Shown: positions 1 through 64,000, counted from the stretch's first letter. The stretch: DNA of 64,000 nucleotides from Candidatus Multivoradales bacterium (GCA_965223325.1 CBDCWI010000002.1:2208001-2272000), one strand, 5' to 3'. A program made the numbers and translations. Notes: generated from the letters alone by a model not told the origin.

Positions 1-1012
1 CCTTGTCGCTCTCGAGAAGCCGGGCGGCACTGCCACCGCGTGAAGTATCAGGATCGATCGAACCGGCCAGGGCCTGAGTCTCGACCTCGAGGCCCCGCTT
101 GGTGACCAATCGCTCCGGGGTCGCGCCAAAGAACAGGCGCCCATCGCGCTCGATGACGAAGCGCGCGCAGGTCGACTCATGCTCCCCCAGGCGCAAGAGA
201 ACTCGCTCGAGATCGAGTGGTCGCTCGAGCTCCAGGGTCGTTGAGCGGGCCGCGACCACCTTTTCGAACGAACCATCGGCGATCGACGCCAGAATCTCTT
301 CGACCAACTCGCGGTACTCGGGATCGTCGATGCCGGTGTCGACGCACGAGGGAGTCGCGGTGGATGACGCGATCGCTTCGTCGCTCGGTTTCTCGGTTGC
401 ATCGGAGGCATCGAGAGCATCGAGCGCCCGCACCACCCTTGCCACGAGGTCGCGCGTGTCGTTGTGTTTTGGATCGACGACCAGATCGAGACTCGAACCG
501 GGGCCACTCTCACTGCGACAGTAGAGCCAACGCGGCAAGACGAAGCCTCCGCGCCCGAGGGAACCCCAGGCGGAAAGAGAGCCGTCGCTACGGTCCTCGA
601 GACTGCGAGTCGAAAACGGCACCGCACCGAAGAGGCGCAGGCCGCGTGAGTCGGCGACCAGGGTCCCCTTGCCGCTCGAGAAATCGAGCAGCGAGAGGTC
701 AGAGAAAAGGGCGCCCGTTCGAAAGCGCAGCGACTCCAGCACCACCGGCCAGTCGGCCGCCGCCTCGAACTCAGCGCGCGCCGCAATGCCCAGCCCCGCA
801 AAGGCCGGACCGTTTTCGGGGGCCCATACCAAACGATCGCGCGCTCCGACATCGTCGCTGGCCAACGACTCGAGCGCTGCTAGAGCCGGCGCCAGGCTGA
901 GACGCGGGGCGGGGAACCGGAGAACGACACTGCCAGCGTGCCGATGACGAGTGAGCGCTTCGACGACTCGCCCCTCGAGATCGCGGCTGGCATCGAGAAA
1001 GGCGAGGCTCAT
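1..1012 (-). CDS. menF: Isochorismate synthase (MenF-like), partial; runs off the window start
   Basis: Not in the ORF track; translated by hand. ATG at 1012-1010 overlaps the ubiE/menG TGA (ATGA). The frame contains FEKVVAARS, FFGATPERL, QALAGS and LLESDK, typical of chorismate-binding enzymes. Confidence 0.8.
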   Translation of the reverse strand, partial: MSLAFLDASRDLEGRVVEALTRHRHAGSVVLRFPAPRLSLAPALAALESLASDDVGARDRLVWAPENGPAFAGLGIAARAEFEAAADWPVVLESLRFRTGALFSDLSLLDFSSGKGTLVADSRGLRLFGAVPFSTRSLEDRSDGSLSAWGSLGRGGFVLPRWLYCRSESGPGSSLDLVVDPKHNDTRDLVARVVRALDALDASDATEKPSDEAIASSTATPSCVDTGIDDPEYRELVEEILASIADGSFEKVVAARSTTLELERPLDLERVLLRLGEHESTCARFVIERDGRLFFGATPERLVTKRGLEVETQALAGSIDPDTSRGGSAARLLESDK

Positions 1013-1764
1013 GCTCTACCCCGTGGCCGCGCCAAGAAGAGATGGACCGCACCGAAACTCATCGGGGTCACCGCCAGAACGTCGAGGCCGGACATCTCCA
1101 TCAGGCGGGAGAACTCCTCGGGGGCGGGAAACTCGGCGATCGATCGCTCGAGGTAGGAGTACTCCTCAGCGCCGGAGAGCAATGCTCCCAGGCGCGGCAC
1201 GACCCGGCGCTTCCAGAAGCGAGCCGGCGATGCCAGGAGGCTTCCCCGGGGCTCAGAGAGTTCGAGAATCGCGATGCGACCGCCCGGCTTGACCACGCGA
1301 ACGATCTCGCCCAGGGCACGTGCGCGGTCGGGCACGTTGCGAATCCCAAAAGCCATCGTCAGGGCGTCAAAGCTGTGGTCTTGAAAGTCGAGCTGTTGCG
1401 CGTCGCCGGTGACCAGCGTCAACCGCTCTCCATCGCCACGCTTCGCGGACTTCTGCTCTGCGATGGCCAGCATGCCCTCAGAAGGATCGACGGCAGTGAC
1501 CTGGCAGTCACTGTGGGCGTCGAGTAGCGCAAAAGCCAAGTCACCCGTCCCGGTCGCCAGGTCGAGAACTCGGGAACCCGGCGCGAGCGCCAGAGCGTGC
1601 GCCGCGCGCCGTCGCCAGCGCCCGTCGGAGCCCAACGACATCAAACGGTTCAACAGGTCGTAGCGTGGAGCGACGCCATCGAACATGCGGCCCGAGCCGA
1701 GCTTGTTGTCCACAGCGGCACTGCCCTTCATCGTCGCCGCAGCTTCGAGGTCAACCGTCATCAC
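1009..1764 (-). CDS. menG: Demethylmenaquinone methyltransferase (UbiE/MenG)
   Basis: MFDGVAPRYDLLNRLMSLG, VLDLATGTGD (SAM motif I), MAFGIRNV and YSYLERSIAEFP motifs. Confidence 0.92.
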   Translation of the reverse strand: MMTVDLEAAATMKGSAAVDNKLGSGRMFDGVAPRYDLLNRLMSLGSDGRWRRRAAHALALAPGSRVLDLATGTGDLAFALLDAHSDCQVTAVDPSEGMLAIAEQKSAKRGDGERLTLVTGDAQQLDFQDHSFDALTMAFGIRNVPDRARALGEIVRVVKPGGRIAILELSEPRGSLLASPARFWKRRVVPRLGALLSGAEEYSYLERSIAEFPAPEEFSRLMEMSGLDVLAVTPMSFGAVHLFLARPRGRA

Positions 1765-2856
1765 TCAGAGCAACCGGTGGGCCGTCGACCGACCGACAGT
1801 TGCCAGCGCCTCGCGCGCGGCACTGGGTGGCAACACGGAAAGGTTCTCGATCGCGCCCTCGATGCGATCGGCGGCGAGGCGCCGGCAGGCATCGGCGGCA
1901 CCGGTCTCGGTCACCACCCGCTCGACCTCGAGCAACCACCTACGCTCCGGCTCGGCAGGCGGATCCGTCGCTACGATGCGCCCCAGCACCTCTCTCAGTT
2001 CGGGCGCCCGCTCGAGGGCGACGATCACCGGGAAGGTCACCTTGCCTTCGCGCAGGTCGGTGAAGGGCGTCTTGCCCGTGCGCTCGAGCTGGGTGTCGAG
2101 ATCGAGTAGATCGTCGATAACCTGAAAAGCGATGCCGAGCCCCGAACCGAAGTCTTGTAGCGCCATAGACCCGGCCCGACCGATGCCGCCGGAGCGGGCT
2201 CCCGCCAACATCGCCCAGCGAAAAAGGGTGGCTGACTTGCCCTCCGCCACGCGGAAGTAGAGGTCGCGCGAAATATCGAGCCGACCGCGGTTCTCGAGCT
2301 GAAGAGACTCGGCGCGGATCATGTCGGCGATCGTGTCCAACAACGCGTCGAGAGTTCCGGGCACGCGCGCCTTTCGCACCCGGCGCAGAGCGTCGATCAA
2401 CAGCCAGTCGCCGGCAAAAATCGAAGCCGCGTTGCCAAACTCGGCCCGCGCCGACGGAGCACCGCGGCGAGTCGGGGCCAGGTCGATCACATCATCGTGG
2501 AGAAGAGTCGCGTTGTGCACCAACTCAACGGCCACCGCGAGCTGCATCGTGCTGCGATCGAAGCCCGCGCCGCAGCGCGAGGCCAACGCGACACAGAGCG
2601 GGCGCAGGCGTTTGCCGCCGAGATCCAGAAGATGCGAACCGGCGCGCTCGGCGACCCGCTCACCACGCGCAGATTGCGCGAGCTCGGCCTCGATGTCAGC
2701 CATATCGGCCCCGGTCAAGGCCATCAGCTCGCCCAGGTTCTCAGCCAGTGCTTCCAGTCCGCGGGCGCTGCACATGTCGCGCAGCCGCGCCATGACCTCG
2801 TCGTCATGCGGCAGATCGCGCACTCGCGCGGTCCTTGGATTCATCTCAGGCAACAT
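1765..2856 (-). CDS. Long-chain polyprenyl diphosphate synthase (IspB/HepT family)
   Basis: GGKRLRP, ELVHNATLLHDDVID (first Asp-rich motif), AFQVIDDLLD (second Asp-rich motif), GK..TDLREGKVT. Confidence 0.92.
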   Translation of the reverse strand: MLPEMNPRTARVRDLPHDDEVMARLRDMCSARGLEALAENLGELMALTGADMADIEAELAQSARGERVAERAGSHLLDLGGKRLRPLCVALASRCGAGFDRSTMQLAVAVELVHNATLLHDDVIDLAPTRRGAPSARAEFGNAASIFAGDWLLIDALRRVRKARVPGTLDALLDTIADMIRAESLQLENRGRLDISRDLYFRVAEGKSATLFRWAMLAGARSGGIGRAGSMALQDFGSGLGIAFQVIDDLLDLDTQLERTGKTPFTDLREGKVTFPVIVALERAPELREVLGRIVATDPPAEPERRWLLEVERVVTETGAADACRRLAADRIEGAIENLSVLPPSAAREALATVGRSTAHRLL

Positions 2857-2937
2857 GCTTTGTTTCCTTACGGCTGTCAGCGGGAGTTCGGTGCCTCTGG
2901 CTACCGCACCCTTTTCGACTCGATTCTTCGGCGCGGC

Positions 2938-3591
2938 TCAGGTTGCATCATCATCGGAGGAACTCTCGGCGACGTCTCGAAGGCCAGGTCGAGGGGCCTC
3001 CTCCACCTCCACCAGGGCCGAACCCTCAGGACCCACCGCCCGACGGTTGGGAGCTCGGACCAGATGGCGCAGCGCCAGATTGCTCACGACGCCGCCGCGT
3101 AGGAACGAATCGACGACCGAATCGGCCAGGCCTACGAGGCGCTCGAGTGCAACCAGACGATCGCGCAGAACCTGCGCGTCGGGTGAAGGGTCTTCCTGGA
3201 GTTCTGGTATCCAGTCTCTCAGGTTTTCGAGAATGGGGTCCCACTCCCGCTGTTTGCGAATTCTGACGACATGCCGGGTGACCTTCTCGAGGTCGGACTC
3301 GGCGCGGTAACCGATGCGGCGTGAGCCGGGCAAACGCTCGGAGGTCACCAGCCCCCATTCGCGCAACTCGCGACAGGCCATCGACACGGCGCCCCGCGAG
3401 AGCTCGAGGGCGTCCATGATCTCCTCGGCGCCGGCCGCTTCGGAGCGCGCGAAGAGCCAACCGAAGATCCGCGCAGTGGTTGGCGAAACGCCCCAGAAGG
3501 TGCCCAGTGAACCCCACAGGGTGACAAAGGCCTCACGCACATGTGCGACACCAGGGGGCCGGAGCTCGACTTCCACTTCGTTGGTTTTCAT
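2938..3591 (-). CDS. GbsR/MarR-family transcriptional regulator
   Basis: Likely start MKTNEV at 3591. WGSLGTFWGVSPTTARIFGWL and EEIMDALELSRGAVSMACRELREWGLV give a GbsR-type winged HTH. Confidence 0.8.
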   Translation of the reverse strand: MKTNEVEVELRPPGVAHVREAFVTLWGSLGTFWGVSPTTARIFGWLFARSEAAGAEEIMDALELSRGAVSMACRELREWGLVTSERLPGSRRIGYRAESDLEKVTRHVVRIRKQREWDPILENLRDWIPELQEDPSPDAQVLRDRLVALERLVGLADSVVDSFLRGGVVSNLALRHLVRAPNRRAVGPEGSALVEVEEAPRPGLRDVAESSSDDDAT

Positions 3592-3678
3592 TCCCGGAGG
3601 GACCTTCCCAGCGGATCTGGAGGCCGCAGGCGGTACGTTTCGTGGTCTGCTCGAAAGAGCGTACAGGAACTTTTCTGA

Positions 3679-3700
3679 AGTTTCAATATTTATTGAAACT
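3679..3700. promoter_or_regulatory. AT-rich perfect inverted repeat, candidate operator of the GbsR-type regulator
   Basis: AGTTTCAATA-TT-TATTGAAACT about 90 bp upstream of the regulator start. A weaker similar site (CAGGAACTTTTCTGAA) lies immediately to its left. Confidence 0.6.
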
Positions 3701-3980
3701 ATTCTTGATCGTGGGTATCTGGGCAGATCGCTATAGGGTCGGGGGGTTCTGAGGGTGATCGACCCGCTCCTTGGCTTGCGTCCCGGGCGTCCTCCCAGGA
3801 GGACAACCCTCCTACCCTCACTCTTCTGCCGGCACCGCGTATCCGCATACTGCCGGCTGTTCCACCATCGCTCGCCACCCGGTACGAACCCTGCAGTCGA
3901 CTGTGGCTGCGGTGGACGAAAGCGAGTTTCCCCACCCCCCTTGCAAAGCAAAGCACCAGAACTATTCGGAGAGTCGTCTC

Positions 3981-5669
3981 ATGACCCTTGCCACCCGGCG
4001 CGACCACACCACATCGATGTTCCCGGCAGCCAGTCGGGCGCTCGCCGTTTGCCTCGTCACCGTCCTGTTCTCGATTCTCGGCCTCGCCAACCCCACATTC
4101 GCGGCCGCTAGCAACGGCGCGACCGCCCTCGAGTCGCTGGCCCAGCGCCTTGGGGTCACGGCTCCGACCAACGCCGGCACCGACTGCGCCACCGACGGTA
4201 CCCATCGAGTCGACCGGCATGTGATGCAGTGGATCGACGGCGCCGTCTGGCACTGGACCGAGAGCGACACCCGAGCCGGCATCTGCTCGGTGCTGCTGTC
4301 ACCCGAAGCCCGTGTCCTCTCGGCGCGCGAGACCGGAACTCTCCTCGCCGCCTCAGAACACGCCAGCATCGGCGACTCATCGCCGCGCGCTTCGGTTCGA
4401 GAGGCGCCGTTCGAACGTGCTGCACCACGTCGCCTGGCGATCGAACCGCATGATGCGCAGCGACTCGTCCAGGCACTGCGCCGCGGTGGCCCCACCGTCC
4501 GTCACCAGCCGGGCGCGAGCGGCAAGGCCACGCGCACGAGAACCGCTCCGGTTGCCACCAGGGTCACCGATCTCGATTCCGACCGCCAGAGTCTTCTCTT
4601 CGGTAGCGACGACCGTCAACGGGTAACCAACACCAGCGAGTTCCCCTGGAGTACGGTGACCTACGTCGAGAGCAGCTACGAGACCGGTGACTCGTTCGGC
4701 TACTCCGGCGTCTTGATCAGTCCCTACGCCGTCCTCACCTCGGCCTTTGCAATCTACGACGAGAGCCTCGGTGGCTTCGCCGAGAGCGTCCTGGTGGTTC
4801 CAGGTCAAACGCAAACCGAAGAAGGCGCGACGCTCATCGAGCCCTTTGGAGCTGTCGATGCGAGCATCATCGAAGTCCCGGAGGCGTGGATCAACACGGA
4901 AGACCCGGCAGAGCTCTACGGAGTAGCCTTCGTCGACGAGCCCTTCGACGGCATCAACAGTTTCATGCCCCTGGTCTTCGATGCCCTGCCCGCTGGCGAC
5001 TTCAACCTCGCGGGCTACGACTTCTCCGGCGACGGCGAGTCGCTCTCGTTCGCGCAGTGGACCCGTAGCGGCCCGCTGCAAGATAGCGACGAGATCTTCT
5101 TCTTCCACCAGCTCGACGACGACGAAGGGGCGCTCGGCGCCCCCGCCTGGGACTTCTCCGGACCCGGCGGCGCGCGCCGCATCTTCGGTCTCGAATGCTG
5201 CGCGACGACCGACGAGACGGCGAACGCCGGAATACGCTTGACAGCCTCTAACCGCGACCTCATCGAGGACTGGCTGAGCTTCATTCCCGACAACGGTGGC
5301 GGCGTGGTGCCGCCGCTCGGTACGGACCCGTTGTTCGTCGGCGGCGACAGCGCCAGCCGTTTCAAGATCGAAACCGCCTACGTCGACCGTCGCGGCAACA
5401 GCGGCGGCGGCAACCCGATTCGCCTGACCGACGACACCGGCTACTTCTGGTTCTTCAGTGACGACAACGTCGAGCTCGTGATCAAGGTGCTCAACGGCTG
5501 CCGCCTCAACGATCGCTTCTGGATCTTCGCCGCTGGCCTCACCGACGTCGAGGTCACGCTGCGAGTCGAAGACACCGAGACCAATCAGGTGTGGGACTTC
5601 AAGAACCCGCAAGGCAATGCCTTCCCGCCCGTCCAGGACACGAGCGCCTTCGCCACCTGCGACGGCTAG
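3981..5669 (+). CDS. Secreted V8/glutamyl-endopeptidase-like protein, probably catalytically inactive, with an acidobacterial C-terminal domain
   Basis: Signal-like N-terminus; FGSDDRQRVTNTSEFPWSTV and SGVLISPYAVLT match the V8 fold; C-terminal GYFWFFSDDNVELVIKVLNGC domain. Start at ATG 3981 is a best guess. Confidence 0.7.
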   Translation: MTLATRRDHTTSMFPAASRALAVCLVTVLFSILGLANPTFAAASNGATALESLAQRLGVTAPTNAGTDCATDGTHRVDRHVMQWIDGAVWHWTESDTRAGICSVLLSPEARVLSARETGTLLAASEHASIGDSSPRASVREAPFERAAPRRLAIEPHDAQRLVQALRRGGPTVRHQPGASGKATRTRTAPVATRVTDLDSDRQSLLFGSDDRQRVTNTSEFPWSTVTYVESSYETGDSFGYSGVLISPYAVLTSAFAIYDESLGGFAESVLVVPGQTQTEEGATLIEPFGAVDASIIEVPEAWINTEDPAELYGVAFVDEPFDGINSFMPLVFDALPAGDFNLAGYDFSGDGESLSFAQWTRSGPLQDSDEIFFFHQLDDDEGALGAPAWDFSGPGGARRIFGLECCATTDETANAGIRLTASNRDLIEDWLSFIPDNGGGVVPPLGTDPLFVGGDSASRFKIETAYVDRRGNSGGGNPIRLTDDTGYFWFFSDDNVELVIKVLNGCRLNDRFWIFAAGLTDVEVTLRVEDTETNQVWDFKNPQGNAFPPVQDTSAFATCDG

Positions 5670-5788
5670 CTCTTTCCAGCGACAGGTGAGAAAGCCTGGT
5701 GGCGCGAGGCACTGCGCTCCTCTCGATGAGACATCTCGTTTGAGGAGGAGCGCGTGACAACTGAGAACAGCCAGAACGAGACCGTCGC

Positions 5789-7204
5789 ATGAACCGTCCG
5801 GTGCTCGCACTCTTTGCTGCGGCGCTGGCGGTCCTATGCGTCGCTCGACCGGTACCCGCCGAGTCGCCACCCAGCCTGTGGACCCACGCCGCTGGAGATG
5901 ACTGGCCGACTTTTCTCGGCGAGAAGCGCGACGCCACCACCTACGAGGGCGACCTGCTCATCGACTGGCCCGAGGCCGGGCCGCCGATCGTCTGGCAAAT
6001 GGCGGTCGGCGAGGGCTACAGCATGCCGTCGATCGCTGACGGTCGCCTGTTCCTCTTCGACCGTCACGACGACCGCGAAAGCGGCGACCGGGCCCGCCTG
6101 AGGGCGCTGGTCGCCGAGACCGGCGAGGTGCTCTGGCAAAGCGAGTACCCCACCGACTATGAAGACATGTTCGAGTACAGCGGCGGACCGCGGGCGTCGC
6201 CGGTGGTCGACGATGACCGGGTCTACGCCTTCGGCGTCGACGGTCGCTTGCGCGCCCACGCGGTCCTGGATGGCAATGTCCTCTGGGAGCGCGACACCGA
6301 AAAGGAGTTCGGAGTCGTCCAGAACTTCTTCGGAGTTGCCAGCACTCCGCTGGTCGCCGGTGAACTCCTCTTGGTTCCGGTTGGAGGCTCACCAGAAGGA
6401 GATTGGGATATTCACGACCTGAGGGTCGAGCCCAACGGTTCCGGCATCGTCGCCTTCGACAAGAAGACCGGCGCCGTACGCTGGCAGAGTGGTGACGAGC
6501 TGGCGAGCTACAGTTCGCCCGTTCTGGCCGAGATCGACCGAACCCAACATGTCCTGTGGTTGGCGCGCGACAACTTTCTGGTCATGGACCCGGCAAGCGG
6601 TACCATCCGCCACCGCCTCGGGTACCGAGCGGCCAAGGCCTACAGCGTCAACGCCGCAACACCTGTTGTGGTCGGAAACGAGATCTTCCTCTCCGAGTCG
6701 TATGAGAAAGGCGGGCTCCTTCTACGGCTCGGCGACCAGGGTCTCAAGACCGTCTGGCAAGACCCACCCCGCCGCAACCAGAGCCTCGCAACCCACTGGA
6801 ACACCGCCGTCGAACACCGCGGGGTGCTCTACGGCTCGAGCGGCGAGAAGACCGGCCAGGCCGAGTTGCGCGCCGTCGACTGGAAGAGCGGCCGGGTTCA
6901 CTGGAGCATTCCACGGCTCGGTCGCACCACGGCTCTTCTCCTGGCGGACCCAACACCGGCGCCAGACGATGCGCACCTCATCGTCCTCGCCGAGTACGGC
7001 GAGTTGCTCCTCATCGAAGCCACCCGCGACGAGCCGCGCATCAAGCAGCGCCTCGAGCTGCGCGGGTCGGTCGACGGCAAGGAGCGCGAGCTTCTGCGTC
7101 ACCCTGCCTGGAGCCCGCCGATCGTCTCGCACGGGCTCCTGTTCGTGCGCGGCAAGGACCGGCTCGTCGCCCTCGACCTACGGGCGCCCGCACCGAAGCG
7201 CTAG
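5789..7204 (+). CDS. PQQ-like (BamB-family) beta-propeller repeat protein, secreted
   Basis: Signal peptide, DWPTFLG..RD start, repeated A.D..TG.V.W blades, C-terminal AWSPPIVSHGLLFVRG. Confidence 0.8.
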   Translation: MNRPVLALFAAALAVLCVARPVPAESPPSLWTHAAGDDWPTFLGEKRDATTYEGDLLIDWPEAGPPIVWQMAVGEGYSMPSIADGRLFLFDRHDDRESGDRARLRALVAETGEVLWQSEYPTDYEDMFEYSGGPRASPVVDDDRVYAFGVDGRLRAHAVLDGNVLWERDTEKEFGVVQNFFGVASTPLVAGELLLVPVGGSPEGDWDIHDLRVEPNGSGIVAFDKKTGAVRWQSGDELASYSSPVLAEIDRTQHVLWLARDNFLVMDPASGTIRHRLGYRAAKAYSVNAATPVVVGNEIFLSESYEKGGLLLRLGDQGLKTVWQDPPRRNQSLATHWNTAVEHRGVLYGSSGEKTGQAELRAVDWKSGRVHWSIPRLGRTTALLLADPTPAPDDAHLIVLAEYGELLLIEATRDEPRIKQRLELRGSVDGKERELLRHPAWSPPIVSHGLLFVRGKDRLVALDLRAPAPKR

Positions 7205-7704
7205 CGCACTTCGTCGCCGGGCTCTGGACCTTCGCCCTTGTGTCGCGAGCCCAGGAACATGCCGATGACGAAACCGAGCAATGGCGTCACGATCATGCCG
7301 TCGGCCGCACCGAGCTTTGCCGGGTCGCGCAGCCAGTAGGCCATCCAGAAAGCAGGCCCGAGGGCACCGGCGAGCAGCACCGTCCCCGCCCAGCGAATGT
7401 TGCGCTCGGTTTCAGAGTGCGCATGCTGCCGCTCTGCGGGCGTGACCTCGGGGTCACTGGCGACCTGCCACCGCCGGCGGTCGAGTTCCTGCCGCCGCCG
7501 CATGGTGAACTCGCCCGCTACGACACCCAGCGCCAGCAAGAGCAGATGACCCGGCCAGATCAGAGCCCGCGGACCGTCCGGAAGGGGCGAACAGCCACCG
7601 CCCGTCATCACTCCCAGAAGGAGACCAATCGCCGCCGAACCCAACGCCCAGCTCTGTGCCCGTTCGGCCAGGGACGGCCCACGTTGGTCCGCTGGTGCCG
7701 TCAT
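7201..7704 (-). CDS. Hypothetical membrane protein (about 4 TM)
   Basis: ATG at 7704 overlaps the TRAP permease stop (ATGA); four hydrophobic segments. Confidence 0.6.
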   Translation of the reverse strand: MTAPADQRGPSLAERAQSWALGSAAIGLLLGVMTGGGCSPLPDGPRALIWPGHLLLLALGVVAGEFTMRRRQELDRRRWQVASDPEVTPAERQHAHSETERNIRWAGTVLLAGALGPAFWMAYWLRDPAKLGAADGMIVTPLLGFVIGMFLGSRHKGEGPEPGDEVR

Positions 7705-9617
7705 CGCCGCCCCATCACGTCGAGCAGCCAGAGGGTCAGGCCCGGCCAGTAGGTAATCAGGAGCACCCCGATTCCGAGGATCGCCAGCATCGGCAAAGCC
7801 GCCCGATAGACCAGGAGGAGCGGGCGATCGAAGCGGTAAGAAGCAAGAAAGAGGTTCAACCCCACCGGCGGTGTCAGGTAGCCGAGCTCGAGGTTGGCGA
7901 TGAAGATGATTCCGAGATGCACCGGGTCGATCTCGAACGCCATGCCCAACGGCACGATCAGCGGTACCACCACGACGGTCGCCGAGAAGATGTCCATCAG
8001 GCAACCGACCAGCAACAGAAAAACGTTCAAGCACAAAAGAAAGACCAGCTTCGACTGAATGTTGTCGCGTACCAGGTCGACGAGGCGTTGGGCGATCTGA
8101 GCATCGACCAACCAACTGGTGAGCCCCATCGCCACGCCGAGAATGATCAGCACGCCGCCCACTAAAACCGCACAGTGGGTAATCACCCGCAACAGGTCAC
8201 GGCGAATCGACAGGTCGCGATGAATCATGCACTGCGCGATGAACGCGTAGAGCGCCGAAACCGCGGCCGCTTCGACGACGGTCGCGAGTCCCGAGAAGAT
8301 CACCCCCAGAATCACCACCGGAAGAATCAGTTCCCACTTCGCCCGCCAGGCGGACCGTAAAAGCTCCGCGCCGGTGAAGGGTTGTCTCGCAACGCCGGTG
8401 ACGACGCCTTCACGCAATCCCCAGGCCGCGATCAAAGACACGAGGAGCAGCCCTGGCAGCACACCTCCAATGAACAGATCCTCGATCGAGATCTTGGCGA
8501 CGATGCCGTAGAGAATGAGCGGCAGAGCTGGCGGCAACAAGAGCCCCAGCGAACCCGACGCGGTCAAAAGACCGATCGAAAACTGTTCGCGGTAGCGCTC
8601 GGCCTGCAACGCCTGAAAGAGAACTCCACCGAGAGCCAGAATGGTGACGCCCGAACCGCCGGTAAAAACCGTGAAGAAGGCGCAAACCACCGCTGCGACC
8701 ACCGCCGTGCCGCCGGGCATCCAGCCGACCAGCGCACGAAACACTGCCAGCAAACGATGCGACGCACGGCCCTCGGCGAGCAGAAAACCGGTGAGCGTGA
8801 AAAGTGGAATCGCCGCGAGGGTCGGCGAGACGGCGAGGCGATAGGTCTCGACCGGAATGGCTTCCGCAGGAATACCGTCGATCAGAAACAGGAGCAGCGC
8901 GGCACCGCCCAGGGCGACGAAGATCGGCCCGCCGAGGAGGGTGGCCAACAGCAGAACCAGAAGCCCCGGTAGAGGTGAAGCGCCTTCGAGAGCCGTCGGG
9001 TGCGTGGCAAGCCAGGCACCGGCAAGTAGACCGAGCGCTGCCACCCCCCGACCGCCCCAGCGGGGTGACGCCACGATGACCAACCGCACCGCCAGGAGGG
9101 CAAACGAAATCGGCATCGCCAACTGCGCGATCCACACCGGCAACCAATTGGCGATCACCACCCCGCCATCTTTCTCGATCGCCACCAGGTTGAAGCTGGC
9201 ATAGGCCAACGCCAGGCAAACGGCCGCGCCTACGGCATGACTGAAGACCTTCGAGGCGTCGCGCCACCGCCCCTCGGGAATCGCCTGGCCGGTTGCCAGT
9301 TGTAGTAGTCGGTCATGGCGCGCGGCGATCGCGGCACCGAGAAACGCGACCCACAAGGTGAGGTGTTGGACCAGCGAAGGTGCACCCGGAATGCCACCGC
9401 CCATCCGCCGCATGACGATCTCGACGATCGGGAGAATCACCATCAGCACCAGGAGGATGCTGGTGACGAGCTCTTCGAACCGATGAAAGGCCCGCAGCAC
9501 CGCGAAACGGCTTTCGGGCGGAGTTTCGAGACCCTCGCCTACGGGAAGATCCGCAGAGTCGTCCGCCACACGGGGAGGATCACTCTCAAGAGGAGCTTGT
9601 GAGGCCGAGTCGGTCAG
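7701..9617 (-). CDS. TRAP transporter fused small/large permease (DctQ-DctM)
   Basis: DctQ-like N-terminal part (LTLWVAFLGAAIAAR) followed by DctM motifs AIPLFTLTG, ASGSLGLLLPP and ANLELGYLTPPVGLNLF. Start uncertain (9617 or 9569). Confidence 0.88.
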   Translation of the reverse strand: MTDSASQAPLESDPPRVADDSADLPVGEGLETPPESRFAVLRAFHRFEELVTSILLVLMVILPIVEIVMRRMGGGIPGAPSLVQHLTLWVAFLGAAIAARHDRLLQLATGQAIPEGRWRDASKVFSHAVGAAVCLALAYASFNLVAIEKDGGVVIANWLPVWIAQLAMPISFALLAVRLVIVASPRWGGRGVAALGLLAGAWLATHPTALEGASPLPGLLVLLLATLLGGPIFVALGGAALLLFLIDGIPAEAIPVETYRLAVSPTLAAIPLFTLTGFLLAEGRASHRLLAVFRALVGWMPGGTAVVAAVVCAFFTVFTGGSGVTILALGGVLFQALQAERYREQFSIGLLTASGSLGLLLPPALPLILYGIVAKISIEDLFIGGVLPGLLLVSLIAAWGLREGVVTGVARQPFTGAELLRSAWRAKWELILPVVILGVIFSGLATVVEAAAVSALYAFIAQCMIHRDLSIRRDLLRVITHCAVLVGGVLIILGVAMGLTSWLVDAQIAQRLVDLVRDNIQSKLVFLLCLNVFLLLVGCLMDIFSATVVVVPLIVPLGMAFEIDPVHLGIIFIANLELGYLTPPVGLNLFLASYRFDRPLLLVYRAALPMLAILGIGVLLITYWPGLTLWLLDVMGRR

Positions 9618-10741
9618 TGCCCACCTCCGTCGGCAGCACCGGCAGCCTCCTGCTGGGCGCGCCAGGCGGTCCGTGCCTTCATCGCCTCGTCGAAGATCGG
9701 CTCGGGAACCATGTCGCCGCGCATGTCTTCGGCGAACTCTTCCGCCTTCGCCTTCCATTCCGCCGCGGCCGGCGTGCCTTCGATCGGCACGACCTCGAGC
9801 CCCTGCGACTCCATCAACTTGACCGACAGGGTGTCGGCGGCCGGAATGCGCACGAAGACCTGCTCCTGTGCCACCTTGCCGGCCGCCAGGAGGGCCGCCT
9901 GGTCCGCGGCGCTCAGTTTGTCGAAGCTGCGCTTCGACATCAGAATCGCGCCGATCATCGGGGCCAGCGGCATGTCAGCCATGTACTTGGCCTGCTTGTA
10001 GAACTGAACCTGCGAGGCATAGAGCGGTGGCACCGAAAGCGCCGTGATCATGCCGGTCTGTAAGCCCGTCACGATGTCGTTGGCCGAGAGCGCAACCGGC
10101 TGGAAGCCGTTCTCGCGCCACCAGCGCTCCATCCCTGCATCCCCCGCCCAGGTGAAGATCTTCATCTTCTTCATGTCTGCCACCGACTGCGCGCGCTCGG
10201 TGGTGAAGAAATACACCCAACCGACATAGCCCCAGCCGAGCAGCTTGAAACCACCATCTTCGAGCCGTTTCGACAAGCTGGGCGTGAGCTCCTCGAGCAC
10301 GTGCGCCATCTCGTCGAAGTCGCGGTAGAAGAGCGGAACTTCGAAGACGGTGAAGTCTTTGTGGATATCGACCAGGCCGCTGACCGAAAGCGCCGCCGCC
10401 TGGTACTGGCCGATCTTGAGCTTGCGCAGAATGTCGGGCTCGTCGCCGACCACCCCGCCGGCGTAGACGGTCAGCTCGACGCGACCGTCGGTGCCTGTCT
10501 TCCAGGCCTCGCCCATGTCACGCAGGATCTTGTCGTAGGGCGACCCTTCCGGGGCGAGGGTTGCCATCTTGATGTTGGTCTGCGCCAGTGACGGAGCGGC
10601 CAAGGATAAGGCGAGCGCGATCAGGACCAGAACATGGCCTGCGCGAATCAACCGGTCGATCAGGGTCACGCTGCGGTCGAGGGTCGCTCTGCGGACGACT
10701 GCCCGCCGCGACCCAGCACTCTCAGCCAGGCGATTCTTCAT
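9614..10741 (-). CDS. dctP: TRAP transporter substrate-binding protein DctP (TatP-like clade)
   Basis: IKMATLAPEGSPY, VYAGGVVGDEPDILRKLKIGQ, signal peptide ending SLA-Q. Start uncertain. Confidence 0.88.
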   Translation of the reverse strand: MKNRLAESAGSRRAVVRRATLDRSVTLIDRLIRAGHVLVLIALALSLAAPSLAQTNIKMATLAPEGSPYDKILRDMGEAWKTGTDGRVELTVYAGGVVGDEPDILRKLKIGQYQAAALSVSGLVDIHKDFTVFEVPLFYRDFDEMAHVLEELTPSLSKRLEDGGFKLLGWGYVGWVYFFTTERAQSVADMKKMKIFTWAGDAGMERWWRENGFQPVALSANDIVTGLQTGMITALSVPPLYASQVQFYKQAKYMADMPLAPMIGAILMSKRSFDKLSAADQAALLAAGKVAQEQVFVRIPAADTLSVKLMESQGLEVVPIEGTPAAAEWKAKAEEFAEDMRGDMVPEPIFDEAMKARTAWRAQQEAAGAADGGGH

Positions 10742-10882
10742 AACGAGCTCCAGGTGCCGCGAAGGGGTGAGGGACGAGTTGGAAACTGTAGAGAGGCCAA
10801 GAAACACGATAGCGGGGGCCTTTCAGAAGCGTCAAGAAGGGTGCTATGGACACATGTCCCAAAAACCTGAGGTGCGTTCCGG

Positions 10883-11653
10883 TCAAAGCTGGCGGAAGAC
10901 TGGAGCTCCCGCCGGCAGCGCCTCCCCGGCGCTTCCCCACTCGCCTAGAACGAAAACCTCCGTCAGCCGCCGACAGAGCCTGCGCTGGGGCCGCCGCGGC
11001 TTCGCCAGCTGCTCTTCGAGGGTGCGGGCATCTTCGGCCGCCAGCACGACGGCGGCTGGACGCAGCCAGTAGAGACTGGACAGCAGCGCGCGCGACGAGG
11101 GTTCGAGCAGCAACACGTCGGCGAGAGAGAGCACGTCTTCGCCTTCTGAACCGGCGACTCGCACGGCATACTCGAGCCCCAGGAGGAGCGACGCGCGGGG
11201 CTCGCGAGACTGAGGGCCCTCGTCGTGAGTCGCCGAGAAGGAACCTGTACCTCTTTGTGAAACGTCGGCCAACGGAGCGACCACGGAGTAGCCGATCGAG
11301 AGTTTAGGCGTGGCGGCACGCTTCGTCCCACGCCACTCGAGCCTCTGCTCCCAACTGTCATGGTCCGCCTCGGCCAGCTGCGAGGAACCGCCGGACAGTC
11401 GAGTGGTGAGGGCAAGAAGGAAGGCTTCAGGGGCTCGGGCTTCCAGCAAGAGGTCGAGGGGCTCGTCGCTGACCGCGAGCTCGGTCGCCCATAGCCCGAC
11501 GGCCGCCAACGCTTCGGCCCGGGACAACCAGCGCCAGTCATGCCCCCGTGGGAAAAAGAGCCACGGCTTCCAACCCTCCTCCTGGAGGGCATCGAGAAGA
11601 GTGCCAGCCAACGCCCCCGGCGGACCGTTCTCAGCGGTCGGAGTTCTCGCCAT
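10883..11653 (-). CDS. Hypothetical protein; N-terminus resembles a degenerate AMP-binding (acyl-CoA ligase) domain
   Basis: Open frame with likely ATG at 11653. PWLFFPRGHDWRWLSRAEALAAV resembles the N-terminal motif of acyl-CoA ligases, but no TSGTTG loop is present. Confidence 0.45.
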   Translation of the reverse strand: MARTPTAENGPPGALAGTLLDALQEEGWKPWLFFPRGHDWRWLSRAEALAAVGLWATELAVSDEPLDLLLEARAPEAFLLALTTRLSGGSSQLAEADHDSWEQRLEWRGTKRAATPKLSIGYSVVAPLADVSQRGTGSFSATHDEGPQSREPRASLLLGLEYAVRVAGSEGEDVLSLADVLLLEPSSRALLSSLYWLRPAAVVLAAEDARTLEEQLAKPRRPQRRLCRRLTEVFVLGEWGSAGEALPAGAPVFRQL

Positions 11654-11670
11654 CTGGTCTCGGAGGCTAT

Positions 11671-11715
11671 CCTGTTGGTGGAGCCCCTGTTGGTGGAGCC
11701 CCTGTTGGTGGAGCC
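11671..11715. repeat. Tandem repeat, 3 x 15 bp
   Basis: CCTGTTGGTGGAGCC three times, exact. Confidence 0.9.
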
Positions 11716-11780
11716 CTGTCGCCCGGGACACGCCCTGCTCTCCTCGCGAAGCGCCGGGAATTGCCATCGCTCAGGCCGTG

Positions 11781-11822
11781 TTTCGGTTTCAACCCAGAGG
11801 TTTTCGGTTTCAACCCAGAGGT
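11781..11822. repeat. Tandem repeat, 2 x 21 bp
   Basis: TTTCGGTTTCAACCCAGAGGT twice, exact. Confidence 0.9.
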
Positions 11823-11886
11823 GCAGTGCGTCGCCCTCTCCGTCTTCTGCCTCAACATCGGCGAATCTCGAGTTACCACCCGAACC

Positions 11887-13668
11887 ATGCTGCTCTTCCG
11901 CTCTCAACCATCGCCTGCGTCGGAACTGCTTGGCCGCGCCCTCTTTGCACTATGCGTGGTGGCGATGAGCCCTCCGCTCGCCGCCCAGAAAATCGACAAC
12001 TCAGGGCTGTTCGAGAAGAGTCTTCAGGCCGCGTCACAAACAGTGCGCCAGTACGGAACCTTCGGCAACGACGAGGTCATCGACTCTGCTCCGGGCTCCA
12101 ACCAGGAGACCGAGCTCGAGCGCGTCAACCGCATCGGCTACCGACTCGCCGCGGCGTCGGGCTACGAGAAGTACCCCTTCACCTTCACCTTGGTTGACAT
12201 GCCGATCCCGAACGCGTTCGCGCTCCCGGCCGGTCAGATCTTCATCACCCGCGGCATGCTCGACCTCGGTCTCGACGACGGTGAACTGGCGGCGCTCCTG
12301 GGGCACGAGATCGCCCACGTCACCGAAGAGCACTTCCTGCGCATGCGCAAGCGCGCCAAACTGTTGAACGCCCTCTCGACCCTGGTGATGGCGGGCGCCG
12401 TCTACGCGGCCAGCCAGACCTCGGCCGACGACGTCTACACCGGGCCCTACGGCGCCACTCGTGACGACAACACCGCTCGGCTGGCTCAAGGGGCGATGCA
12501 GGCGAGCATGATCGCCACCGAGCTTCTGATGCGCAGCTACAGCCGGGGGCACGAAGACGAAGCAGACGAGGAAGGCCAGCGACTGGCGGCGGCTGCGGGT
12601 TTCGACCCGCTGGGTGCCCACCGTCTGATGTCGAAGATGAGCGCCCGCATCCCGCAGGCGCGCACCTACGGCTACCTACACACCCACCCCTTCCTCGACG
12701 ATCGGGCGAGCGCTGCCGAAGCGCGCGCACCGCAGTTCAAGGTGCTCGACGAACCAGCCCCTCCCTACGAGTATCGAGCGCGTTCGCAGAAGGTCCTGCT
12801 CGACTTCCTCGAGGGGCGCAAGCTCGATCCACCGATCGTCGACCTGATCGAAGACTCGGCACTCGTGGTGTGGCCCCAGGGCGAGCTGGCAGACAACTTG
12901 CGCCTCAAGCAACTGCACGAAGAAAAGCAACGAGTCGAAGACCGCCTGGCCCTGGCGCAAAACTGGGGTGAACTCAGGGAGCACTACGAAAGAGCTCTCC
13001 ACGAAGTCGCCAAGCACACTCCCGAAAGCCCTCTCATCGCCACCCTGGAAAAGGAGCTCGGCGAGTTTCGCAGCAAACTCGAGGAGCTCTACCCCACGGC
13101 CGTCGAAACCTTCGAGAATGGCGTGTACGAAACGCCGTTCCTCGAGACCTTTCAAAGCAACTACCCCGACGCGGCCGAGAAGCAGGCCGTCGCCCTCCAG
13201 CTCGGGCGCTCCTACAGTCGTATGGGCCGAGAGACCGATGCGGTCGAAAACCTTCTCGCCGCCTGGAACGCCGGCGGTGACGAAGAAATGCGCACCGAAG
13301 CGCGCACCGGCTTGCGCAACCTCGCTCCCATGCTCGACCAACTCGGTGCCCTCGAAGTCCTGGCGACCCAGGCGGACGACCCCGAGCTCAAGGAGCTGGC
13401 CATCGTTCGACTCGACGCCTACGCCTCGAAGTACAAACAAATCGAAAACGGTGCCGACTATCTCGCACGCTTCCCCAAAGGCCTGTATGCCGAAACCGTG
13501 CGCACGCGGCTCGACCACCTCGCCGACGCCCTCTACCGCGAGATGGTGCTCTACCAACAGTCGGGAAGCCCCGCCAAGGCAATTGAGAAAGCGCGCCAGA
13601 TTCTCGAGTACGCACCGCTGTCAGCAGCCGCCGAGCGCTTGAGCGAAGAGAGCATCGACGACGTCTGA
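11887..13668 (+). CDS. M48-family metallopeptidase (BepA-like) with helical/TPR-like C-terminus
   Basis: Signal peptide; PNAFALPAG, ALLGHEIAH (HExxH), YSRGHEDEADEEG and THP motifs. Confidence 0.88.
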   Translation: MLLFRSQPSPASELLGRALFALCVVAMSPPLAAQKIDNSGLFEKSLQAASQTVRQYGTFGNDEVIDSAPGSNQETELERVNRIGYRLAAASGYEKYPFTFTLVDMPIPNAFALPAGQIFITRGMLDLGLDDGELAALLGHEIAHVTEEHFLRMRKRAKLLNALSTLVMAGAVYAASQTSADDVYTGPYGATRDDNTARLAQGAMQASMIATELLMRSYSRGHEDEADEEGQRLAAAAGFDPLGAHRLMSKMSARIPQARTYGYLHTHPFLDDRASAAEARAPQFKVLDEPAPPYEYRARSQKVLLDFLEGRKLDPPIVDLIEDSALVVWPQGELADNLRLKQLHEEKQRVEDRLALAQNWGELREHYERALHEVAKHTPESPLIATLEKELGEFRSKLEELYPTAVETFENGVYETPFLETFQSNYPDAAEKQAVALQLGRSYSRMGRETDAVENLLAAWNAGGDEEMRTEARTGLRNLAPMLDQLGALEVLATQADDPELKELAIVRLDAYASKYKQIENGADYLARFPKGLYAETVRTRLDHLADALYREMVLYQQSGSPAKAIEKARQILEYAPLSAAAERLSEESIDDV

Positions 13669-13791
13669 GGGTCAGGTGCACCGCGCGAAGTCGCTATGAT
13701 GTCGACATAAAATAGGCAGTAGGCACTTTCGCCCCCAAGAGCCGGTCCCCCTTTTCCTGTGCCCTCCGGATGACCGCACCCACATCCCGAG

Positions 13792-15879
13792 ATGCAGCAG
13801 CCAGCCAACACCACCCTGCCCCGCCGTTATGGCCGCTTCGAGGTCCTTGAGGTTCTCGGGCGTGGCGGCATGGCGACCGTCTACCTGGCGCTCGATCCGA
13901 TCATCGGCCGCAAGCTCGCCCTCAAGGTCTTGCGCATCGACGAAGGCATGAACGACGCGGAAGCGGCCGAAACCCGCGACCGCTTCGAGCGCGAGTTTCG
14001 CGCTGCTGGCACTCTGACCCACCCGAATATCGTCACCATCTACGATGTCTCGAATGGCAACCGCGACCTCGGCCAGGACGACGCCGGCCGCACCGCGACC
14101 TTCATTGCCATGGAGTACATCGGTGGGCGCAGCCTGCGCGACCTGCTCAAGCAGGAGACCGAGCTCGACTCGATCGACGTGGTCAACCTCGCCGTGCAGC
14201 TCGGTTCGGCGCTCGACTACGCTCACGCCGCCGGCATCGTGCATCGCGACGTCAAGCCGGCGAACATTCTGTTGACCGAAGCCGGTACTCCCAAGATCAC
14301 CGACTTCGGGATTGCCCGCGCGCGTGCGCACGCGATTCATCTCACCCAGACCGGCATGGTCGTTGGCACGCCGCACTACATGTCTCCCGAGCAGGTGACT
14401 GGGCAGGCCATCGACGGGCGCTCGGACCAATTCGCGATGGCAGTGATCCTCTATCGCATCCTGACCGGCGAACTGCCGTTTACCGGCGACGGCCCATCGA
14501 CCGTGCTCTACAACGTCGTGCACCTCGAACCAAGTGCCCCGCGCGAGCACCGCCCCGGCTTGCCGGAGGCGGTCGACACGGTGCTTTTGAAGGCACTCTC
14601 GAAGGACCCGGCAGAGCGCTATCCAGACTGCGAGGCTCTCGCAGAAGCCCTGCGCACCGCCCTTGGCGTCGAAACCGGCACCGGCGCCAACGTGGCCTAC
14701 CCGATGTCCGTGGGCGCCCTGCCGCTCGCTTCACCACCGGCGCCCCCGAGCCCCAACTGGAGGAAGCGCCTGGCGCCGGTCGCCATTCTGTTGGCGACCA
14801 CCGCATTGGCCGTTCTGCTCGGCCTCTTCCTGGCGTCGAATCTGCGCGACAGCACGGAGGCCACCCTCGGCGAGGATGCAGTCGCCCCGACGGCAGAGGT
14901 GGCGATGACCGTCGATGTGGGCGGCGTCGAGGAAGGCACGGAAATCTGGGTCAATGGCCGCGACTCGGGAAAGCGCATGCCCGGCGAACTGCTGTTGACC
15001 GGCAGCCCCAACGCCCTCGTCGCGCTCGAGCTGAGGCGTGACGGCCAGAGCATCGCCTTTCGCGAAGTCGAGCTCACGGATGGCACCTTGATGTGGGAGC
15101 TCTCGGCCCCACCCGACGAAAGCGAACCCGAGGACGCACCACCACCAGAGCGCACCCAGCCCACACGCCCGAAGCCAGCCGCGCCGGTCTCCGAGCCGCC
15201 TGCCGTGACCAGCGGTCCGGTGACTCGCCAGATCACCATCGTCACCGATCCGCCGGGAGCAGAAGTCATCCTCAATGGAGAAGACGTCCTCGGCCCGACG
15301 CCCACACCGGTCCTCCTCCGCGAAGGCGAAACCTATGCCCTCGATCTCAGTCTCGACGGCCATCTCGACCGCCGCGTGAGCTTCGACTTCCCCGACGACC
15401 TGCGGGTCTCGAGTATCGAGAAGGGCGAGCTCTTTCTGGTCCTCGAACCCCGCACCCTGGCACCAGGCGAAGGCCTCCTGGGGGTCACGGCGGCTCCCTA
15501 CGACGTCGAGCTCGAGGTCGACGGTCGCACCTGGGGGCCAGCGCGAGACCTCGACGTACCGCTGGCAGCCGGCACCTATGCCGTGATCTTGCGGTCGCGC
15601 GAGGTGCTCCTCGAGCGCGACTTCCCGCGTCTCCAGGTGCGGGCGGGCGAGCGCATCACCCTCGAGCTGCCGCGCACGATTCCCGTAGCAATTACCACCG
15701 AACCAGGTCACGGGCTGGTCACAGTCGACGGCCAGGAGATCGGGAATGCGCCTTTAACCTACGAAATGGTGGTCGGACGCCACGAATTTCTGGTGAAATG
15801 GGCAGATGGCGACGCTTCTCGCCGGGTTCGCCGGCGGGTCACGGGCCGCACGGGGAAGCTCCATTTCTCCGCTCCCTGA
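13792..15879 (+). CDS. Hanks-type membrane Ser/Thr protein kinase with extracytoplasmic PEGA domains
   Basis: LGRGGMATVY, HRDVKPANILL, DFG, GTPHYMSPEQ; TM segment LAPVAILLATTALAVLLGLFLA; PEGA-like TDPPGAEVILNG and TEPGHGLVTVDG. Confidence 0.92.
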   Translation: MQQPANTTLPRRYGRFEVLEVLGRGGMATVYLALDPIIGRKLALKVLRIDEGMNDAEAAETRDRFEREFRAAGTLTHPNIVTIYDVSNGNRDLGQDDAGRTATFIAMEYIGGRSLRDLLKQETELDSIDVVNLAVQLGSALDYAHAAGIVHRDVKPANILLTEAGTPKITDFGIARARAHAIHLTQTGMVVGTPHYMSPEQVTGQAIDGRSDQFAMAVILYRILTGELPFTGDGPSTVLYNVVHLEPSAPREHRPGLPEAVDTVLLKALSKDPAERYPDCEALAEALRTALGVETGTGANVAYPMSVGALPLASPPAPPSPNWRKRLAPVAILLATTALAVLLGLFLASNLRDSTEATLGEDAVAPTAEVAMTVDVGGVEEGTEIWVNGRDSGKRMPGELLLTGSPNALVALELRRDGQSIAFREVELTDGTLMWELSAPPDESEPEDAPPPERTQPTRPKPAAPVSEPPAVTSGPVTRQITIVTDPPGAEVILNGEDVLGPTPTPVLLREGETYALDLSLDGHLDRRVSFDFPDDLRVSSIEKGELFLVLEPRTLAPGEGLLGVTAAPYDVELEVDGRTWGPARDLDVPLAAGTYAVILRSREVLLERDFPRLQVRAGERITLELPRTIPVAITTEPGHGLVTVDGQEIGNAPLTYEMVVGRHEFLVKWADGDASRRVRRRVTGRTGKLHFSAP

Positions 15880-15992
15880 GGTTCTTCGTCGCACTCCCCC
15901 TTCCCTTCCCTCCCACGTTGCCCGCTACTGCGCCCTACCCTCGGCCGTCGCATTTCACTCTGAACTGGCGCCTCCTCTGAGGCACGGATCCC

Positions 15993-17588
15993 ATGAGCTG
16001 TACCCCCCCTTCCCCGAACCACTCTCCGAATCATTCTCCGATTCGTTCCCCGCTCCCGCTGTCGCTGGGCAGGCTGGTCGCTCTCGTCCTGGCGGCGGTC
16101 GTCGTCACGCCAGGCCAGCCTGTCGACGCGCAGGGCGCGAGCGATCCAGCAGCCGAACGCCTGATGATGGAAGCCCGACGCCACATCGAGCGCGGCGACA
16201 TCGATGCGGCGCTCGCCGAGCTCGGCGCCCTGGTCCAACGTCTCCCCGACACGCGTCAGGCGCCCGAAGCACTCTTGATGTCGTTGCGCCTGCAGCTGCG
16301 TGCCGGGCGCACGGGCGACGCACGCGCGACCTCCGAGCGCCTGATCTCGAAGTATCCGCAGAGCGGCGAGGCGGCTAGCGCGGCCGTTTTGCAAGCACGG
16401 AGCCGGATCGAACAGGCGGTATCGCCTGCCGATCTCGAACAGGCGCGTACAGAACTACGTCGGGTCCCCAACCTCTACGGCTCGGAGGCCTTCCCGACGC
16501 TCGTCGCCCGCAGCGAGGCACGGGTCTTGTCAGCCTACTGTTCGATGAACCTCGGCGATCTGGAAGCGGCGGCCGCCGACCTGGTGGTGGTCATTGAAGA
16601 CGAGCCTCCTTCCCCCTTCACCGACCGAGCACGTCTCGACTTCGCCCGCGTTCTCTTGCTCGAGGGTGACTGGCAAGCTTCCGCCGATCTTCTGCAGCGC
16701 ATCATCGAAAGCTCGAACGAGCAGGACGACCCGATGGTCGTGGACCGGGCACGGCGGCTGCTCGGTCTGGTCTACCGCCTGTTGGTCCGACCGGCTGCCG
16801 GCCTCGCTCCCTGGCAGCGCACCTCGGCGGTCACTCCGACCGGCGTGCAGTGGAAGAAGCCGGTCGCCGTGGCCGCCGGTGACGGTTCACGGCAGGCGGT
16901 GTGCGACCAGGGGCTCGGCACCTGCCTTGTCATCGACGGCTCGGACGTACTCGCCCGCCTGGACGTCAGACGACCCCAACGCGTCACCTTCGAAGGCAGC
17001 GGGCGCTTCAGCAGTGCACGCCGCGCCTGGGTGGTAGCGTCCGACGGCATGGCCGCTCTCGATCGCTCGGCCTCGCTCGTGCGTCTCGAGGCAACCGGCA
17101 AGTCGCGACCGCTCTCGAAGATCGAGGCGGCCTCGACGGGTGCGCTCAACCTTTGGTTCGTGGTCGACCGCGACGTCGACGGCATCGCGGTCGTCGATAG
17201 CAGCGGCCGATCGCTGGGAAGTGCCGGCACCGGCCAGGTGATCAAGCCGATCGACATTGCCACCGACCCGCAGGGCAGCGTCTGGGTGCTCGACGAACAG
17301 AACGGCGTGGTACGACTCGGCATCGACCGCCGAGCCCAGAGCAGCTTCCGGGTGTCCGCCAAGAAGCCCCGGGCGATCACCGTCGACGCCCTGGCCAACG
17401 TCTACGTGCTCGATGGTGCCAACGGAGCGATCAGCGTCTACGACAAGCGCGGTCGCAACATTCACAACCTCGGCCCGACATTCCCCGGCGGCGTGTCACT
17501 GCGCAGCCCCGAAGACATCGCCGTCGACGCGGCTGGCCGCTTGTTTGTAGTCGATTCGCGCGACGCGCGCATGGTGATGATCGAATGA
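15993..17588 (+). CDS. Secreted TPR (BamD-like) + NHL-repeat beta-propeller protein
   Basis: Signal peptide; TPR-like LVQRLPDT and LISKYPQS; NHL blades PIDIATDPQGSVWVLD, PRAITVDALANVYVLD and PEDIAVDAAGRLFVVD. Confidence 0.8.
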   Translation: MSCTPPSPNHSPNHSPIRSPLPLSLGRLVALVLAAVVVTPGQPVDAQGASDPAAERLMMEARRHIERGDIDAALAELGALVQRLPDTRQAPEALLMSLRLQLRAGRTGDARATSERLISKYPQSGEAASAAVLQARSRIEQAVSPADLEQARTELRRVPNLYGSEAFPTLVARSEARVLSAYCSMNLGDLEAAAADLVVVIEDEPPSPFTDRARLDFARVLLLEGDWQASADLLQRIIESSNEQDDPMVVDRARRLLGLVYRLLVRPAAGLAPWQRTSAVTPTGVQWKKPVAVAAGDGSRQAVCDQGLGTCLVIDGSDVLARLDVRRPQRVTFEGSGRFSSARRAWVVASDGMAALDRSASLVRLEATGKSRPLSKIEAASTGALNLWFVVDRDVDGIAVVDSSGRSLGSAGTGQVIKPIDIATDPQGSVWVLDEQNGVVRLGIDRRAQSSFRVSAKKPRAITVDALANVYVLDGANGAISVYDKRGRNIHNLGPTFPGGVSLRSPEDIAVDAAGRLFVVDSRDARMVMIE

Positions 17589-19969
17589 AGAAACCACGCT
17601 CCAGGCGTGCATCAGGCACGCGTTCACTCTTGCTGGCAGTCTTCTCAGCCGTCCTCGTCCTGGTCGCAGGCGGTGCACCAGCCAGCGCGCAGATCGTCGA
17701 GGAAGATCTGCCGATGGGCGACAGTTCCTCGTCGCTCGATCCGGTCCTGGCCGAAGACATCCAGCACGCCCGCACGCTGCTCGCCAGCGACCGCACCGCC
17801 GCCCTGACGGGGCTCGACGACGTCATCGCGCGGCTCGAAGACACGATGAATCAGGGCGCAACCAGCAAGATCGTCAACGACGCCCGTCGCGAACTGGCGC
17901 GGAGTCTCGGTGAGCGAGCAGCGCTTCGTCTCCTGACCGGCGATCGAGCCAACGGGCAGGCCGACCTCGAGCTCCTGGCGCGCGTCGAACCGAACCACAT
18001 CCCGCAGTTGGCAACTCTTGGCATGACCGACGCTGAACAGGTGACCTTTCAGCAGGCATGGCAAGCGGCACGTCAGAAGATGACCGCCGGCGTCGAGCTG
18101 CGGCTCCAGCCCGCGGAAGCGCGCGACTCCAGAGTCATCGCCATCAAACGACCCGCGACCAACCCCGATGGCAGCGTCGCTCCCACCGGCCTCGGCACCT
18201 CCGAAGTCGTCTTGACCGCTGGCGCCGATGCGGTTGCGATGGGCCGGCTCACCCCCGGCAGCTGGACGATCACCGTCGAGCGCCCGGGCTTTGCCGGTGC
18301 ACGCCAGGATCTCACCCTCGAAGCCGGCCAGCAGCGCACCTTCGAGGTACCGCTCCAACGAACCAGTGCCACCATCGCTCTCCACACCGCCCCGCCCGGC
18401 GCCGAGGTCATCGTCGACGGCTACGCCGCCGGGCGCACCGGCGGTCGCGCCGAGCCCGACTTCGTACCCACCGGGGCCGCCGCCAACCGACCGGCGAGTG
18501 ACTTCTCGGAGCGTCTCTGGCTCGACGGTCTCGGTGTAGGAGCCCACGAGCTCGAGATCCGCCTCGAGGGCTACCGGCCCCATCGCGTGCGAGTCAACGT
18601 CGCCGAACTGCGGGACTACGCCATGGCACCGGTGGCACTCGAAGAAGAGCTCGCCAGCCTGATCCTGGTCGGCCTGCCGCCCGGAGCACGCGTCAAGCTC
18701 GACGGCCGGGGCGCTTTGCCGATTACCCTCGACGACGGCACCTCGGCTGTCCAGGTAGCACCCGGCACCTACCGGCTCGAGGTCGCCCAGCCCGGCCTCG
18801 GCATGTTCGAGTCCGAGGTGCAGATCGGCGACGGTCAGGAAGTCGTCGTCCAGGTCGAGATGCGCCCGGCACTGGTCCTGGTCGGGATTCTCGGCGGCGA
18901 TGGGCGCGCGTCGGCTGCTCTTAGAAGAACGCTCAGTGAGGAACTCACTCGTCGCGGCAACTGGACGTTGATCGATCGCACCGATCAGGGCGCGCGCGTG
19001 GTCGCACAGGCTGGTCTCAGCGCCGAACGCCTGAGAGAAGACGCCACCGCCGCGCGGCGCGACGAAAGCAGCATCGACTGGAAAGAGGTGCAGCGGCTCT
19101 CCGACGATCTCGTGCCAGGTTCGCTCTACATCGTCGCCGCACTCGATGACGATCTGCTCGCCAAGGATGCGTTCCTGTGGTTCTGGCCGTCGGCTCCCGG
19201 GCCCTCGCAACCCGATCAGCGCCGGCTGACGATCGCCAGTCCGGAGAGCTACATCGAGCTCGCCGAGGCCCTCAACCCGACGCTCGCATCGCGCTCGGTG
19301 TCCTTTGGAGCCCGCTTCATCGATTCGGGCGCCGCCCCCGCACCGGTCGTGGTTGCCATCGCCCCCGGCAGCCCTGCCGAAGTTGCGGGCCTGCAGATCG
19401 GTGATGAGCTGACCGCGATTGGCAGCCAGCCCATCTTCACCACCCGCGAGCTCGAGGAGAAGCTGCGCTCGCTCGGTGACAGCGAGCCCATTCAGCTCGA
19501 GCTGCGGCGACCTGGCAGCGGCGGAAGCCTCGGGGCGACTCGTCGGGTCGAAGCTTCGCTTCAGCCGGGCCTGGCGACGATCGGCGTCGCCGACCCCGAC
19601 ATGGTCAACGCCGCAGTGGCCGCTGAAGTGCTTGCGGCGCTCCAGAAAGAGTCGGCCGAGGCACCGCGCTGGCTCCTCTCCCTTGACCGAGCGCTCCTTC
19701 ACATGCGCGCTCGTGAGTGGGACCAGGCCGTCGAGATTCTGCGTGGCATCCAGGCGCCGCGCACGCGCGGTCTCGGCCAGGCAACCGTCGACTACTCGCT
19801 GGGCATTGCGCTCGCCAACGCTGGACCTCGCTACTGGGATCGGGCGCGCGACGCCTTTAGCCGAGCGGCTGCGGCCACCAGCGAACGCCTGCTCGCTGAC
19901 GACGGGCCGTTCATCGCACCGCGCGCCCGCGCTCGCCTACGCGCCCTGGGTGGCGACGGCGGGCGCTAG
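17585..19969 (+). CDS. Secreted PEGA + PDZ + TPR-like domain protein
   Basis: ATGA overlap with the previous gene; signal peptide; PEGA HTAPPGAEVIVDG; PDZ VVAIAPGSPAEVAGLQIGDELTAIG; helical C-terminus. Confidence 0.78.
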   Translation: MKKPRSRRASGTRSLLLAVFSAVLVLVAGGAPASAQIVEEDLPMGDSSSSLDPVLAEDIQHARTLLASDRTAALTGLDDVIARLEDTMNQGATSKIVNDARRELARSLGERAALRLLTGDRANGQADLELLARVEPNHIPQLATLGMTDAEQVTFQQAWQAARQKMTAGVELRLQPAEARDSRVIAIKRPATNPDGSVAPTGLGTSEVVLTAGADAVAMGRLTPGSWTITVERPGFAGARQDLTLEAGQQRTFEVPLQRTSATIALHTAPPGAEVIVDGYAAGRTGGRAEPDFVPTGAAANRPASDFSERLWLDGLGVGAHELEIRLEGYRPHRVRVNVAELRDYAMAPVALEEELASLILVGLPPGARVKLDGRGALPITLDDGTSAVQVAPGTYRLEVAQPGLGMFESEVQIGDGQEVVVQVEMRPALVLVGILGGDGRASAALRRTLSEELTRRGNWTLIDRTDQGARVVAQAGLSAERLREDATAARRDESSIDWKEVQRLSDDLVPGSLYIVAALDDDLLAKDAFLWFWPSAPGPSQPDQRRLTIASPESYIELAEALNPTLASRSVSFGARFIDSGAAPAPVVVAIAPGSPAEVAGLQIGDELTAIGSQPIFTTRELEEKLRSLGDSEPIQLELRRPGSGGSLGATRRVEASLQPGLATIGVADPDMVNAAVAAEVLAALQKESAEAPRWLLSLDRALLHMRAREWDQAVEILRGIQAPRTRGLGQATVDYSLGIALANAGPRYWDRARDAFSRAAAATSERLLADDGPFIAPRARARLRALGGDGGR

Positions 19970-19985
19970 AGGCTCAGGTTCAGTT

Positions 19986-21089
19986 TCAGGAACGCTCGAC
20001 CCAGGTCACGACGCGCTCGGCCGTCCAGGGAGCAAGTAGGACACCGTTGCGGAAATGGCCGGTGGCTGCCATGACGCTTTCACCGACTTCGCGCACGATC
20101 GGGTGACCGTCGGTTCCGGGCCGCAGGCCGGCCCAGTGCTCATTGGGGGCCTGGCCGTCGAGCCGCGGAAAGGTCTCGTGCGCCCACGCTTCGAGCACCT
20201 CGAGCCCCTCGTCCGTCGGTGAGTCGTCGTAGCCAGCCTCTTCCATCGTTGCACCGACCAACAGACGCCCACCCTCACGGCCGACCGCATAGAAGGGACC
20301 GCGGCGCACCGAGCCCCGCCAGGTCCACCAGTCGAGATCGCTCCAGGCGATCATCTGGCCGCGGACCGGATGCACTGGCAGAGTCGGAACACCCTCGATG
20401 GCTGCGCTCCAGGCACCGGCAGCCAGAACGACCCGGTCGGCGGTGGTTTCGCGGGTTGCGGTGTCTGCGTGCTCAGCCGTGACCGCCGCCGGCGCCCCCG
20501 GTGCCACCGACACGACCCGCGCACCGTAGACGACGGTGCCGCCGAGTTTCTCGAAGGCCGCATAGAGGGCGTGCATCACGAGCCGGTTGTCGACCTTCCA
20601 GTCGCCCTCGAGCAACAACCCCCCCTCGAGTCCTTCTGGCCCGGTTCCCAGGCGGTCGCGCACCTCCTGCGCCGACAACCAGCGCGAGGGTTCATCGCAG
20701 GTACCGGCAAGCGCCGAAACTGCGTTGGCAAAGACGCGCGTCTGCGAACAGGCAACCGGCAGGATGGCTCCCCTGCGGTCGAAGTCGACATCGATTCCAG
20801 TCGCCGCTTCGAGTGCTTCGACAATGCCTGGCCAGAGGTCGCGTGAACGAGTCGCCCAGGAAAAGAACTCCTGGTCAGAAGCCACCTCACCCAACGGCGC
20901 CAACATGCCGGCGCCGTTCCACGACGAAGCCGGCCCAAGCAGTTCCTGCGGTGTTTCTGGCTGTGGACAGGCCGGCCGCTTCTCGAGCACCGTGACTTCA
21001 TGGCCACGTTGCCTGAGCTCCCAAGCCGCCATCATGCCGATGAGTCCGCCACCGACGATGACGATGCGCATTGAATCGCTGGTCATCAA
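19986..21089 (-). CDS. thiO: Glycine oxidase ThiO-like FAD-dependent oxidoreductase
   Basis: IVGGGLIG, ASSWNGAGMLAP, LAAGAWS, PVRGQM, WAGLRPGT and ATGHFRNGVLLAP motifs. Confidence 0.8.
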   Translation of the reverse strand: MMTSDSMRIVIVGGGLIGMMAAWELRQRGHEVTVLEKRPACPQPETPQELLGPASSWNGAGMLAPLGEVASDQEFFSWATRSRDLWPGIVEALEAATGIDVDFDRRGAILPVACSQTRVFANAVSALAGTCDEPSRWLSAQEVRDRLGTGPEGLEGGLLLEGDWKVDNRLVMHALYAAFEKLGGTVVYGARVVSVAPGAPAAVTAEHADTATRETTADRVVLAAGAWSAAIEGVPTLPVHPVRGQMIAWSDLDWWTWRGSVRRGPFYAVGREGGRLLVGATMEEAGYDDSPTDEGLEVLEAWAHETFPRLDGQAPNEHWAGLRPGTDGHPIVREVGESVMAATGHFRNGVLLAPWTAERVVTWVERS

Positions 21090-21251
21090 CAGCGAGACTA
21101 CCGGACTTCATGGCCCCGCGAGGTGTGATTCGTCGTTCTATAATCCCGCCTGCGCTGGCTTCGATGTCGATGCAGGCGACCTCAGGCTGAACCTCCAAAA
21201 CCATTCCGGGACCCGGAGCCTGCCCAACCGAAACGAGAGAGAATCAGGGAT

Positions 21252-21509
21252 ATGACCCACATCATCATGGAACCTTGCGTGGGAGTGAAAGACACCTCGT
21301 GTGTCGACGTCTGCCCGGTCGACTGCATCTACGGCAAAGACGACGAAGAACTCGACATGCTCTACATCCATCCCGAAGAGTGCATCGACTGCGGACTGTG
21401 CGTTGACGCCTGCCCGGTCCAGGCGATCGTGCCGGCCGAAGAAGTGCCATCCAAGTGGGAGGAGTACATCGCCAAGAACTACACCCACTTCGGCCTCGAA
21501 GCTCCCTAG
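21252..21509 (+). CDS. Dicluster ferredoxin (FdxA-type)
   Basis: CVGVKDTSCVDVCPVDCI and CIDCGLCVDACPV cysteine motifs. Confidence 0.93.
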   Translation: MTHIIMEPCVGVKDTSCVDVCPVDCIYGKDDEELDMLYIHPEECIDCGLCVDACPVQAIVPAEEVPSKWEEYIAKNYTHFGLEAP

Positions 21510-21530
21510 CGTCTTACACCAGCGCGCGTT

Positions 21531-21568
21531 CCAGAAAACCCCCTCCCGCCTTGCGAGGGGGTTTCTGG
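21531..21568. terminator. Stem-loop between convergent genes, probably a bidirectional terminator
   Basis: CCAGAAAACCCCCTC ... GAGGGGGTTTCTGG, a 14-bp stem with one bulge. Confidence 0.7.
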
Positions 21569-21609
21569 CGTCTTGGGGTGCGCGGCCCCTCTGCTACTCG
21601 ACCGATCAG

Positions 21610-22548
21610 TCAGCGGAGAGGCGATTCACCGGTGGCGTCCGGCAGTCGCTTCCCCAGCAGCTCCGCCAAACGACGCGCAGCGCCATCGCCGCACGCTAGA
21701 AAGAGCTGTGGTTCGATCAACTCCAGTTCCATCAAGAGAAACCGGCCCGCCCGTTCACTCGGCCGAGAGCCATCAGCCACCACGCCGTCGACCCGGGCAT
21801 AGAGCGGCTCCGTTCCGAGCCGCGCCGCTGCCTGTGTCAGGGCCACCCGGGCCTGTTCGAGCAAGTCGTTGGAGGGTCGCTCTCTGACCGCGCGACCGCC
21901 GAAGTCCGACTGCACCCGAAAGTCGCCCTGGACTGCCTCTTTTCGCACCGCGTGGGAGAACTCACCGCCAAGAAAGATCAAGGACCACTCGCCGTCCTCC
22001 AGGATCTCGCCGAGCAGCGGTTGGACGAGGAGAAGACGATCGCTCTCGAGGTCACGCTCGACGGCTTGCAGGCTCTCGAGCGCAGATTGCAACCGCACTC
22101 TGTCCACGGCGCTCTGGCGCACCGTGCGGTGAGCGGTCGCCGCGACTTCGGGTTTGATCACCACCTCGTTCCAGCCGTGCTCCTCGAGCACCTGACCGGC
22201 ATCGATTTCGGCATCGACCGGCACCCAGACGGTCGGCACGATCGCAACTCCGGCCTTCTCGAGATCGCGCAGGTAGCGCTTCCTGAGGTTCCAGCGCAGG
22301 GCCGGCAGCGGATTGACCACCGGGATCGCCGCCGCTTCGAGCGCCGCCAACCAGTCCTCGAACTCGGCCAGACGCTGGTGGTAGTCCCAGGTCGAGCGCA
22401 CCACCACCAGATCGGCATGCCGCCACCCTGGCTGGTCCCAGGGCCCCACCTCGACCCTGATCGAGGCCGGAAAGTGCCCGAGAAGCAGCTCATCGTCGGG
22501 ATCTAGAGACGGTTTCTGGGCACAGGTTGCAAGGAATATCGTCGCCAT
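21610..22548 (-). CDS. RimK/glutathione synthetase-like ATP-grasp protein
   Basis: VVRSTWDY, WNLRKRYL, VVIKP, GEWSLIF, DFRVQSDFGG, YARVD and LMELELIEP motifs. Confidence 0.85.
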   Translation of the reverse strand: MATIFLATCAQKPSLDPDDELLLGHFPASIRVEVGPWDQPGWRHADLVVVRSTWDYHQRLAEFEDWLAALEAAAIPVVNPLPALRWNLRKRYLRDLEKAGVAIVPTVWVPVDAEIDAGQVLEEHGWNEVVIKPEVAATAHRTVRQSAVDRVRLQSALESLQAVERDLESDRLLLVQPLLGEILEDGEWSLIFLGGEFSHAVRKEAVQGDFRVQSDFGGRAVRERPSNDLLEQARVALTQAAARLGTEPLYARVDGVVADGSRPSERAGRFLLMELELIEPQLFLACGDGAARRLAELLGKRLPDATGESPLR

Positions 22549-22584
22549 GGAATACAATATCTGCGTCAACCGTTGTCAAATACA

Positions 22585-22614
22585 CTTGATAGTGATGGAC
22601 TTAGATCCTACAAT
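22585..22614 (+). promoter_or_regulatory. Sigma70-type promoter of cbpA-clpB with an overlapping HAIR-like site
   Basis: TTGATA (22586-91), 17-bp spacer, TACAAT (22609-14). CTTGATA-N7-ACTTAG resembles the HspR HAIR motif CTTGAGT-N7-ACTCAAG. Confidence 0.65.
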
Positions 22615-22684
22615 CGAGGCCGTGAAGACTTCTTAACGGCACACCCCCCAGAGGCTTCCTGCTCGAGGGGCGTCGGAGCACGCA

Positions 22685-23692
22685 TTGGAATACAAGGACT
22701 ACTACAAGATCCTCGGGGTCGGCCGCAAGGCGACGACTCAGGAGATTCAGAAGGCGTATCGCAAGTTGGCGCGTAAGTACCACCCCGACGTCAACAAAGA
22801 TCCGGCGGCCGAGGTGCGCTTCAAAGAGATCGGCGAGGCCTACGAAGTCCTCAAAGACGACGACAAACGCGAGCGCTACGACCGCTATGGGAGCGCCTGG
22901 AAGCAAGCGCAGAAAACCGGCTCGCCGCCACCGGGGTGGGAGAACATGGTCTTCGACTTCGGCGACCTCGGCGGTATGGGCGGCGGCCAGGGCCGGCGCG
23001 GTGGGCGCGTGCAGTTCGACATGGGCGGTGACGGAGACGGCTTCAGCTCGTTCTTCGACATGCTGTTTGGCAACCGCGGGCGGAATCCGTCGGCCACCTG
23101 GCAGACCCGCGGCGCGAGTGGACGCCGCGGCGGCCGCGGCCGCGACCGGGAAACCAGCCTGGCGCTTTCGCTCGAGGACCTCGCCAGCGGCGGCAGTCGC
23201 CGCATCGAACTGACCGACCCCAACGACGGCTCGTCACGCACTCTCGACGTCACGATCCCTCAGGGCTTGAGGGCCGGCAAGAAGATCCGCCTCTCCGGCC
23301 AGGGAGAACCGGGCCCGGGCGGGGCGGGCGACCTCTTCCTCACGGTTGATATCGCCAAACATCGCAACTTCCGCCTCGAAGGCGACGACCTCTACACCAC
23401 CCTCGAAGTCACGCCCTGGGAAGCCGCCCTCGGAGCCCGGGTTCCCGTCCACACCCTGAACGGCGAGATCATGATCCAGCTGCCCCCCGGGTCGTCGTCG
23501 GGGCGAAAGATCCGCCTGCGCGGAAAGGGTATGCCGTGGCGCGAAGGAACCGCCGACCTGTTCGCCGAAGTGCGCATCGTGGTGCCGGAAGAGCTCACCG
23601 AAGAGCAACGCGCACTCTACGTCGATCTCGCAGCTCTCGACGGCGCTGAGCTCGAGCCCGAAGAAGAAAAACACCAGCAGACCACCTCGTAG
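22685..23692 (+). CDS. cbpA: DnaJ class B co-chaperone (CbpA-like)
   Basis: J domain [16 protein letters not shown]-rich region, no Zn finger, PWEAALG in the C-terminal domain; TTG start. Confidence 0.88.
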
Positions 23693-23741
23693 CTTTCGTC
23701 GCTCCAGCGACGAGCTTTCCCGATAGGAGACCGCACCAGCC

Positions 23742-26371
<2,630 letters not shown>

Positions 26372-26375
<4 letters not shown>

Positions 26376-26537
26376 CACCCCGTACCATTGAAACGGATAG
26401 TGGCTGAGCGGATGATCGTGCTCGAGATCAAGGCGTCACGACAGAGGCATATTGGTGATCTGTCGAGGAGTGACAACACAGAGATCGAGCGCGAGGACCG
26501 CGCAGACGCTGTGCGTTTCAATGGTACGGGGTACTAG
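26372..26537. mobile_element. MITE-like non-autonomous element with terminal inverted repeats, bounded by CTAG
   Basis: Left end CTAGCACCCCGTACCATTGAAACG (26372-95). The right end (26514-37) reverse-complements to CTAGTACCCCGTACCATTGAAACG, a 23/24 match. No transposase inside. Confidence 0.65.
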
Positions 26538-26542
26538 CACCC

Positions 26543-27379
26543 TCAGGCCGCGATGGCGACCGAGGCCGGGCGGTGCTTCTCATACTGCGCCAGCACCCAG
26601 GCATGCCCGGGGTGCTCCCGCCAACGGCTCAAGTACTCCTCCACCCGTCGTGGAATGGGCTTTGGCCGCTCCATGTCGGGGTGGGCGGGACCCACGAGCG
26701 GCGCTAGAAGCGACGCACAGCACAGGTCTGCCAACGTAAAGTCGTCCCCGACCAGCTGACCGGTGCCCGAGCTCTCGCGCGCAACGAAGTCGAAGCCCGC
26801 CTCCGCCGCGCGGTTGGCCGCGTCGACCACTTTCGGGTCATCGAGTGAGTAGGCCTTACGAATCATCGTTCTGGCGACCGGAAAGGTGGCGCGATAGAGC
26901 CAGCGCACTAGTGCAGTCTTGCGACGCGAGAAGATCGAGGTCATGAACCGGGGCTCGTACTGGGTGACTGCGAACATCGCCGAGCGGGTCGCCGGGCCGA
27001 CCGCGTGATCGAACTGTTCCTGGATCTCACGGCAGCGATCCGCGGCCGCAGGATCCTCGGGAAGGAGCGAGCGCCCCGCAAAGTCGGTCTCCAATCGCTC
27101 GATGATGCGCGCCGAGCCGAAGGTGATCTCGCCGCGATGTTCGATCACCGGCGTGGCCGTTTGCCCGGTCAGCGCTCGAATCTTCGCCGCGTGGGGCCCG
27201 GGCAGGTAGCTCTTGCGAACGTGCGGGATTCCCTTCCAGTCGAGAGCCCAACGCACCTTCTCATTGAAGTGAGAGCTCTCGAACTGGTGCAGAATCAGCT
27301 GCGAACCGTGGTCGGCCTCGAGAACGGCGTCGTCGTTGGTGGCTCGTGCCGGCATGGAACGGGCGGCGGCTGAGGTCAT
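26543..27379 (-). CDS. Glutathione S-transferase family protein
   Basis: SHFNEKVRWALDWKG, TPVI..GSARIIERL and LVGDDFTLADL motifs; GAGGAGG RBS before ATG 27379. Confidence 0.85.
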   Translation of the reverse strand: MTSAAARSMPARATNDDAVLEADHGSQLILHQFESSHFNEKVRWALDWKGIPHVRKSYLPGPHAAKIRALTGQTATPVIEHRGEITFGSARIIERLETDFAGRSLLPEDPAAADRCREIQEQFDHAVGPATRSAMFAVTQYEPRFMTSIFSRRKTALVRWLYRATFPVARTMIRKAYSLDDPKVVDAANRAAEAGFDFVARESSGTGQLVGDDFTLADLCCASLLAPLVGPAHPDMERPKPIPRRVEEYLSRWREHPGHAWVLAQYEKHRPASVAIAA

Positions 27380-27552
27380 GGAACCCTCCTCTCGTCGAAC
27401 AGCTTGACCGCCAAACAGGCGCCGGGTCAAGAAGCGTGCGGAACGTTGCCACCGCGCCACCGGGACTCGCCTGGAACGCTAGACTCCCGCGCAAGGAGCC
27501 GTCCCCACAGAACTTCTTCGCCCAACGGCGAAGCACAAAGGACACACAGAAC

Positions 27553-28788
27553 ATGCGCCTTCTCGCCTTCTCGGGCACTCGCTACGCGGCGGATGCCGGC
27601 GACCTTCAAGACCTGGCTGCGCCACCGTTCGATCAGATCGACAACGAACTGAGAGATCAGCTGCAGGGTGCCTCGGCGCACCAGTTCGCCCACCTCACCC
27701 GTCCCATTCCCGGTCCTGAAGGCGACCCCCATCGGCACGCGGCCGCGGTCTACGAAAGGTGGAAGGCAAAGGGAGTGCTGGCGGTCGACGAGCAACCGTC
27801 GCTCTACCCATACGCGATCGAACTGCCGGACCACTCCCAGCGCCTCGGCCTCTGCGGGCTGGTCGGTGTCGAGCCGGGATCGGAGGGCGGCCTGCGACCG
27901 CACGAGCTGACGGTTGCCAAACCCCTCGCCGACCGTCTGGCACTCCTCGAGACGCTGCGCGTCGATCTCGAACCCGTGATGTACATCGTCGAGGATGACG
28001 GCAGCCTCGACGCGATGATCGCCGCCGACGTCACCGCCGAACCGCTCGGCTCGCATCGCGACACCCACGGCAACACACACCGCATCTACCGCACCGCCGA
28101 TCCGGAGCGCATCGCCGCCTATCAAAAGCTCCTGGCACCGGCCTCGTCCGTCATTGCGGACGGGCATCACCGCACCAAGACTGCACAGCTCTTTGCGCGC
28201 AAGCACAGCCCAGGCCTGGAAACGGCAGCTTCGGCCAAGATGGCGGTGATGATCTCACTGGCCTCTGAGGCCCTCGCTATCGACCCCATCCACCGAGCGG
28301 TTTGTATCGACGTCGACCTGAAAGCCCTGGCGGCGATCCCCGCGACCCGCACGTCGCTGGCTAGACAATGCGGCCCGGAGATCGCAGCAGCCGTCGCCGC
28401 AGCACCGCAACCAGCGCTCGCTCTCTGGCCGCGTGGAGGCGAACCGACGCTCCTGGTTCTCGACGGGTCAGCAGCTCCTGCCGGAATGCCAGGGAACGAC
28501 ACCCACCTACCAGTCGTGCTCCTGCACTATTGGCTGCTTCCCGCCGCCGGCCTGCCAATTGAAACCGCTACCGACGGATCGATCCTCTACCGTTCCGACC
28601 CGGAAACCCTCGGTGAAATGGCGGCCGACGGCAGCTGCCAGCTGGCGGTCTGGCTGCCGCCGATGAGTCCGGCGAGCTTCGCCGCCGCCACCGCCGGCGG
28701 TCAGGTGTTGCCGGCCAAGTCGACACGTTTTCTGCCCAAGGTGGCCTCGGGCCTGGTGTGGTCAGAGCACACAACGCAGGTTCTCTAG
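27553..28788 (+). CDS. DUF1015 family protein
   Basis: APPFDQI, LRPHELT, IADGHHR and LPAKSTRFLPKVASGLV motifs. Confidence 0.85.
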   Translation: MRLLAFSGTRYAADAGDLQDLAAPPFDQIDNELRDQLQGASAHQFAHLTRPIPGPEGDPHRHAAAVYERWKAKGVLAVDEQPSLYPYAIELPDHSQRLGLCGLVGVEPGSEGGLRPHELTVAKPLADRLALLETLRVDLEPVMYIVEDDGSLDAMIAADVTAEPLGSHRDTHGNTHRIYRTADPERIAAYQKLLAPASSVIADGHHRTKTAQLFARKHSPGLETAASAKMAVMISLASEALAIDPIHRAVCIDVDLKALAAIPATRTSLARQCGPEIAAAVAAAPQPALALWPRGGEPTLLVLDGSAAPAGMPGNDTHLPVVLLHYWLLPAAGLPIETATDGSILYRSDPETLGEMAADGSCQLAVWLPPMSPASFAAATAGGQVLPAKSTRFLPKVASGLVWSEHTTQVL

Positions 28789-28803
28789 GCAGACACCCAC
28801 AAA

Positions 28804-31059
28804 TCAGGGCGAACAGGTTGAGAAGGCCGCCGTGTCGGTAAGCGCCGGAGCGGCAACCCCGACCGGGTTCTCGTGCAGGTAGGTCGAGCCCGTTTCGGAG
28901 TCGGTCACTTCGAGCCGGAAACCAACGTCGGTGGTAGCGGCAGCGAACACCCAGAAGCGGTCGTTGACAGCGCAACCATCGAGGACCTTGACCAACATCT
29001 CCCAGTTGTCCTCGCTGAAGAACCAGAAGAGCCCCGAGTCTTCGGAAGAAACCGGCACAACCTGGCCGCTGCCCGAAGCGCCCGAAGCATTCGTCCATTC
29101 GACTTCGACCCGAAAGCGTCCGTCGTTGAGACACATGGTCGTTTCGCCCGCCACGCAGGGTTCGGGACCACCGGTGACACGACCGTCGAAGTAGTCCTTG
29201 GCGAGGGCGAAAGAGTCGGGCCCGATCTTCGAGCCCATGAACCGCCCCGGGATGTCGTCCTGCGTCGGGTGGATGCCACCGTAGATGCGCGACAAGCTGC
29301 ATTCGTCGGCAGCGTCATAGTAGGTCGCCCACTGCAGTTTCAGGTCGGTTGACGGCCCCTCCTCGAACACCAGGAAGCGGTTCTTGCCGGTCTGGAACTC
29401 GCCGACTCCACCGGGAAAGAACTCCGAGCCAGTAAACAGGGTCAGCAGCTCCGCGGCCGCTCGCGAGTAGGTGCTGTGACCTGAAACGTAGGCGGCAAAG
29501 GGCGGGGTGACGAAACTCGGCCGCTGGTACGGCCACCACTCACTCGCCAGAATCCAGCCCACACCGGCGGTGTCGTTCGAGGGGTTGGAGATGTAGTTCG
29601 GTCCACGCCATGCCCACACCGCGATGTCGCCAATGCGGTGGCGAAGGTGCTCGTGGCGCCCTCCTGGTTCCGACGACAGTTCGGTGATGATCTCGACCCG
29701 GCCCGGCTCGAGTGCCAGACCGACCGGATCGTAGTTCGCCGCCGTCGGATCCGTACGCTGGTGAGCCGCCAGATGGCGGATTACCGAGATCGGTCGCACA
29801 TAGTCGTACCATCCCTTGGCACCCCATGCCGCAATCGCGACATCGTGCATGGTGCCACCGAGCGCGAAGTAGAGCTTCACATCCCACTCGAGATCATTCA
29901 GTAGCTCACCGCTACCCTGGAAGCGTTTCTCGGCGATCTGGTCGGTGACCTCGTTGGCAATCACGAACCAGTGCCCGGGTGGCGTCTCCGAGTCCGGTCC
30001 GTCGGCCCAGAACTCCGCCAGCACACGATAATAGTCGGCGGCGAAAACGACATTGGATGCGTAGGGCTGCCCGGTCAACGGGTTCGTCGCGCGCCCGCTG
30101 CCCGAGTTGGTGCCCAGGGGGTTGTTTCCGCGCGTTCCCGGACTGATATCGATCATCATGCCGTCGGCGGGATCGAGCAGGCTGCTCCACTCGAGCACCT
30201 GCTCGAACCCAGACAGGTACTGGTCTTCGCGCGCGGTGCCCAGGAGCGGCGGTGGACCTGGGTCGTGGTACAAGCGGTACTCGAACCCATCGCGCTCGCC
30301 AACCGTCATGTCTTCTTCTCGGAGGGCGAAGGGCGACACCCAGCCCCACTCCGGGCTGACAAACTCGGGCGTTGCACCCGGGACGACATTGCCCCCTTGA
30401 TCGATGAACACGTCGAGGCTGAGCGGTTGCCAGCGGTTGGGATCAACCAGCCCCGAGGTTCCCGCAACCACTGGAAACAGAGGCGGGTTGACCGGCTCGT
30501 AGAAGCGGTTGGCGTAGTCATTCGACTCGTTGGACCCATCCGTCAAGCCGTAGGCGATCCAGGTCGCGGCCACGCGGTTCCCCAAGGCCGACGGCGTATC
30601 ACCAACCGTTCCGCTGTCCGTCGGGTCATACCCAAGACCGGCCAGAATCGTCTGAATTCTCGTCAGGGTCTGGTCGCGCCCTGGAGAATCGCGGAACCGC
30701 CATTCGATGATTCGATAGGCGGCGAAGCTGATCGCTTCTTCTCGCGCCGCCTCGACGTCGACCGCGGTCGCCCGTTCGTGGTGAAGGTAGGTGTCGGCCT
30801 GGTCGTCGTACGCCGCCCAGGCGTCGTACATCGCGCCCGAGCTGTGGAAGAGGTTGCGTGCATGAACGGTCGGACGGGCAAGGTCACCGCGAATCGCTTC
30901 CAATACCTCGTCGTTCCAGAAGCGCGCCACGGACTTTTGCGCCACCAGCGGCGCTGTGCTGAGAACGCACACCAAGATTGCCGGTGTGAGCTGAAGTGCC
31001 AGGCCCCAGCCACAGCGGAGGTCAGCCTGGGGGGATTCTTTGAGCGGGAAGCGGATCAT
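28804..31059 (-). CDS. Secreted vanadium-dependent haloperoxidase / PAP2-superfamily protein with acidobacterial C-terminal domain
   Basis: SVARFWN..RPTVHARNLFH, EFWADGPDSETPPGHW, KGWYDYVRP, PPFAAYVSGHS and SRIYGGIH; C-terminal GLFWFFSEDNWEMLVKVLDGC. Confidence 0.82.
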   Translation of the reverse strand: MIRFPLKESPQADLRCGWGLALQLTPAILVCVLSTAPLVAQKSVARFWNDEVLEAIRGDLARPTVHARNLFHSSGAMYDAWAAYDDQADTYLHHERATAVDVEAAREEAISFAAYRIIEWRFRDSPGRDQTLTRIQTILAGLGYDPTDSGTVGDTPSALGNRVAATWIAYGLTDGSNESNDYANRFYEPVNPPLFPVVAGTSGLVDPNRWQPLSLDVFIDQGGNVVPGATPEFVSPEWGWVSPFALREEDMTVGERDGFEYRLYHDPGPPPLLGTAREDQYLSGFEQVLEWSSLLDPADGMMIDISPGTRGNNPLGTNSGSGRATNPLTGQPYASNVVFAADYYRVLAEFWADGPDSETPPGHWFVIANEVTDQIAEKRFQGSGELLNDLEWDVKLYFALGGTMHDVAIAAWGAKGWYDYVRPISVIRHLAAHQRTDPTAANYDPVGLALEPGRVEIITELSSEPGGRHEHLRHRIGDIAVWAWRGPNYISNPSNDTAGVGWILASEWWPYQRPSFVTPPFAAYVSGHSTYSRAAAELLTLFTGSEFFPGGVGEFQTGKNRFLVFEEGPSTDLKLQWATYYDAADECSLSRIYGGIHPTQDDIPGRFMGSKIGPDSFALAKDYFDGRVTGGPEPCVAGETTMCLNDGRFRVEVEWTNASGASGSGQVVPVSSEDSGLFWFFSEDNWEMLVKVLDGCAVNDRFWVFAAATTDVGFRLEVTDSETGSTYLHENPVGVAAPALTDTAAFSTCSP

Positions 31060-31187
31060 GGGAAGTCTCCTGGCTGCCGATCGAGTGGCAACGAATTCCC
31101 GAACAATAACTCCACATCCTCGTTTTACAAAGAACCCTAGGTACAATCCCCAGGAGCAGCTGCCCGCGGCGCCGCCAGAATGGAGAT

Positions 31188-33839
31188 TTACGGGCCCGAA
31201 AGCGCCTCGACCGGCGCCACACGCGTCGCCCGCAGGGCCGGCACCAACGACGCGACCATCGCCAGCAACACAATTCCCAGAACGACGCTCGCCAGAATCA
31301 TCGGCTCATGGGGACGCACACCGAACAGGAGGCCGGCGAGCAGGCGCGAGGTCACGAGGCTTGCGGCAGTTCCCACCGCCACTCCAGCGAGGGTCAGGAC
31401 GAGTCCGGAGCGTAGGAACTGCCCGAGCACCTGCTGGCGCCGCGCCCCGAGAGCCATTCGTACACCAATCTCGTGCCGCTCCTGCGCGATCGAATAGCTC
31501 AAGAGGCCGTAGACCCCGAGCAGAGACAAGAGCACCGCAATCGCGGCAAAGGCGCCCAACAGGAGCACCACGAACCGCCGCTTGGCCAACGACGCATCGA
31601 CCGTCTCGCTCATCGTGCCGATGTCGTAGAGGGCGATGGCCGGGTCGAGCTCGCGCACCACGCTTTCGAGAGCGGGCACGATCGCCCTGGGGTCGCCGTC
31701 GGTACGCACCATCAGGGTCGCCGCACCTCGATGAGGTGCCTGCGCCAGCGGTACATAGACCGCCGGAGGCGTTGCGCTCTCGAGCCCATGGATCTTCTCG
31801 TTCACAATCACACCAACGATCTCGCGTTCGACTCCCCAGAAGGCCAGGCGCTGTCCGAGCGCGGCTCCTCCCGGAAAGAATCGATCGATGGCTGCTTGGT
31901 TGACGACCGCCACCGCCGGCCGATCGACCGCGTCGCGCTCGCTGAACAGTCGCCCGTCGGCGCGTCTCAAGCGATTGGTCTCGAAGTACTCACGTGAAAC
32001 CAGACGTACCGAGATCTCCCCCTGCTCGGCCGCCTCGGCCTCCCTGCCGACGATGACGAAGCTGTTGGTGAAGCCCGGAGCGAGTGGGTGATCCGTGGTT
32101 AGCGCTGCCGAAACCACCGACGGCAGAGCTTCTGCACCGGCAACCAGCCTCCGATCGAAGCGCTCGATCTCCTGCCAGTTCGGGTAGTTCGAGAAGTCGG
32201 AGGGATAGCGTGAACTCGGCAGCCTGAAGCTGGCTCGCAGAACCGAGTCGGCCGAGAAACCGGCATCGACACCAGCGACGTTGGCCAGCGAACTTCCCAA
32301 CAAGGCGGCCGACGTCGCCAGAACCAGGGCCATGGCCACCTGGGCGGCGACCAGCAGTCGACGAGTCCGCAGGCCACTCCGGGCGCTGCCCGCACGGCGC
32401 TGGCCCGAACGAAGAACGCCGGCCAGGCTGCCAGGCTCGTAGCGCACCGCGGGAAGGGCGGCACACAGAACCATCAATGCGAAACCAACACCCAACGCCG
32501 GCAGGAAGGCGCTGAGCCGTGGCTCGCTCAGCTGCCCTCCGGAGACCTCGAGCAGATCGGGCGCTAGAGCCCCGAAGCCACGCAGGAGAAGGTGAGTCAT
32601 TCCGATCGCTACCAGGCTAGCGATCGAGGCAAGGAGTAAGGCCTCGATGAAGAAGCGCCTGAAGACACCGAAGCGCCCGGCTCCGAGCGCTGCCGTTACC
32701 GCCAACTCATGACGGCGGCTCGAAGAGCGCGCCATCGTCAGGTTGGCAATGTTCACGCACGCGGTCGCCAGCAGAATCAGGACCGCCAGGGCGAGGAATC
32801 GCAACGGCTGCTTCAAATCGCCGCGCACGACCTCGTCGACCGGTTCCACCATGAAGCCCCGGCCAGCGTTCTCGCGGGGATACTCGCGCTCGAGATCGGT
32901 GCCGATCTGCCCCAACTCAGCCCGCGCCTCCGCGAGGGCGACCCCCTCTTTCAGGCGTGCGATCACCCAGGTCGAGTGGCTCCATCGCGGCGACGTCGAG
33001 GCATCTTCCTGGAGAGGCAGCCAGATGTCCGGCTGCCTCAAAGGTCGCGCAAGACTGCTGCGGCTCACACCAACGACCAGGTGCGGATCCCCTTCGATCG
33101 AGACAGACTGGCCCACGATGTTCGGATCTGAGCCGAAAGCGCGGCGCCAGAATCGCTCACCGAGAACGACGACCGCGGGGCCACCCGGGCGCGCCTCGCT
33201 ATCGGTAAAGAAGCGGCCAGCTACGACCCGTGGACCGAGGATGACCTCGTAGTTTGCGGTAGCCGATGCAACCTCGACGTGCATCGCCTCACCTCTGGGC
33301 GGTAAGAGATTGGCATCGCTCGCCGACCAGGCCGCCACACCCGACAGGGTTCTGGTTCGCTCCTGGAGATCGAGGTAGTCCGGCACCGACGACGGCTCAC
33401 GTTGGGTTCCCGTCAAGCGGTCGGCTTGCCAGACAACAACCACCTCCCGGTGACGATCCATCGGAAGCGGTTGCAGCAAGAGCGACTGCACCGCACTCGA
33501 CACCGCAGCGGCCGCTCCGACCGCGACCGCCAGCGTCACGATCACCAGCCAGGAATAGCCGGGTTCGCGCACCAGCGTACGCCCGGCCGCCCGCAGGTCG
33601 AGACGCCACGACGAAAACAAAAGGCGCCTTTCTTCTCTCCGGCGGCGCGCCTGGGTCAAGGCGACGCATTCGCGCTCGACTTCTCTCCGGTTGCCGAAGG
33701 CCTCTGAGACCATACGGCGGGCGGCCTCCGGATCCATGCCCTGTTCCACCAACTCTTCGACCCGCTGATCGAAATGGAACTGAAGCTCGTCCTTGACTTC
33801 TTCCTCGGCTTTGCGGCCGAACGGCCGGGGCCGCCTCAC
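31188..33839 (-). CDS. ADOP-family duplicated MacB/FtsX-like ABC permease
   Basis: EEVKDELQFH permease prefix, ACVNIANL, EIGVRMALGA and PALRATRVAPVEAL; duplicated architecture; overlaps the PadR stop. Confidence 0.9.
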   Translation of the reverse strand: MRRPRPFGRKAEEEVKDELQFHFDQRVEELVEQGMDPEAARRMVSEAFGNRREVERECVALTQARRRREERRLLFSSWRLDLRAAGRTLVREPGYSWLVIVTLAVAVGAAAAVSSAVQSLLLQPLPMDRHREVVVVWQADRLTGTQREPSSVPDYLDLQERTRTLSGVAAWSASDANLLPPRGEAMHVEVASATANYEVILGPRVVAGRFFTDSEARPGGPAVVVLGERFWRRAFGSDPNIVGQSVSIEGDPHLVVGVSRSSLARPLRQPDIWLPLQEDASTSPRWSHSTWVIARLKEGVALAEARAELGQIGTDLEREYPRENAGRGFMVEPVDEVVRGDLKQPLRFLALAVLILLATACVNIANLTMARSSSRRHELAVTAALGAGRFGVFRRFFIEALLLASIASLVAIGMTHLLLRGFGALAPDLLEVSGGQLSEPRLSAFLPALGVGFALMVLCAALPAVRYEPGSLAGVLRSGQRRAGSARSGLRTRRLLVAAQVAMALVLATSAALLGSSLANVAGVDAGFSADSVLRASFRLPSSRYPSDFSNYPNWQEIERFDRRLVAGAEALPSVVSAALTTDHPLAPGFTNSFVIVGREAEAAEQGEISVRLVSREYFETNRLRRADGRLFSERDAVDRPAVAVVNQAAIDRFFPGGAALGQRLAFWGVEREIVGVIVNEKIHGLESATPPAVYVPLAQAPHRGAATLMVRTDGDPRAIVPALESVVRELDPAIALYDIGTMSETVDASLAKRRFVVLLLGAFAAIAVLLSLLGVYGLLSYSIAQERHEIGVRMALGARRQQVLGQFLRSGLVLTLAGVAVGTAASLVTSRLLAGLLFGVRPHEPMILASVVLGIVLLAMVASLVPALRATRVAPVEALSGP

Positions 33840-34216
33840 GGGATCACCGCCACGGTCTCGTCGCCGCCGACCTCTGGCAGGACCACGCCGAGCACCCGGG
33901 CGACGGCTTGCACGTGGCGCAGCCAGTGGGCCGACTCCTGATCGAGGCGCGACTGACCCTTGGGGGTCAAGCGATAGAACTTCGCCCGCCGTCCTTCATC
34001 TGTAGTGCCCCATTCGCCGAGGAGCATTCCATCGCGCTCCAGCCGATGAAGAGCGGGATATAGAGCGCCCTCCTCGATGATCAGGGCGTCCCGCGCCGCT
34101 TCTGTGATCGATTTCAGAATGCCGAGACCGTGAGCTCGACCCTCGCTGGAGTCCGCCAGCGTCCTGAGGATCAGCAGGTTCAGGGTGCCGTACAGAGTGT
34201 GGCCGGCGCGTTTCAT
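33836..34216 (-). CDS. Acidobacterial PadR-family transcriptional regulator
   Basis: GTLNLLILRTL, HGLGI, EEGALYPALHRLE and RRAKFYRLT motifs. Confidence 0.9.
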   Translation of the reverse strand: MKRAGHTLYGTLNLLILRTLADSSEGRAHGLGILKSITEAARDALIIEEGALYPALHRLERDGMLLGEWGTTDEGRRAKFYRLTPKGQSRLDQESAHWLRHVQAVARVLGVVLPEVGGDETVAVIP

Positions 34217-34269
34217 GGTCGCGACTCCTTCTGGTCGGGGAATCGTCGGGATCGATGGCCACATCCTAA

Positions 34270-34284
34270 CCTAATCTTCTTAGG
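34270..34284. promoter_or_regulatory. Candidate PadR operator
   Basis: CCTAA-TCTTC-TTAGG inverted repeat about 55 bp upstream of the padR start, in an AT-rich patch. Confidence 0.4.
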
Positions 34285-34333
34285 CTATCCCCCGACCCGG
34301 CCCGCGACTCGCGTTTCGCCCGACACAAGCCCC

Positions 34334-34732
34334 TCAGGCCACGTCAAGGGCGTGGGCGATGAGATCGTCCAGCGACAGGATCTCGAGCGCTGACTCATCG
34401 GTCGCCGCGAGCACCACCTGCGGCGCGTAGCCGGCGTCGAGTGCCTCCTGCCAGCGCGAGGCGCACAGGCACCAGCGATCTCCGGGCTGCAGGCCGGCGA
34501 AAGCGTACTCAGGCCGCGGCGTCGAGAGGTCGTTGCCGACTGCTTGGCTAAAAGCCAGGAACTCGGCCGTCATGCGCACGCATACGACGTGCCGACCGAC
34601 GTCCTCTGGCCCGGTGTGACAGCAGCCGTCACGAAAGAAGCCAGTCATCGGGTCGGTGCTGCAGAACTCGAGGGCACCACCGAGAACGTTGCGGGAGGCG
34701 TCGCGAGATGCGGGAAAGTCTTCTTCGGTCAT
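34334..34732 (-). CDS. DUF2237 family protein
   Basis: NVLG..L..CS.DPMTGFFRDGCC, GNDLSTPRPE and GLQPGDRWCLCASRW motifs. Confidence 0.9.
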   Translation of the reverse strand: MTEEDFPASRDASRNVLGGALEFCSTDPMTGFFRDGCCHTGPEDVGRHVVCVRMTAEFLAFSQAVGNDLSTPRPEYAFAGLQPGDRWCLCASRWQEALDAGYAPQVVLAATDESALEILSLDDLIAHALDVA

Positions 34733-34797
34733 GCGATTCGTTCCCAGCCCGAGAGCAGCTCCGCCCGTTCTGGCGCCGCAGTTCGGGCTCCGCTCCC

Positions 34798-35169
34798 TCA
34801 GCTCCAGTAGCTGTCAGCGAGACCGAAGGCCAGGGCCGCCAGGCCACCCAGGAGAGGAAAGGCGAGGACCGCGAGCATGGCACGAAAGGCAAGACCACGG
34901 GTACGCCCCGAAAAGGCGACGATGGCCTGGCCGACAACCACCCCAGCGAAGGGCAGCGCACCCAGAACACCGTGGGCACACCATGGGCAGTCGCGACTTC
35001 CAGCGTCGTGAACGTTGCAAGCGGCGGCACCTCCGGCCCACAACGCCCGACAGCCACAGTCAAACAACAGGTCGCAGAACTGCAGAAAGAACAAGGCCGC
35101 AAGGACTACGCTGCCTAGAAAGACGAAGACATTCGGCCAACGAAACTGCCAGGTCAGTTGTGTAACCAC
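34798..35169 (-). CDS. Small Cys-rich membrane protein of unknown function
   Basis: Three hydrophobic segments around the loop FCDLLFDCGC...ACNVH...DCPWC; overlaps the ABC ATPase stop. Start uncertain. Confidence 0.6.
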   Translation of the reverse strand: MVTQLTWQFRWPNVFVFLGSVVLAALFFLQFCDLLFDCGCRALWAGGAAACNVHDAGSRDCPWCAHGVLGALPFAGVVVGQAIVAFSGRTRGLAFRAMLAVLAFPLLGGLAALAFGLADSYWS

Positions 35170-35816
35170 CCGTCGCGTAGCCGCACGATGCGGTTGCCAA
35201 ACGCAGCGCACTCCTCAGAGTGCGTCACCTGAACGATGGTGGTGCCCTCGTCGTTGAGCCCCTTGAAGAGTTGCATGATCTCGAGACCCTGCTCGCTGTG
35301 CAGGTTGCCGGTCGGTTCGTCAGCCAGAATGACACGGGGACCGGTTATCACCGCTCGCGCTACCCCAACCAACTGTTGCTGCCCGCCCGAGAGCTGATTG
35401 GGATAGAGGTCCTTCTTGCCGACGATCTGGAAACGGTCGAGGGTATCGGCCACCAGCGCCTGACGTTCGCCACGCTTGATCTTGCGGTAGGACAGCGGCA
35501 CCTCGAGGTTCTCTGCCACCGTCAAATGATCGAGCAGGTGGTAGCTCTGAAAGACGAAGCCGATGTTCTCTTTGTGAAGCTGGTTGCGATGCTTGGGCTT
35601 GAGCGCGTGCACGGGTTGGTCCGCAAACCAGTACTCACCCTGCCAGTCCCCGTCGAGCATGCCGAAGATATGCAGCAGAGTGGACTTCCCTGCTCCCGAC
35701 GGCCCCATGATGGTGACGAACTCACCCTCCTCGATCGACAGCGTGAGCTGTCTCAAGACCCAGGTGCGACCGGCGCCTGAGTCATAGAACTTCTCGAGGT
35801 TCTCTGTTCGAATCAT
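35154..35816 (-). CDS. ABC transporter ATP-binding protein (MacB/LolD-like)
   Basis: GPSGAGKS, LSGGQQQL, ILADEPTGNL and VTH motifs. Confidence 0.92.
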   Translation of the reverse strand: MIRTENLEKFYDSGAGRTWVLRQLTLSIEEGEFVTIMGPSGAGKSTLLHIFGMLDGDWQGEYWFADQPVHALKPKHRNQLHKENIGFVFQSYHLLDHLTVAENLEVPLSYRKIKRGERQALVADTLDRFQIVGKKDLYPNQLSGGQQQLVGVARAVITGPRVILADEPTGNLHSEQGLEIMQLFKGLNDEGTTIVQVTHSEECAAFGNRIVRLRDGWLHN

Positions 35817-36069
35817 GTGGGGTCTCGGATGGCGAGCTGTCGGGCAAGCAAGGGTGAGGGTTCAAGACAGCGCCGAGGTTACCGCGACTCCGCACGCGCC
35901 AGAAGAGGAGCCTCGCGCACAGAAAAGCCACTCACGGCACGCCGCCATGGATGCCAGGGCCTCTGGGGTGCCTGGGCTATCGCTGCATGGACCGGGGCAT
36001 GGGGCGCCATTGCGGCACCGGTCCCCCGACGACCCCACACGACCGAGCAGAGTTCGGTTGCTCGGTTGC

Positions 36070-36816
36070 TCAGGTGACTCCGGAATGCTCAGCAACCTCG
36101 ACCACCCCCTCTTCGACGATACGACCGTCGAACAAGTGGACCGAACGCTCAGCATGCGCGGCGTAGCGGGGATCATGGGTGACCATGCAGATCGTCGCAC
36201 CGCCTGAGTGCAACTCCTGCATCAGGTTCATCACTGCTTCACCGTTGGTGGAGTCGAGGTTACCGGTCGGCTCATCGGCAAGCAGAATCGACGGGTCACC
36301 AACCACAGCCCGGGCAACCGCAACACGCTGCTGTTGACCACCAGAGAGCTGCGACGGGTAATGCTTCATACGATGGGACATTCCGACGCGCTCGAGGGAG
36401 TGCTGGACGCGCTCGCGGCGCTCTGCCGACGGCATGCCGCGATAGGTCAACGGTAGCTCGACGTTCTCGTAGACATTGAGATCGCCGATCAGGTTGAAGG
36501 CCTGGAAGATGAAGCCGACCTCGCGGTTTCTTATGCGCGCGCGCTGCGACATGTTGAGGTCGGCAACCTCCTGCTTGTTGAGCGTGTAGCGACCGTCTGT
36601 GGGCGTGTCGAGGAGGCCGAGAATCGACAGCAAGGTCGACTTTCCGCAACCTGAGGGACCGGCAATCGCAACGTAGTCACCCTTCAAAATGTCGAGGTGA
36701 ATGCCGTTCAGGGCATGGGTCTCGACCTCGTCGGTATAGAAGACCTTGTTGACGTCGCGGAGCTCGATGAGTGGCTCGCGGCCGCTGGTTTCGCTGGTTC
36801 TGGACTCTTCGCTCAT
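36070..36816 (-). CDS. ABC transporter ATP-binding protein (MacB/LolD-like)
   Basis: GPSGCGKS, LSGGQQQRVAVARA and LLADEPTGNLD; GGAGG RBS before ATG 36816. Confidence 0.93.
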   Translation of the reverse strand: MSEESRTSETSGREPLIELRDVNKVFYTDEVETHALNGIHLDILKGDYVAIAGPSGCGKSTLLSILGLLDTPTDGRYTLNKQEVADLNMSQRARIRNREVGFIFQAFNLIGDLNVYENVELPLTYRGMPSAERRERVQHSLERVGMSHRMKHYPSQLSGGQQQRVAVARAVVGDPSILLADEPTGNLDSTNGEAVMNLMQELHSGGATICMVTHDPRYAAHAERSVHLFDGRIVEEGVVEVAEHSGVT

Positions 36817-36952
36817 AGGGGGTACTCCTCCGGTTCCCATGGCTCTACTGCCGAGAGATCTTGACTGAGAGGTCACCTCTGAGGCGTTCTTCTGGGACGA
36901 ATGTGCCAAAGACGCGTTTCAGGCGGTGCTTCAAAGGGTGATTCACTCTTAA

Positions 36953-36978
36953 GACGTACGGGACGCGAAATCGTTTCG
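36953..36978 (-). promoter_or_regulatory. ECF-sigma-type promoter
   Basis: Minus strand reads CGAAAC-N16-CGTC, upstream of the ABC ATPase at 36816. Confidence 0.45.
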
Positions 36979-37056
36979 TTCGAGGGGCATTTCGTTTCCA
37001 GGGAGTTTCAGCCATAGGGGTCCAAAGACCCTCCAAGTAACTGAAACAAAAGGCGC

Positions 37057-38310
37057 TTAGTCCAACCGGACCCGGTCGTATTCATCCCAGTTCGAGGTGT
37101 CGGACAGAATCACCTCGTCGCCGACCGCAAGCCCCTCGACAACCTGGACCGTGGTGACCGAGGTCTTGCCCAGCCGCACCTGGACCCGGCGGGCCATCGA
37201 GCCGTCCGCATCCAGCTTGTACAGCCCGACGGTGCTGTCGGCCTGGCCGTAGATCGGTCGGCCGACGTGCAGAACGTCCTCGAGACGCTCGATCTCGATC
37301 GTCCCGTCGACTGAGAGGTCAGGTCGCGCGCCGCGCGGCAACTCACCCGTCAAACGAACGTCGACGGTGACCGTGCCGTTCTGGACTGCCGGATCGATAC
37401 GCATCACTTCGCCTTCGACGATTCCGTTGCGGGTGTCGATGCGCGCCAGCTGCCCGATCCCAACGTCCTTGGCCTGCGTCTCATTGATCCGCAGCTCGGC
37501 CTTGAGGTTCTTGGGCTCGGCAACCCGCGCCAGGTTGAGGCCCGGGGTGACCTGCTGACCCACCTCGACGGGTACCTGTTGCAAGACGCCCGAGATACCG
37601 GCCCGTACGAATAACCCGTCTAGCTGTGAACGCCGTAGCTGGTACAACGCCCGCGCCTGGTCGAGCTGGGCGCGCGCCGAGAGAATCTGTGCCTCGACCG
37701 AACGCTTACTGATCGCGAGGCGCTCCTGCTCGAGTTCGTAGCGCTTGGCGAGTTCATCGGCGACCAGGGTTGACTTCTTGGCCTCGAGCTCTGAGATCAG
37801 GCCATCGATCAGAAGCTGCGCATCGGCCTCGGCCTGCAGCTGAGCCTGCTTGAACTCGGACTCGATGGCGGCAAAGCTGGCGCGCTCGTTGAGAAGGCGA
37901 CTTTCCGCAGCCACCCGCGCATCGGCAAACTCAGCTTCGGCACGGTTGAGCGCCAGGAGAGCATCCTGGGTCTGTTGCTCGAGCTCGGGGTTCGAGAGCT
38001 CGAGCACCACCGTGTCGGGCTCGACCTGAGCACCGGGGAGAATCACGCGGCGCTCAACGCGTCCCTGGGTGCGGGCGGAAACCCAGCGGATCTCCTCCGG
38101 CACCAGAGTGCCCGGCCCGCGCACTTCGCGTAACATTTCGCCACGTTTCACCGTGTCGGTGTACACCGTTGACCGCTCCACCTTGTAGGCCGCCGGCTCG
38201 AGGTTGATCAACCACAGGGTCAGGGCGCCCAGTGCCACGGCGCCAATGACGCCCCAGATGATCTGCTTCTTTCGGCGCGCTTCGGCTACGCCTTCTCGCT
38301 TGACATCCAC
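37057..38310 (-). CDS. HlyD/MacA-family periplasmic adaptor subunit
   Basis: N-terminal TM anchor, VRGPGTLVPE, long alpha-hairpin, VRAGISGVLQ lipoyl motif, VEGLAVGDEVI. Confidence 0.9.
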   Translation of the reverse strand: MDVKREGVAEARRKKQIIWGVIGAVALGALTLWLINLEPAAYKVERSTVYTDTVKRGEMLREVRGPGTLVPEEIRWVSARTQGRVERRVILPGAQVEPDTVVLELSNPELEQQTQDALLALNRAEAEFADARVAAESRLLNERASFAAIESEFKQAQLQAEADAQLLIDGLISELEAKKSTLVADELAKRYELEQERLAISKRSVEAQILSARAQLDQARALYQLRRSQLDGLFVRAGISGVLQQVPVEVGQQVTPGLNLARVAEPKNLKAELRINETQAKDVGIGQLARIDTRNGIVEGEVMRIDPAVQNGTVTVDVRLTGELPRGARPDLSVDGTIEIERLEDVLHVGRPIYGQADSTVGLYKLDADGSMARRVQVRLGKTSVTTVQVVEGLAVGDEVILSDTSNWDEYDRVRLD

Positions 38311-38359
38311 GCTCTACATCTCGCAGTGAAGGAAGTTGTTGGGGGGTTTTGAACCCAGA

Positions 38360-38385
38360 TACGACCGACTGGTCCAGAGGTTGCA
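38360..38385 (-). promoter_or_regulatory. ECF-sigma-type promoter
   Basis: Minus strand reads TGCAAC-N16-CGTA, about 50 bp upstream of the adaptor gene start. Confidence 0.5.
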
Positions 38386-38419
38386 GCCGAGCCCTGGCAT
38401 CCCACGAATCCAGGCCCGA

Positions 38420-39439
38420 CTAGCCCACCTGCCAGGTGTCGCCGCCCCGCAGCAGGTCCTCGAGTTTTCCCGGACCACGGTCTTCAGCCGCCTTGATCTG
38501 CGCCAGGACGCCTGATTCATAGCTCGGGCGCTCGACCTGGCGGAAAATCCCGATCGGGACTGGGTGGGTCGGTGCCTCGAACTGCGCCATCTGAAAGGCC
38601 AGGTTGGGATTCTCGCGGCTGGTATCCCAGATCAAGAGCTCCTCCGCGCTTCTGCCACCCTCACCCACCGCGGTGACCGCGAGATCTCCATCCGGACCGA
38701 GGTGGACGCCGCGGTCGCCTTCGGCTCCGACCACCACGGGCTTCTTGTCTTCGAGATAGATGACGTTCGCCTGACGGTTCTCCTTGTCGGTGACGTTGGC
38801 AAAAGCCTTGTCGTTGAAGATGTTGCAGTTCTGGAAGATCTCGACGAACGCGGTACCTTCATGGGCCGCTGCCGCTTTCAGCACCGACTTGAGGTGAGGC
38901 TGGAAGATGTCGACCGACCGTGCAACAAACGTCGCGCCCGCACCAATTGCCAGCGAGAGTGGGTTGAAGGGATAGTCGACCGACCCCATCGGGGTTGACT
39001 TGGTGCGTTTACCGGGCTCGCTGGTCGGCGAGTACTGACCCTTCGTCAGGCCGTAGATGCGGTTGTTGAACATCAGGATCTTGAGGCCAACGTTGCGCCG
39101 CAAGGCGTGAATGAAGTGGTTGCCGCCAATCGACATCGAATCGCCGTCGCCGGTGACCACCCATACCGAAAGCTCGGGCCGCGTCATCTTGAGGCCGGTG
39201 GCGACGGCAGGTGCACGCCCGTGGATGGTATGGAAGCCGTACGTGTTCATGTAGTACGGAAAGCGGCTCGAGCACCCGATCCCCGAGATCACGACGATGT
39301 TCTCCTTCGGAATGCCGAGCTCCGGGAACACCGACTGCACCGCCGAGAGAATGGCGTAGTCACCACACCCGGGGCACCAGCGCACCTCCTGGTCCGACTG
39401 GAAGTCCTTCTTGGTGAGGGCGGGGGCTTCAGTACTCAT
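38420..39439 (-). CDS. korB: 2-oxoacid:ferredoxin oxidoreductase beta subunit
   Basis: WCPGCGD, SGIGCSSR, GDGD..NN TPP-binding motif, YGLTKGQYSPT. Confidence 0.92.
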   Translation of the reverse strand: MSTEAPALTKKDFQSDQEVRWCPGCGDYAILSAVQSVFPELGIPKENIVVISGIGCSSRFPYYMNTYGFHTIHGRAPAVATGLKMTRPELSVWVVTGDGDSMSIGGNHFIHALRRNVGLKILMFNNRIYGLTKGQYSPTSEPGKRTKSTPMGSVDYPFNPLSLAIGAGATFVARSVDIFQPHLKSVLKAAAAHEGTAFVEIFQNCNIFNDKAFANVTDKENRQANVIYLEDKKPVVVGAEGDRGVHLGPDGDLAVTAVGEGGRSAEELLIWDTSRENPNLAFQMAQFEAPTHPVPIGIFRQVERPSYESGVLAQIKAAEDRGPGKLEDLLRGGDTWQVG

Positions 39440-39484
39440 TGCAGGTCTCCGTCGGCTGGCGGCAAAAGGTCTGACGACAAGACA

Positions 39485-41359
39485 TCAGGCGAGCTCCTCG
39501 ATACGAGCAAGGATCTCGCTCTTGAAGAACGGCTTCCCCTGCACCTTCGAGTAGCTCTCGATGTTGGCGTCGAAGTCGGCACGGAGCAAAAAGGCGAGTT
39601 GGCCGAGATTCATCTCCGGCACCAGAACGGTTTCGAAGTTGCTGAGCACTTCACCGAGGTTGGTCGGGAACGGGTTGAGGTGCCGGAGATGTGCTCGGCT
39701 GACCGACAGCCCCTTCTCCTGAGCCGAGGCGACCGCCCCAGTGATGGCACCGAGCGTACTGCCCCAGCCCAGCACCAGAACCTTCCCCTTGGCCTCGCCG
39801 AACACCTCGACTTCCGGAATGTCGACCTCAATCCCCGCCACCTTGTCGGCGCGCAGTTTGACCATGTGCTCATGGTTGGCGGGATCGTAGGAGACATTGC
39901 CGGTGATGTCCTGTTTCTCGAGCCCGCCAACCCGATGCTCCAGCCCGGGAGTGCCCGGAACTGCCCAGTCGCGCGCCAGGGTCTCGGGGTTGCGACGGTA
40001 CGGCTGAAACGTTCCGTCGACGCACTCGAAGCCTGAGTGGTACTCCCGCGCCAGGTCCGGCAGGTCTTCGACCTCTGGCAGGCGCCAGGGTTCGGCGCCA
40101 TTAGCGATGTAGCCATCGGCCAGGAGCACCACCGGAACCATGTACTTGGTGGCGATCCGAGCCGCCTCGATCGCGGCGAAGAAACAATCCGAGGGTGTCG
40201 CCGCCGCCACCACCGGCAACGGCGAATCGCTGTTGCGGCCGAACATGACCTGCAGCAAGTCGGCCTGTTCGGTCTTGGTTGGCAGGCCGGTCGAAGGGCC
40301 ACCGCGTTGCATATCGATGACGATCAGAGGCAGCTCGACGATCATGCCGAGACCCATCGCCTCCCCCTTGAGCGCGATGCCGGGCCCACTCGAACAGGTC
40401 ACGCCGAGGGCGCCACCGTAGGAGGCACCGATCGCCGCACAAACCGCCGCGATCTCGTCTTCTGCTTGGAAGGTGGTGACACCGAAGTCCTTGTGCGGCG
40501 CCAGGTTGTGAAGCACCTCACTGGCTGGAGTGATCGGGTAGGCACCCAGGAAGAGCGGCAACCCGCTGCGACGGGAAGCAGCGATCAGACCCATCGCCAG
40601 CGCCTGACTGCCGTTGACGTTGCGGTAGGTACCTGCCGGCAGCTCGGCGGCTTCGATCTCGTAGCGGTTCTGGAAGACCTCGGTGATGTCGCAGAAGTTG
40701 TAGCCCGCCCTCATGACGTTGGCGTTGGCCTTGGCCAACTCTGGACGCTTCTTGAACTTGTCGTCGAGCCAGGTAATGGTCGGCTCGAGGGGGCGCTGGT
40801 ACATCCAGTAGACCATCCCGAGGGCAAAGAAGTTCTTGCAACGATCCTGCGAACGCACGTCGAGGCCGCTGTCTTCGAGCGTCCGCCGCGTCATCGTGGT
40901 CAGCTCGACTTCGTAGACGCGGTAACCGTCGAGTGAACTGCCTTCGAGAGGACTGGCCTCGTAGCCCGCCTTCATCAGGTTGCGATCGGTGAACTCGTCG
41001 GTGTTGGTGATGATGATGCCGCCCGGCTCGAGATCGGCCAGGTTGGCCTTGAGCGCAGCCGGATTCATGGCGACCAGGACCGACGGCCGGTCTCCGGGGG
41101 TGTGGATGTCATGGTCGGCAATGCGCACCTGGAACGCCGATACGCCAGGCAGCGTTCCCGCCGGGGCGCGGATCTCAGCCGGGAAGTCGGGCAGCGTAGA
41201 CAGGTCGTTGCCAATGAGCGCCGAGGTGTTGCTGAACTGAGTCCCGGTCAACTGCATGCCGTCGCCGGAGTCGCCAGCGAAGCGAATCACGACCTCGGGA
41301 AGCCGCTCGTCAGTGGTGTTACGCGACCCTTTGCCGGAACCCGCGATCGGAAGCGTCAT
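39485..41359 (-). CDS. korA: 2-oxoacid:ferredoxin oxidoreductase alpha subunit (fused gamma-alpha)
   Basis: FAGDSGDGMQLTG, YPITPAS, QAEDEIAA and QRGGPSTGLPTKTEQADL motifs. Confidence 0.92.
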   Translation of the reverse strand: MTLPIAGSGKGSRNTTDERLPEVVIRFAGDSGDGMQLTGTQFSNTSALIGNDLSTLPDFPAEIRAPAGTLPGVSAFQVRIADHDIHTPGDRPSVLVAMNPAALKANLADLEPGGIIITNTDEFTDRNLMKAGYEASPLEGSSLDGYRVYEVELTTMTRRTLEDSGLDVRSQDRCKNFFALGMVYWMYQRPLEPTITWLDDKFKKRPELAKANANVMRAGYNFCDITEVFQNRYEIEAAELPAGTYRNVNGSQALAMGLIAASRRSGLPLFLGAYPITPASEVLHNLAPHKDFGVTTFQAEDEIAAVCAAIGASYGGALGVTCSSGPGIALKGEAMGLGMIVELPLIVIDMQRGGPSTGLPTKTEQADLLQVMFGRNSDSPLPVVAAATPSDCFFAAIEAARIATKYMVPVVLLADGYIANGAEPWRLPEVEDLPDLAREYHSGFECVDGTFQPYRRNPETLARDWAVPGTPGLEHRVGGLEKQDITGNVSYDPANHEHMVKLRADKVAGIEVDIPEVEVFGEAKGKVLVLGWGSTLGAITGAVASAQEKGLSVSRAHLRHLNPFPTNLGEVLSNFETVLVPEMNLGQLAFLLRADFDANIESYSKVQGKPFFKSEILARIEELA

Positions 41360-41644
41360 GACTGGAACCCTTTCAACCTAGCAACGGATGGAGCGCCCTG
41401 GCAGGAACCGCGGGCCCTGGCGTACAAACGCCCTCGCCCCTGTCGGTCGAAGCGAGAGGCGCAAGCAACCACCCTCTGACTGAATCGTGGCTTCAGCCTA
41501 CGTCGCGACGCGATCTGAGGGAAGGGCCTTGACAGAAAAGGCGCAGGCCAGCCAAAAGCTCGAAAAACCCCACTCAGTCGAGCATCGACTCGCGCCGTTC
41601 CCCCCCTCAGGCCGACCGACCAGAAGAGATAGGCTGATAGCCCC

Positions 41645-43669
41645 ATGAAGCGTCGGCTCTCTCGTACGGCCTGGTTGATCCTCGCCGGAAGCACTGTCGC
41701 CGCCCTCTTGGCAACCGCAACGGGGGTCGATTCTCTCGCGAGCTTCGGCACGTTTCTCCTCGCTGTCATCGGTGGCAGCGCCGTCGTTCTGGGAACCGGC
41801 GCCGTCCTGCAGTGGATCCTCTGGCGAGTCGGCAGGCGGCTGGCGTTTTCCTACCTGCTGCTCGGCATGCTGCCGCTCTTGCTCATCGGGGTGATGCTGG
41901 CGGTGACTGGCTACCTGCTCTCGGGTTTCTACCTCGGGCACCTGTTTCGCGGCGCGCTCGACGGGATCGAAAACGAGCTCGCCGTCGCGACCCAGGTGGT
42001 CGCAGAGCACGGCGACTCCCTTGGCCGCGCAACCGATGACTCGAGCCTCGGTGCCGAGGCCCGCTTGCCGATGCGCTTCGTCGAATACCAAAACGGCGTG
42101 CGGAAAGGCGACGACCCCGGCGCGCCCGAGCTCTGGCCCAGCTGGCTCCTCGACCAGCGACCGTTCGAGACGTCGGTCTTGGATGAGAGCGGCAATCACC
42201 ACTTACCGGCTCTGGTCGCGCTTTCGGCCGACGACGACCCCGTTCTGGCGGCCGCTGCAAGCTCCGGGGACCGCCAGGTTCTCGGCCTGCTCGACGCAGA
42301 CCTCGAAGTCGTGTTGCGTAGTCGCTCGGGGGTCTGGACGGAGCTCTTTACCGACCCCAAGCAAAACACCCGGCTGACCCGTCTCGATCTCTTCGGCGAG
42401 ACCTTCTACGTTCTGCCACGTGAACGCAGCACCGGCACCGAAGAGCAGTGGCAGTTCCTCGAGAGCCAGGGTGGCAGTAAGCCGTGGCTCATCGGCTTCG
42501 AACTCACTGGTCCGATCCGCGATCTCAGAACCGGTGAGTCGCTCGGCGCCAATGTTTCCGCCAGCCTCACCGCCGACCGCGGGGTGATCTATCGCAGCCT
42601 CTTCTCGCGCGCGCCCGAGCTCGACGCCTTCGGCTGGGTCGCCTTCCTGTTGCCGGCGTTTCTCCTGTTCGACCTCTACCTCCTGGCGGCGCTGATGGCG
42701 ATCTACATGATCATCACCCTCAGTCGCGCCGTGAACCACCTCAGCACCGCGACCCAGTCCGTCCAGTCGGGCGACTTCGGCACTCGCATCCCGGTGACTC
42801 GAAAAGATCAGCTCGGTGCACTGCAGACCAGTTTCAACGACATGACCGCCAATCTCGAACACCTGGTTTCGGCAGCCGCCGAGAAGGAAGTGCTCGAGCG
42901 TGAGCTCGGCATCGCCCAGGACGTTCAAGAGAGCCTCCTACCCTCCCAGGTGACCGCGAGCGAACGCTACGCCCTGGCGGCCCATTTCGAGCCCAGCGCC
43001 GCTATTGCCGGCGACTACTGGGACATCGTCGAGCTGCCGGCAGAAGAAGAAGGGGATCTTCCACGACTGGCCCTGGTGGTCGCCGACGTCGCCGGTCACG
43101 GCATCGCAGCCGGCTTGCGCATGGCGATGCTCAAAGCCGGCATGCAGACCCTGGTCCAGGAGGGAAAGCCGCCCGAAGAGATCATGAGTGCCCTCGACGA
43201 TCTCGTGCGTTCGAGCGCCGGCCCGCGATCTTTCGTCACCGCGACACTGGCGCTCCTCGACTTCGACACCGCCACGCTCACTCTCACCAACGCCGGCCAC
43301 CCGCCGACCTACCTGATTAGAAGCGGCGAGCCGCGCGAGATCCTGCTGCCCGGCACGCCGCTCGGCGCCTTTGGCCACGACTTTGGTCAGGACAGTATTG
43401 ATGTTCTGCCCGACGACATCATCGTCATGCTTTCCGACGGCATCATCGAAGCGACGAACGGCGACGACGAGGCATTCGGCTATGAGCGCGTCCTCGAATC
43501 ACTGCGGGCCAGTGCACCACCGGACCAGAGCGAAAGCGGGAACAAAGCGCACAGAAAAGATGAGTTCGTCGAGATCGTGCGCGACGGTCTACTTGGCGCC
43601 GTCCACCGGCACACCGGCAACCGACCACCTGAGGACGACCGCACGCTGGTCGTCTTGCGCCTACGCTAG
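41645..43669 (+). CDS. Membrane PP2C/SpoIIE (RsbU-like) phosphatase with HAMP domain
   Basis: TM segments, HAMP (DQLGALQTSFNDM), AGDYWD, VADVAGHG, NAGH, SDGIIE and DDRT motifs. Confidence 0.9.
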   Translation: MKRRLSRTAWLILAGSTVAALLATATGVDSLASFGTFLLAVIGGSAVVLGTGAVLQWILWRVGRRLAFSYLLLGMLPLLLIGVMLAVTGYLLSGFYLGHLFRGALDGIENELAVATQVVAEHGDSLGRATDDSSLGAEARLPMRFVEYQNGVRKGDDPGAPELWPSWLLDQRPFETSVLDESGNHHLPALVALSADDDPVLAAAASSGDRQVLGLLDADLEVVLRSRSGVWTELFTDPKQNTRLTRLDLFGETFYVLPRERSTGTEEQWQFLESQGGSKPWLIGFELTGPIRDLRTGESLGANVSASLTADRGVIYRSLFSRAPELDAFGWVAFLLPAFLLFDLYLLAALMAIYMIITLSRAVNHLSTATQSVQSGDFGTRIPVTRKDQLGALQTSFNDMTANLEHLVSAAAEKEVLERELGIAQDVQESLLPSQVTASERYALAAHFEPSAAIAGDYWDIVELPAEEEGDLPRLALVVADVAGHGIAAGLRMAMLKAGMQTLVQEGKPPEEIMSALDDLVRSSAGPRSFVTATLALLDFDTATLTLTNAGHPPTYLIRSGEPREILLPGTPLGAFGHDFGQDSIDVLPDDIIVMLSDGIIEATNGDDEAFGYERVLESLRASAPPDQSESGNKAHRKDEFVEIVRDGLLGAVHRHTGNRPPEDDRTLVVLRLR

Positions 43670-44430
43670 CCCGAGGAAGCGGGTGCGCCCACCGCCGGCT
43701 CGAAACCGAGGTAGCCGAGAATACGCGCGACGTAACCTTGCGTCTCTCGGTACGGTGGGATGCCGTCGTAGCGATCGACTGCACCCTCGCCGGCGTTGTA
43801 CCCGGCCAACACCAGCGGCAAGTCGCCGTCGAAACGACCGATGAGCCACTTGACGTAGCTGGCGCCCGCCTCGAGGTTACGCGCCGGCTCGAAGAGTTCA
43901 CTCTGGTCGACACCGAAGCGCGCCGCCGTTGCCGGCATCAACTGCATCAGCCCGCGCGCCCCTTTAACCGACACGGCCTCCTTGTCCCAGGCTGACTCCG
44001 CGCGAGTCATCGCGGCAATCAGCTCCGGGTTGAGGCCATGGCGCTTCGCGGTCTCGTAGATCAACTCGCCGTAGGGAACCGGAGGTACCGGATGTTCGTC
44101 CCGGAAGGCGAGGTCGAGCGAAAAGCTGCCCTGGACCTGCTCCGGGGGTCGTACGATCTCGTCGTCGACGATTCGCTCGATGCGCCCCAGCGGTAGCGTC
44201 AGGCGACCGCCACCGCGCAGATCGAGGCGCATGCGCTCGCCGTCGAGCGCAAAGGAGTCGATGTGCAAGACGTCGCCGGTCACCAAAACGGCGATCTCGG
44301 CCGACAGCGGTGCCATCGCCAACACGACGAGGGCAACCATGGCCGACACAGCCAACATGAGAAACGAACCACGGGACCGGGTGGCCGGGCGTGATCTACG
44401 GTAGGAGTTGACGTTCAAGGCGCGAGTCAC
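43666..44430 (-). CDS. Soluble lytic transglycosylase (SLT domain)
   Basis: AES, GARGLMQLMPATA, LAGYNAGEG and PPYRETQGYV motifs. Confidence 0.92.
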   Translation of the reverse strand: MTRALNVNSYRRSRPATRSRGSFLMLAVSAMVALVVLAMAPLSAEIAVLVTGDVLHIDSFALDGERMRLDLRGGGRLTLPLGRIERIVDDEIVRPPEQVQGSFSLDLAFRDEHPVPPVPYGELIYETAKRHGLNPELIAAMTRAESAWDKEAVSVKGARGLMQLMPATAARFGVDQSELFEPARNLEAGASYVKWLIGRFDGDLPLVLAGYNAGEGAVDRYDGIPPYRETQGYVARILGYLGFEPAVGAPASSG

Positions 44431-44470
44431 TGGCGGATCTGCGAGGCCCCCCGCGAGGGATTGCCTACGA

Positions 44471-45340
44471 CTACTGTGTACGGGCGCCGATAGCCTGCCG
44501 TCTATATTCGGCCGGCGCCTCGAAATCGCCGGCGGAGAAGGTCGCCTCCTCGAACGACTCGACGAGGTCTTCGCTCTTGATCGAACCCTCGTCGTAGCGC
44601 CGGGTCATGACCGGGAAACCGCTGACCTCGTCGGTCGCCAGGGGCCCGAACGAGCCAGAATCGAAAAGTGACTCGGCCAGCCCTGCAAAGGGACCGCTGG
44701 CGCTGGCCTGGAACGCCTCCATCATCTGGCTTGCAAACTCGCGCATCTCCGCGAAGGCGGTGCGCAAATCGCCGCCGCGATCTATGGCGTCGAACTCCAC
44801 CGTGCAGGTTTCGGTGCGATCACCGTCCGAGGAGGTGATCTCAAAGAGCTGGCAATCGTAGCCGCCGAATTCGGCGGAACCCTTCCTGGCCACCGTGCGC
44901 TCGGCGCCGTCCTGCTGTACTCCCGCCTTCTCCATTTGCTTCTTGAGCATCTCTTCCATCATCGCGCGCTGACTCTCGGGCACATTGGCCAGTGCCGCCT
45001 CCATCTGCTTCATCGCGGCAGAGATCTGCCCAGTGAGCTCGGCAATCGACTCATCGTCGAGAACCATGACGGTTCGGTCCTGGTGGTCGATGACCAGCAT
45101 CTCGTCGGTGTCGCCGTAGAAGATGACGTCTCTGGTGCCCGAAGCATCTCCCAGCTTCATGCGCAGGCGCGTTCCCTCGATCATCATCTCTTGCGTGGTG
45201 ACCTCGGGTTCACTGCCGGAGCCATGCCAGGTACTTTTCATCTTGACGCGGGTTCCGGCACTCGCCGGTAACGCCAGAACGACCAGCAACACGAGGGCCA
45301 GGAGCGATACGGAAAGTCTGGGGAAAGTCGATGGGCGCAT
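44471..45340 (-). CDS. Secreted hypothetical protein (DUF4412-like)
   Basis: Signal peptide ending ASA-G; beta-rich N-terminus, helical insert, GGYDCQLF and FEAPAEY tail. Confidence 0.6.
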   Translation of the reverse strand: MRPSTFPRLSVSLLALVLLVVLALPASAGTRVKMKSTWHGSGSEPEVTTQEMMIEGTRLRMKLGDASGTRDVIFYGDTDEMLVIDHQDRTVMVLDDESIAELTGQISAAMKQMEAALANVPESQRAMMEEMLKKQMEKAGVQQDGAERTVARKGSAEFGGYDCQLFEITSSDGDRTETCTVEFDAIDRGGDLRTAFAEMREFASQMMEAFQASASGPFAGLAESLFDSGSFGPLATDEVSGFPVMTRRYDEGSIKSEDLVESFEEATFSAGDFEAPAEYRRQAIGARTQ

Positions 45341-45475
45341 GAGCAGTACTCCAGCGATGTTGGTGGGAGGGAGAAGGTGCCCGAGCGGGCGAACTGGGGG
45401 GAGCGCACAGGTCCAGCAGGGGGCCGCTGGTCGCCTGGGTTGGCCACCTCTACGATAGCAAGGCGCCGACGGCAT

Positions 45476-46405
<930 letters not shown>

Positions 46406-46474
46406 GCGCAATAAGGATAGTCCGCAGAGCGAAACCGTACTGCTCGTCGCACCTGAAGCGCTAGCCTCGGACCG

Positions 46475-48403
46475 ATGGGGATCGACGCCACACCCTCCGA
46501 CCAACCGAGGCGCCCTACGACCGAGGCCGTCTTCGTTGGCCTCGCTCTCGTGGGCATGGTGCTTGGCCTCCTCGGAGATCACCTCGGCTTGCCTTGGCTG
46601 CGCTGGGCAGGCTACGGCACCTCCTACATTCTTGGGGGGTGGTTCGGGCTGCGCGCCGGCCTCTCTTCGCTCTTCTCGTTGCACGTCGACATCGACCTGT
46701 TGATGATTCTCGCTGCGCTCGGGGCGCTCATCATCGGTGCTCCCTTCGAAGGTGCGATGCTGCTCTTTCTGTTCTCGCTCTCGAACGTGCTCCAGGATCT
46801 TGCGATCGGAAAGTCGCGCTCTGCGATCCAGGCGCTCTTGAAGCTGCGGCCGGAGACGGCGCGAGTCCAAGTCGGCGGTACCTGGCAGGACACCCCGATC
46901 GCCGGCATCGAGAAGGGGGCGGTGTTTCTGGTCACCCCGGGCGACCGTCTACCCCTCGACGGTGACATCAGGCGCGGAACCAGCAAGGTAGATCAGGCGT
47001 CCCTCACCGGGGAGTCGGCCCCGGTTGCAAAGGCCGTCGGGGATCCGGTGTTCGCCGGCACCATCAACCTCGACGGCGCTCTCGAGGTCGAGGTGACGAA
47101 ACGAGCCGACGAGTCGGCACTGGCGCGCATGATCGACCTGGTTGAAGAGGCCCAGGGCGAGAAGGCCGCGACCCAACGCCTGATCGACCGCTTCGAACAA
47201 CCGTATGCTCTGGGGGTCATCGCCATGACGGCCCTCGCAATCACCGTTCCTGTTCTGTTTTGGGGAGAGGCTTTCAACGTCGCGTTCTATCGCGCCATGA
47301 CCCTGATGGTCGCGGCCAGCCCCTGCGCCCTGGTGATTTCAACTCCCGCAGCGGTTTTGAGTGCGATCGCGGCGGCAGCGGCGAGTGGCGTGCTCTGGAA
47401 GGGCGGCGTGCACGTCGAAGAGGCGGCCACAATCCAAGCGATCGCCTTCGACAAGACGGGAACGCTGACCGCTGGCCGCTCACAGCTGCAAGGCCTGGAA
47501 GCTCTGGCGGGCGCTTCCGAGGACGAGGTTCTCGGGTTGGCGGCGGCGGTTCAAGCGCGCAGCGAGCATCACCTCGCGCACGCCACCCTGGAGGCGGCCA
47601 GCGAGCGCGGTCTCGAAGTCGCCACCGCCACCGCATTCCACGCCGAGGTCGGCCGCGGAGTGCGCGCCCGGGTCGACGGCGCGACGGTTCACGTGGGCAA
47701 CCCGCGCTACTTTGCTGATCTCGCGACAGAAGGACTCGAAAGAGCCCAGCGACGGGTCGATGAGCTTCAACAGTCAGGCAAGACAGCCATCATGGTGGCG
47801 CGTGAGGACGACGCTACGGCCAAGGCGCCTGTCCTGGTCATCGGGGTCATGGCCTTCGCCGACACCTTGCGTCCCGAAGCGCCGGCGGTGATCTCTCGCC
47901 TACGGGAGATCGGAATCCAACACATCGTAATGTTGACCGGCGACAACGCGGGCGTCGGAGAAGCGATCGGCAACCAGGCCGGGGTCGACGAGGTCAGAGC
48001 CGAACTGATGCCGCAAGACAAGGTCACCCTGGTTCGCGATCTCGAACAGCGCTACGGCGCCGTCGCCATGGTGGGCGACGGGGTCAACGACGCACCGGCC
48101 CTGGCGACTGCGACCCTTGGGATCGCCATGGGCGGTGCCGGCACCGACGTCGCGCTCGAGACCGCCGACGTGGTCCTCATGTCTGACGACCTCCGCAAGA
48201 TCCCCTATGCCCTCAGCCTGGGACGCCGAGCTCGCCGGACGTTGATCGCTAACCTCTTGATTTCACTGGGGATGATCGTGGTCATGGTGACCTCGATCGT
48301 GACCGTCGGGCTGGCGTTGCCGCTGGCGGTCGTTGGCCATGAGGGCAGCACCGTCCTGGTGTCGCTGAACGGTCTGAGGCTCCTGGCCGCCCGTGACCGG
48401 TAG
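46475..48403 (+). CDS. Heavy-metal P-type ATPase, P1B-4 subtype (Co/Zn/Fe)
   Basis: TGES, SPC in the metal-binding helix, DKTGT, GDGVNDAPAL and HEGST; no N-terminal metal-binding domain. Confidence 0.9.
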   Translation: MGIDATPSDQPRRPTTEAVFVGLALVGMVLGLLGDHLGLPWLRWAGYGTSYILGGWFGLRAGLSSLFSLHVDIDLLMILAALGALIIGAPFEGAMLLFLFSLSNVLQDLAIGKSRSAIQALLKLRPETARVQVGGTWQDTPIAGIEKGAVFLVTPGDRLPLDGDIRRGTSKVDQASLTGESAPVAKAVGDPVFAGTINLDGALEVEVTKRADESALARMIDLVEEAQGEKAATQRLIDRFEQPYALGVIAMTALAITVPVLFWGEAFNVAFYRAMTLMVAASPCALVISTPAAVLSAIAAAAASGVLWKGGVHVEEAATIQAIAFDKTGTLTAGRSQLQGLEALAGASEDEVLGLAAAVQARSEHHLAHATLEAASERGLEVATATAFHAEVGRGVRARVDGATVHVGNPRYFADLATEGLERAQRRVDELQQSGKTAIMVAREDDATAKAPVLVIGVMAFADTLRPEAPAVISRLREIGIQHIVMLTGDNAGVGEAIGNQAGVDEVRAELMPQDKVTLVRDLEQRYGAVAMVGDGVNDAPALATATLGIAMGGAGTDVALETADVVLMSDDLRKIPYALSLGRRARRTLIANLLISLGMIVVMVTSIVTVGLALPLAVVGHEGSTVLVSLNGLRLLAARDR

Positions 48404-48518
48404 GAGCCCGTGGTGCAACACAGCATATCCACATGTCTATTCGCGACCGCAACCGGGCGTGCGCTAGAGTCAGGGGTCCTCGCAGAGCCCTTTTTATGGA
48501 ATTGATTCCTGAGGTCCG

Positions 48519-49304
48519 TTGATGCAACTCGCCCTGGTGAGCGCCAAGGGAGGCGTCGGAAAAACAACGACCGCCGTGAACCTGGCCGCCGCTCTCGCAG
48601 CCAAGGGTCGCCGATCTCTCGTCATCGATCTCGACCCACAGGGGTCGGCCTCGCTTCACCTGGGTGTCAAGCGCTCCGACTTCGCACCTTCGATCGCTGA
48701 TGTGCTGCTTGCTCGCCGCGAGATTCGCGATGTCATCCGTTCGACTGGCAACGAGATGCTCGACATCGCCACTTCCTCGGTCGACCTGCTCGACGCCGCC
48801 GAAGACGGCAAGAACTGGCGCCAACCCGACCGTCGCCTGTCGGTGGCCATCGAGGGTATTCGGTCGCTCTACGACTACATCATGATCGACTGCCCGTCGG
48901 GGTTCAACGCCCTGAGCCGCAACGCCATCGTCGCCGCGAGCCACTTCTTGATTCCGACCCCGCCGCAGTACCTGTGTTGGGAGGGCGTGCGAAACGTCAT
49001 CCAGCGCTGTCACCGCGTGGCGCACCGCTCCGGCCACCGCAACGAGCTGCTCGGGGTGCTCTTGTCGATGGTCGACGGCCGCGCTGGCTACCTGCGTGAC
49101 AACGCCGCCAACCTACGCCAGATTTTCGGCCAGGACCTGCTCGACAGCGAGGTGCGTACCAACGTCAAGCTCACCCAGGCAGCCGAGCTCGGGCGCCCTG
49201 TTCTAGCCACCGCTCCGTGGTCGACCGGCTCGCTCGCCTTCCGGGCGCTGGCCGAGGAAGTCGTTCTCCGCCAGGAAATGACCGAGGCCTACCCCGCCGC
49301 CTAG
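48519..49304 (+). CDS. ParA/Soj-family ATPase (orphan)
   Basis: KGGVGKTT deviant Walker A, IDLDPQG and IDCP motifs; no adjacent parB. Confidence 0.88.
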   Translation: MMQLALVSAKGGVGKTTTAVNLAAALAAKGRRSLVIDLDPQGSASLHLGVKRSDFAPSIADVLLARREIRDVIRSTGNEMLDIATSSVDLLDAAEDGKNWRQPDRRLSVAIEGIRSLYDYIMIDCPSGFNALSRNAIVAASHFLIPTPPQYLCWEGVRNVIQRCHRVAHRSGHRNELLGVLLSMVDGRAGYLRDNAANLRQIFGQDLLDSEVRTNVKLTQAAELGRPVLATAPWSTGSLAFRALAEEVVLRQEMTEAYPAA

Positions 49305-49346
49305 CGGAGCCAGAGAGTGCCTGCCACGACTCGAGTCGAGTTCGGA

Positions 49347-49368
49347 GCCTCGAGAGGCCTTTTTGTTT
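49347..49368 (+). terminator. Possible intrinsic terminator after parA
   Basis: Short hairpin GCCT-CGAG-AGGC followed by CTTTTTGTTT. Confidence 0.35.
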
Positions 49369-49430
49369 CGAATGAAGAAGGGTTGGCAGACGTACACCTG
49401 AGCCTATGGACGAGGCGCCGGAAACAGCGG

Positions 49431-49456
49431 TGAAACGAGGGCCTCATGCTATCGTC
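49431..49456 (+). promoter_or_regulatory. ECF-sigma-type promoter of the pspA operon
   Basis: TGAAAC-N16-CGTC, matching the Bacillus SigM/SigW-type consensus, about 145 bp upstream of pspA. Confidence 0.55.
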
Positions 49457-49600
49457 AGTTTCTATTATTTCTGCACCCTTCCACCCGTTTCGGCCTGCAG
49501 GTTCACCTCCATGCGACGCCGTTGTCGCCCTGCCGCATTCCACAACCTGGTCGAAGAAGAGCCGGCTGCGAGCCTGGCTGAACTCGAGGAGTAGTCGCTG

Positions 49601-50365
49601 ATGTTTCGTCGCTTGGGCAATCTAGTGAGGGGTTTCCTCGGTCTGTTCATTTCCGGTATCGAAAAGGCCAACCCGCGAGCGCTGATCGAGGCCGAGAAAG
49701 AGAATCTCCGTAAACAAATCGCCCGCTTCAACGACAGTCTGGCCCAGCACGCCGGCTTCGTCGAAAGCCTGATGCGCCAGATCAAGGCGCAGGAGAAAGC
49801 CGAGGCCGACCTCGCCGCCAAGACGGCCGCGCACTTGAAGCTCGGTCACCAGAAGGTCGCGGGTCAGTACGCCCTACGACTCAAGGACATCAAGGCGCAG
49901 CTCGAGGAGAACCGCAAACAGCTCGAGATGGCCGAACAGACCTACGAGAAGCTGATCAAGTCGCGCGACGTTTCGGTGCGCGACGCACAAGAGAAGATCG
50001 AGTCGCTCCGTCGCATGATCTCCGAGACCGAGATGCTCGAGGCGCAGGCCGAACTGCAGGAAATGGCGACCGGCATGATCACCTCGATCGGCGGTTCGGG
50101 CGACACCCTCAAGCGCGTCGAGGAATACCTGCACGAACGGCGCGACAAGGCTGCCGGGCGCGCCCGCGTCGCCTCCGATTCGGTCGACACCTCTGAGATC
50201 GACCTCATGGAGGCCGAGCAGGAGGCCCTGGGCGACCAGGCACTCGCCGAGTTCGCCGCCGCCTACGGCCTCGACGTGCCGGCACCCGAGGCCGCTGCAC
50301 CAGCGGAAGAGACATCGGCCGCCCCGGTGCGCGACATGGGCCCGACAGAAACAGAATCCAACTAA
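49601..50365 (+). CDS. PspA/IM30 (ESCRT-III superfamily) protein
   Basis: Amphipathic N-terminus MFRRLGNLVRGFLGLFI, IEKANPRALIE (the 'EDP' position), long coiled coil, RVEE..E....A.GRA helix and acidic/Pro tail; GAGGAG RBS. Confidence 0.85.
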   Translation: MFRRLGNLVRGFLGLFISGIEKANPRALIEAEKENLRKQIARFNDSLAQHAGFVESLMRQIKAQEKAEADLAAKTAAHLKLGHQKVAGQYALRLKDIKAQLEENRKQLEMAEQTYEKLIKSRDVSVRDAQEKIESLRRMISETEMLEAQAELQEMATGMITSIGGSGDTLKRVEEYLHERRDKAAGRARVASDSVDTSEIDLMEAEQEALGDQALAEFAAAYGLDVPAPEAAAPAEETSAAPVRDMGPTETESN

Positions 50366-50444
50366 GGATCGGCATTCCGGCCGACCATTCGGCTCGCTAC
50401 GAGTCAGCCTTAGATAGAACGCCAGAAAAACAGAGGACCCAGAC

Positions 50445-52166
50445 ATGTCGGACAACGTAGGACCTACCGTACTGGGGAAGATCGTCATCTTCCTCTTCGT
50501 TCTCGCGCTCCTCGCGGGCGCCGGCTACTTCTTCCGCGAGCAGATCTTCCCCTCAGGCCAGGAAACCGGCGACGTCGACCTCGACGAGTTCCGCGACCAG
50601 GCGGGGACCGTCGAAGCGCCCGACACGGCCGGCATCACGACGGTCAACGAGTACAGCTACGTGCCGTCTGAGAAGCTGCCGCCGGTCTCAGGCGTTTCCA
50701 ACTACAAGTGGGACGCCAACGAGAAGGTCGTCGAGTTTCCGATCAACGTGTGGATCGGCTGGCTCCCGATTGTCGCGGCCAATCACGGTTTCGCCGCCAA
50801 CGAAGACTCGATCTTCTACCGCGACTATGGCTTCAAGGTGAACCTTCGCCTGATCGACGACCCCGTCGTAGCACGCGACGCCTTCGCCGCCGGTGAGAGT
50901 CATGTGCTTTGGGGCACCCTCGACATGATGGTGCTGTTCGCGCCCGAGCTCATGAAGGACTCGCGCACCGCACCGCGCATCTTCCAGCAGATCGATTGGT
51001 CCAACGGCGGCGACGGCATCATCGTGCGCGGCGGCATCGACTCGGTCAAGGACCTCAGGGGCAAGACCGTGGTCTACGCCCAGAACAGCCCATCGCAGTA
51101 CTTCTTGAACAACCTGCTGCTCAACGCCGGCATCCAGCCGAGCGATGTCAAGCACCGCTACACCGGCGACGCCTTCCAGGCCGCGGCCGCCTTCGTTTCA
51201 GACAAGAGCATCGACGCCTGTGTGACCTGGGCTCCCGACATCTACAACATCCCCGATCGTGTCAAGGGAACGAAGATCCTCACGACAACCGTCGAGGCCA
51301 ACAAGCTCATCGCCGACGTCTGGGCGGCGCGTGCCGACTTCGCCAAGGACCACCCGGAGATCATTCAGGGTCTGGTCGACGGCATCTTCAAGGGCATGGA
51401 CCAACTCAAGTCGGACACCTTCAAGTCACAGGCCTTCGCCTGGATGGCCGACGGCTACGGCTTCGCGGTCGACGAGGTCGCTGCGATGGAGGCCGACGCC
51501 CACTCGACCAACTTCGCCGAGAACAAGAACTTCTTCCTCAACCAGAACAACCCCGCCAACTTCGAGCGTACCTGGAAGAACATCACCTTCGTCTACCGCG
51601 AGCTCGGTCTGCTTGGCACGCCCGTGCGTTTCGACGAGGTCATGGATTTCTCGGTGATCCAGAAGACCGACGCTTCGGGGATCTTCAAGAACCAGCGAGA
51701 CGAGTACCGCACCACCTTCGCGCCCACCTCGTACTCGCGGATCAACGCCGAAACCCCGATCCTCACCCAGACGATCCGGATCAACTTCTATCCCAACTCG
51801 GCGAACCTCTACGAACCCAGGCGCGACGAGCTCGGCAACCTGATTCAGGACTCACTCTACGATCCGAACGTCAACAGCACGATCGAGAAGGTCGGGCGGC
51901 TCGCCGGCCAGTATGAGCGCGCAGTGATCGCCGTGGTTGGGCACACCGATGCGTCAATGAAGGGGCGCGGAACGCCTGAAGAGGCTGTTCAGCGCCTATC
52001 GCTCGACCGCGCTCAGGCAGTGCGCGACGCGTTGATCAAGGAGTACAGCTTCGAGCCCGGCAAGTTCGTCGTTGAAGGCATGGGCTGGGACCAGCCCGTC
52101 TCTGGGGACAACCACGCCCTCAATCGCCGAGTTGAGATCTCGGTCTACCCACCCGAAGGTGGCTAG
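50445..52166 (+). CDS. Membrane-anchored NMT1/SsuA-like substrate-binding protein fused to a C-terminal OmpA-like domain
   Basis: N-terminal TM helix; WIGWLP, IDWSNGGDGI, SVKDLRGKTV and DACVTWAP; OmpA motifs VVGHTD, LSLDRAQAV and NRRVEI. Confidence 0.88.
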   Translation: MSDNVGPTVLGKIVIFLFVLALLAGAGYFFREQIFPSGQETGDVDLDEFRDQAGTVEAPDTAGITTVNEYSYVPSEKLPPVSGVSNYKWDANEKVVEFPINVWIGWLPIVAANHGFAANEDSIFYRDYGFKVNLRLIDDPVVARDAFAAGESHVLWGTLDMMVLFAPELMKDSRTAPRIFQQIDWSNGGDGIIVRGGIDSVKDLRGKTVVYAQNSPSQYFLNNLLLNAGIQPSDVKHRYTGDAFQAAAAFVSDKSIDACVTWAPDIYNIPDRVKGTKILTTTVEANKLIADVWAARADFAKDHPEIIQGLVDGIFKGMDQLKSDTFKSQAFAWMADGYGFAVDEVAAMEADAHSTNFAENKNFFLNQNNPANFERTWKNITFVYRELGLLGTPVRFDEVMDFSVIQKTDASGIFKNQRDEYRTTFAPTSYSRINAETPILTQTIRINFYPNSANLYEPRRDELGNLIQDSLYDPNVNSTIEKVGRLAGQYERAVIAVVGHTDASMKGRGTPEEAVQRLSLDRAQAVRDALIKEYSFEPGKFVVEGMGWDQPVSGDNHALNRRVEISVYPPEGG

Positions 52167-52195
52167 GCCATAGCCGACACGCCAGGAACCAAGAG

Positions 52196-53182
52196 TTGAC
52201 CACAGAGCAAGACCCACTCGCGTCGGAGGCTAAAGCTGCACGCGACGGAATCGGGGCGCACCTCGGCGACCCCGATGTGGTCGAAGCCGAAGCAGCTGAA
52301 CTCGCCGCCGAGGCCCCAGAAACATCTGGCGACGACGCCAACGACGGAGAAGAAACTGCCGGCACATCGGAAGGTCACGGCTTCCTGGTCGTTCGCGAGC
52401 ACATCCCGATGTGGATGTATTGGGTCCTCGGGATCATTCCGATCCTCCTCCTGTTTCTCGGCTGGTGGCTGCTGACTGGCAGCGGACCGGCCGAAGAGCG
52501 CATCATCTCTCCCACCATCCTGCCCAGCCCGCTAGAGGTCGCGCAGTCGTTCAAGCAGCTGTGGTTCGAGCGTGCGCTGACCCGCAATACCTTGATCTCC
52601 TTGCGGCGCGTCGCGCTCGGCTTCGCCGTCGGTACGGCGATCGCCTTTCCGCTCGGTCTCTTCATGGGTTCGTTCACCAAGATCAGGGCGCTCTTCAACC
52701 CGCTTGCCACCCTCGGTGCCTATCTGCCGATCCCAGCGCTCGTTCCGCTCACTCTTTCTCTCCTGGGAACAGGAGAGCGGCAGAAGGTCGGTTTTCTGGC
52801 GCTCGCCTTCCTGATCTACTTGTTGCCACTGATCGTCGCGGCGGTCGACAAGGTCGACGACGTGTTCGTCAAAACGGCACTCACCCTCGGCGCTAGCAAG
52901 TGGCAAGTAGTGAGCAGGGTGTTGTTCGGCGTTTCGTGGGCCGACATCTACCAGTCACTGCGCCTGGGCTTCGGTATCGGCTGGAGCTACATTCTGCTGG
53001 CCGAGATGGTCGACATTGGCCAGGGTCTGGGCGGCATCATCATGACCTCGCAACGCCGTGGACCCCGTGAGCACATCTACCTGGTGTTGCTGGTGATCAT
53101 CGCCATCGCCTTCGTCACCGATCGCATCTGGGCCGCTATCGGTGAGTACCTGTTCCCCTATCGCCGGCGGAGAAAAGCGTGA
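52196..53182 (+). CDS. ABC transporter permease (NitT/TauT/SsuC family)
   Basis: ILPSPLEV, SLRRVALGF, LPIPALVPL, EAA-like TALTLGASKWQ and WSYILLAEM. Confidence 0.9.
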   Translation: MTTEQDPLASEAKAARDGIGAHLGDPDVVEAEAAELAAEAPETSGDDANDGEETAGTSEGHGFLVVREHIPMWMYWVLGIIPILLLFLGWWLLTGSGPAEERIISPTILPSPLEVAQSFKQLWFERALTRNTLISLRRVALGFAVGTAIAFPLGLFMGSFTKIRALFNPLATLGAYLPIPALVPLTLSLLGTGERQKVGFLALAFLIYLLPLIVAAVDKVDDVFVKTALTLGASKWQVVSRVLFGVSWADIYQSLRLGFGIGWSYILLAEMVDIGQGLGGIIMTSQRRGPREHIYLVLLVIIAIAFVTDRIWAAIGEYLFPYRRRRKA

Positions 53183-54057
53183 GCCTCACCAGCAACGAAG
53201 GTAGCGCCCCGACCAGCGCACAGTCTACCGAGGTTTCCGAACCGCCGGTCGTCGAGTTCAGGGGTGTCGAGAAGACCTTCAACCCCGGGACCAGAAAGGC
53301 CTTCACCGCCATCAAGAACGTCGACTTCACAGTCGAAGATCGGCCCGGTGAGGGTGAGTTCATCGCCCTCGTGGGCCCCTCGGGGTGCGGCAAGTCGACC
53401 ATTCTCAATCTGATTCAGGGCTTCGACGACGTCTACCCGCCAACCAAGGGCGAGGTGCTGGTGCGCGGCAAGAAGGTCTTAGGGCCCGGCCGCGACCGCG
53501 GCATGATCTTTCAGCGCTACAGCTCCTTCCCCCATCTCACCGTGCTGCAGAACGTTACCTTTGGTCTCGAGATCGCACCCGAGAGCGACCTTTCGAAGAC
53601 GGCCATGCGCAACATGGCCCGCGAGTGGATTCGAAAGGTCGGCCTCGAAGGGCACGAGAGCAAGTATCCGCACCAACTCTCGGGCGGGCAGCAGCAGCGA
53701 GTTGCCATCGCGCGTAGCCTGGTAGTCAAGCCACGCATCATCTTGATGGACGAACCCTTCTCGGCACTCGATGAACCAACTCGCTACGACATGCAACAAC
53801 TCGTCACCCACCTCTGGCACGAGATCGAGGCGACGGTCTTCCTCGTCACCCACTCCTTGTCTGAGGCGGTCTACCTGGGCGATAGAGTGTGGATCATGTC
53901 GCGCCACCCCGGCACCATCGCCTATCGCTTCCGCGACATTATTCCCCCTCGCATCGACCGCGACCCCGTCGAGGTTCAAACCTCCGACGACTTCAAGTCG
54001 GCGGTGCGAGAGGTCGCCTCTGTCTTCCGCGAGATCGAAGCCGGGCGCACTCCCTAA
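53179..54057 (+). CDS. ABC transporter ATP-binding protein (NitT/TauT family)
   Basis: GPSGCGKS, LSGGQQQR, ILMDEPFSALD and VTHSLSEAVYLGDR; GTGA overlap with the permease. Confidence 0.93.
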   Translation: MSLTSNEGSAPTSAQSTEVSEPPVVEFRGVEKTFNPGTRKAFTAIKNVDFTVEDRPGEGEFIALVGPSGCGKSTILNLIQGFDDVYPPTKGEVLVRGKKVLGPGRDRGMIFQRYSSFPHLTVLQNVTFGLEIAPESDLSKTAMRNMAREWIRKVGLEGHESKYPHQLSGGQQQRVAIARSLVVKPRIILMDEPFSALDEPTRYDMQQLVTHLWHEIEATVFLVTHSLSEAVYLGDRVWIMSRHPGTIAYRFRDIIPPRIDRDPVEVQTSDDFKSAVREVASVFREIEAGRTP

Positions 54058-54070
54058 GGTCCAAAGCCAG

Positions 54071-54961
54071 ATGTCTGCTCCACCCATCGGTTTCTTTGGC
54101 TACGTCAAAGAAGCATTCTTCTGGCGCACCCCGACACCAGGGCTCGGTCATCTGCCGCTCAACCTCGGCGCCCTGGCGGTCTTTGGAGTGCTCGGCATCG
54201 CCAATCCGGGGTTCTGGCTGCTCGGTGGCGCCCTCGAACTCGCCTACCTGACCGGCATGGCGTCCAGTAGGCGCTTCCAGCGCGTCGTCCAGGGGCGCCG
54301 CTCCCTGGCACGCCAACGCCAGGAGGAGACCAAGCTCGGCGCCGCGATCACCCGCCTCACACTCGAGAGCCAGCGCCGCTACCACTCGCTCCTCGCCCAG
54401 TGCCGCGACATCGCCGGCATCTCGGCAACCCTCGACGACGGTGCGGGCATGACTTCGCTGCGCAAGCTACGCACTGGCGGCCTGAACCAGATGCTGTGGA
54501 TTTATCTACGGCTTCTGACCTCGCGCGAGGTCCTCGTGCAAACCCTCGAGCACACCGACCGCGAGTCGGTCGAGCGTGAGATCCAGGGCCTCACCGAACG
54601 CCTCGACGCGACCGATCCAGAAACCACGCTCGCTCGTTCGCTTACCGCATCGCTAGACATACAGCAGAAGCGGTTGGCCAACCTCGACCGGTCGACCGAA
54701 AGTCTCCACGTCCTCGAAGCCGAGCTCGTCCGCATCGAGTCGCAGGTCGCTTTGATTCGCGAAGAAATGGCAGTCTCCGGCAAGGCCGAAGCGCTTTCAG
54801 GTCGCGTCGACAGTGTCGCTGAGGCACTGGACGAGACCAACCGCTGGATGGAACAGAACGCCGACATCTTCTCGGGCCTGGAAGGCCTCGAAGAACCGCG
54901 TCTGGAGGACCTGCCGTCGACGACGCCACCGGTTCCACGCTACGAGGGCGAACGTTCATGA
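54071..54961 (+). CDS. Hypothetical protein with an N-terminal membrane hairpin and long coiled coil
   Basis: ATG 13 bp after the ABC ATPase stop; hydrophobic LNLGALAVFGVLGIANPGFWLLGGALELAYL followed by heptad-rich helices. Confidence 0.75.
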   Translation: MSAPPIGFFGYVKEAFFWRTPTPGLGHLPLNLGALAVFGVLGIANPGFWLLGGALELAYLTGMASSRRFQRVVQGRRSLARQRQEETKLGAAITRLTLESQRRYHSLLAQCRDIAGISATLDDGAGMTSLRKLRTGGLNQMLWIYLRLLTSREVLVQTLEHTDRESVEREIQGLTERLDATDPETTLARSLTASLDIQQKRLANLDRSTESLHVLEAELVRIESQVALIREEMAVSGKAEALSGRVDSVAEALDETNRWMEQNADIFSGLEGLEEPRLEDLPSTTPPVPRYEGERS

Positions 54962-56787
54962 TGGAGAAGGGCGAGAAGTCGTCTCTGGAGCTTCCTGGGT
55001 GGGCCGAAGAGATGCGACGCCTCTTCCGCTCTGGGACCTGCTCACAGTTCGTTCTCTATGGCTCGGTGCACGATCTGGTGGCGCTCGAGACCAGAGGCGG
55101 GAAAGCCGGCCAACGACAGTACGTCGCTCTGCGGACCTTCCTCACCGAGCGCATGTTTCAGCCTTTCGACGTGGTCATTCACTACGATCGCGGTCGCGGC
55201 ATTCGAGTCAAGAAGGGAGCTGGCCACTTCCATCGGTTCCTGGAGGCGTTCGACGCTTTTCAAGGCACCAATTGGGCGAAACTCCCCAGCGAAGCGGTCG
55301 GCGAATCACTCAACCTGGCCAATACCTTGCCGCGCGACCCGCCGCGGGCACTCGAGCTCCTCAACCGTTTCCTGCGTGGCAGCCAGTCCCTGACCGACGC
55401 CGACGAAGACGGCGCTCGACACCCGGCGCCGTTGTCGGTCGCCCTGGTGATCGACCATGCCGAGTACATCGCACCGCGGGCCGATGCGCTCCAGATGTCC
55501 TCGGAACACAGCCAGGCCCTCATTCAGCTGCTCGACTGGGCCAGTGACCCGGACCTCACCAAAGCCGTGGTGTCGACGGTTCTGATCACTGACACGCTCG
55601 GCGACCTGACGCAGGACCTGGTCGAGAACCCCTACAACTCCAAGCTCGAGGTCGAGCTTCCGAACACCGAAGAGATCGAGCGCTACGTCGAAGACCTGGT
55701 TGCCGACGAACCCGAATTCGAGCGCCTCTCTGAACTCGCCCCGCCAGCGCTGGCGGCCAAGCTCCTCGGCCTCACCAGGGTCAACGTGCGCAGTTTGATC
55801 CTGCGTGCCCTGCGCAACGACGAGCCGCTCGACTCGAAGTACCTCTCCGAACTGCGCAAGGAGCTGATCGAAAAGCAGGCCTCGGGACTGATCGAGTTCA
55901 TCGAGTCGAAGCGCACCTTGGACGACGTCGCCGGTCACGTCGAAGCCAAGGCCTGGCTTCGGCAAGACGCCGAGCTCTTGCGTCGCGGTCGCATTCGGGC
56001 CCTCCCGATGGGCTACCTGCTTGCCGGCCGCATCGGCACAGGAAAGACCTACCTGGTCACCTGCCTGGCAGGCGAAGTCGGTGTCCCGGTCGTCGAGCTC
56101 AAGAACTTTCGCGACAAGTGGGTAGGCGCTACCGAAGGCAACCTGGAGAAGATCTTCGCGATCCTGGAAGCCCTCGGTCAAGTGATCGTCTTCGTCGACG
56201 AGGCCGACCAGGCGACTGGGAAACGCAGCGGTGGCGGCGGGGGCGACGGCGGGCTCTCCGGGCGCATCTACGGCATGCTCGCCAAGAAGATGAGTGACAC
56301 CGCCAACCGCGGCAAGATCGTCTGGATCTTCGCCACCAGCCGGCCAGATCTTCTCGAGGTCGACCTCAAGCGGCAGGGCCGCCTCGACGTCCACATCCCG
56401 CTCTTTCCACCGCAGGATCCCGAGAGTCGCCAGGAGCTGTTTGCCGCGATGGCACGAAAGGTCGGAGTGGACTTCGGCGGTGAGCTACCCGAACTGCCCG
56501 ACAACCCTCAGATCGGCGGCAACGAAATGGAAGGCATCCTGGTGCGGACGCTGCGGCTCTGGGAGACTCGAACAGACGACGAGAAGCGCACCCTTTCCGA
56601 GATCGCCAGCGAAGTGATCGCCGAGTTCCGGCCGTCGGCACACGTCGAGCGGTTGAAGATGATGGATCTCCTAGCGGTCAAGGAGTGCACCGACGACCGC
56701 TTCCTGCCGCCGCGCTTCCGCGAAATGGATCTCGGCGAGGTCAATCGCCGCATCCAGGAGCTCAAGTTCTCGATCGGAGAGGACTAG
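54958..56787 (+). CDS. Classical-clade AAA+ ATPase with a degenerate N-terminal P-loop-like domain
   Basis: Walker A GRIGTGKT, pore loop DKWVGATE, Walker B VFVDEAD, SRH ATSRPDLLEVDLKRQGRLD; ATGA overlap with the previous gene. Confidence 0.88.
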   Translation: MMEKGEKSSLELPGWAEEMRRLFRSGTCSQFVLYGSVHDLVALETRGGKAGQRQYVALRTFLTERMFQPFDVVIHYDRGRGIRVKKGAGHFHRFLEAFDAFQGTNWAKLPSEAVGESLNLANTLPRDPPRALELLNRFLRGSQSLTDADEDGARHPAPLSVALVIDHAEYIAPRADALQMSSEHSQALIQLLDWASDPDLTKAVVSTVLITDTLGDLTQDLVENPYNSKLEVELPNTEEIERYVEDLVADEPEFERLSELAPPALAAKLLGLTRVNVRSLILRALRNDEPLDSKYLSELRKELIEKQASGLIEFIESKRTLDDVAGHVEAKAWLRQDAELLRRGRIRALPMGYLLAGRIGTGKTYLVTCLAGEVGVPVVELKNFRDKWVGATEGNLEKIFAILEALGQVIVFVDEADQATGKRSGGGGGDGGLSGRIYGMLAKKMSDTANRGKIVWIFATSRPDLLEVDLKRQGRLDVHIPLFPPQDPESRQELFAAMARKVGVDFGGELPELPDNPQIGGNEMEGILVRTLRLWETRTDDEKRTLSEIASEVIAEFRPSAHVERLKMMDLLAVKECTDDRFLPPRFREMDLGEVNRRIQELKFSIGED

Positions 56788-56900
56788 CAGCCTCCCAGAC
56801 CCCGGGACCGATCCGGTAGGCTTCCCTGTCGAATTTGTCCACGTCTTAGAGGAATGGCACGCGAGACTGCCTGCCAGCCTCATGTGTTTCAGGAGAAGTC

Positions 56901-58643
56901 ATGCTCACCAAGACGACCCGCTTCGGGTCCTTTGGCCTTCTTGCCGTCGCCGCTGTCGCCGCATCCACCTGGCTCGTAGCCGGTTGCACGCCAGATGAAA
57001 GTGAAAGCCCCCTGGCCACGACCGACACAGAGTCGGCCGGCACCCTCGACACCACCCTGCCGGCTGCAATCGGCGACGCCGAGGCTCTTGTCACCGCCGA
57101 GCTTCTACGAACACATGTCGCCGCCCTCGCCGACGACGCAATGGCGGGCCGTGCGCCGGGGACCGAAGGCGACCGGATGGCGCAGCACTATCTGATTCGG
57201 GAGATGCAGGGCATCGGCCTCGAACCGGCAGGGCCAGGAGGAGAATGGCTGCAACCGTTCGACATCGTCGGCATCACGGCAGAGGTTCCGAAGACCTGGA
57301 GTTTCGCCACCAAGAATGGCGAAATGACCATGGTCAGGAACGACGAGTTCGTCGTCTTCAGCGGCTCGCAGAGCGACCGCGCCGCGATCGAGAACGCCGA
57401 GCTGGTGTTCGTGGGCTACGGGATCGAAGCGCCAGAGTACGGCTGGGACGATTTCGGCGATGCCGACCTCTCCGGCAAGGTGTTGGTGATGATGAACAAC
57501 GACCCCGACTGGGATGACGATCTCTTCGCCGGTGACCGCCGCCTGTTCTACGGCCGCTGGGTCTACAAGTACGAAAGCGCCGCCCGCCAGGGCGCCGTGG
57601 GCGCCATCGTCATCCACACCACGCCTTCAGCCGGCTACCCGTGGCAGGTCGTCACCAGCTCCTGGACCGGCGAACAGGTCGAACTGCCAGCCGGCCAGGA
57701 GCCGCGCCTCGCCATCGGCGCCTGGACGACCGAAGACGCGACCCGTCGCCTCTTCAAGCAGGCCGGTTTCGACCTCGACACCCTGCGCGAAGAGGCGCGA
57801 AGCGCTGACTTTTCCCCAGTCCCCCTGGGAATTACCACCTCTCTGGCGATCGAGAATTCGATCAACCGCACCGAAACCGCCAACGTCCTTGGTTTGCTGC
57901 CCGCTAGCGACGCCGATCTGAGTGACCAATACGTCGTCTACAGCGCGCACTACGACCATCTCGGAAACTCCGGCGAAGGCTCCGATTCGATCTACAACGG
58001 TGCCCTCGACAACGCTGCCGGGACCTCCACCGTTCTCGCCATCGCCCGGGCCATGGCGGCTCTCCCCGAGCGCCCGCGCCGCTCCACCATCTTCGCCTTC
58101 GTCGGCGCCGAAGAGTCGGGCCTCCTGGGCTCGAGGTTCTATGCCGAGAACCCCACCGTGCCGCCCGGCAGAATGGTCGCTAATCTCAACTTCGACGGCG
58201 GCAACATCTGGGGCCGCACCGAAGACGTCACCTTCATCGGTTACGGAAAGTCCTCTCTAGATGCCGTCGTCGAAGCCTTTGCCGCTCAACAGGGCCGCAC
58301 CGTGCAAGGCGACCAGTTCCCCGACCGCGGCTTCTTCTACCGCTCCGACCAGTTCAATTTCGCCAAGATCGGCGTCCCCGCCATCTACCTCGACACCGGC
58401 ACCCGCTTCCGCGATCGCGACGAGAACTGGGGCCGAGAGCAAATCGAGGCCTGGGAGGCCCAGCACTACCACCAGCCCAGCGACGAACTCGTCGACTCCT
58501 GGAACTGGGAGGGCATGGTCGAAGACACCGTCCTCGGCCTACGCGCCGGAGTCTGGATCGCCAACCAGGAGAGCCAACCAACCTGGAACCCAGGCGACGA
58601 GTTCGAAGCCGCCAGACAAGAAGCCCTGGCCGCCATTCAGTAG
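56901..58643 (+). CDS. M28-family peptidase with PA domain, probable lipoprotein
   Basis: Lipobox LVAGC; SAHYDHLG, YNGALDNAAG, AEESGLLGS, YRSDQ and YHQPSDE motifs. Confidence 0.9.
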   Translation: MLTKTTRFGSFGLLAVAAVAASTWLVAGCTPDESESPLATTDTESAGTLDTTLPAAIGDAEALVTAELLRTHVAALADDAMAGRAPGTEGDRMAQHYLIREMQGIGLEPAGPGGEWLQPFDIVGITAEVPKTWSFATKNGEMTMVRNDEFVVFSGSQSDRAAIENAELVFVGYGIEAPEYGWDDFGDADLSGKVLVMMNNDPDWDDDLFAGDRRLFYGRWVYKYESAARQGAVGAIVIHTTPSAGYPWQVVTSSWTGEQVELPAGQEPRLAIGAWTTEDATRRLFKQAGFDLDTLREEARSADFSPVPLGITTSLAIENSINRTETANVLGLLPASDADLSDQYVVYSAHYDHLGNSGEGSDSIYNGALDNAAGTSTVLAIARAMAALPERPRRSTIFAFVGAEESGLLGSRFYAENPTVPPGRMVANLNFDGGNIWGRTEDVTFIGYGKSSLDAVVEAFAAQQGRTVQGDQFPDRGFFYRSDQFNFAKIGVPAIYLDTGTRFRDRDENWGREQIEAWEAQHYHQPSDELVDSWNWEGMVEDTVLGLRAGVWIANQESQPTWNPGDEFEAARQEALAAIQ

Positions 58644-58926
58644 GCGCACCGCAAGGTCAGCCCACCGGCTACTCGAGAGGCGAAGAGTAGTAGCGCGAGA
58701 AGTGTGAACGCACGAGGCCGCACTCGAGCAAGAAAGTCTCGGAGATCGAGCGCGTCCTCGAGGAGTTTTCAGAACCCGCGGAGCTTCATCGCGGTGCCGC
58801 TCCAAGCTGGCCACGAGCGGTACAACCACTCCTCGAGCTCTCCGGAACGAATCATCTCCGTGGGGTCTTTGACCGCCAGCGCAGCCAAGACGCTCCTCGC
58901 ACTCTTTGAAGCGGTTTCGGGTAGAG

Positions 58927-59658
58927 CTACAGCTTGCAGTCTAGAGGGGAGCTGCCCACCTCGCACCAGAGCATCCAGGTCCGTCGCGCGCGGTTGAAGG
59001 AGTACCGACTGAGCCGTTCCAGCCACAGGTCGTGGCGTGAGGCGAGTCTCTTCATCACCTCCGCGTCATGACGTTGTATGCGCTGGAAGTCGTAGCGAGT
59101 GGACGCGAGCTGGCGCCCCTGAGACAAAACCTCGGTGACGGTCGCGGGGTGGGCAAAGAGCGCTCCCAACACATCGAGATAGCGGTTGGGATGCGGCACC
59201 TCGGCGATCATCACCCCCAGTGACTGGCGCGAAAGAAGCCTACAGAGGCCCCCCACCGTCCGGTCGAGCTCCTCTTCACTCATGTATTGGACGACGCCAT
59301 GCATCACAACGAGATCAATCGAACCTTCTCCCAGTTCCTCGACCGAAGCCACCGAACGCACCTTGAACAGACCGTTGGCGCATTCCTTCACGACTTCGGC
59401 AATCGACTCGGCGAAAACCGGAGACGGGTCGTAGAGCACCCGCTCGGAACAGGGCAAGAGGTCGAGGAAGCACCCATTTCCGCAGCCGAAGTCGAGCACC
59501 CGGCAGGAGTCCAGGCTCCCGAAGGTGGCCGAGAGGGTTCGCTTGAAGTTGCGTCTGGTCAGGCTCTGGATGCGACCCTGCACCATGATGCCGTGTGCGG
59601 TCGTCTCATCAGCCCAGAGCTTTCGCCAGTACGACAAGTCACTTAGCCCCTTTGCCAC
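58927..59658 (-). CDS. Class I SAM-dependent methyltransferase
   Basis: VLDFGCGNG and IDLVVMHGVVQY motifs; GGAGG RBS before GTG 59658, which overlaps the upstream gene end. Confidence 0.75.
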   Translation of the reverse strand: MAKGLSDLSYWRKLWADETTAHGIMVQGRIQSLTRRNFKRTLSATFGSLDSCRVLDFGCGNGCFLDLLPCSERVLYDPSPVFAESIAEVVKECANGLFKVRSVASVEELGEGSIDLVVMHGVVQYMSEEELDRTVGGLCRLLSRQSLGVMIAEVPHPNRYLDVLGALFAHPATVTEVLSQGRQLASTRYDFQRIQRHDAEVMKRLASRHDLWLERLSRYSFNRARRTWMLWCEVGSSPLDCKL

Positions 59659-61093
59659 GCATGAACCTCCCATGCGTTGGATTGGCTTCCAACCGCTCCA
59701 GAGCCGAAGGCCCCTCGAGAAGGTCGCCTCCCCAACCCTCGGGATGGACCTCGATCTGCGCATGCTCGAGGACACCGAGCTCGGCTGCCATGTCCGGCAT
59801 CACCCGGACCTCTGTCACAATCGCCTCGCGACCGCCCTGCCGGTACATGGGTGCAGCTACTGACATCGCCAGACTGAGCAGGAGCAAAATCACTCCGTAG
59901 GCTTTCAGAGCCACGCCCGGCAACTTCCAACGGCTTGAAGGCAGGGCGCTGCGCTCCAGGTAGAGCACGACGGGCAGGATCGCTGCATGAAGCGCAATGA
60001 AGCCGCGCCAGCTCGTCATTCCGGAGGCACCGACGCTGTTGTCGATGGCCGGACTGGCAGCGATCACCATCATCAGCGCAACGAACACGAGTCCGGAGTA
60101 CCCGAGCAGCCAGTGCGCAAGACCGCTGGATCTCTCACCGAGAAGCCGCTTCGTACTCGCGACGTTTGCCAGTACGACCACAAGCAGCGTGATCGCTGCA
60201 CAGAGCGGAAAGAGAACCGAGAACGCCGGCGCCAGGATGGCGTCCCACCACTCCCCCAGTACCGGCGTGAAGTCAAGCGTGGTCATCCGACTGGTGTAGG
60301 CCGCGGAAGGGAACCGCAGCCAGTAGAGAGCGACTTCCAGAACCGGTTCCACCTGAAGCAGGCCGCCACCAAGCATGCCCTCACTGAGCGGCCGAATTTG
60401 TGGATACTCAAGAGCCGCTTGCACCCAGTCCCAGAGCGATAGGGCTAGAAGCAACCCGCCTGCGATCACGCCGCCCCAGTGCACACGGATGAGACGGCGA
60501 AGCAGGAGCAGAGCCGACGCCACGACGAGAACCAGGAAGGAGGCGTGAAGGTGAAACGCCGCACCGATCGCCAGCACATGCCAAAGAGTCGCCCAGAACC
60601 TTCCTCGCTCGCGAAGAGCTGCCGCGGTCGCGAGGTGCACGGATGCAGGGAGGAACAGGAGGTTGGGGTTCCAGATGTGCGCGGAGTGAAAGAGGCGCCA
60701 GGGGTTGAGCCAGTAGAGAACGCACAAGGCCAACCGTCCCTTCGGGCTGAGCACGGGCTGCAGGGACCGGTCCAGCAGGAGGTACGCCAGGAGATGGAGC
60801 ACGACCGTGAAACCGCCAATGGCGCGATAGTCCTGCCACACAAACAGTGGCAGTCCCATCGCAAGCGACGTCAGAGAACCGGGTTGATAGCCGCCGGCGG
60901 CCGTCAGGGCCCCGAACGGAACGAGGAAGCCCTCCTTCGCCAGGAGCCAGCCATGAATCGTCAGCCTGAAGGCATCCCCTTCGAACTGAGCGCGCAGAAC
61001 CATGAGAAGGGAAACGCCCAAGCCAAAGCCAAGAAACAGCCGGCGCCAGACTCCGAAGGATTGAACGGCTTCATGTTCTTCAGGCCTGGTCAT
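59639..61093 (-). CDS. Polytopic membrane protein, probable GT-C (ArnT/PMT-like) glycosyltransferase
   Basis: About 11 TM segments, acidic FEGD in the first loop, YWLNPW..F....WNP and FHLHAS; ATGA overlap with the deacetylase gene. Confidence 0.6.
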   Translation of the reverse strand: MTRPEEHEAVQSFGVWRRLFLGFGLGVSLLMVLRAQFEGDAFRLTIHGWLLAKEGFLVPFGALTAAGGYQPGSLTSLAMGLPLFVWQDYRAIGGFTVVLHLLAYLLLDRSLQPVLSPKGRLALCVLYWLNPWRLFHSAHIWNPNLLFLPASVHLATAAALRERGRFWATLWHVLAIGAAFHLHASFLVLVVASALLLLRRLIRVHWGGVIAGGLLLALSLWDWVQAALEYPQIRPLSEGMLGGGLLQVEPVLEVALYWLRFPSAAYTSRMTTLDFTPVLGEWWDAILAPAFSVLFPLCAAITLLVVVLANVASTKRLLGERSSGLAHWLLGYSGLVFVALMMVIAASPAIDNSVGASGMTSWRGFIALHAAILPVVLYLERSALPSSRWKLPGVALKAYGVILLLLSLAMSVAAPMYRQGGREAIVTEVRVMPDMAAELGVLEHAQIEVHPEGWGGDLLEGPSALERLEANPTHGRFMRGKGAK

Positions 61094-61866
61094 GCCGCCT
61101 CCGGTCCGTTCAGGAGGTGACCTCCGTCGGAAGCGCCGAGGTCCATGAGGGCGCGGTACTCCACAACTCTCTGGAACCGGAGAGAGTCGGGAAACCGGGT
61201 CGCGTGCAGGTCGTCGAAGGCCGCGGGATGGGTGATGACTTCGGTGTCGGTGCGGCGGTTCAACAACCATCGCAACCGGGACTTGCAGAGGTAATCCCCG
61301 GGAAGTGGGTAGAGACATGGCAGATGACTGAGCGACAAGGAGCGAGCCGTGCGCTTCGCTGCGAGCGCCAACAGGAAGACCGGAAAGCGGCGCGATCCTA
61401 AGAGCCTCGGATCGAGCGGGAGGCGAACCTGTTTCAGACCGTAGTGCTCGAGCAGCGGTGCAATCGCTCGCAAGACTCCGGGAACGAGGTGGACATGGTG
61501 ATGGCTGTCGAGGTAGCGAGGTTCGACACCCAGAGACGCGAGGCGTCGCATCTGGGACGTGAATTCAGAGCGCAAGATCTCCGGACCGTGTTCCTGGTTC
61601 AGGAGCCACCGCCCTGCGAAACCCCCGCCGCCCGAGTGGCGAAGCAGTCGACGATGTCGGTGCTCAAACCAACCATGGGTGAGATTCCAATGCAGTCCCA
61701 CGATAACGTCGAGGGTCAGGAGCTCGTCAAGCAGGTAGTCACAGAACGGCGACCTCGCCATCAGTGAAATCCGTCGCACGACTCCACGTCTGGCGAGTTC
61801 CAGGATTCCCTGGTTGATTCCAGGGGTCAGGCCCCAATCGTCTGCGGTGATCAGTGCCCGAGACAA
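61090..61866 (-). CDS. ChbG/HpnK (YdjC) family carbohydrate deacetylase
   Basis: ITADDWG, VGLHWNLT, YLDSHHHVH and EVITHPA motifs. Confidence 0.88.
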   Translation of the reverse strand: MSRALITADDWGLTPGINQGILELARRGVVRRISLMARSPFCDYLLDELLTLDVIVGLHWNLTHGWFEHRHRRLLRHSGGGGFAGRWLLNQEHGPEILRSEFTSQMRRLASLGVEPRYLDSHHHVHLVPGVLRAIAPLLEHYGLKQVRLPLDPRLLGSRRFPVFLLALAAKRTARSLSLSHLPCLYPLPGDYLCKSRLRWLLNRRTDTEVITHPAAFDDLHATRFPDSLRFQRVVEYRALMDLGASDGGHLLNGPEAA

Positions 61867-61876
61867 AGACGCGTCC

Positions 61877-62740
61877 TCATGGTTCCTCGGCTTTCGGTAT
61901 ACCGGAGGGGAGCAACACGACTCGGTTTCGCCGGTAGAAACCCGCCTGGTGCCGGAGCACGATCAGTGGCAACCACGACGCCACGTGGAACAACTCCCGC
62001 GTGATGGAAACCGTGCTCGGGGCATCGGACTTGCGCAACCTTACGGGGATCTCCACCACCGAAGATCCGTTCGCACTCGCGTAGAGCAGCAGTTCGAGAT
62101 CGAAGAGGAACCCCGGGCAACACAGAGACCCAAAGGCGGCTCTCGCAAACGAGCGGGTCATCGCCTTGAGCCCGGCCTGCGAGTCGCAGGTGGTGATGGG
62201 CAACACCCTCTGCACGAGTGCATTGAAGGCCATCCCCAGACGTTCACGATTCACCAATCCCACGGGTGGGTCCTGCCGGTCGCAGTCCTCGAGCCGACAG
62301 GTAGCATCCCTTCGATTCGCGCAGACCAGATCGGCCCCCGTTTCCGTCAAACGAATCGCACGCTCGAGCGCGGCATCGCCAAACGGCAGGTCGGCATCCG
62401 TAAAGGCGATGGTTCGCCCACGAGCCATGGAAACTCCCGCCGACAGTGCACGACCCTTGCCGGGTGGTCCACTGAGATCGACCATCCCGACCACTGGGTA
62501 GCACTCAGCCAACCGGGTGGCGACCCTGTGGGTTTCGCGACTCCCATATCGCGAGCGATTGCAGAGAACGAGCACCTCGAAAGACCTTCCGCTGCGCGCG
62601 AACCGGGACACGACCGCTTCACAAGTCGCCTCGAGCACCGACGCCGCATTGCGCGCCGGGATCAAGATCGAGAGATCGAGGAGGGCGTCGGCTCGAGGCG
62701 CCTCGAACAACTCGTGGACGTCGTTACTGAGAGCGCTCAT
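61877..62740 (-). CDS. GT2 glycosyltransferase (polyprenol-phosphate glycosyltransferase-like)
   Basis: LSILIPARN, GKGRAL..G, FTDADL, DSQAGLK and FLFDLELL motifs. Confidence 0.88.
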   Translation of the reverse strand: MSALSNDVHELFEAPRADALLDLSILIPARNAASVLEATCEAVVSRFARSGRSFEVLVLCNRSRYGSRETHRVATRLAECYPVVGMVDLSGPPGKGRALSAGVSMARGRTIAFTDADLPFGDAALERAIRLTETGADLVCANRRDATCRLEDCDRQDPPVGLVNRERLGMAFNALVQRVLPITTCDSQAGLKAMTRSFARAAFGSLCCPGFLFDLELLLYASANGSSVVEIPVRLRKSDAPSTVSITRELFHVASWLPLIVLRHQAGFYRRNRVVLLPSGIPKAEEP

Positions 62741-62957
62741 GTCTCAGAAGGATGCAGAGACCCGGAGAATCCTTCCGCGCCCCCGAAGGATGCGCCAGGA
62801 ACCGGCATCCAAGTGACCAGCACCCACGCTCCACTACGCTCGTCGCCGGCGACAACCGGTGGCGCGTATCCGGCTCGAGGGACACGCTCTGGCGACGAGC
62901 TTCGCTCTCGTGACCGGGCCAGTTCTCGATGCCGCGGTCAGCGCTGCGGCTCCGCGG

Positions 62958-62977
62958 CTGGTGACTCGAGTCACCAG
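62958..62977. repeat. Perfect 20-bp palindrome in an intergenic region
   Basis: CTGGTGACTCGAGTCACCAG equals its own reverse complement. Confidence 0.8.
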
Positions 62978-63393
62978 GCTCTACTGCGCTGTCGCGAAGT
63001 CGCTATGCGAGACCATCCGGGCGCGGTGGCAGCACCCGGCTACGCGATCCTCTTCGGCTGGCAACTCAGGCTTCTGCCCGTTCCTGGAAGAGGTCGACGA
63101 CCAGGTCGTGCCACAACCAACCGACGCCAGCCTCGCCGGCGCAGATTCGAGCCGGGTCGCATGCGAGCATTGAAAGCCGCCGCACACGATCGCAGTCTCC
63201 AGCGCAACGACATCGCGAATGCCGAACGAACGAGGCATCCGCGACGGACCGCTTGCTCCCGCCCCTCCGGGGGGAGGGGGAAAAGGCGCGGCGACTAGAG
63301 GCGTTGGTTGCGACCTCGCGTTAGCACGAGGTCGCACCAACACCGAAAACGGTACCCAAAACGAAGCGCGCTACAAACGCGCCCAGAACGCCT

Positions 63394-64000
63394 CTAGTTG
63401 ACGTTCCAGTTGAAGCTGTACTTCAACCGCGTGTACCAGAACGCACCGTTGAAACCGAACGGCGAGAACTGACTGTACAGATTGCCAACACCAGAGCGGG
63501 CACCCTGGTTCTCATCGGGCGTCTCGTCGAAGATGTTCTGGCCGCCAATGATGATGCCCAGGTCCTCGGTGATGTTGTAGCCGAGTTCGAGATCGAAGAG
63601 GGTCTTGCCGCTGTAGACGGCGCCATCTTCGGAGTCGAACCAGGAGTCGTAGTAGCTCGACCGTGCCAGGAGGCGCAGCCGGTTTTCCATGAAGCGGTGG
63701 TTGTAGGTGAGGCTCGCCCGGTTCTCGGGAAGCGCTTCCTGCAGCTCACGGATACGAGTGGCGTCGAGGGTGGCCGGGTTGAACTTCGTCACGTCCGTGT
63801 TCGTGTGGTTGAACAGGAGGGCAAAGTCACCGTTGCCGCCGATGGCAGCCGGTGCCCAGGTCGCGACGATGTCGATACCGCTGGTCTCGGTGTCGAAATC
63901 GTTGGCGAAGAAGCGGAAGTTCTGCAGGTTACCGGCGCTGGTGATGCCCTCGGCAATCAAGGAATCCACCTCAGCGGGAGACAAGGAGAACAGCTGCGTC
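63394..64000 (-). CDS. TonB-dependent receptor, C-terminal part; begins beyond the window end
   Basis: DTETSGIDIVATW, LFDLELGYNITE.L.IIIGGQNIFDETP and SPFGFNGAFWYTRLKYSF, typical terminal barrel strands. Confidence 0.85.
   Translation of the reverse strand, partial: TQLFSLSPAEVDSLIAEGITSAGNLQNFRFFANDFDTETSGIDIVATWAPAAIGGNGDFALLFNHTNTDVTKFNPATLDATRIRELQEALPENRASLTYNHRFMENRLRLLARSSYYDSWFDSEDGAVYSGKTLFDLELGYNITEDLGIIIGGQNIFDETPDENQGARSGVGNLYSQFSPFGFNGAFWYTRLKYSFNWNVN

Follow-up and report, generated by a model that had tools for sequence, protein, structure and literature searches.

Six plus-strand genes lie between positions 49601 and 56787 of the window, that is, the whole stretch of 64,000 nucleotides that was analysed (Table 1). 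They are separated by 79, 29, -4, 13 and -4 bp, the negative values being overlaps of 4 bp between the permease and ABC ATPase genes and between the TMcc and AAA+ ATPase genes. An initial annotation of this DNA had described six co-oriented genes with these gaps, encoding a PspA/IM30 protein, a TM-SBP-OmpA protein, an ABC permease, an ABC ATPase, a 2-TM coiled-coil protein and an AAA+ ATPase; the ORF coordinates recover the arrangement in full, and the Pfam and sequence results agree with the identities. PspB, PspC, PspF and LiaRS partners had been declared missing. Indeed, none is encoded in the six-gene block, and no PspB, PspC, PspF, LiaI or LiaRS gene was found beside pspA within positions 45476-61318. 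The locus has neither the canonical Psp regulon (PspBCF) nor the LiaRS-LiaIH arrangement. One PspC-domain ORF is present in the genome, on its other contig.

Table 1. Features of the locus, in window coordinates
Feature	Position	Strand	Remarks
TGAAAC-N16-CGTC motif	49431-49456	+	TGAAAC 49431-49436, CGTC 49453-49456
PspA/IM30 family protein, 254 aa	49601-50365	+	Pfam PspA_IM30
TM-SBP-OmpA protein, 573 aa	50445-52166	+	Pfam NMT1 plus OmpA
ABC permease	52196-53182	+	Pfam BPD_transp_1
ABC ATPase	53179-54057	+	Pfam ABC_tran
TMcc, 296 aa, unnamed family	54071-54961	+	No Pfam family assigned
Two-module AAA+ ATPase, 609 aa	54958-56787	+	Pfam AAA PF00004, residues 354-481

The initial annotation noted that comparative surveys of PspA/Snf7 neighbourhoods had mentioned similar gene contexts, and the literature check traced both the operon type and its reading to a published study. 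An operon type with PspA, a TM protein, a two-module AAA+ ATPase, ABC genes and a PBPB-OmpA protein, the same six components as in the present locus, is described in section 18 of Ravi, Anantharaman, Aravind, Gennaro and colleagues (mSystems 2024, PMC11237479), where it is read as an ATP-dependent membrane-remodelling system comparable to Snf7/Vps4. Our literature search found no functional study of this operon type. The present analysis adds to Ravi et al. 2024 synteny and co-occurrence counts, a PspA-TMcc core, a PspA tail motif, a common promoter element and a weak fold test; the description of the ATPase as a two-module, Cdc48-like protein whose first module is dead and which lacks an MIT domain is also new, as is the lack of conservation of the ECF-like motif.

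Upstream region and conservation of the gene block

The TGAAAC-N16-CGTC motif is present in the sequence where the initial annotation placed it, and its 3' part overlaps a -10-like TGCTATCGT (49447-49455). Its reading as an ECF-like promoter is not supported, the motif not being conserved in related loci: TGAAAC was found in only 4 of 62 regions upstream of PspA genes, one of them from the window and 61 from related loci. The upstream regions of the orthologues have in common a sigma-70-like element, TTGAC-N14/15-TTGCTA. The composite TTGAC-N12-19-T[GT][CT]TA was detected in 34 of these 62 regions and in 36 of 7526 background pieces of 300 nt, and TG[CT]TA[TA]NNT in 15 of 62 against 38 of 7526. 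In the window's own upstream region the -10-like part was found alone, with no TTGAC at the right spacing.

Gene order was compared in 80 loci from different species, which are not independent because all were seeded on TMcc and most come from one phylum, being deposited as Acidobacteriota. The identical six-gene order is found in 58 of them; of the remaining 22, the majority are truncated by the end of a contig. The genes flanking the block in the window are rarely seen in the set: of the 80 loci, one has the M28 peptidase, two have ParA and none has the P-type ATPase. The same order in 58 loci, together with flanks that are not syntenic, indicates that the six-gene block is a real unit. The conserved co-occurrence looked for in this neighbourhood comparison was thus observed, and rearranged loci also keep their modules together despite a shuffled order (L075-L077, L081, L100, L101, L105). 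Divergent loci L075, L076 and L081 read TMcc-AAA-PspA-SBP/OmpA; in L077, permease, ABC ATPase, TMcc and AAA genes are followed, after about 4 kb, by PspA and SBP/OmpA. SBP/OmpA and PspA stay an adjacent pair in these four loci.

Co-occurrence was counted in a phylum sample of 401 genomes, of which 85 contain TMcc, 62 the D1 half of the ATPase and 133 PF04012. TMcc accompanies the ATPase in 55 of its 62 genomes, and the ATPase was found in 7 of the 316 genomes that lack TMcc; conversely, D1 was not matched in 30 of the 85 genomes with TMcc. Where both are present, they lie within 2 kb of each other in 38 of the 55 genomes and within 10 kb in 5 more; in the remaining 12 they are placed on separate contigs or are separated by more than 1 Mb. 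PspA is present in 79 of the 85 TMcc genomes; 38 of these have it within 2 kb of TMcc and 27 at a distance of 3.0-3.8 kb, and in 74 of the 79 it is the sole PspA match of the genome. An adjacency inherited within one lineage, devoid of common function, would suit a set of loci mostly deposited as Acidobacteriota, relatives keeping gene order by descent. We nevertheless consider it very improbable: conservation does not extend to the flanking genes, distant loci keep the gene set in shuffled order, two gene pairs overlap by 4 bp, and the presence of TMcc, ATPase and PspA is correlated across the 401 genomes.

The tightest link in the operon is that of PspA with TMcc. PspA adjoins TMcc in 13 of the 20 loci fetched for distant TMcc paralogues, and 5 of these are a bare PspA-TMcc pair (L086, L087, L091, L096, L097, one whole family of genomes). 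Such pairs exist without ATPase or transporter, so that PspA and TMcc can form a pair that does not require the ATPase. No ATPase was found in the 3.6-10 kb downstream flank of L037, L052 and L055, which are of the six-gene type. Other loci carry PspA-TMcc-AAA triads without any ABC genes (L079, L089, L092, L098, L102, L103), and two have TMcc with the OmpA protein, the permease and the ABC ATPase, without PspA nearby (L090, L094); the gene sets of these two suggest that TMcc may serve the transporter as much as PspA. The initial annotation had the coiled-coil protein recruiting PspA. The tightness of the genomic linkage speaks for this proposal and fits a recruiter or an anchor role.

PspA, TMcc and the two-module ATPase

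The PspA protein scores 38.9 bits against a PF04012 cut-off of 33.9, its residues 2-220 aligning to positions 3-216 of the 220-position profile, and it is the single PF04012 match in a profile search of the 6.69-Mb genome. A genome-wide search for Snf7 gave no match in the same genome. Solved PspA, Vipp1 or CHMP chains were matched neither by phmmer with the protein as query (E <= 1) nor by hmmsearch with a profile of 29 relatives (E <= 10), and the protein is probably a divergent PspA/IM30 member, an assignment made by Pfam alone. The chain starts with an amphipathic helix and ends with a [KR][DE]MGP motif; it also has a C-terminal helix and a Pro/Ala linker. The C-terminal helix (EAEQxALxxQALxEFAAAYGL) and the terminal motif are kept across 29 sequences, and the latter looks like a recruitment signal.

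TMcc, which has 920 cluster representatives as relatives at E <= 0.001, has an amphipathic helix at its N-terminus. Residues 30-65 form a membrane hairpin with an invariant N45-P46-G47-F48 turn, and the cytoplasmic domain is all-helical, its first half being basic and its second acidic. Section 18 of Ravi et al. 2024 (PMC11237479) names the TM protein a Snf7 homologue, a relationship that was not reproduced here. Snf7 and PspA_IM30 were absent from the 25 most frequently matched of the 110 Pfam families found at E <= 1 with 44 TMcc family members, and a profile search of solved structures with TMcc returned no ESCRT-III chain at E <= 10. With the predicted structure (model pLDDT 85.6), Foldseek gave no match at E <= 0.001, and an all-against-all aligner matched generic helical bundles with a best Z of 9.9 and no ESCRT-III protein among the 50 matches listed. 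Comparison of the TMcc and PspA profiles by hhalign gave a probability of 0.9%. The basic-then-acidic charge split was the sole resemblance to ESCRT-III. Like mycobacterial PspM (Rv2743c), to which it is similar in size, TMcc has a two-TM build and is encoded beside pspA, and the nearest named protein-atlas clusters carry the Rv2743c Pfam family (scores 0.88 and 0.83, a lead only). The Rv2743c model does not, however, match TMcc: PF25587 gave 13 weak matches genome-wide at E <= 10, none of them at the TMcc gene.

The AAA+ ATPase matches PF00004 with an E value of 8.5e-26 and carries two AAA modules. The first (D1, about residues 1-320) is degenerate, without GK[ST] and with IDH/YA replacing the Walker B DE; in the alignment neither the Lys of the P-loop nor the Glu of Walker B is present. 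The second (D2, about residues 340-520) has intact motifs (GTGKT, VDEAD, KWVG pore loop, SRPD...KRQGRLD) and is followed by a helical C-terminal extension. Across 36 sequences there is no variation at G357, G360-T364, W388, G390, D414-E415, R462, R472 or R475. With Walker A, Walker B, aromatic pore loop 1 and arginine fingers all present, the protein belongs to the classical clade of AAA+ ATPases, in agreement with the initial annotation, and its invariant KWVG pore loop and arginine fingers point to substrate threading.

By contrast, the label 'Vps4-like' had to be abandoned. The whole ATPase model aligns to D1 and D2 of Cdc48/p97/Rix7 (E about 1e-20), D2 matches Cdc48 D2 (E 6e-34), and the D1 profile finds Cdc48 D1 (E 6e-8). 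NCBIfam scores are 71 bits for CDC48, 68 bits for FtsH and 39.9 bits for CdvC, the cut-off of the latter being 650. No Vps4 is among the best 60 solved chains matched, and no Pfam MIT family was detected in the ATPase, residues 1-320 being a degenerate AAA module, not a three-helix MIT. Because it has no MIT domain and shows a Cdc48-like two-module build with a dead D1 ahead of the active module, the ATPase is not a Vps4; the missing MIT domain, the two cassettes and Cdc48/p97/VAT as nearest solved relatives likewise rule out identity with CdvC.

The structure prediction of the ATPase with PspA suggested in the initial annotation was run with the PspA tail (residues 185-254) and gave a score of 0.48, the best of three controls reaching 0.00, with a pLDDT of 46 or more for the partner and agreement between runs in 30% or more of contacts. 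Of 80 solved complexes 58 reached the mark used, as did 2 of 110 mismatched pairs; with scores of 0.60 or under, only 7 of the 80 complexes but both mismatches did so. By this calibration of the tool, a pass at 0.48 is wrong more often than right unless the pairing is already likely. The predicted fold thus weakly supports contact of the ATPase with the PspA tail.

The ATPase might instead act on TMcc or the transporter, as a Cdc48/FtsH-like extractor or regulator that would pull out or reset either the hairpin of TMcc or the permease, PspA only stabilising the membrane. This is unlikely, although the TMcc and ATPase genes overlap and lie within 2 kb of each other in most genomes with both, the nearest relatives of the ATPase are unfoldases of the Cdc48/VAT/FtsH type, TMcc accompanies the ABC module without PspA in two loci, and the N-terminal extension of the permease is variable and disordered. 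Against it stand the six loci with PspA-TMcc-AAA triads lacking ABC genes, the conserved terminal motif of PspA and, weakly, the fold with the PspA tail. A role as a holdase or negative regulator, keeping PspA unassembled until stress, has a precedent in PspF, itself an AAA+ protein, which binds PspA in Proteobacteria (review PMC7619361), and a dead D1 could form a binding platform. We regard this role as quite improbable for a classical-clade protein, not of the NtrC clade, that has no DNA-binding domain and whose pore loop and arginine fingers point to threading.

The ABC module and its tethered binding protein

The SBP protein has an N-terminal TM anchor, an SsuA/TauA/NMT1-type domain (about residues 100-400; TauA E 2e-8, SsuA E 2e-8) and an OmpA-like domain (residues 478-567), which scores 38 bits against the PF00691 cut-off of 27.2 and matches the Omp38 peptidoglycan-binding domain with an E value of 9e-10. 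GHTD, LSxxRA and NRRVE are read in the translation of its C-terminal domain, and we take these to be motifs of OmpA-like domains. The C-terminal part is therefore a predicted OmpA-like peptidoglycan-binding domain. In section 18 of Ravi et al. 2024, OmpA is likewise given as binding peptidoglycan, and the binding domain as taking the transported solute.

The permease and the ABC ATPase resemble TauC/SaoP and TauB/SaoA, and the motifs of the ABC ATPase are intact (Walker A GPSGCGKST, signature LSGGQQQR, Walker B ILMDEP). The start of the permease (TTG 52196) is uncertain because its first 60 or so residues are of low complexity, variable and not conserved among orthologues. As judged from sequence, the ABC genes encode a binding-protein-dependent importer of NitT/TauT-like type. 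The nearest NCBIfam models of the permease (SaoP, TauC, NtrB) all score far below cut-off, and no equivalog cut-off of a named importer family was reached (TIGR03427, for instance, 74 bits against 334); matches so far under the curated cut-offs indicate that the ABC system is not an orthologue of a known importer.

An ordinary importer of sulfonate, taurine, nitrate or an osmolyte, merely co-transcribed and with no link to PspA, would explain the intact ABC motifs, the TauA/SsuA-like binding domain, the resemblances of permease and ATPase, and the PspA-TMcc(-AAA) sets found without ABC genes; the OmpA fusion would then only position the binding protein. A loose link between osmotic stress and ESCRT-type genes may also be general, since according to Makarova et al. 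2024 some ESCRT loci of archaea include the gene of a ProX binding protein. We hold this explanation to be rather unlikely: the anchored OmpA binding protein travels with PspA through rearrangements, the scores for named families are far below cut-off, and 58 of the 80 loci have all six genes in the same succession.

Comparison with known systems and a proposed mechanism

As in ESCRT-III/Vps4 systems (CdvB/CdvC), an ESCRT-III-superfamily polymer gene lies near a classical-clade AAA+ gene with an aromatic pore loop, and the very C-terminal end of PspA, beyond a flexible linker, bears a short conserved motif, in the place that MIM motifs occupy in ESCRT-III. The locus differs in its ATPase, which has no MIT domain, two AAA modules instead of one and a closer relationship to Cdc48/p97/VAT, and in encoding a transporter but no ESCRT-I or ESCRT-II parts. 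With the Psp/Lia systems (E. coli PspABCF, B. subtilis LiaIH, M. tuberculosis ClgR-PspA-PspM-PspN) it shares a PspA beside a small integral membrane partner, but PspB, PspC, PspF, LiaRS and ClgR are missing; conversely, the classical systems are not known to have a dedicated unfoldase or transporter, whereas the present locus encodes both an AAA+ ATPase and an ABC system. Tandem AAA modules are also found in the type II unfoldases Cdc48/p97/VAT and Rix7. Unlike these, the locus ATPase has lost the nucleotide-binding residues of D1, has no double-psi-barrel N domain, carries a helical C-terminal extension and has PspA and TMcc as genomic partners.

Taken together, these results partly support the initial interpretation. 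That the six genes form one functional unit for PspA-based envelope maintenance, made of three modules and with the ATPase acting on PspA, we hold with about even confidence. The sequences show the gene content, the motifs, the synteny and the co-occurrence; all physical contacts are inferred, as are the ligand, the stress signal and what the ATPase acts on. The host would be a Gram-negative bacterium, its nearest relatives being deposited mostly as Acidobacteriota. In the first module, PspA would be an ESCRT-III-superfamily membrane-binding polymer and TMcc its dedicated inner-membrane partner (anchor, sensor or nucleator), analogous in role to LiaI, PspB/C or mycobacterial PspM. In the second, the Cdc48-like ATPase, with its dead D1 and active pore-loop D2, would thread or remodel a partner, most likely PspA through its conserved C-terminal tail, leading to disassembly or recycling of the polymer; it would thus be a functional analogue of Vps4, not a homologue in domain build. 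The third would be a NitT/TauT-type ABC importer whose binding protein is anchored in the inner membrane through its TM helix and attached to peptidoglycan through the OmpA-like domain. Such a tether might sense membrane-to-wall separation, and the importer may couple solute uptake or periplasmic sensing to the same PspA response.

Gene order and conservation of the block

The initial annotation had described six co-oriented genes with gaps of 79, 29, -4, 13 and -4 bp between successive ORFs, and both the ORF coordinates and the Pfam assignments bear this out. The fifth gene encodes TMcc, a 296-aa helical protein with a membrane hairpin, whose start at 54071 is backed by homologues aligning from residue 1. 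For the permease the start codon is uncertain, since its first ~60 residues are of low complexity and differ in each orthologue. The block is flanked upstream by a ParA-like ATPase, a XerC/D-type recombinase and a P-type ATPase, and downstream by an M28 peptidase. It should be noted that the recombinase and P-type ATPase ORFs overlap by ~400 bp on opposite strands, and one of the two probably has a true start later than its longest ORF implies. Also downstream, a 559-aa ORF at 59639-61318 (-) matched no Pfam family at E <= 0.01.

Features of the six-gene block, its upstream flank and the shared upstream motif
Feature	Position	Strand	Assignment or remark
PspA	49601-50365	+	PspA_IM30 (Pfam), 38.9 bits against a cut-off of 33.9, nearly whole profile
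SBP/OmpA (second protein)	50445-52166	+	NMT1-type binding domain and OmpA (Pfam)
Permease	52196-53182	+	BPD_transp_1 (Pfam)
ABC ATPase	53179-54057	+	ABC_tran (Pfam)
TMcc	54071-54961	+	no Pfam family
AAA+ ATPase	54958-56787	+	AAA (PF00004), residues 354-481
Tyrosine recombinase (XerC/D-type), 464 aa	45476-46870	-	upstream flank
P-type ATPase, longest ORF	46475-48403	+	upstream flank
TTGAC-N14/15-(G)TTGCTA, example in locus L003	2839-2864		upstream of pspA
TTGAC-N14/15-(G)TTGCTA, example in locus L004	5360-5385		upstream of pspA

To determine whether the six genes co-occur, as the initial annotation had proposed to check, loci were collected from one genome per species, seeded on TMcc by the closer of two TMcc alignments. 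Among the resulting 80 TMcc-seeded loci, 58 carry all six genes in identical order and strand, and most of the remaining 22 are interrupted by contig ends. The ATPase is absent from the 3.6-10 kb downstream flank in three loci (L037, L052 and L055). In the most distant loci the set is kept and reordered as TMcc-AAA-PspA-SBP/OmpA (L075, L076 and L081), locus L077 has a split arrangement, and locus L079 has PspA-TMcc-AAA without the transporter. Most of the 80 loci are deposited as Acidobacteriota (Thermoanaerobaculia, Vicinamibacteria, Holophagae, Terriglobia), and a few as Gemmatimonadota, Krumholzibacteriota, Planctomycetota, Burkholderiales, UBP9 and some Proteobacteria. The genes flanking the block in the window are not syntenic, the M28 peptidase being found in 1, ParA in 2 and the P-type ATPase in none of the 80 loci. 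These results show that the six-gene block is a real conserved unit.

TMcc and the ATPase are separated by unrelated genes in five loci. These inserts are mixed (RNase D-like, Ser/Thr kinase with TPR, SpoIIE phosphatase sensor, others), so none of them is a seventh conserved partner. The inserts at L058 10913-13732 and L042 11083-13041 code for either a Ser/Thr kinase bearing TPR repeats or a phosphatase of the Cache-HAMP-SpoIIE type; in the species concerned, such proteins may act as lineage-specific regulators.

Regarding the promoter region, the TGAAAC-N16-CGTC motif of the initial annotation is present in the window sequence and is not conserved, TGAAAC occurring in 4 of 62 upstream regions of PspA. 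An ECF-sigma promoter of the form GAAC-N15-18-CGT was rejected as well, with 7/62 PspA upstream regions compared to 556/7526 background pieces (7.4%), that is, no enrichment. A different motif, TTGAC-N14/15-(G)TTGCTA, lies ~120 nt ahead of the PspA start codon in 34/62 upstream regions compared to 36/7526 background pieces, and it looks like a sigma-70-type -35 element with an extended -10 element. The window retains only the -10-like half, TGCTATCGT (49447-49455), which overlaps the CGTC of the first motif. A simple sigma-70 scan of 49250-57000 returned 0 promoter-like sites, and the 9 terminator-like sites in the same interval (5.9 expected) include none that is convincing.

PspA, the tethered transporter and the ATPase

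PspA is the only PF04012 match in the 6.69-Mb genome (98% complete), in which a genome-wide profile search found no match to Snf7. This PspA is divergent, and sequence searches of solved structures with the protein or its profile found no PspA or Vipp1. Members of its subfamily share a conserved C-terminal helix and, beyond a linker rich in Pro and Ala, end in the motif [KR][DE]MGP. The Vps4-binding motifs of ESCRT-III proteins sit at the same C-terminal position. A small PspC-domain ORF (82 bits) lies on the other contig of the same genome, far from the only pspA (G000:C1:1615558-1615737, locus L082; G000 denotes the genome of the window).

The second protein of the block has an N-terminal TM helix, a binding domain nearest to TauA and SsuA (E 2e-8) and an OmpA-like domain that bears the usual peptidoglycan-binding motifs. 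The motifs of the ABC ATPase are intact, and no NCBIfam importer equivalog came near its cut-off for the transporter.

The 609-aa AAA+ ATPase had been likened to Vps4. Its predicted structure (pLDDT 84.9) aligns over the full length to the first and second AAA modules (D1 and D2) of Cdc48, p97 and Rix7 with E of about 1e-20 and TM-scores of only 0.33-0.45, and a profile of its N-terminal half alone finds Cdc48 D1 (E 6e-8). In the alignment, D1 retains the AAA-typical PLP and GLSR stretches and has neither the P-loop lysine nor the Walker B glutamate. The catalytic and pore-loop residues of D2 are all invariant. D2 has Cdc48 D2 as its nearest match (E 6e-34), and the 60 best chains include no Vps4. 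Because of these matches, of the residue losses in D1 and of the invariant residues in D2, the protein reads as a two-module unfoldase with a predicted dead first ring. Unlike Vps4, it has two modules and no MIT domain. A second protein of the genome (G000:C2:2911606-2912733, locus L084) matches residues 206-582 of the ATPase with 31% identity and may be a paralogue extending into the degenerate D1.

TMcc and its partners

TMcc belongs to a large unnamed family, for which one database gave 232 matches and another 920 cluster representatives. In its model (pLDDT 85.6), a short amphipathic helix and a membrane hairpin, the turn of which is an invariant N-P-G-F, are followed by a helical cytoplasmic domain of which the first half is basic (+9) and the second acidic (-15). 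The TM protein of the PspA/AAA+/ABC operon was termed a Snf7 homologue by Ravi et al. 2024 (PMC11237479). When 44 TMcc members were searched, neither Snf7 nor PspA_IM30 was among the 25 most-hit of the 110 Pfam families at E <= 1. A TMcc profile search of solved structures returned no ESCRT-III chain, Foldseek with the TMcc model gave nothing at E <= 0.001, all-against-all structural alignment gave generic helical bundles (best Z 9.9) with no ESCRT-III among the 50 matches listed, and hhalign of the TMcc and PspA profiles gave a probability of 0.9%. Long helical proteins are a hard case for all the tools used in this comparison; with no specific match, we could not confirm the Snf7 assignment, and these searches do not disprove it. 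In a protein atlas the clusters nearest to TMcc contain the Rv2743c (PspM) family (scores 0.88 and 0.83), a likeness that we treat as a lead only; identity with Rv2743c/PspM was rejected, as the Pfam model fails to match the TMcc gene.

To address which genes form the core of the system, co-occurrence was counted in a sample of 401 genomes of the phylum. Of these, 85 contain TMcc, 62 the N-terminal half of the ATPase and 133 a PF04012 match. TMcc is also present in 55 of the 62 ATPase genomes, and the ATPase occurs in 7 of the 316 genomes without TMcc. When both are present (55 genomes), they lie less than 2 kb apart in 38, less than 10 kb apart in 5 more, and apart in 12. PspA is present in 79 of the 85 TMcc genomes, within 2 kb of TMcc in 38 and at 3.0-3.8 kb, the distance of the six-gene form, in 27. 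For 74 of these 79 genomes it is the only PspA match. Another 54 genomes have PspA without TMcc, and those PspAs score much closer to the Pfam model.

Twenty loci of distant TMcc paralogues were compared as well. Five have bare PspA-TMcc pairs, five PspA-TMcc-AAA triads, three the full six-gene set, four ABC genes without PspA, and three none of the PspA, AAA or ABC genes nearby. Two of the four loci with ABC genes and no PspA (L090 5144-10437 and L094 9225-14375) encode a 601-aa OmpA-domain protein, a permease, an ABC ATPase and then the TMcc paralogue, with no PspA or AAA+ nearby; therefore a link between TMcc and the transporter exists without PspA or the AAA+ ATPase. At L093 6747-10221 the TMcc paralogue adjoins a 713-aa DUF4388-DnaJ-TPR protein.

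Taken together, the 401-genome counts and the 20 distant loci, all seeded on TMcc and including related genomes that are not independent, identify TMcc as the hub and PspA as the gene found beside it most constantly. The ATPase and the transporter often join this pair as add-ons.

A possible ATP-driven PspA cycle

Similar gene contexts, which the initial annotation had mentioned, are indeed described in print. According to Ravi et al. 2024 (PMC11237479), one operon comprises PspA, a TM protein, a two-AAA+ ATPase with an inactive first AAA+ domain, an ABC ATPase, a permease and PBPB-OmpA, and an ATP-dependent remodelling comparable to Snf7/Vps4 was proposed there from gene neighbourhoods. The idea put forward for this block is therefore already in print and not new. 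We found no bench study of the ATPase-PspA system in the literature outside subscription journals. The system is real and conserved, of a published type for which no functional characterisation was found.

Our working reading has three parts. PspA and TMcc would form a membrane-bound core; the ATPase, whose gene overlaps that of TMcc by 4 bp, would thread PspA from its conserved tail and so recycle the polymer; and the binding protein tethered to the wall, together with its ABC partner, would tie the PspA cycle to a periplasmic solute or to the state of the envelope. We put this reading at about even odds. Counting against it, many genomes have PspA and TMcc without the ATPase, and TMcc also pairs with the transporter where PspA is missing. 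The ATPase could instead act on TMcc or the permease. Of the structure predictions suggested in the initial annotation, that of PspA with the ATPase was carried out on the PspA tail fragment (residues 185-254). Folded with the ATPase, this fragment scored 0.48, whereas the best of 3 controls scored 0.00. Among solved complexes 58 of 80 reach the mark for this score, and among mismatches 2 of 110; only 7 of the 80 solved complexes, and both mismatches, do so at 0.60 or under. The pLDDT of the partner is at least 46, and the runs agree in at least 30% of contacts. This predicted fold lends weak support, shifting the odds slightly and settling nothing.

A bolder version of the three-part reading, which we consider rather unlikely, is that of a bacterial ATP-driven ESCRT-III machine that would have evolved independently of Vps4. 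Here, a Cdc48-derived ATPase with a dead D1 would be held at the membrane by TMcc, recognise the [KR][DE]MGP tail and recycle PspA, and the binding protein stapled between inner membrane and wall, together with its ABC partner, would report or correct the envelope state that triggers assembly.

The mechanism by which bacteria disassemble PspA/Vipp1 polymers is an open question, and a Vps4-like ATPase appears to be absent in bacteria according to a 2025 review (PMC7619361). Since both question and candidate are already stated in the literature, the value of the block is that of a well-defined test case, not of a discovery. The counts separate the core (PspA and TMcc) from the add-ons (the ATPase and the tethered transporter) and so show which proteins to purify first. 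As a candidate for an ATP-driven PspA cycle in bacteria, the operon is concrete and occurs in many species; an independent ESCRT-III machine, if true, would contradict the statement of reviews that bacteria are without a dedicated ESCRT-III disassemblase.
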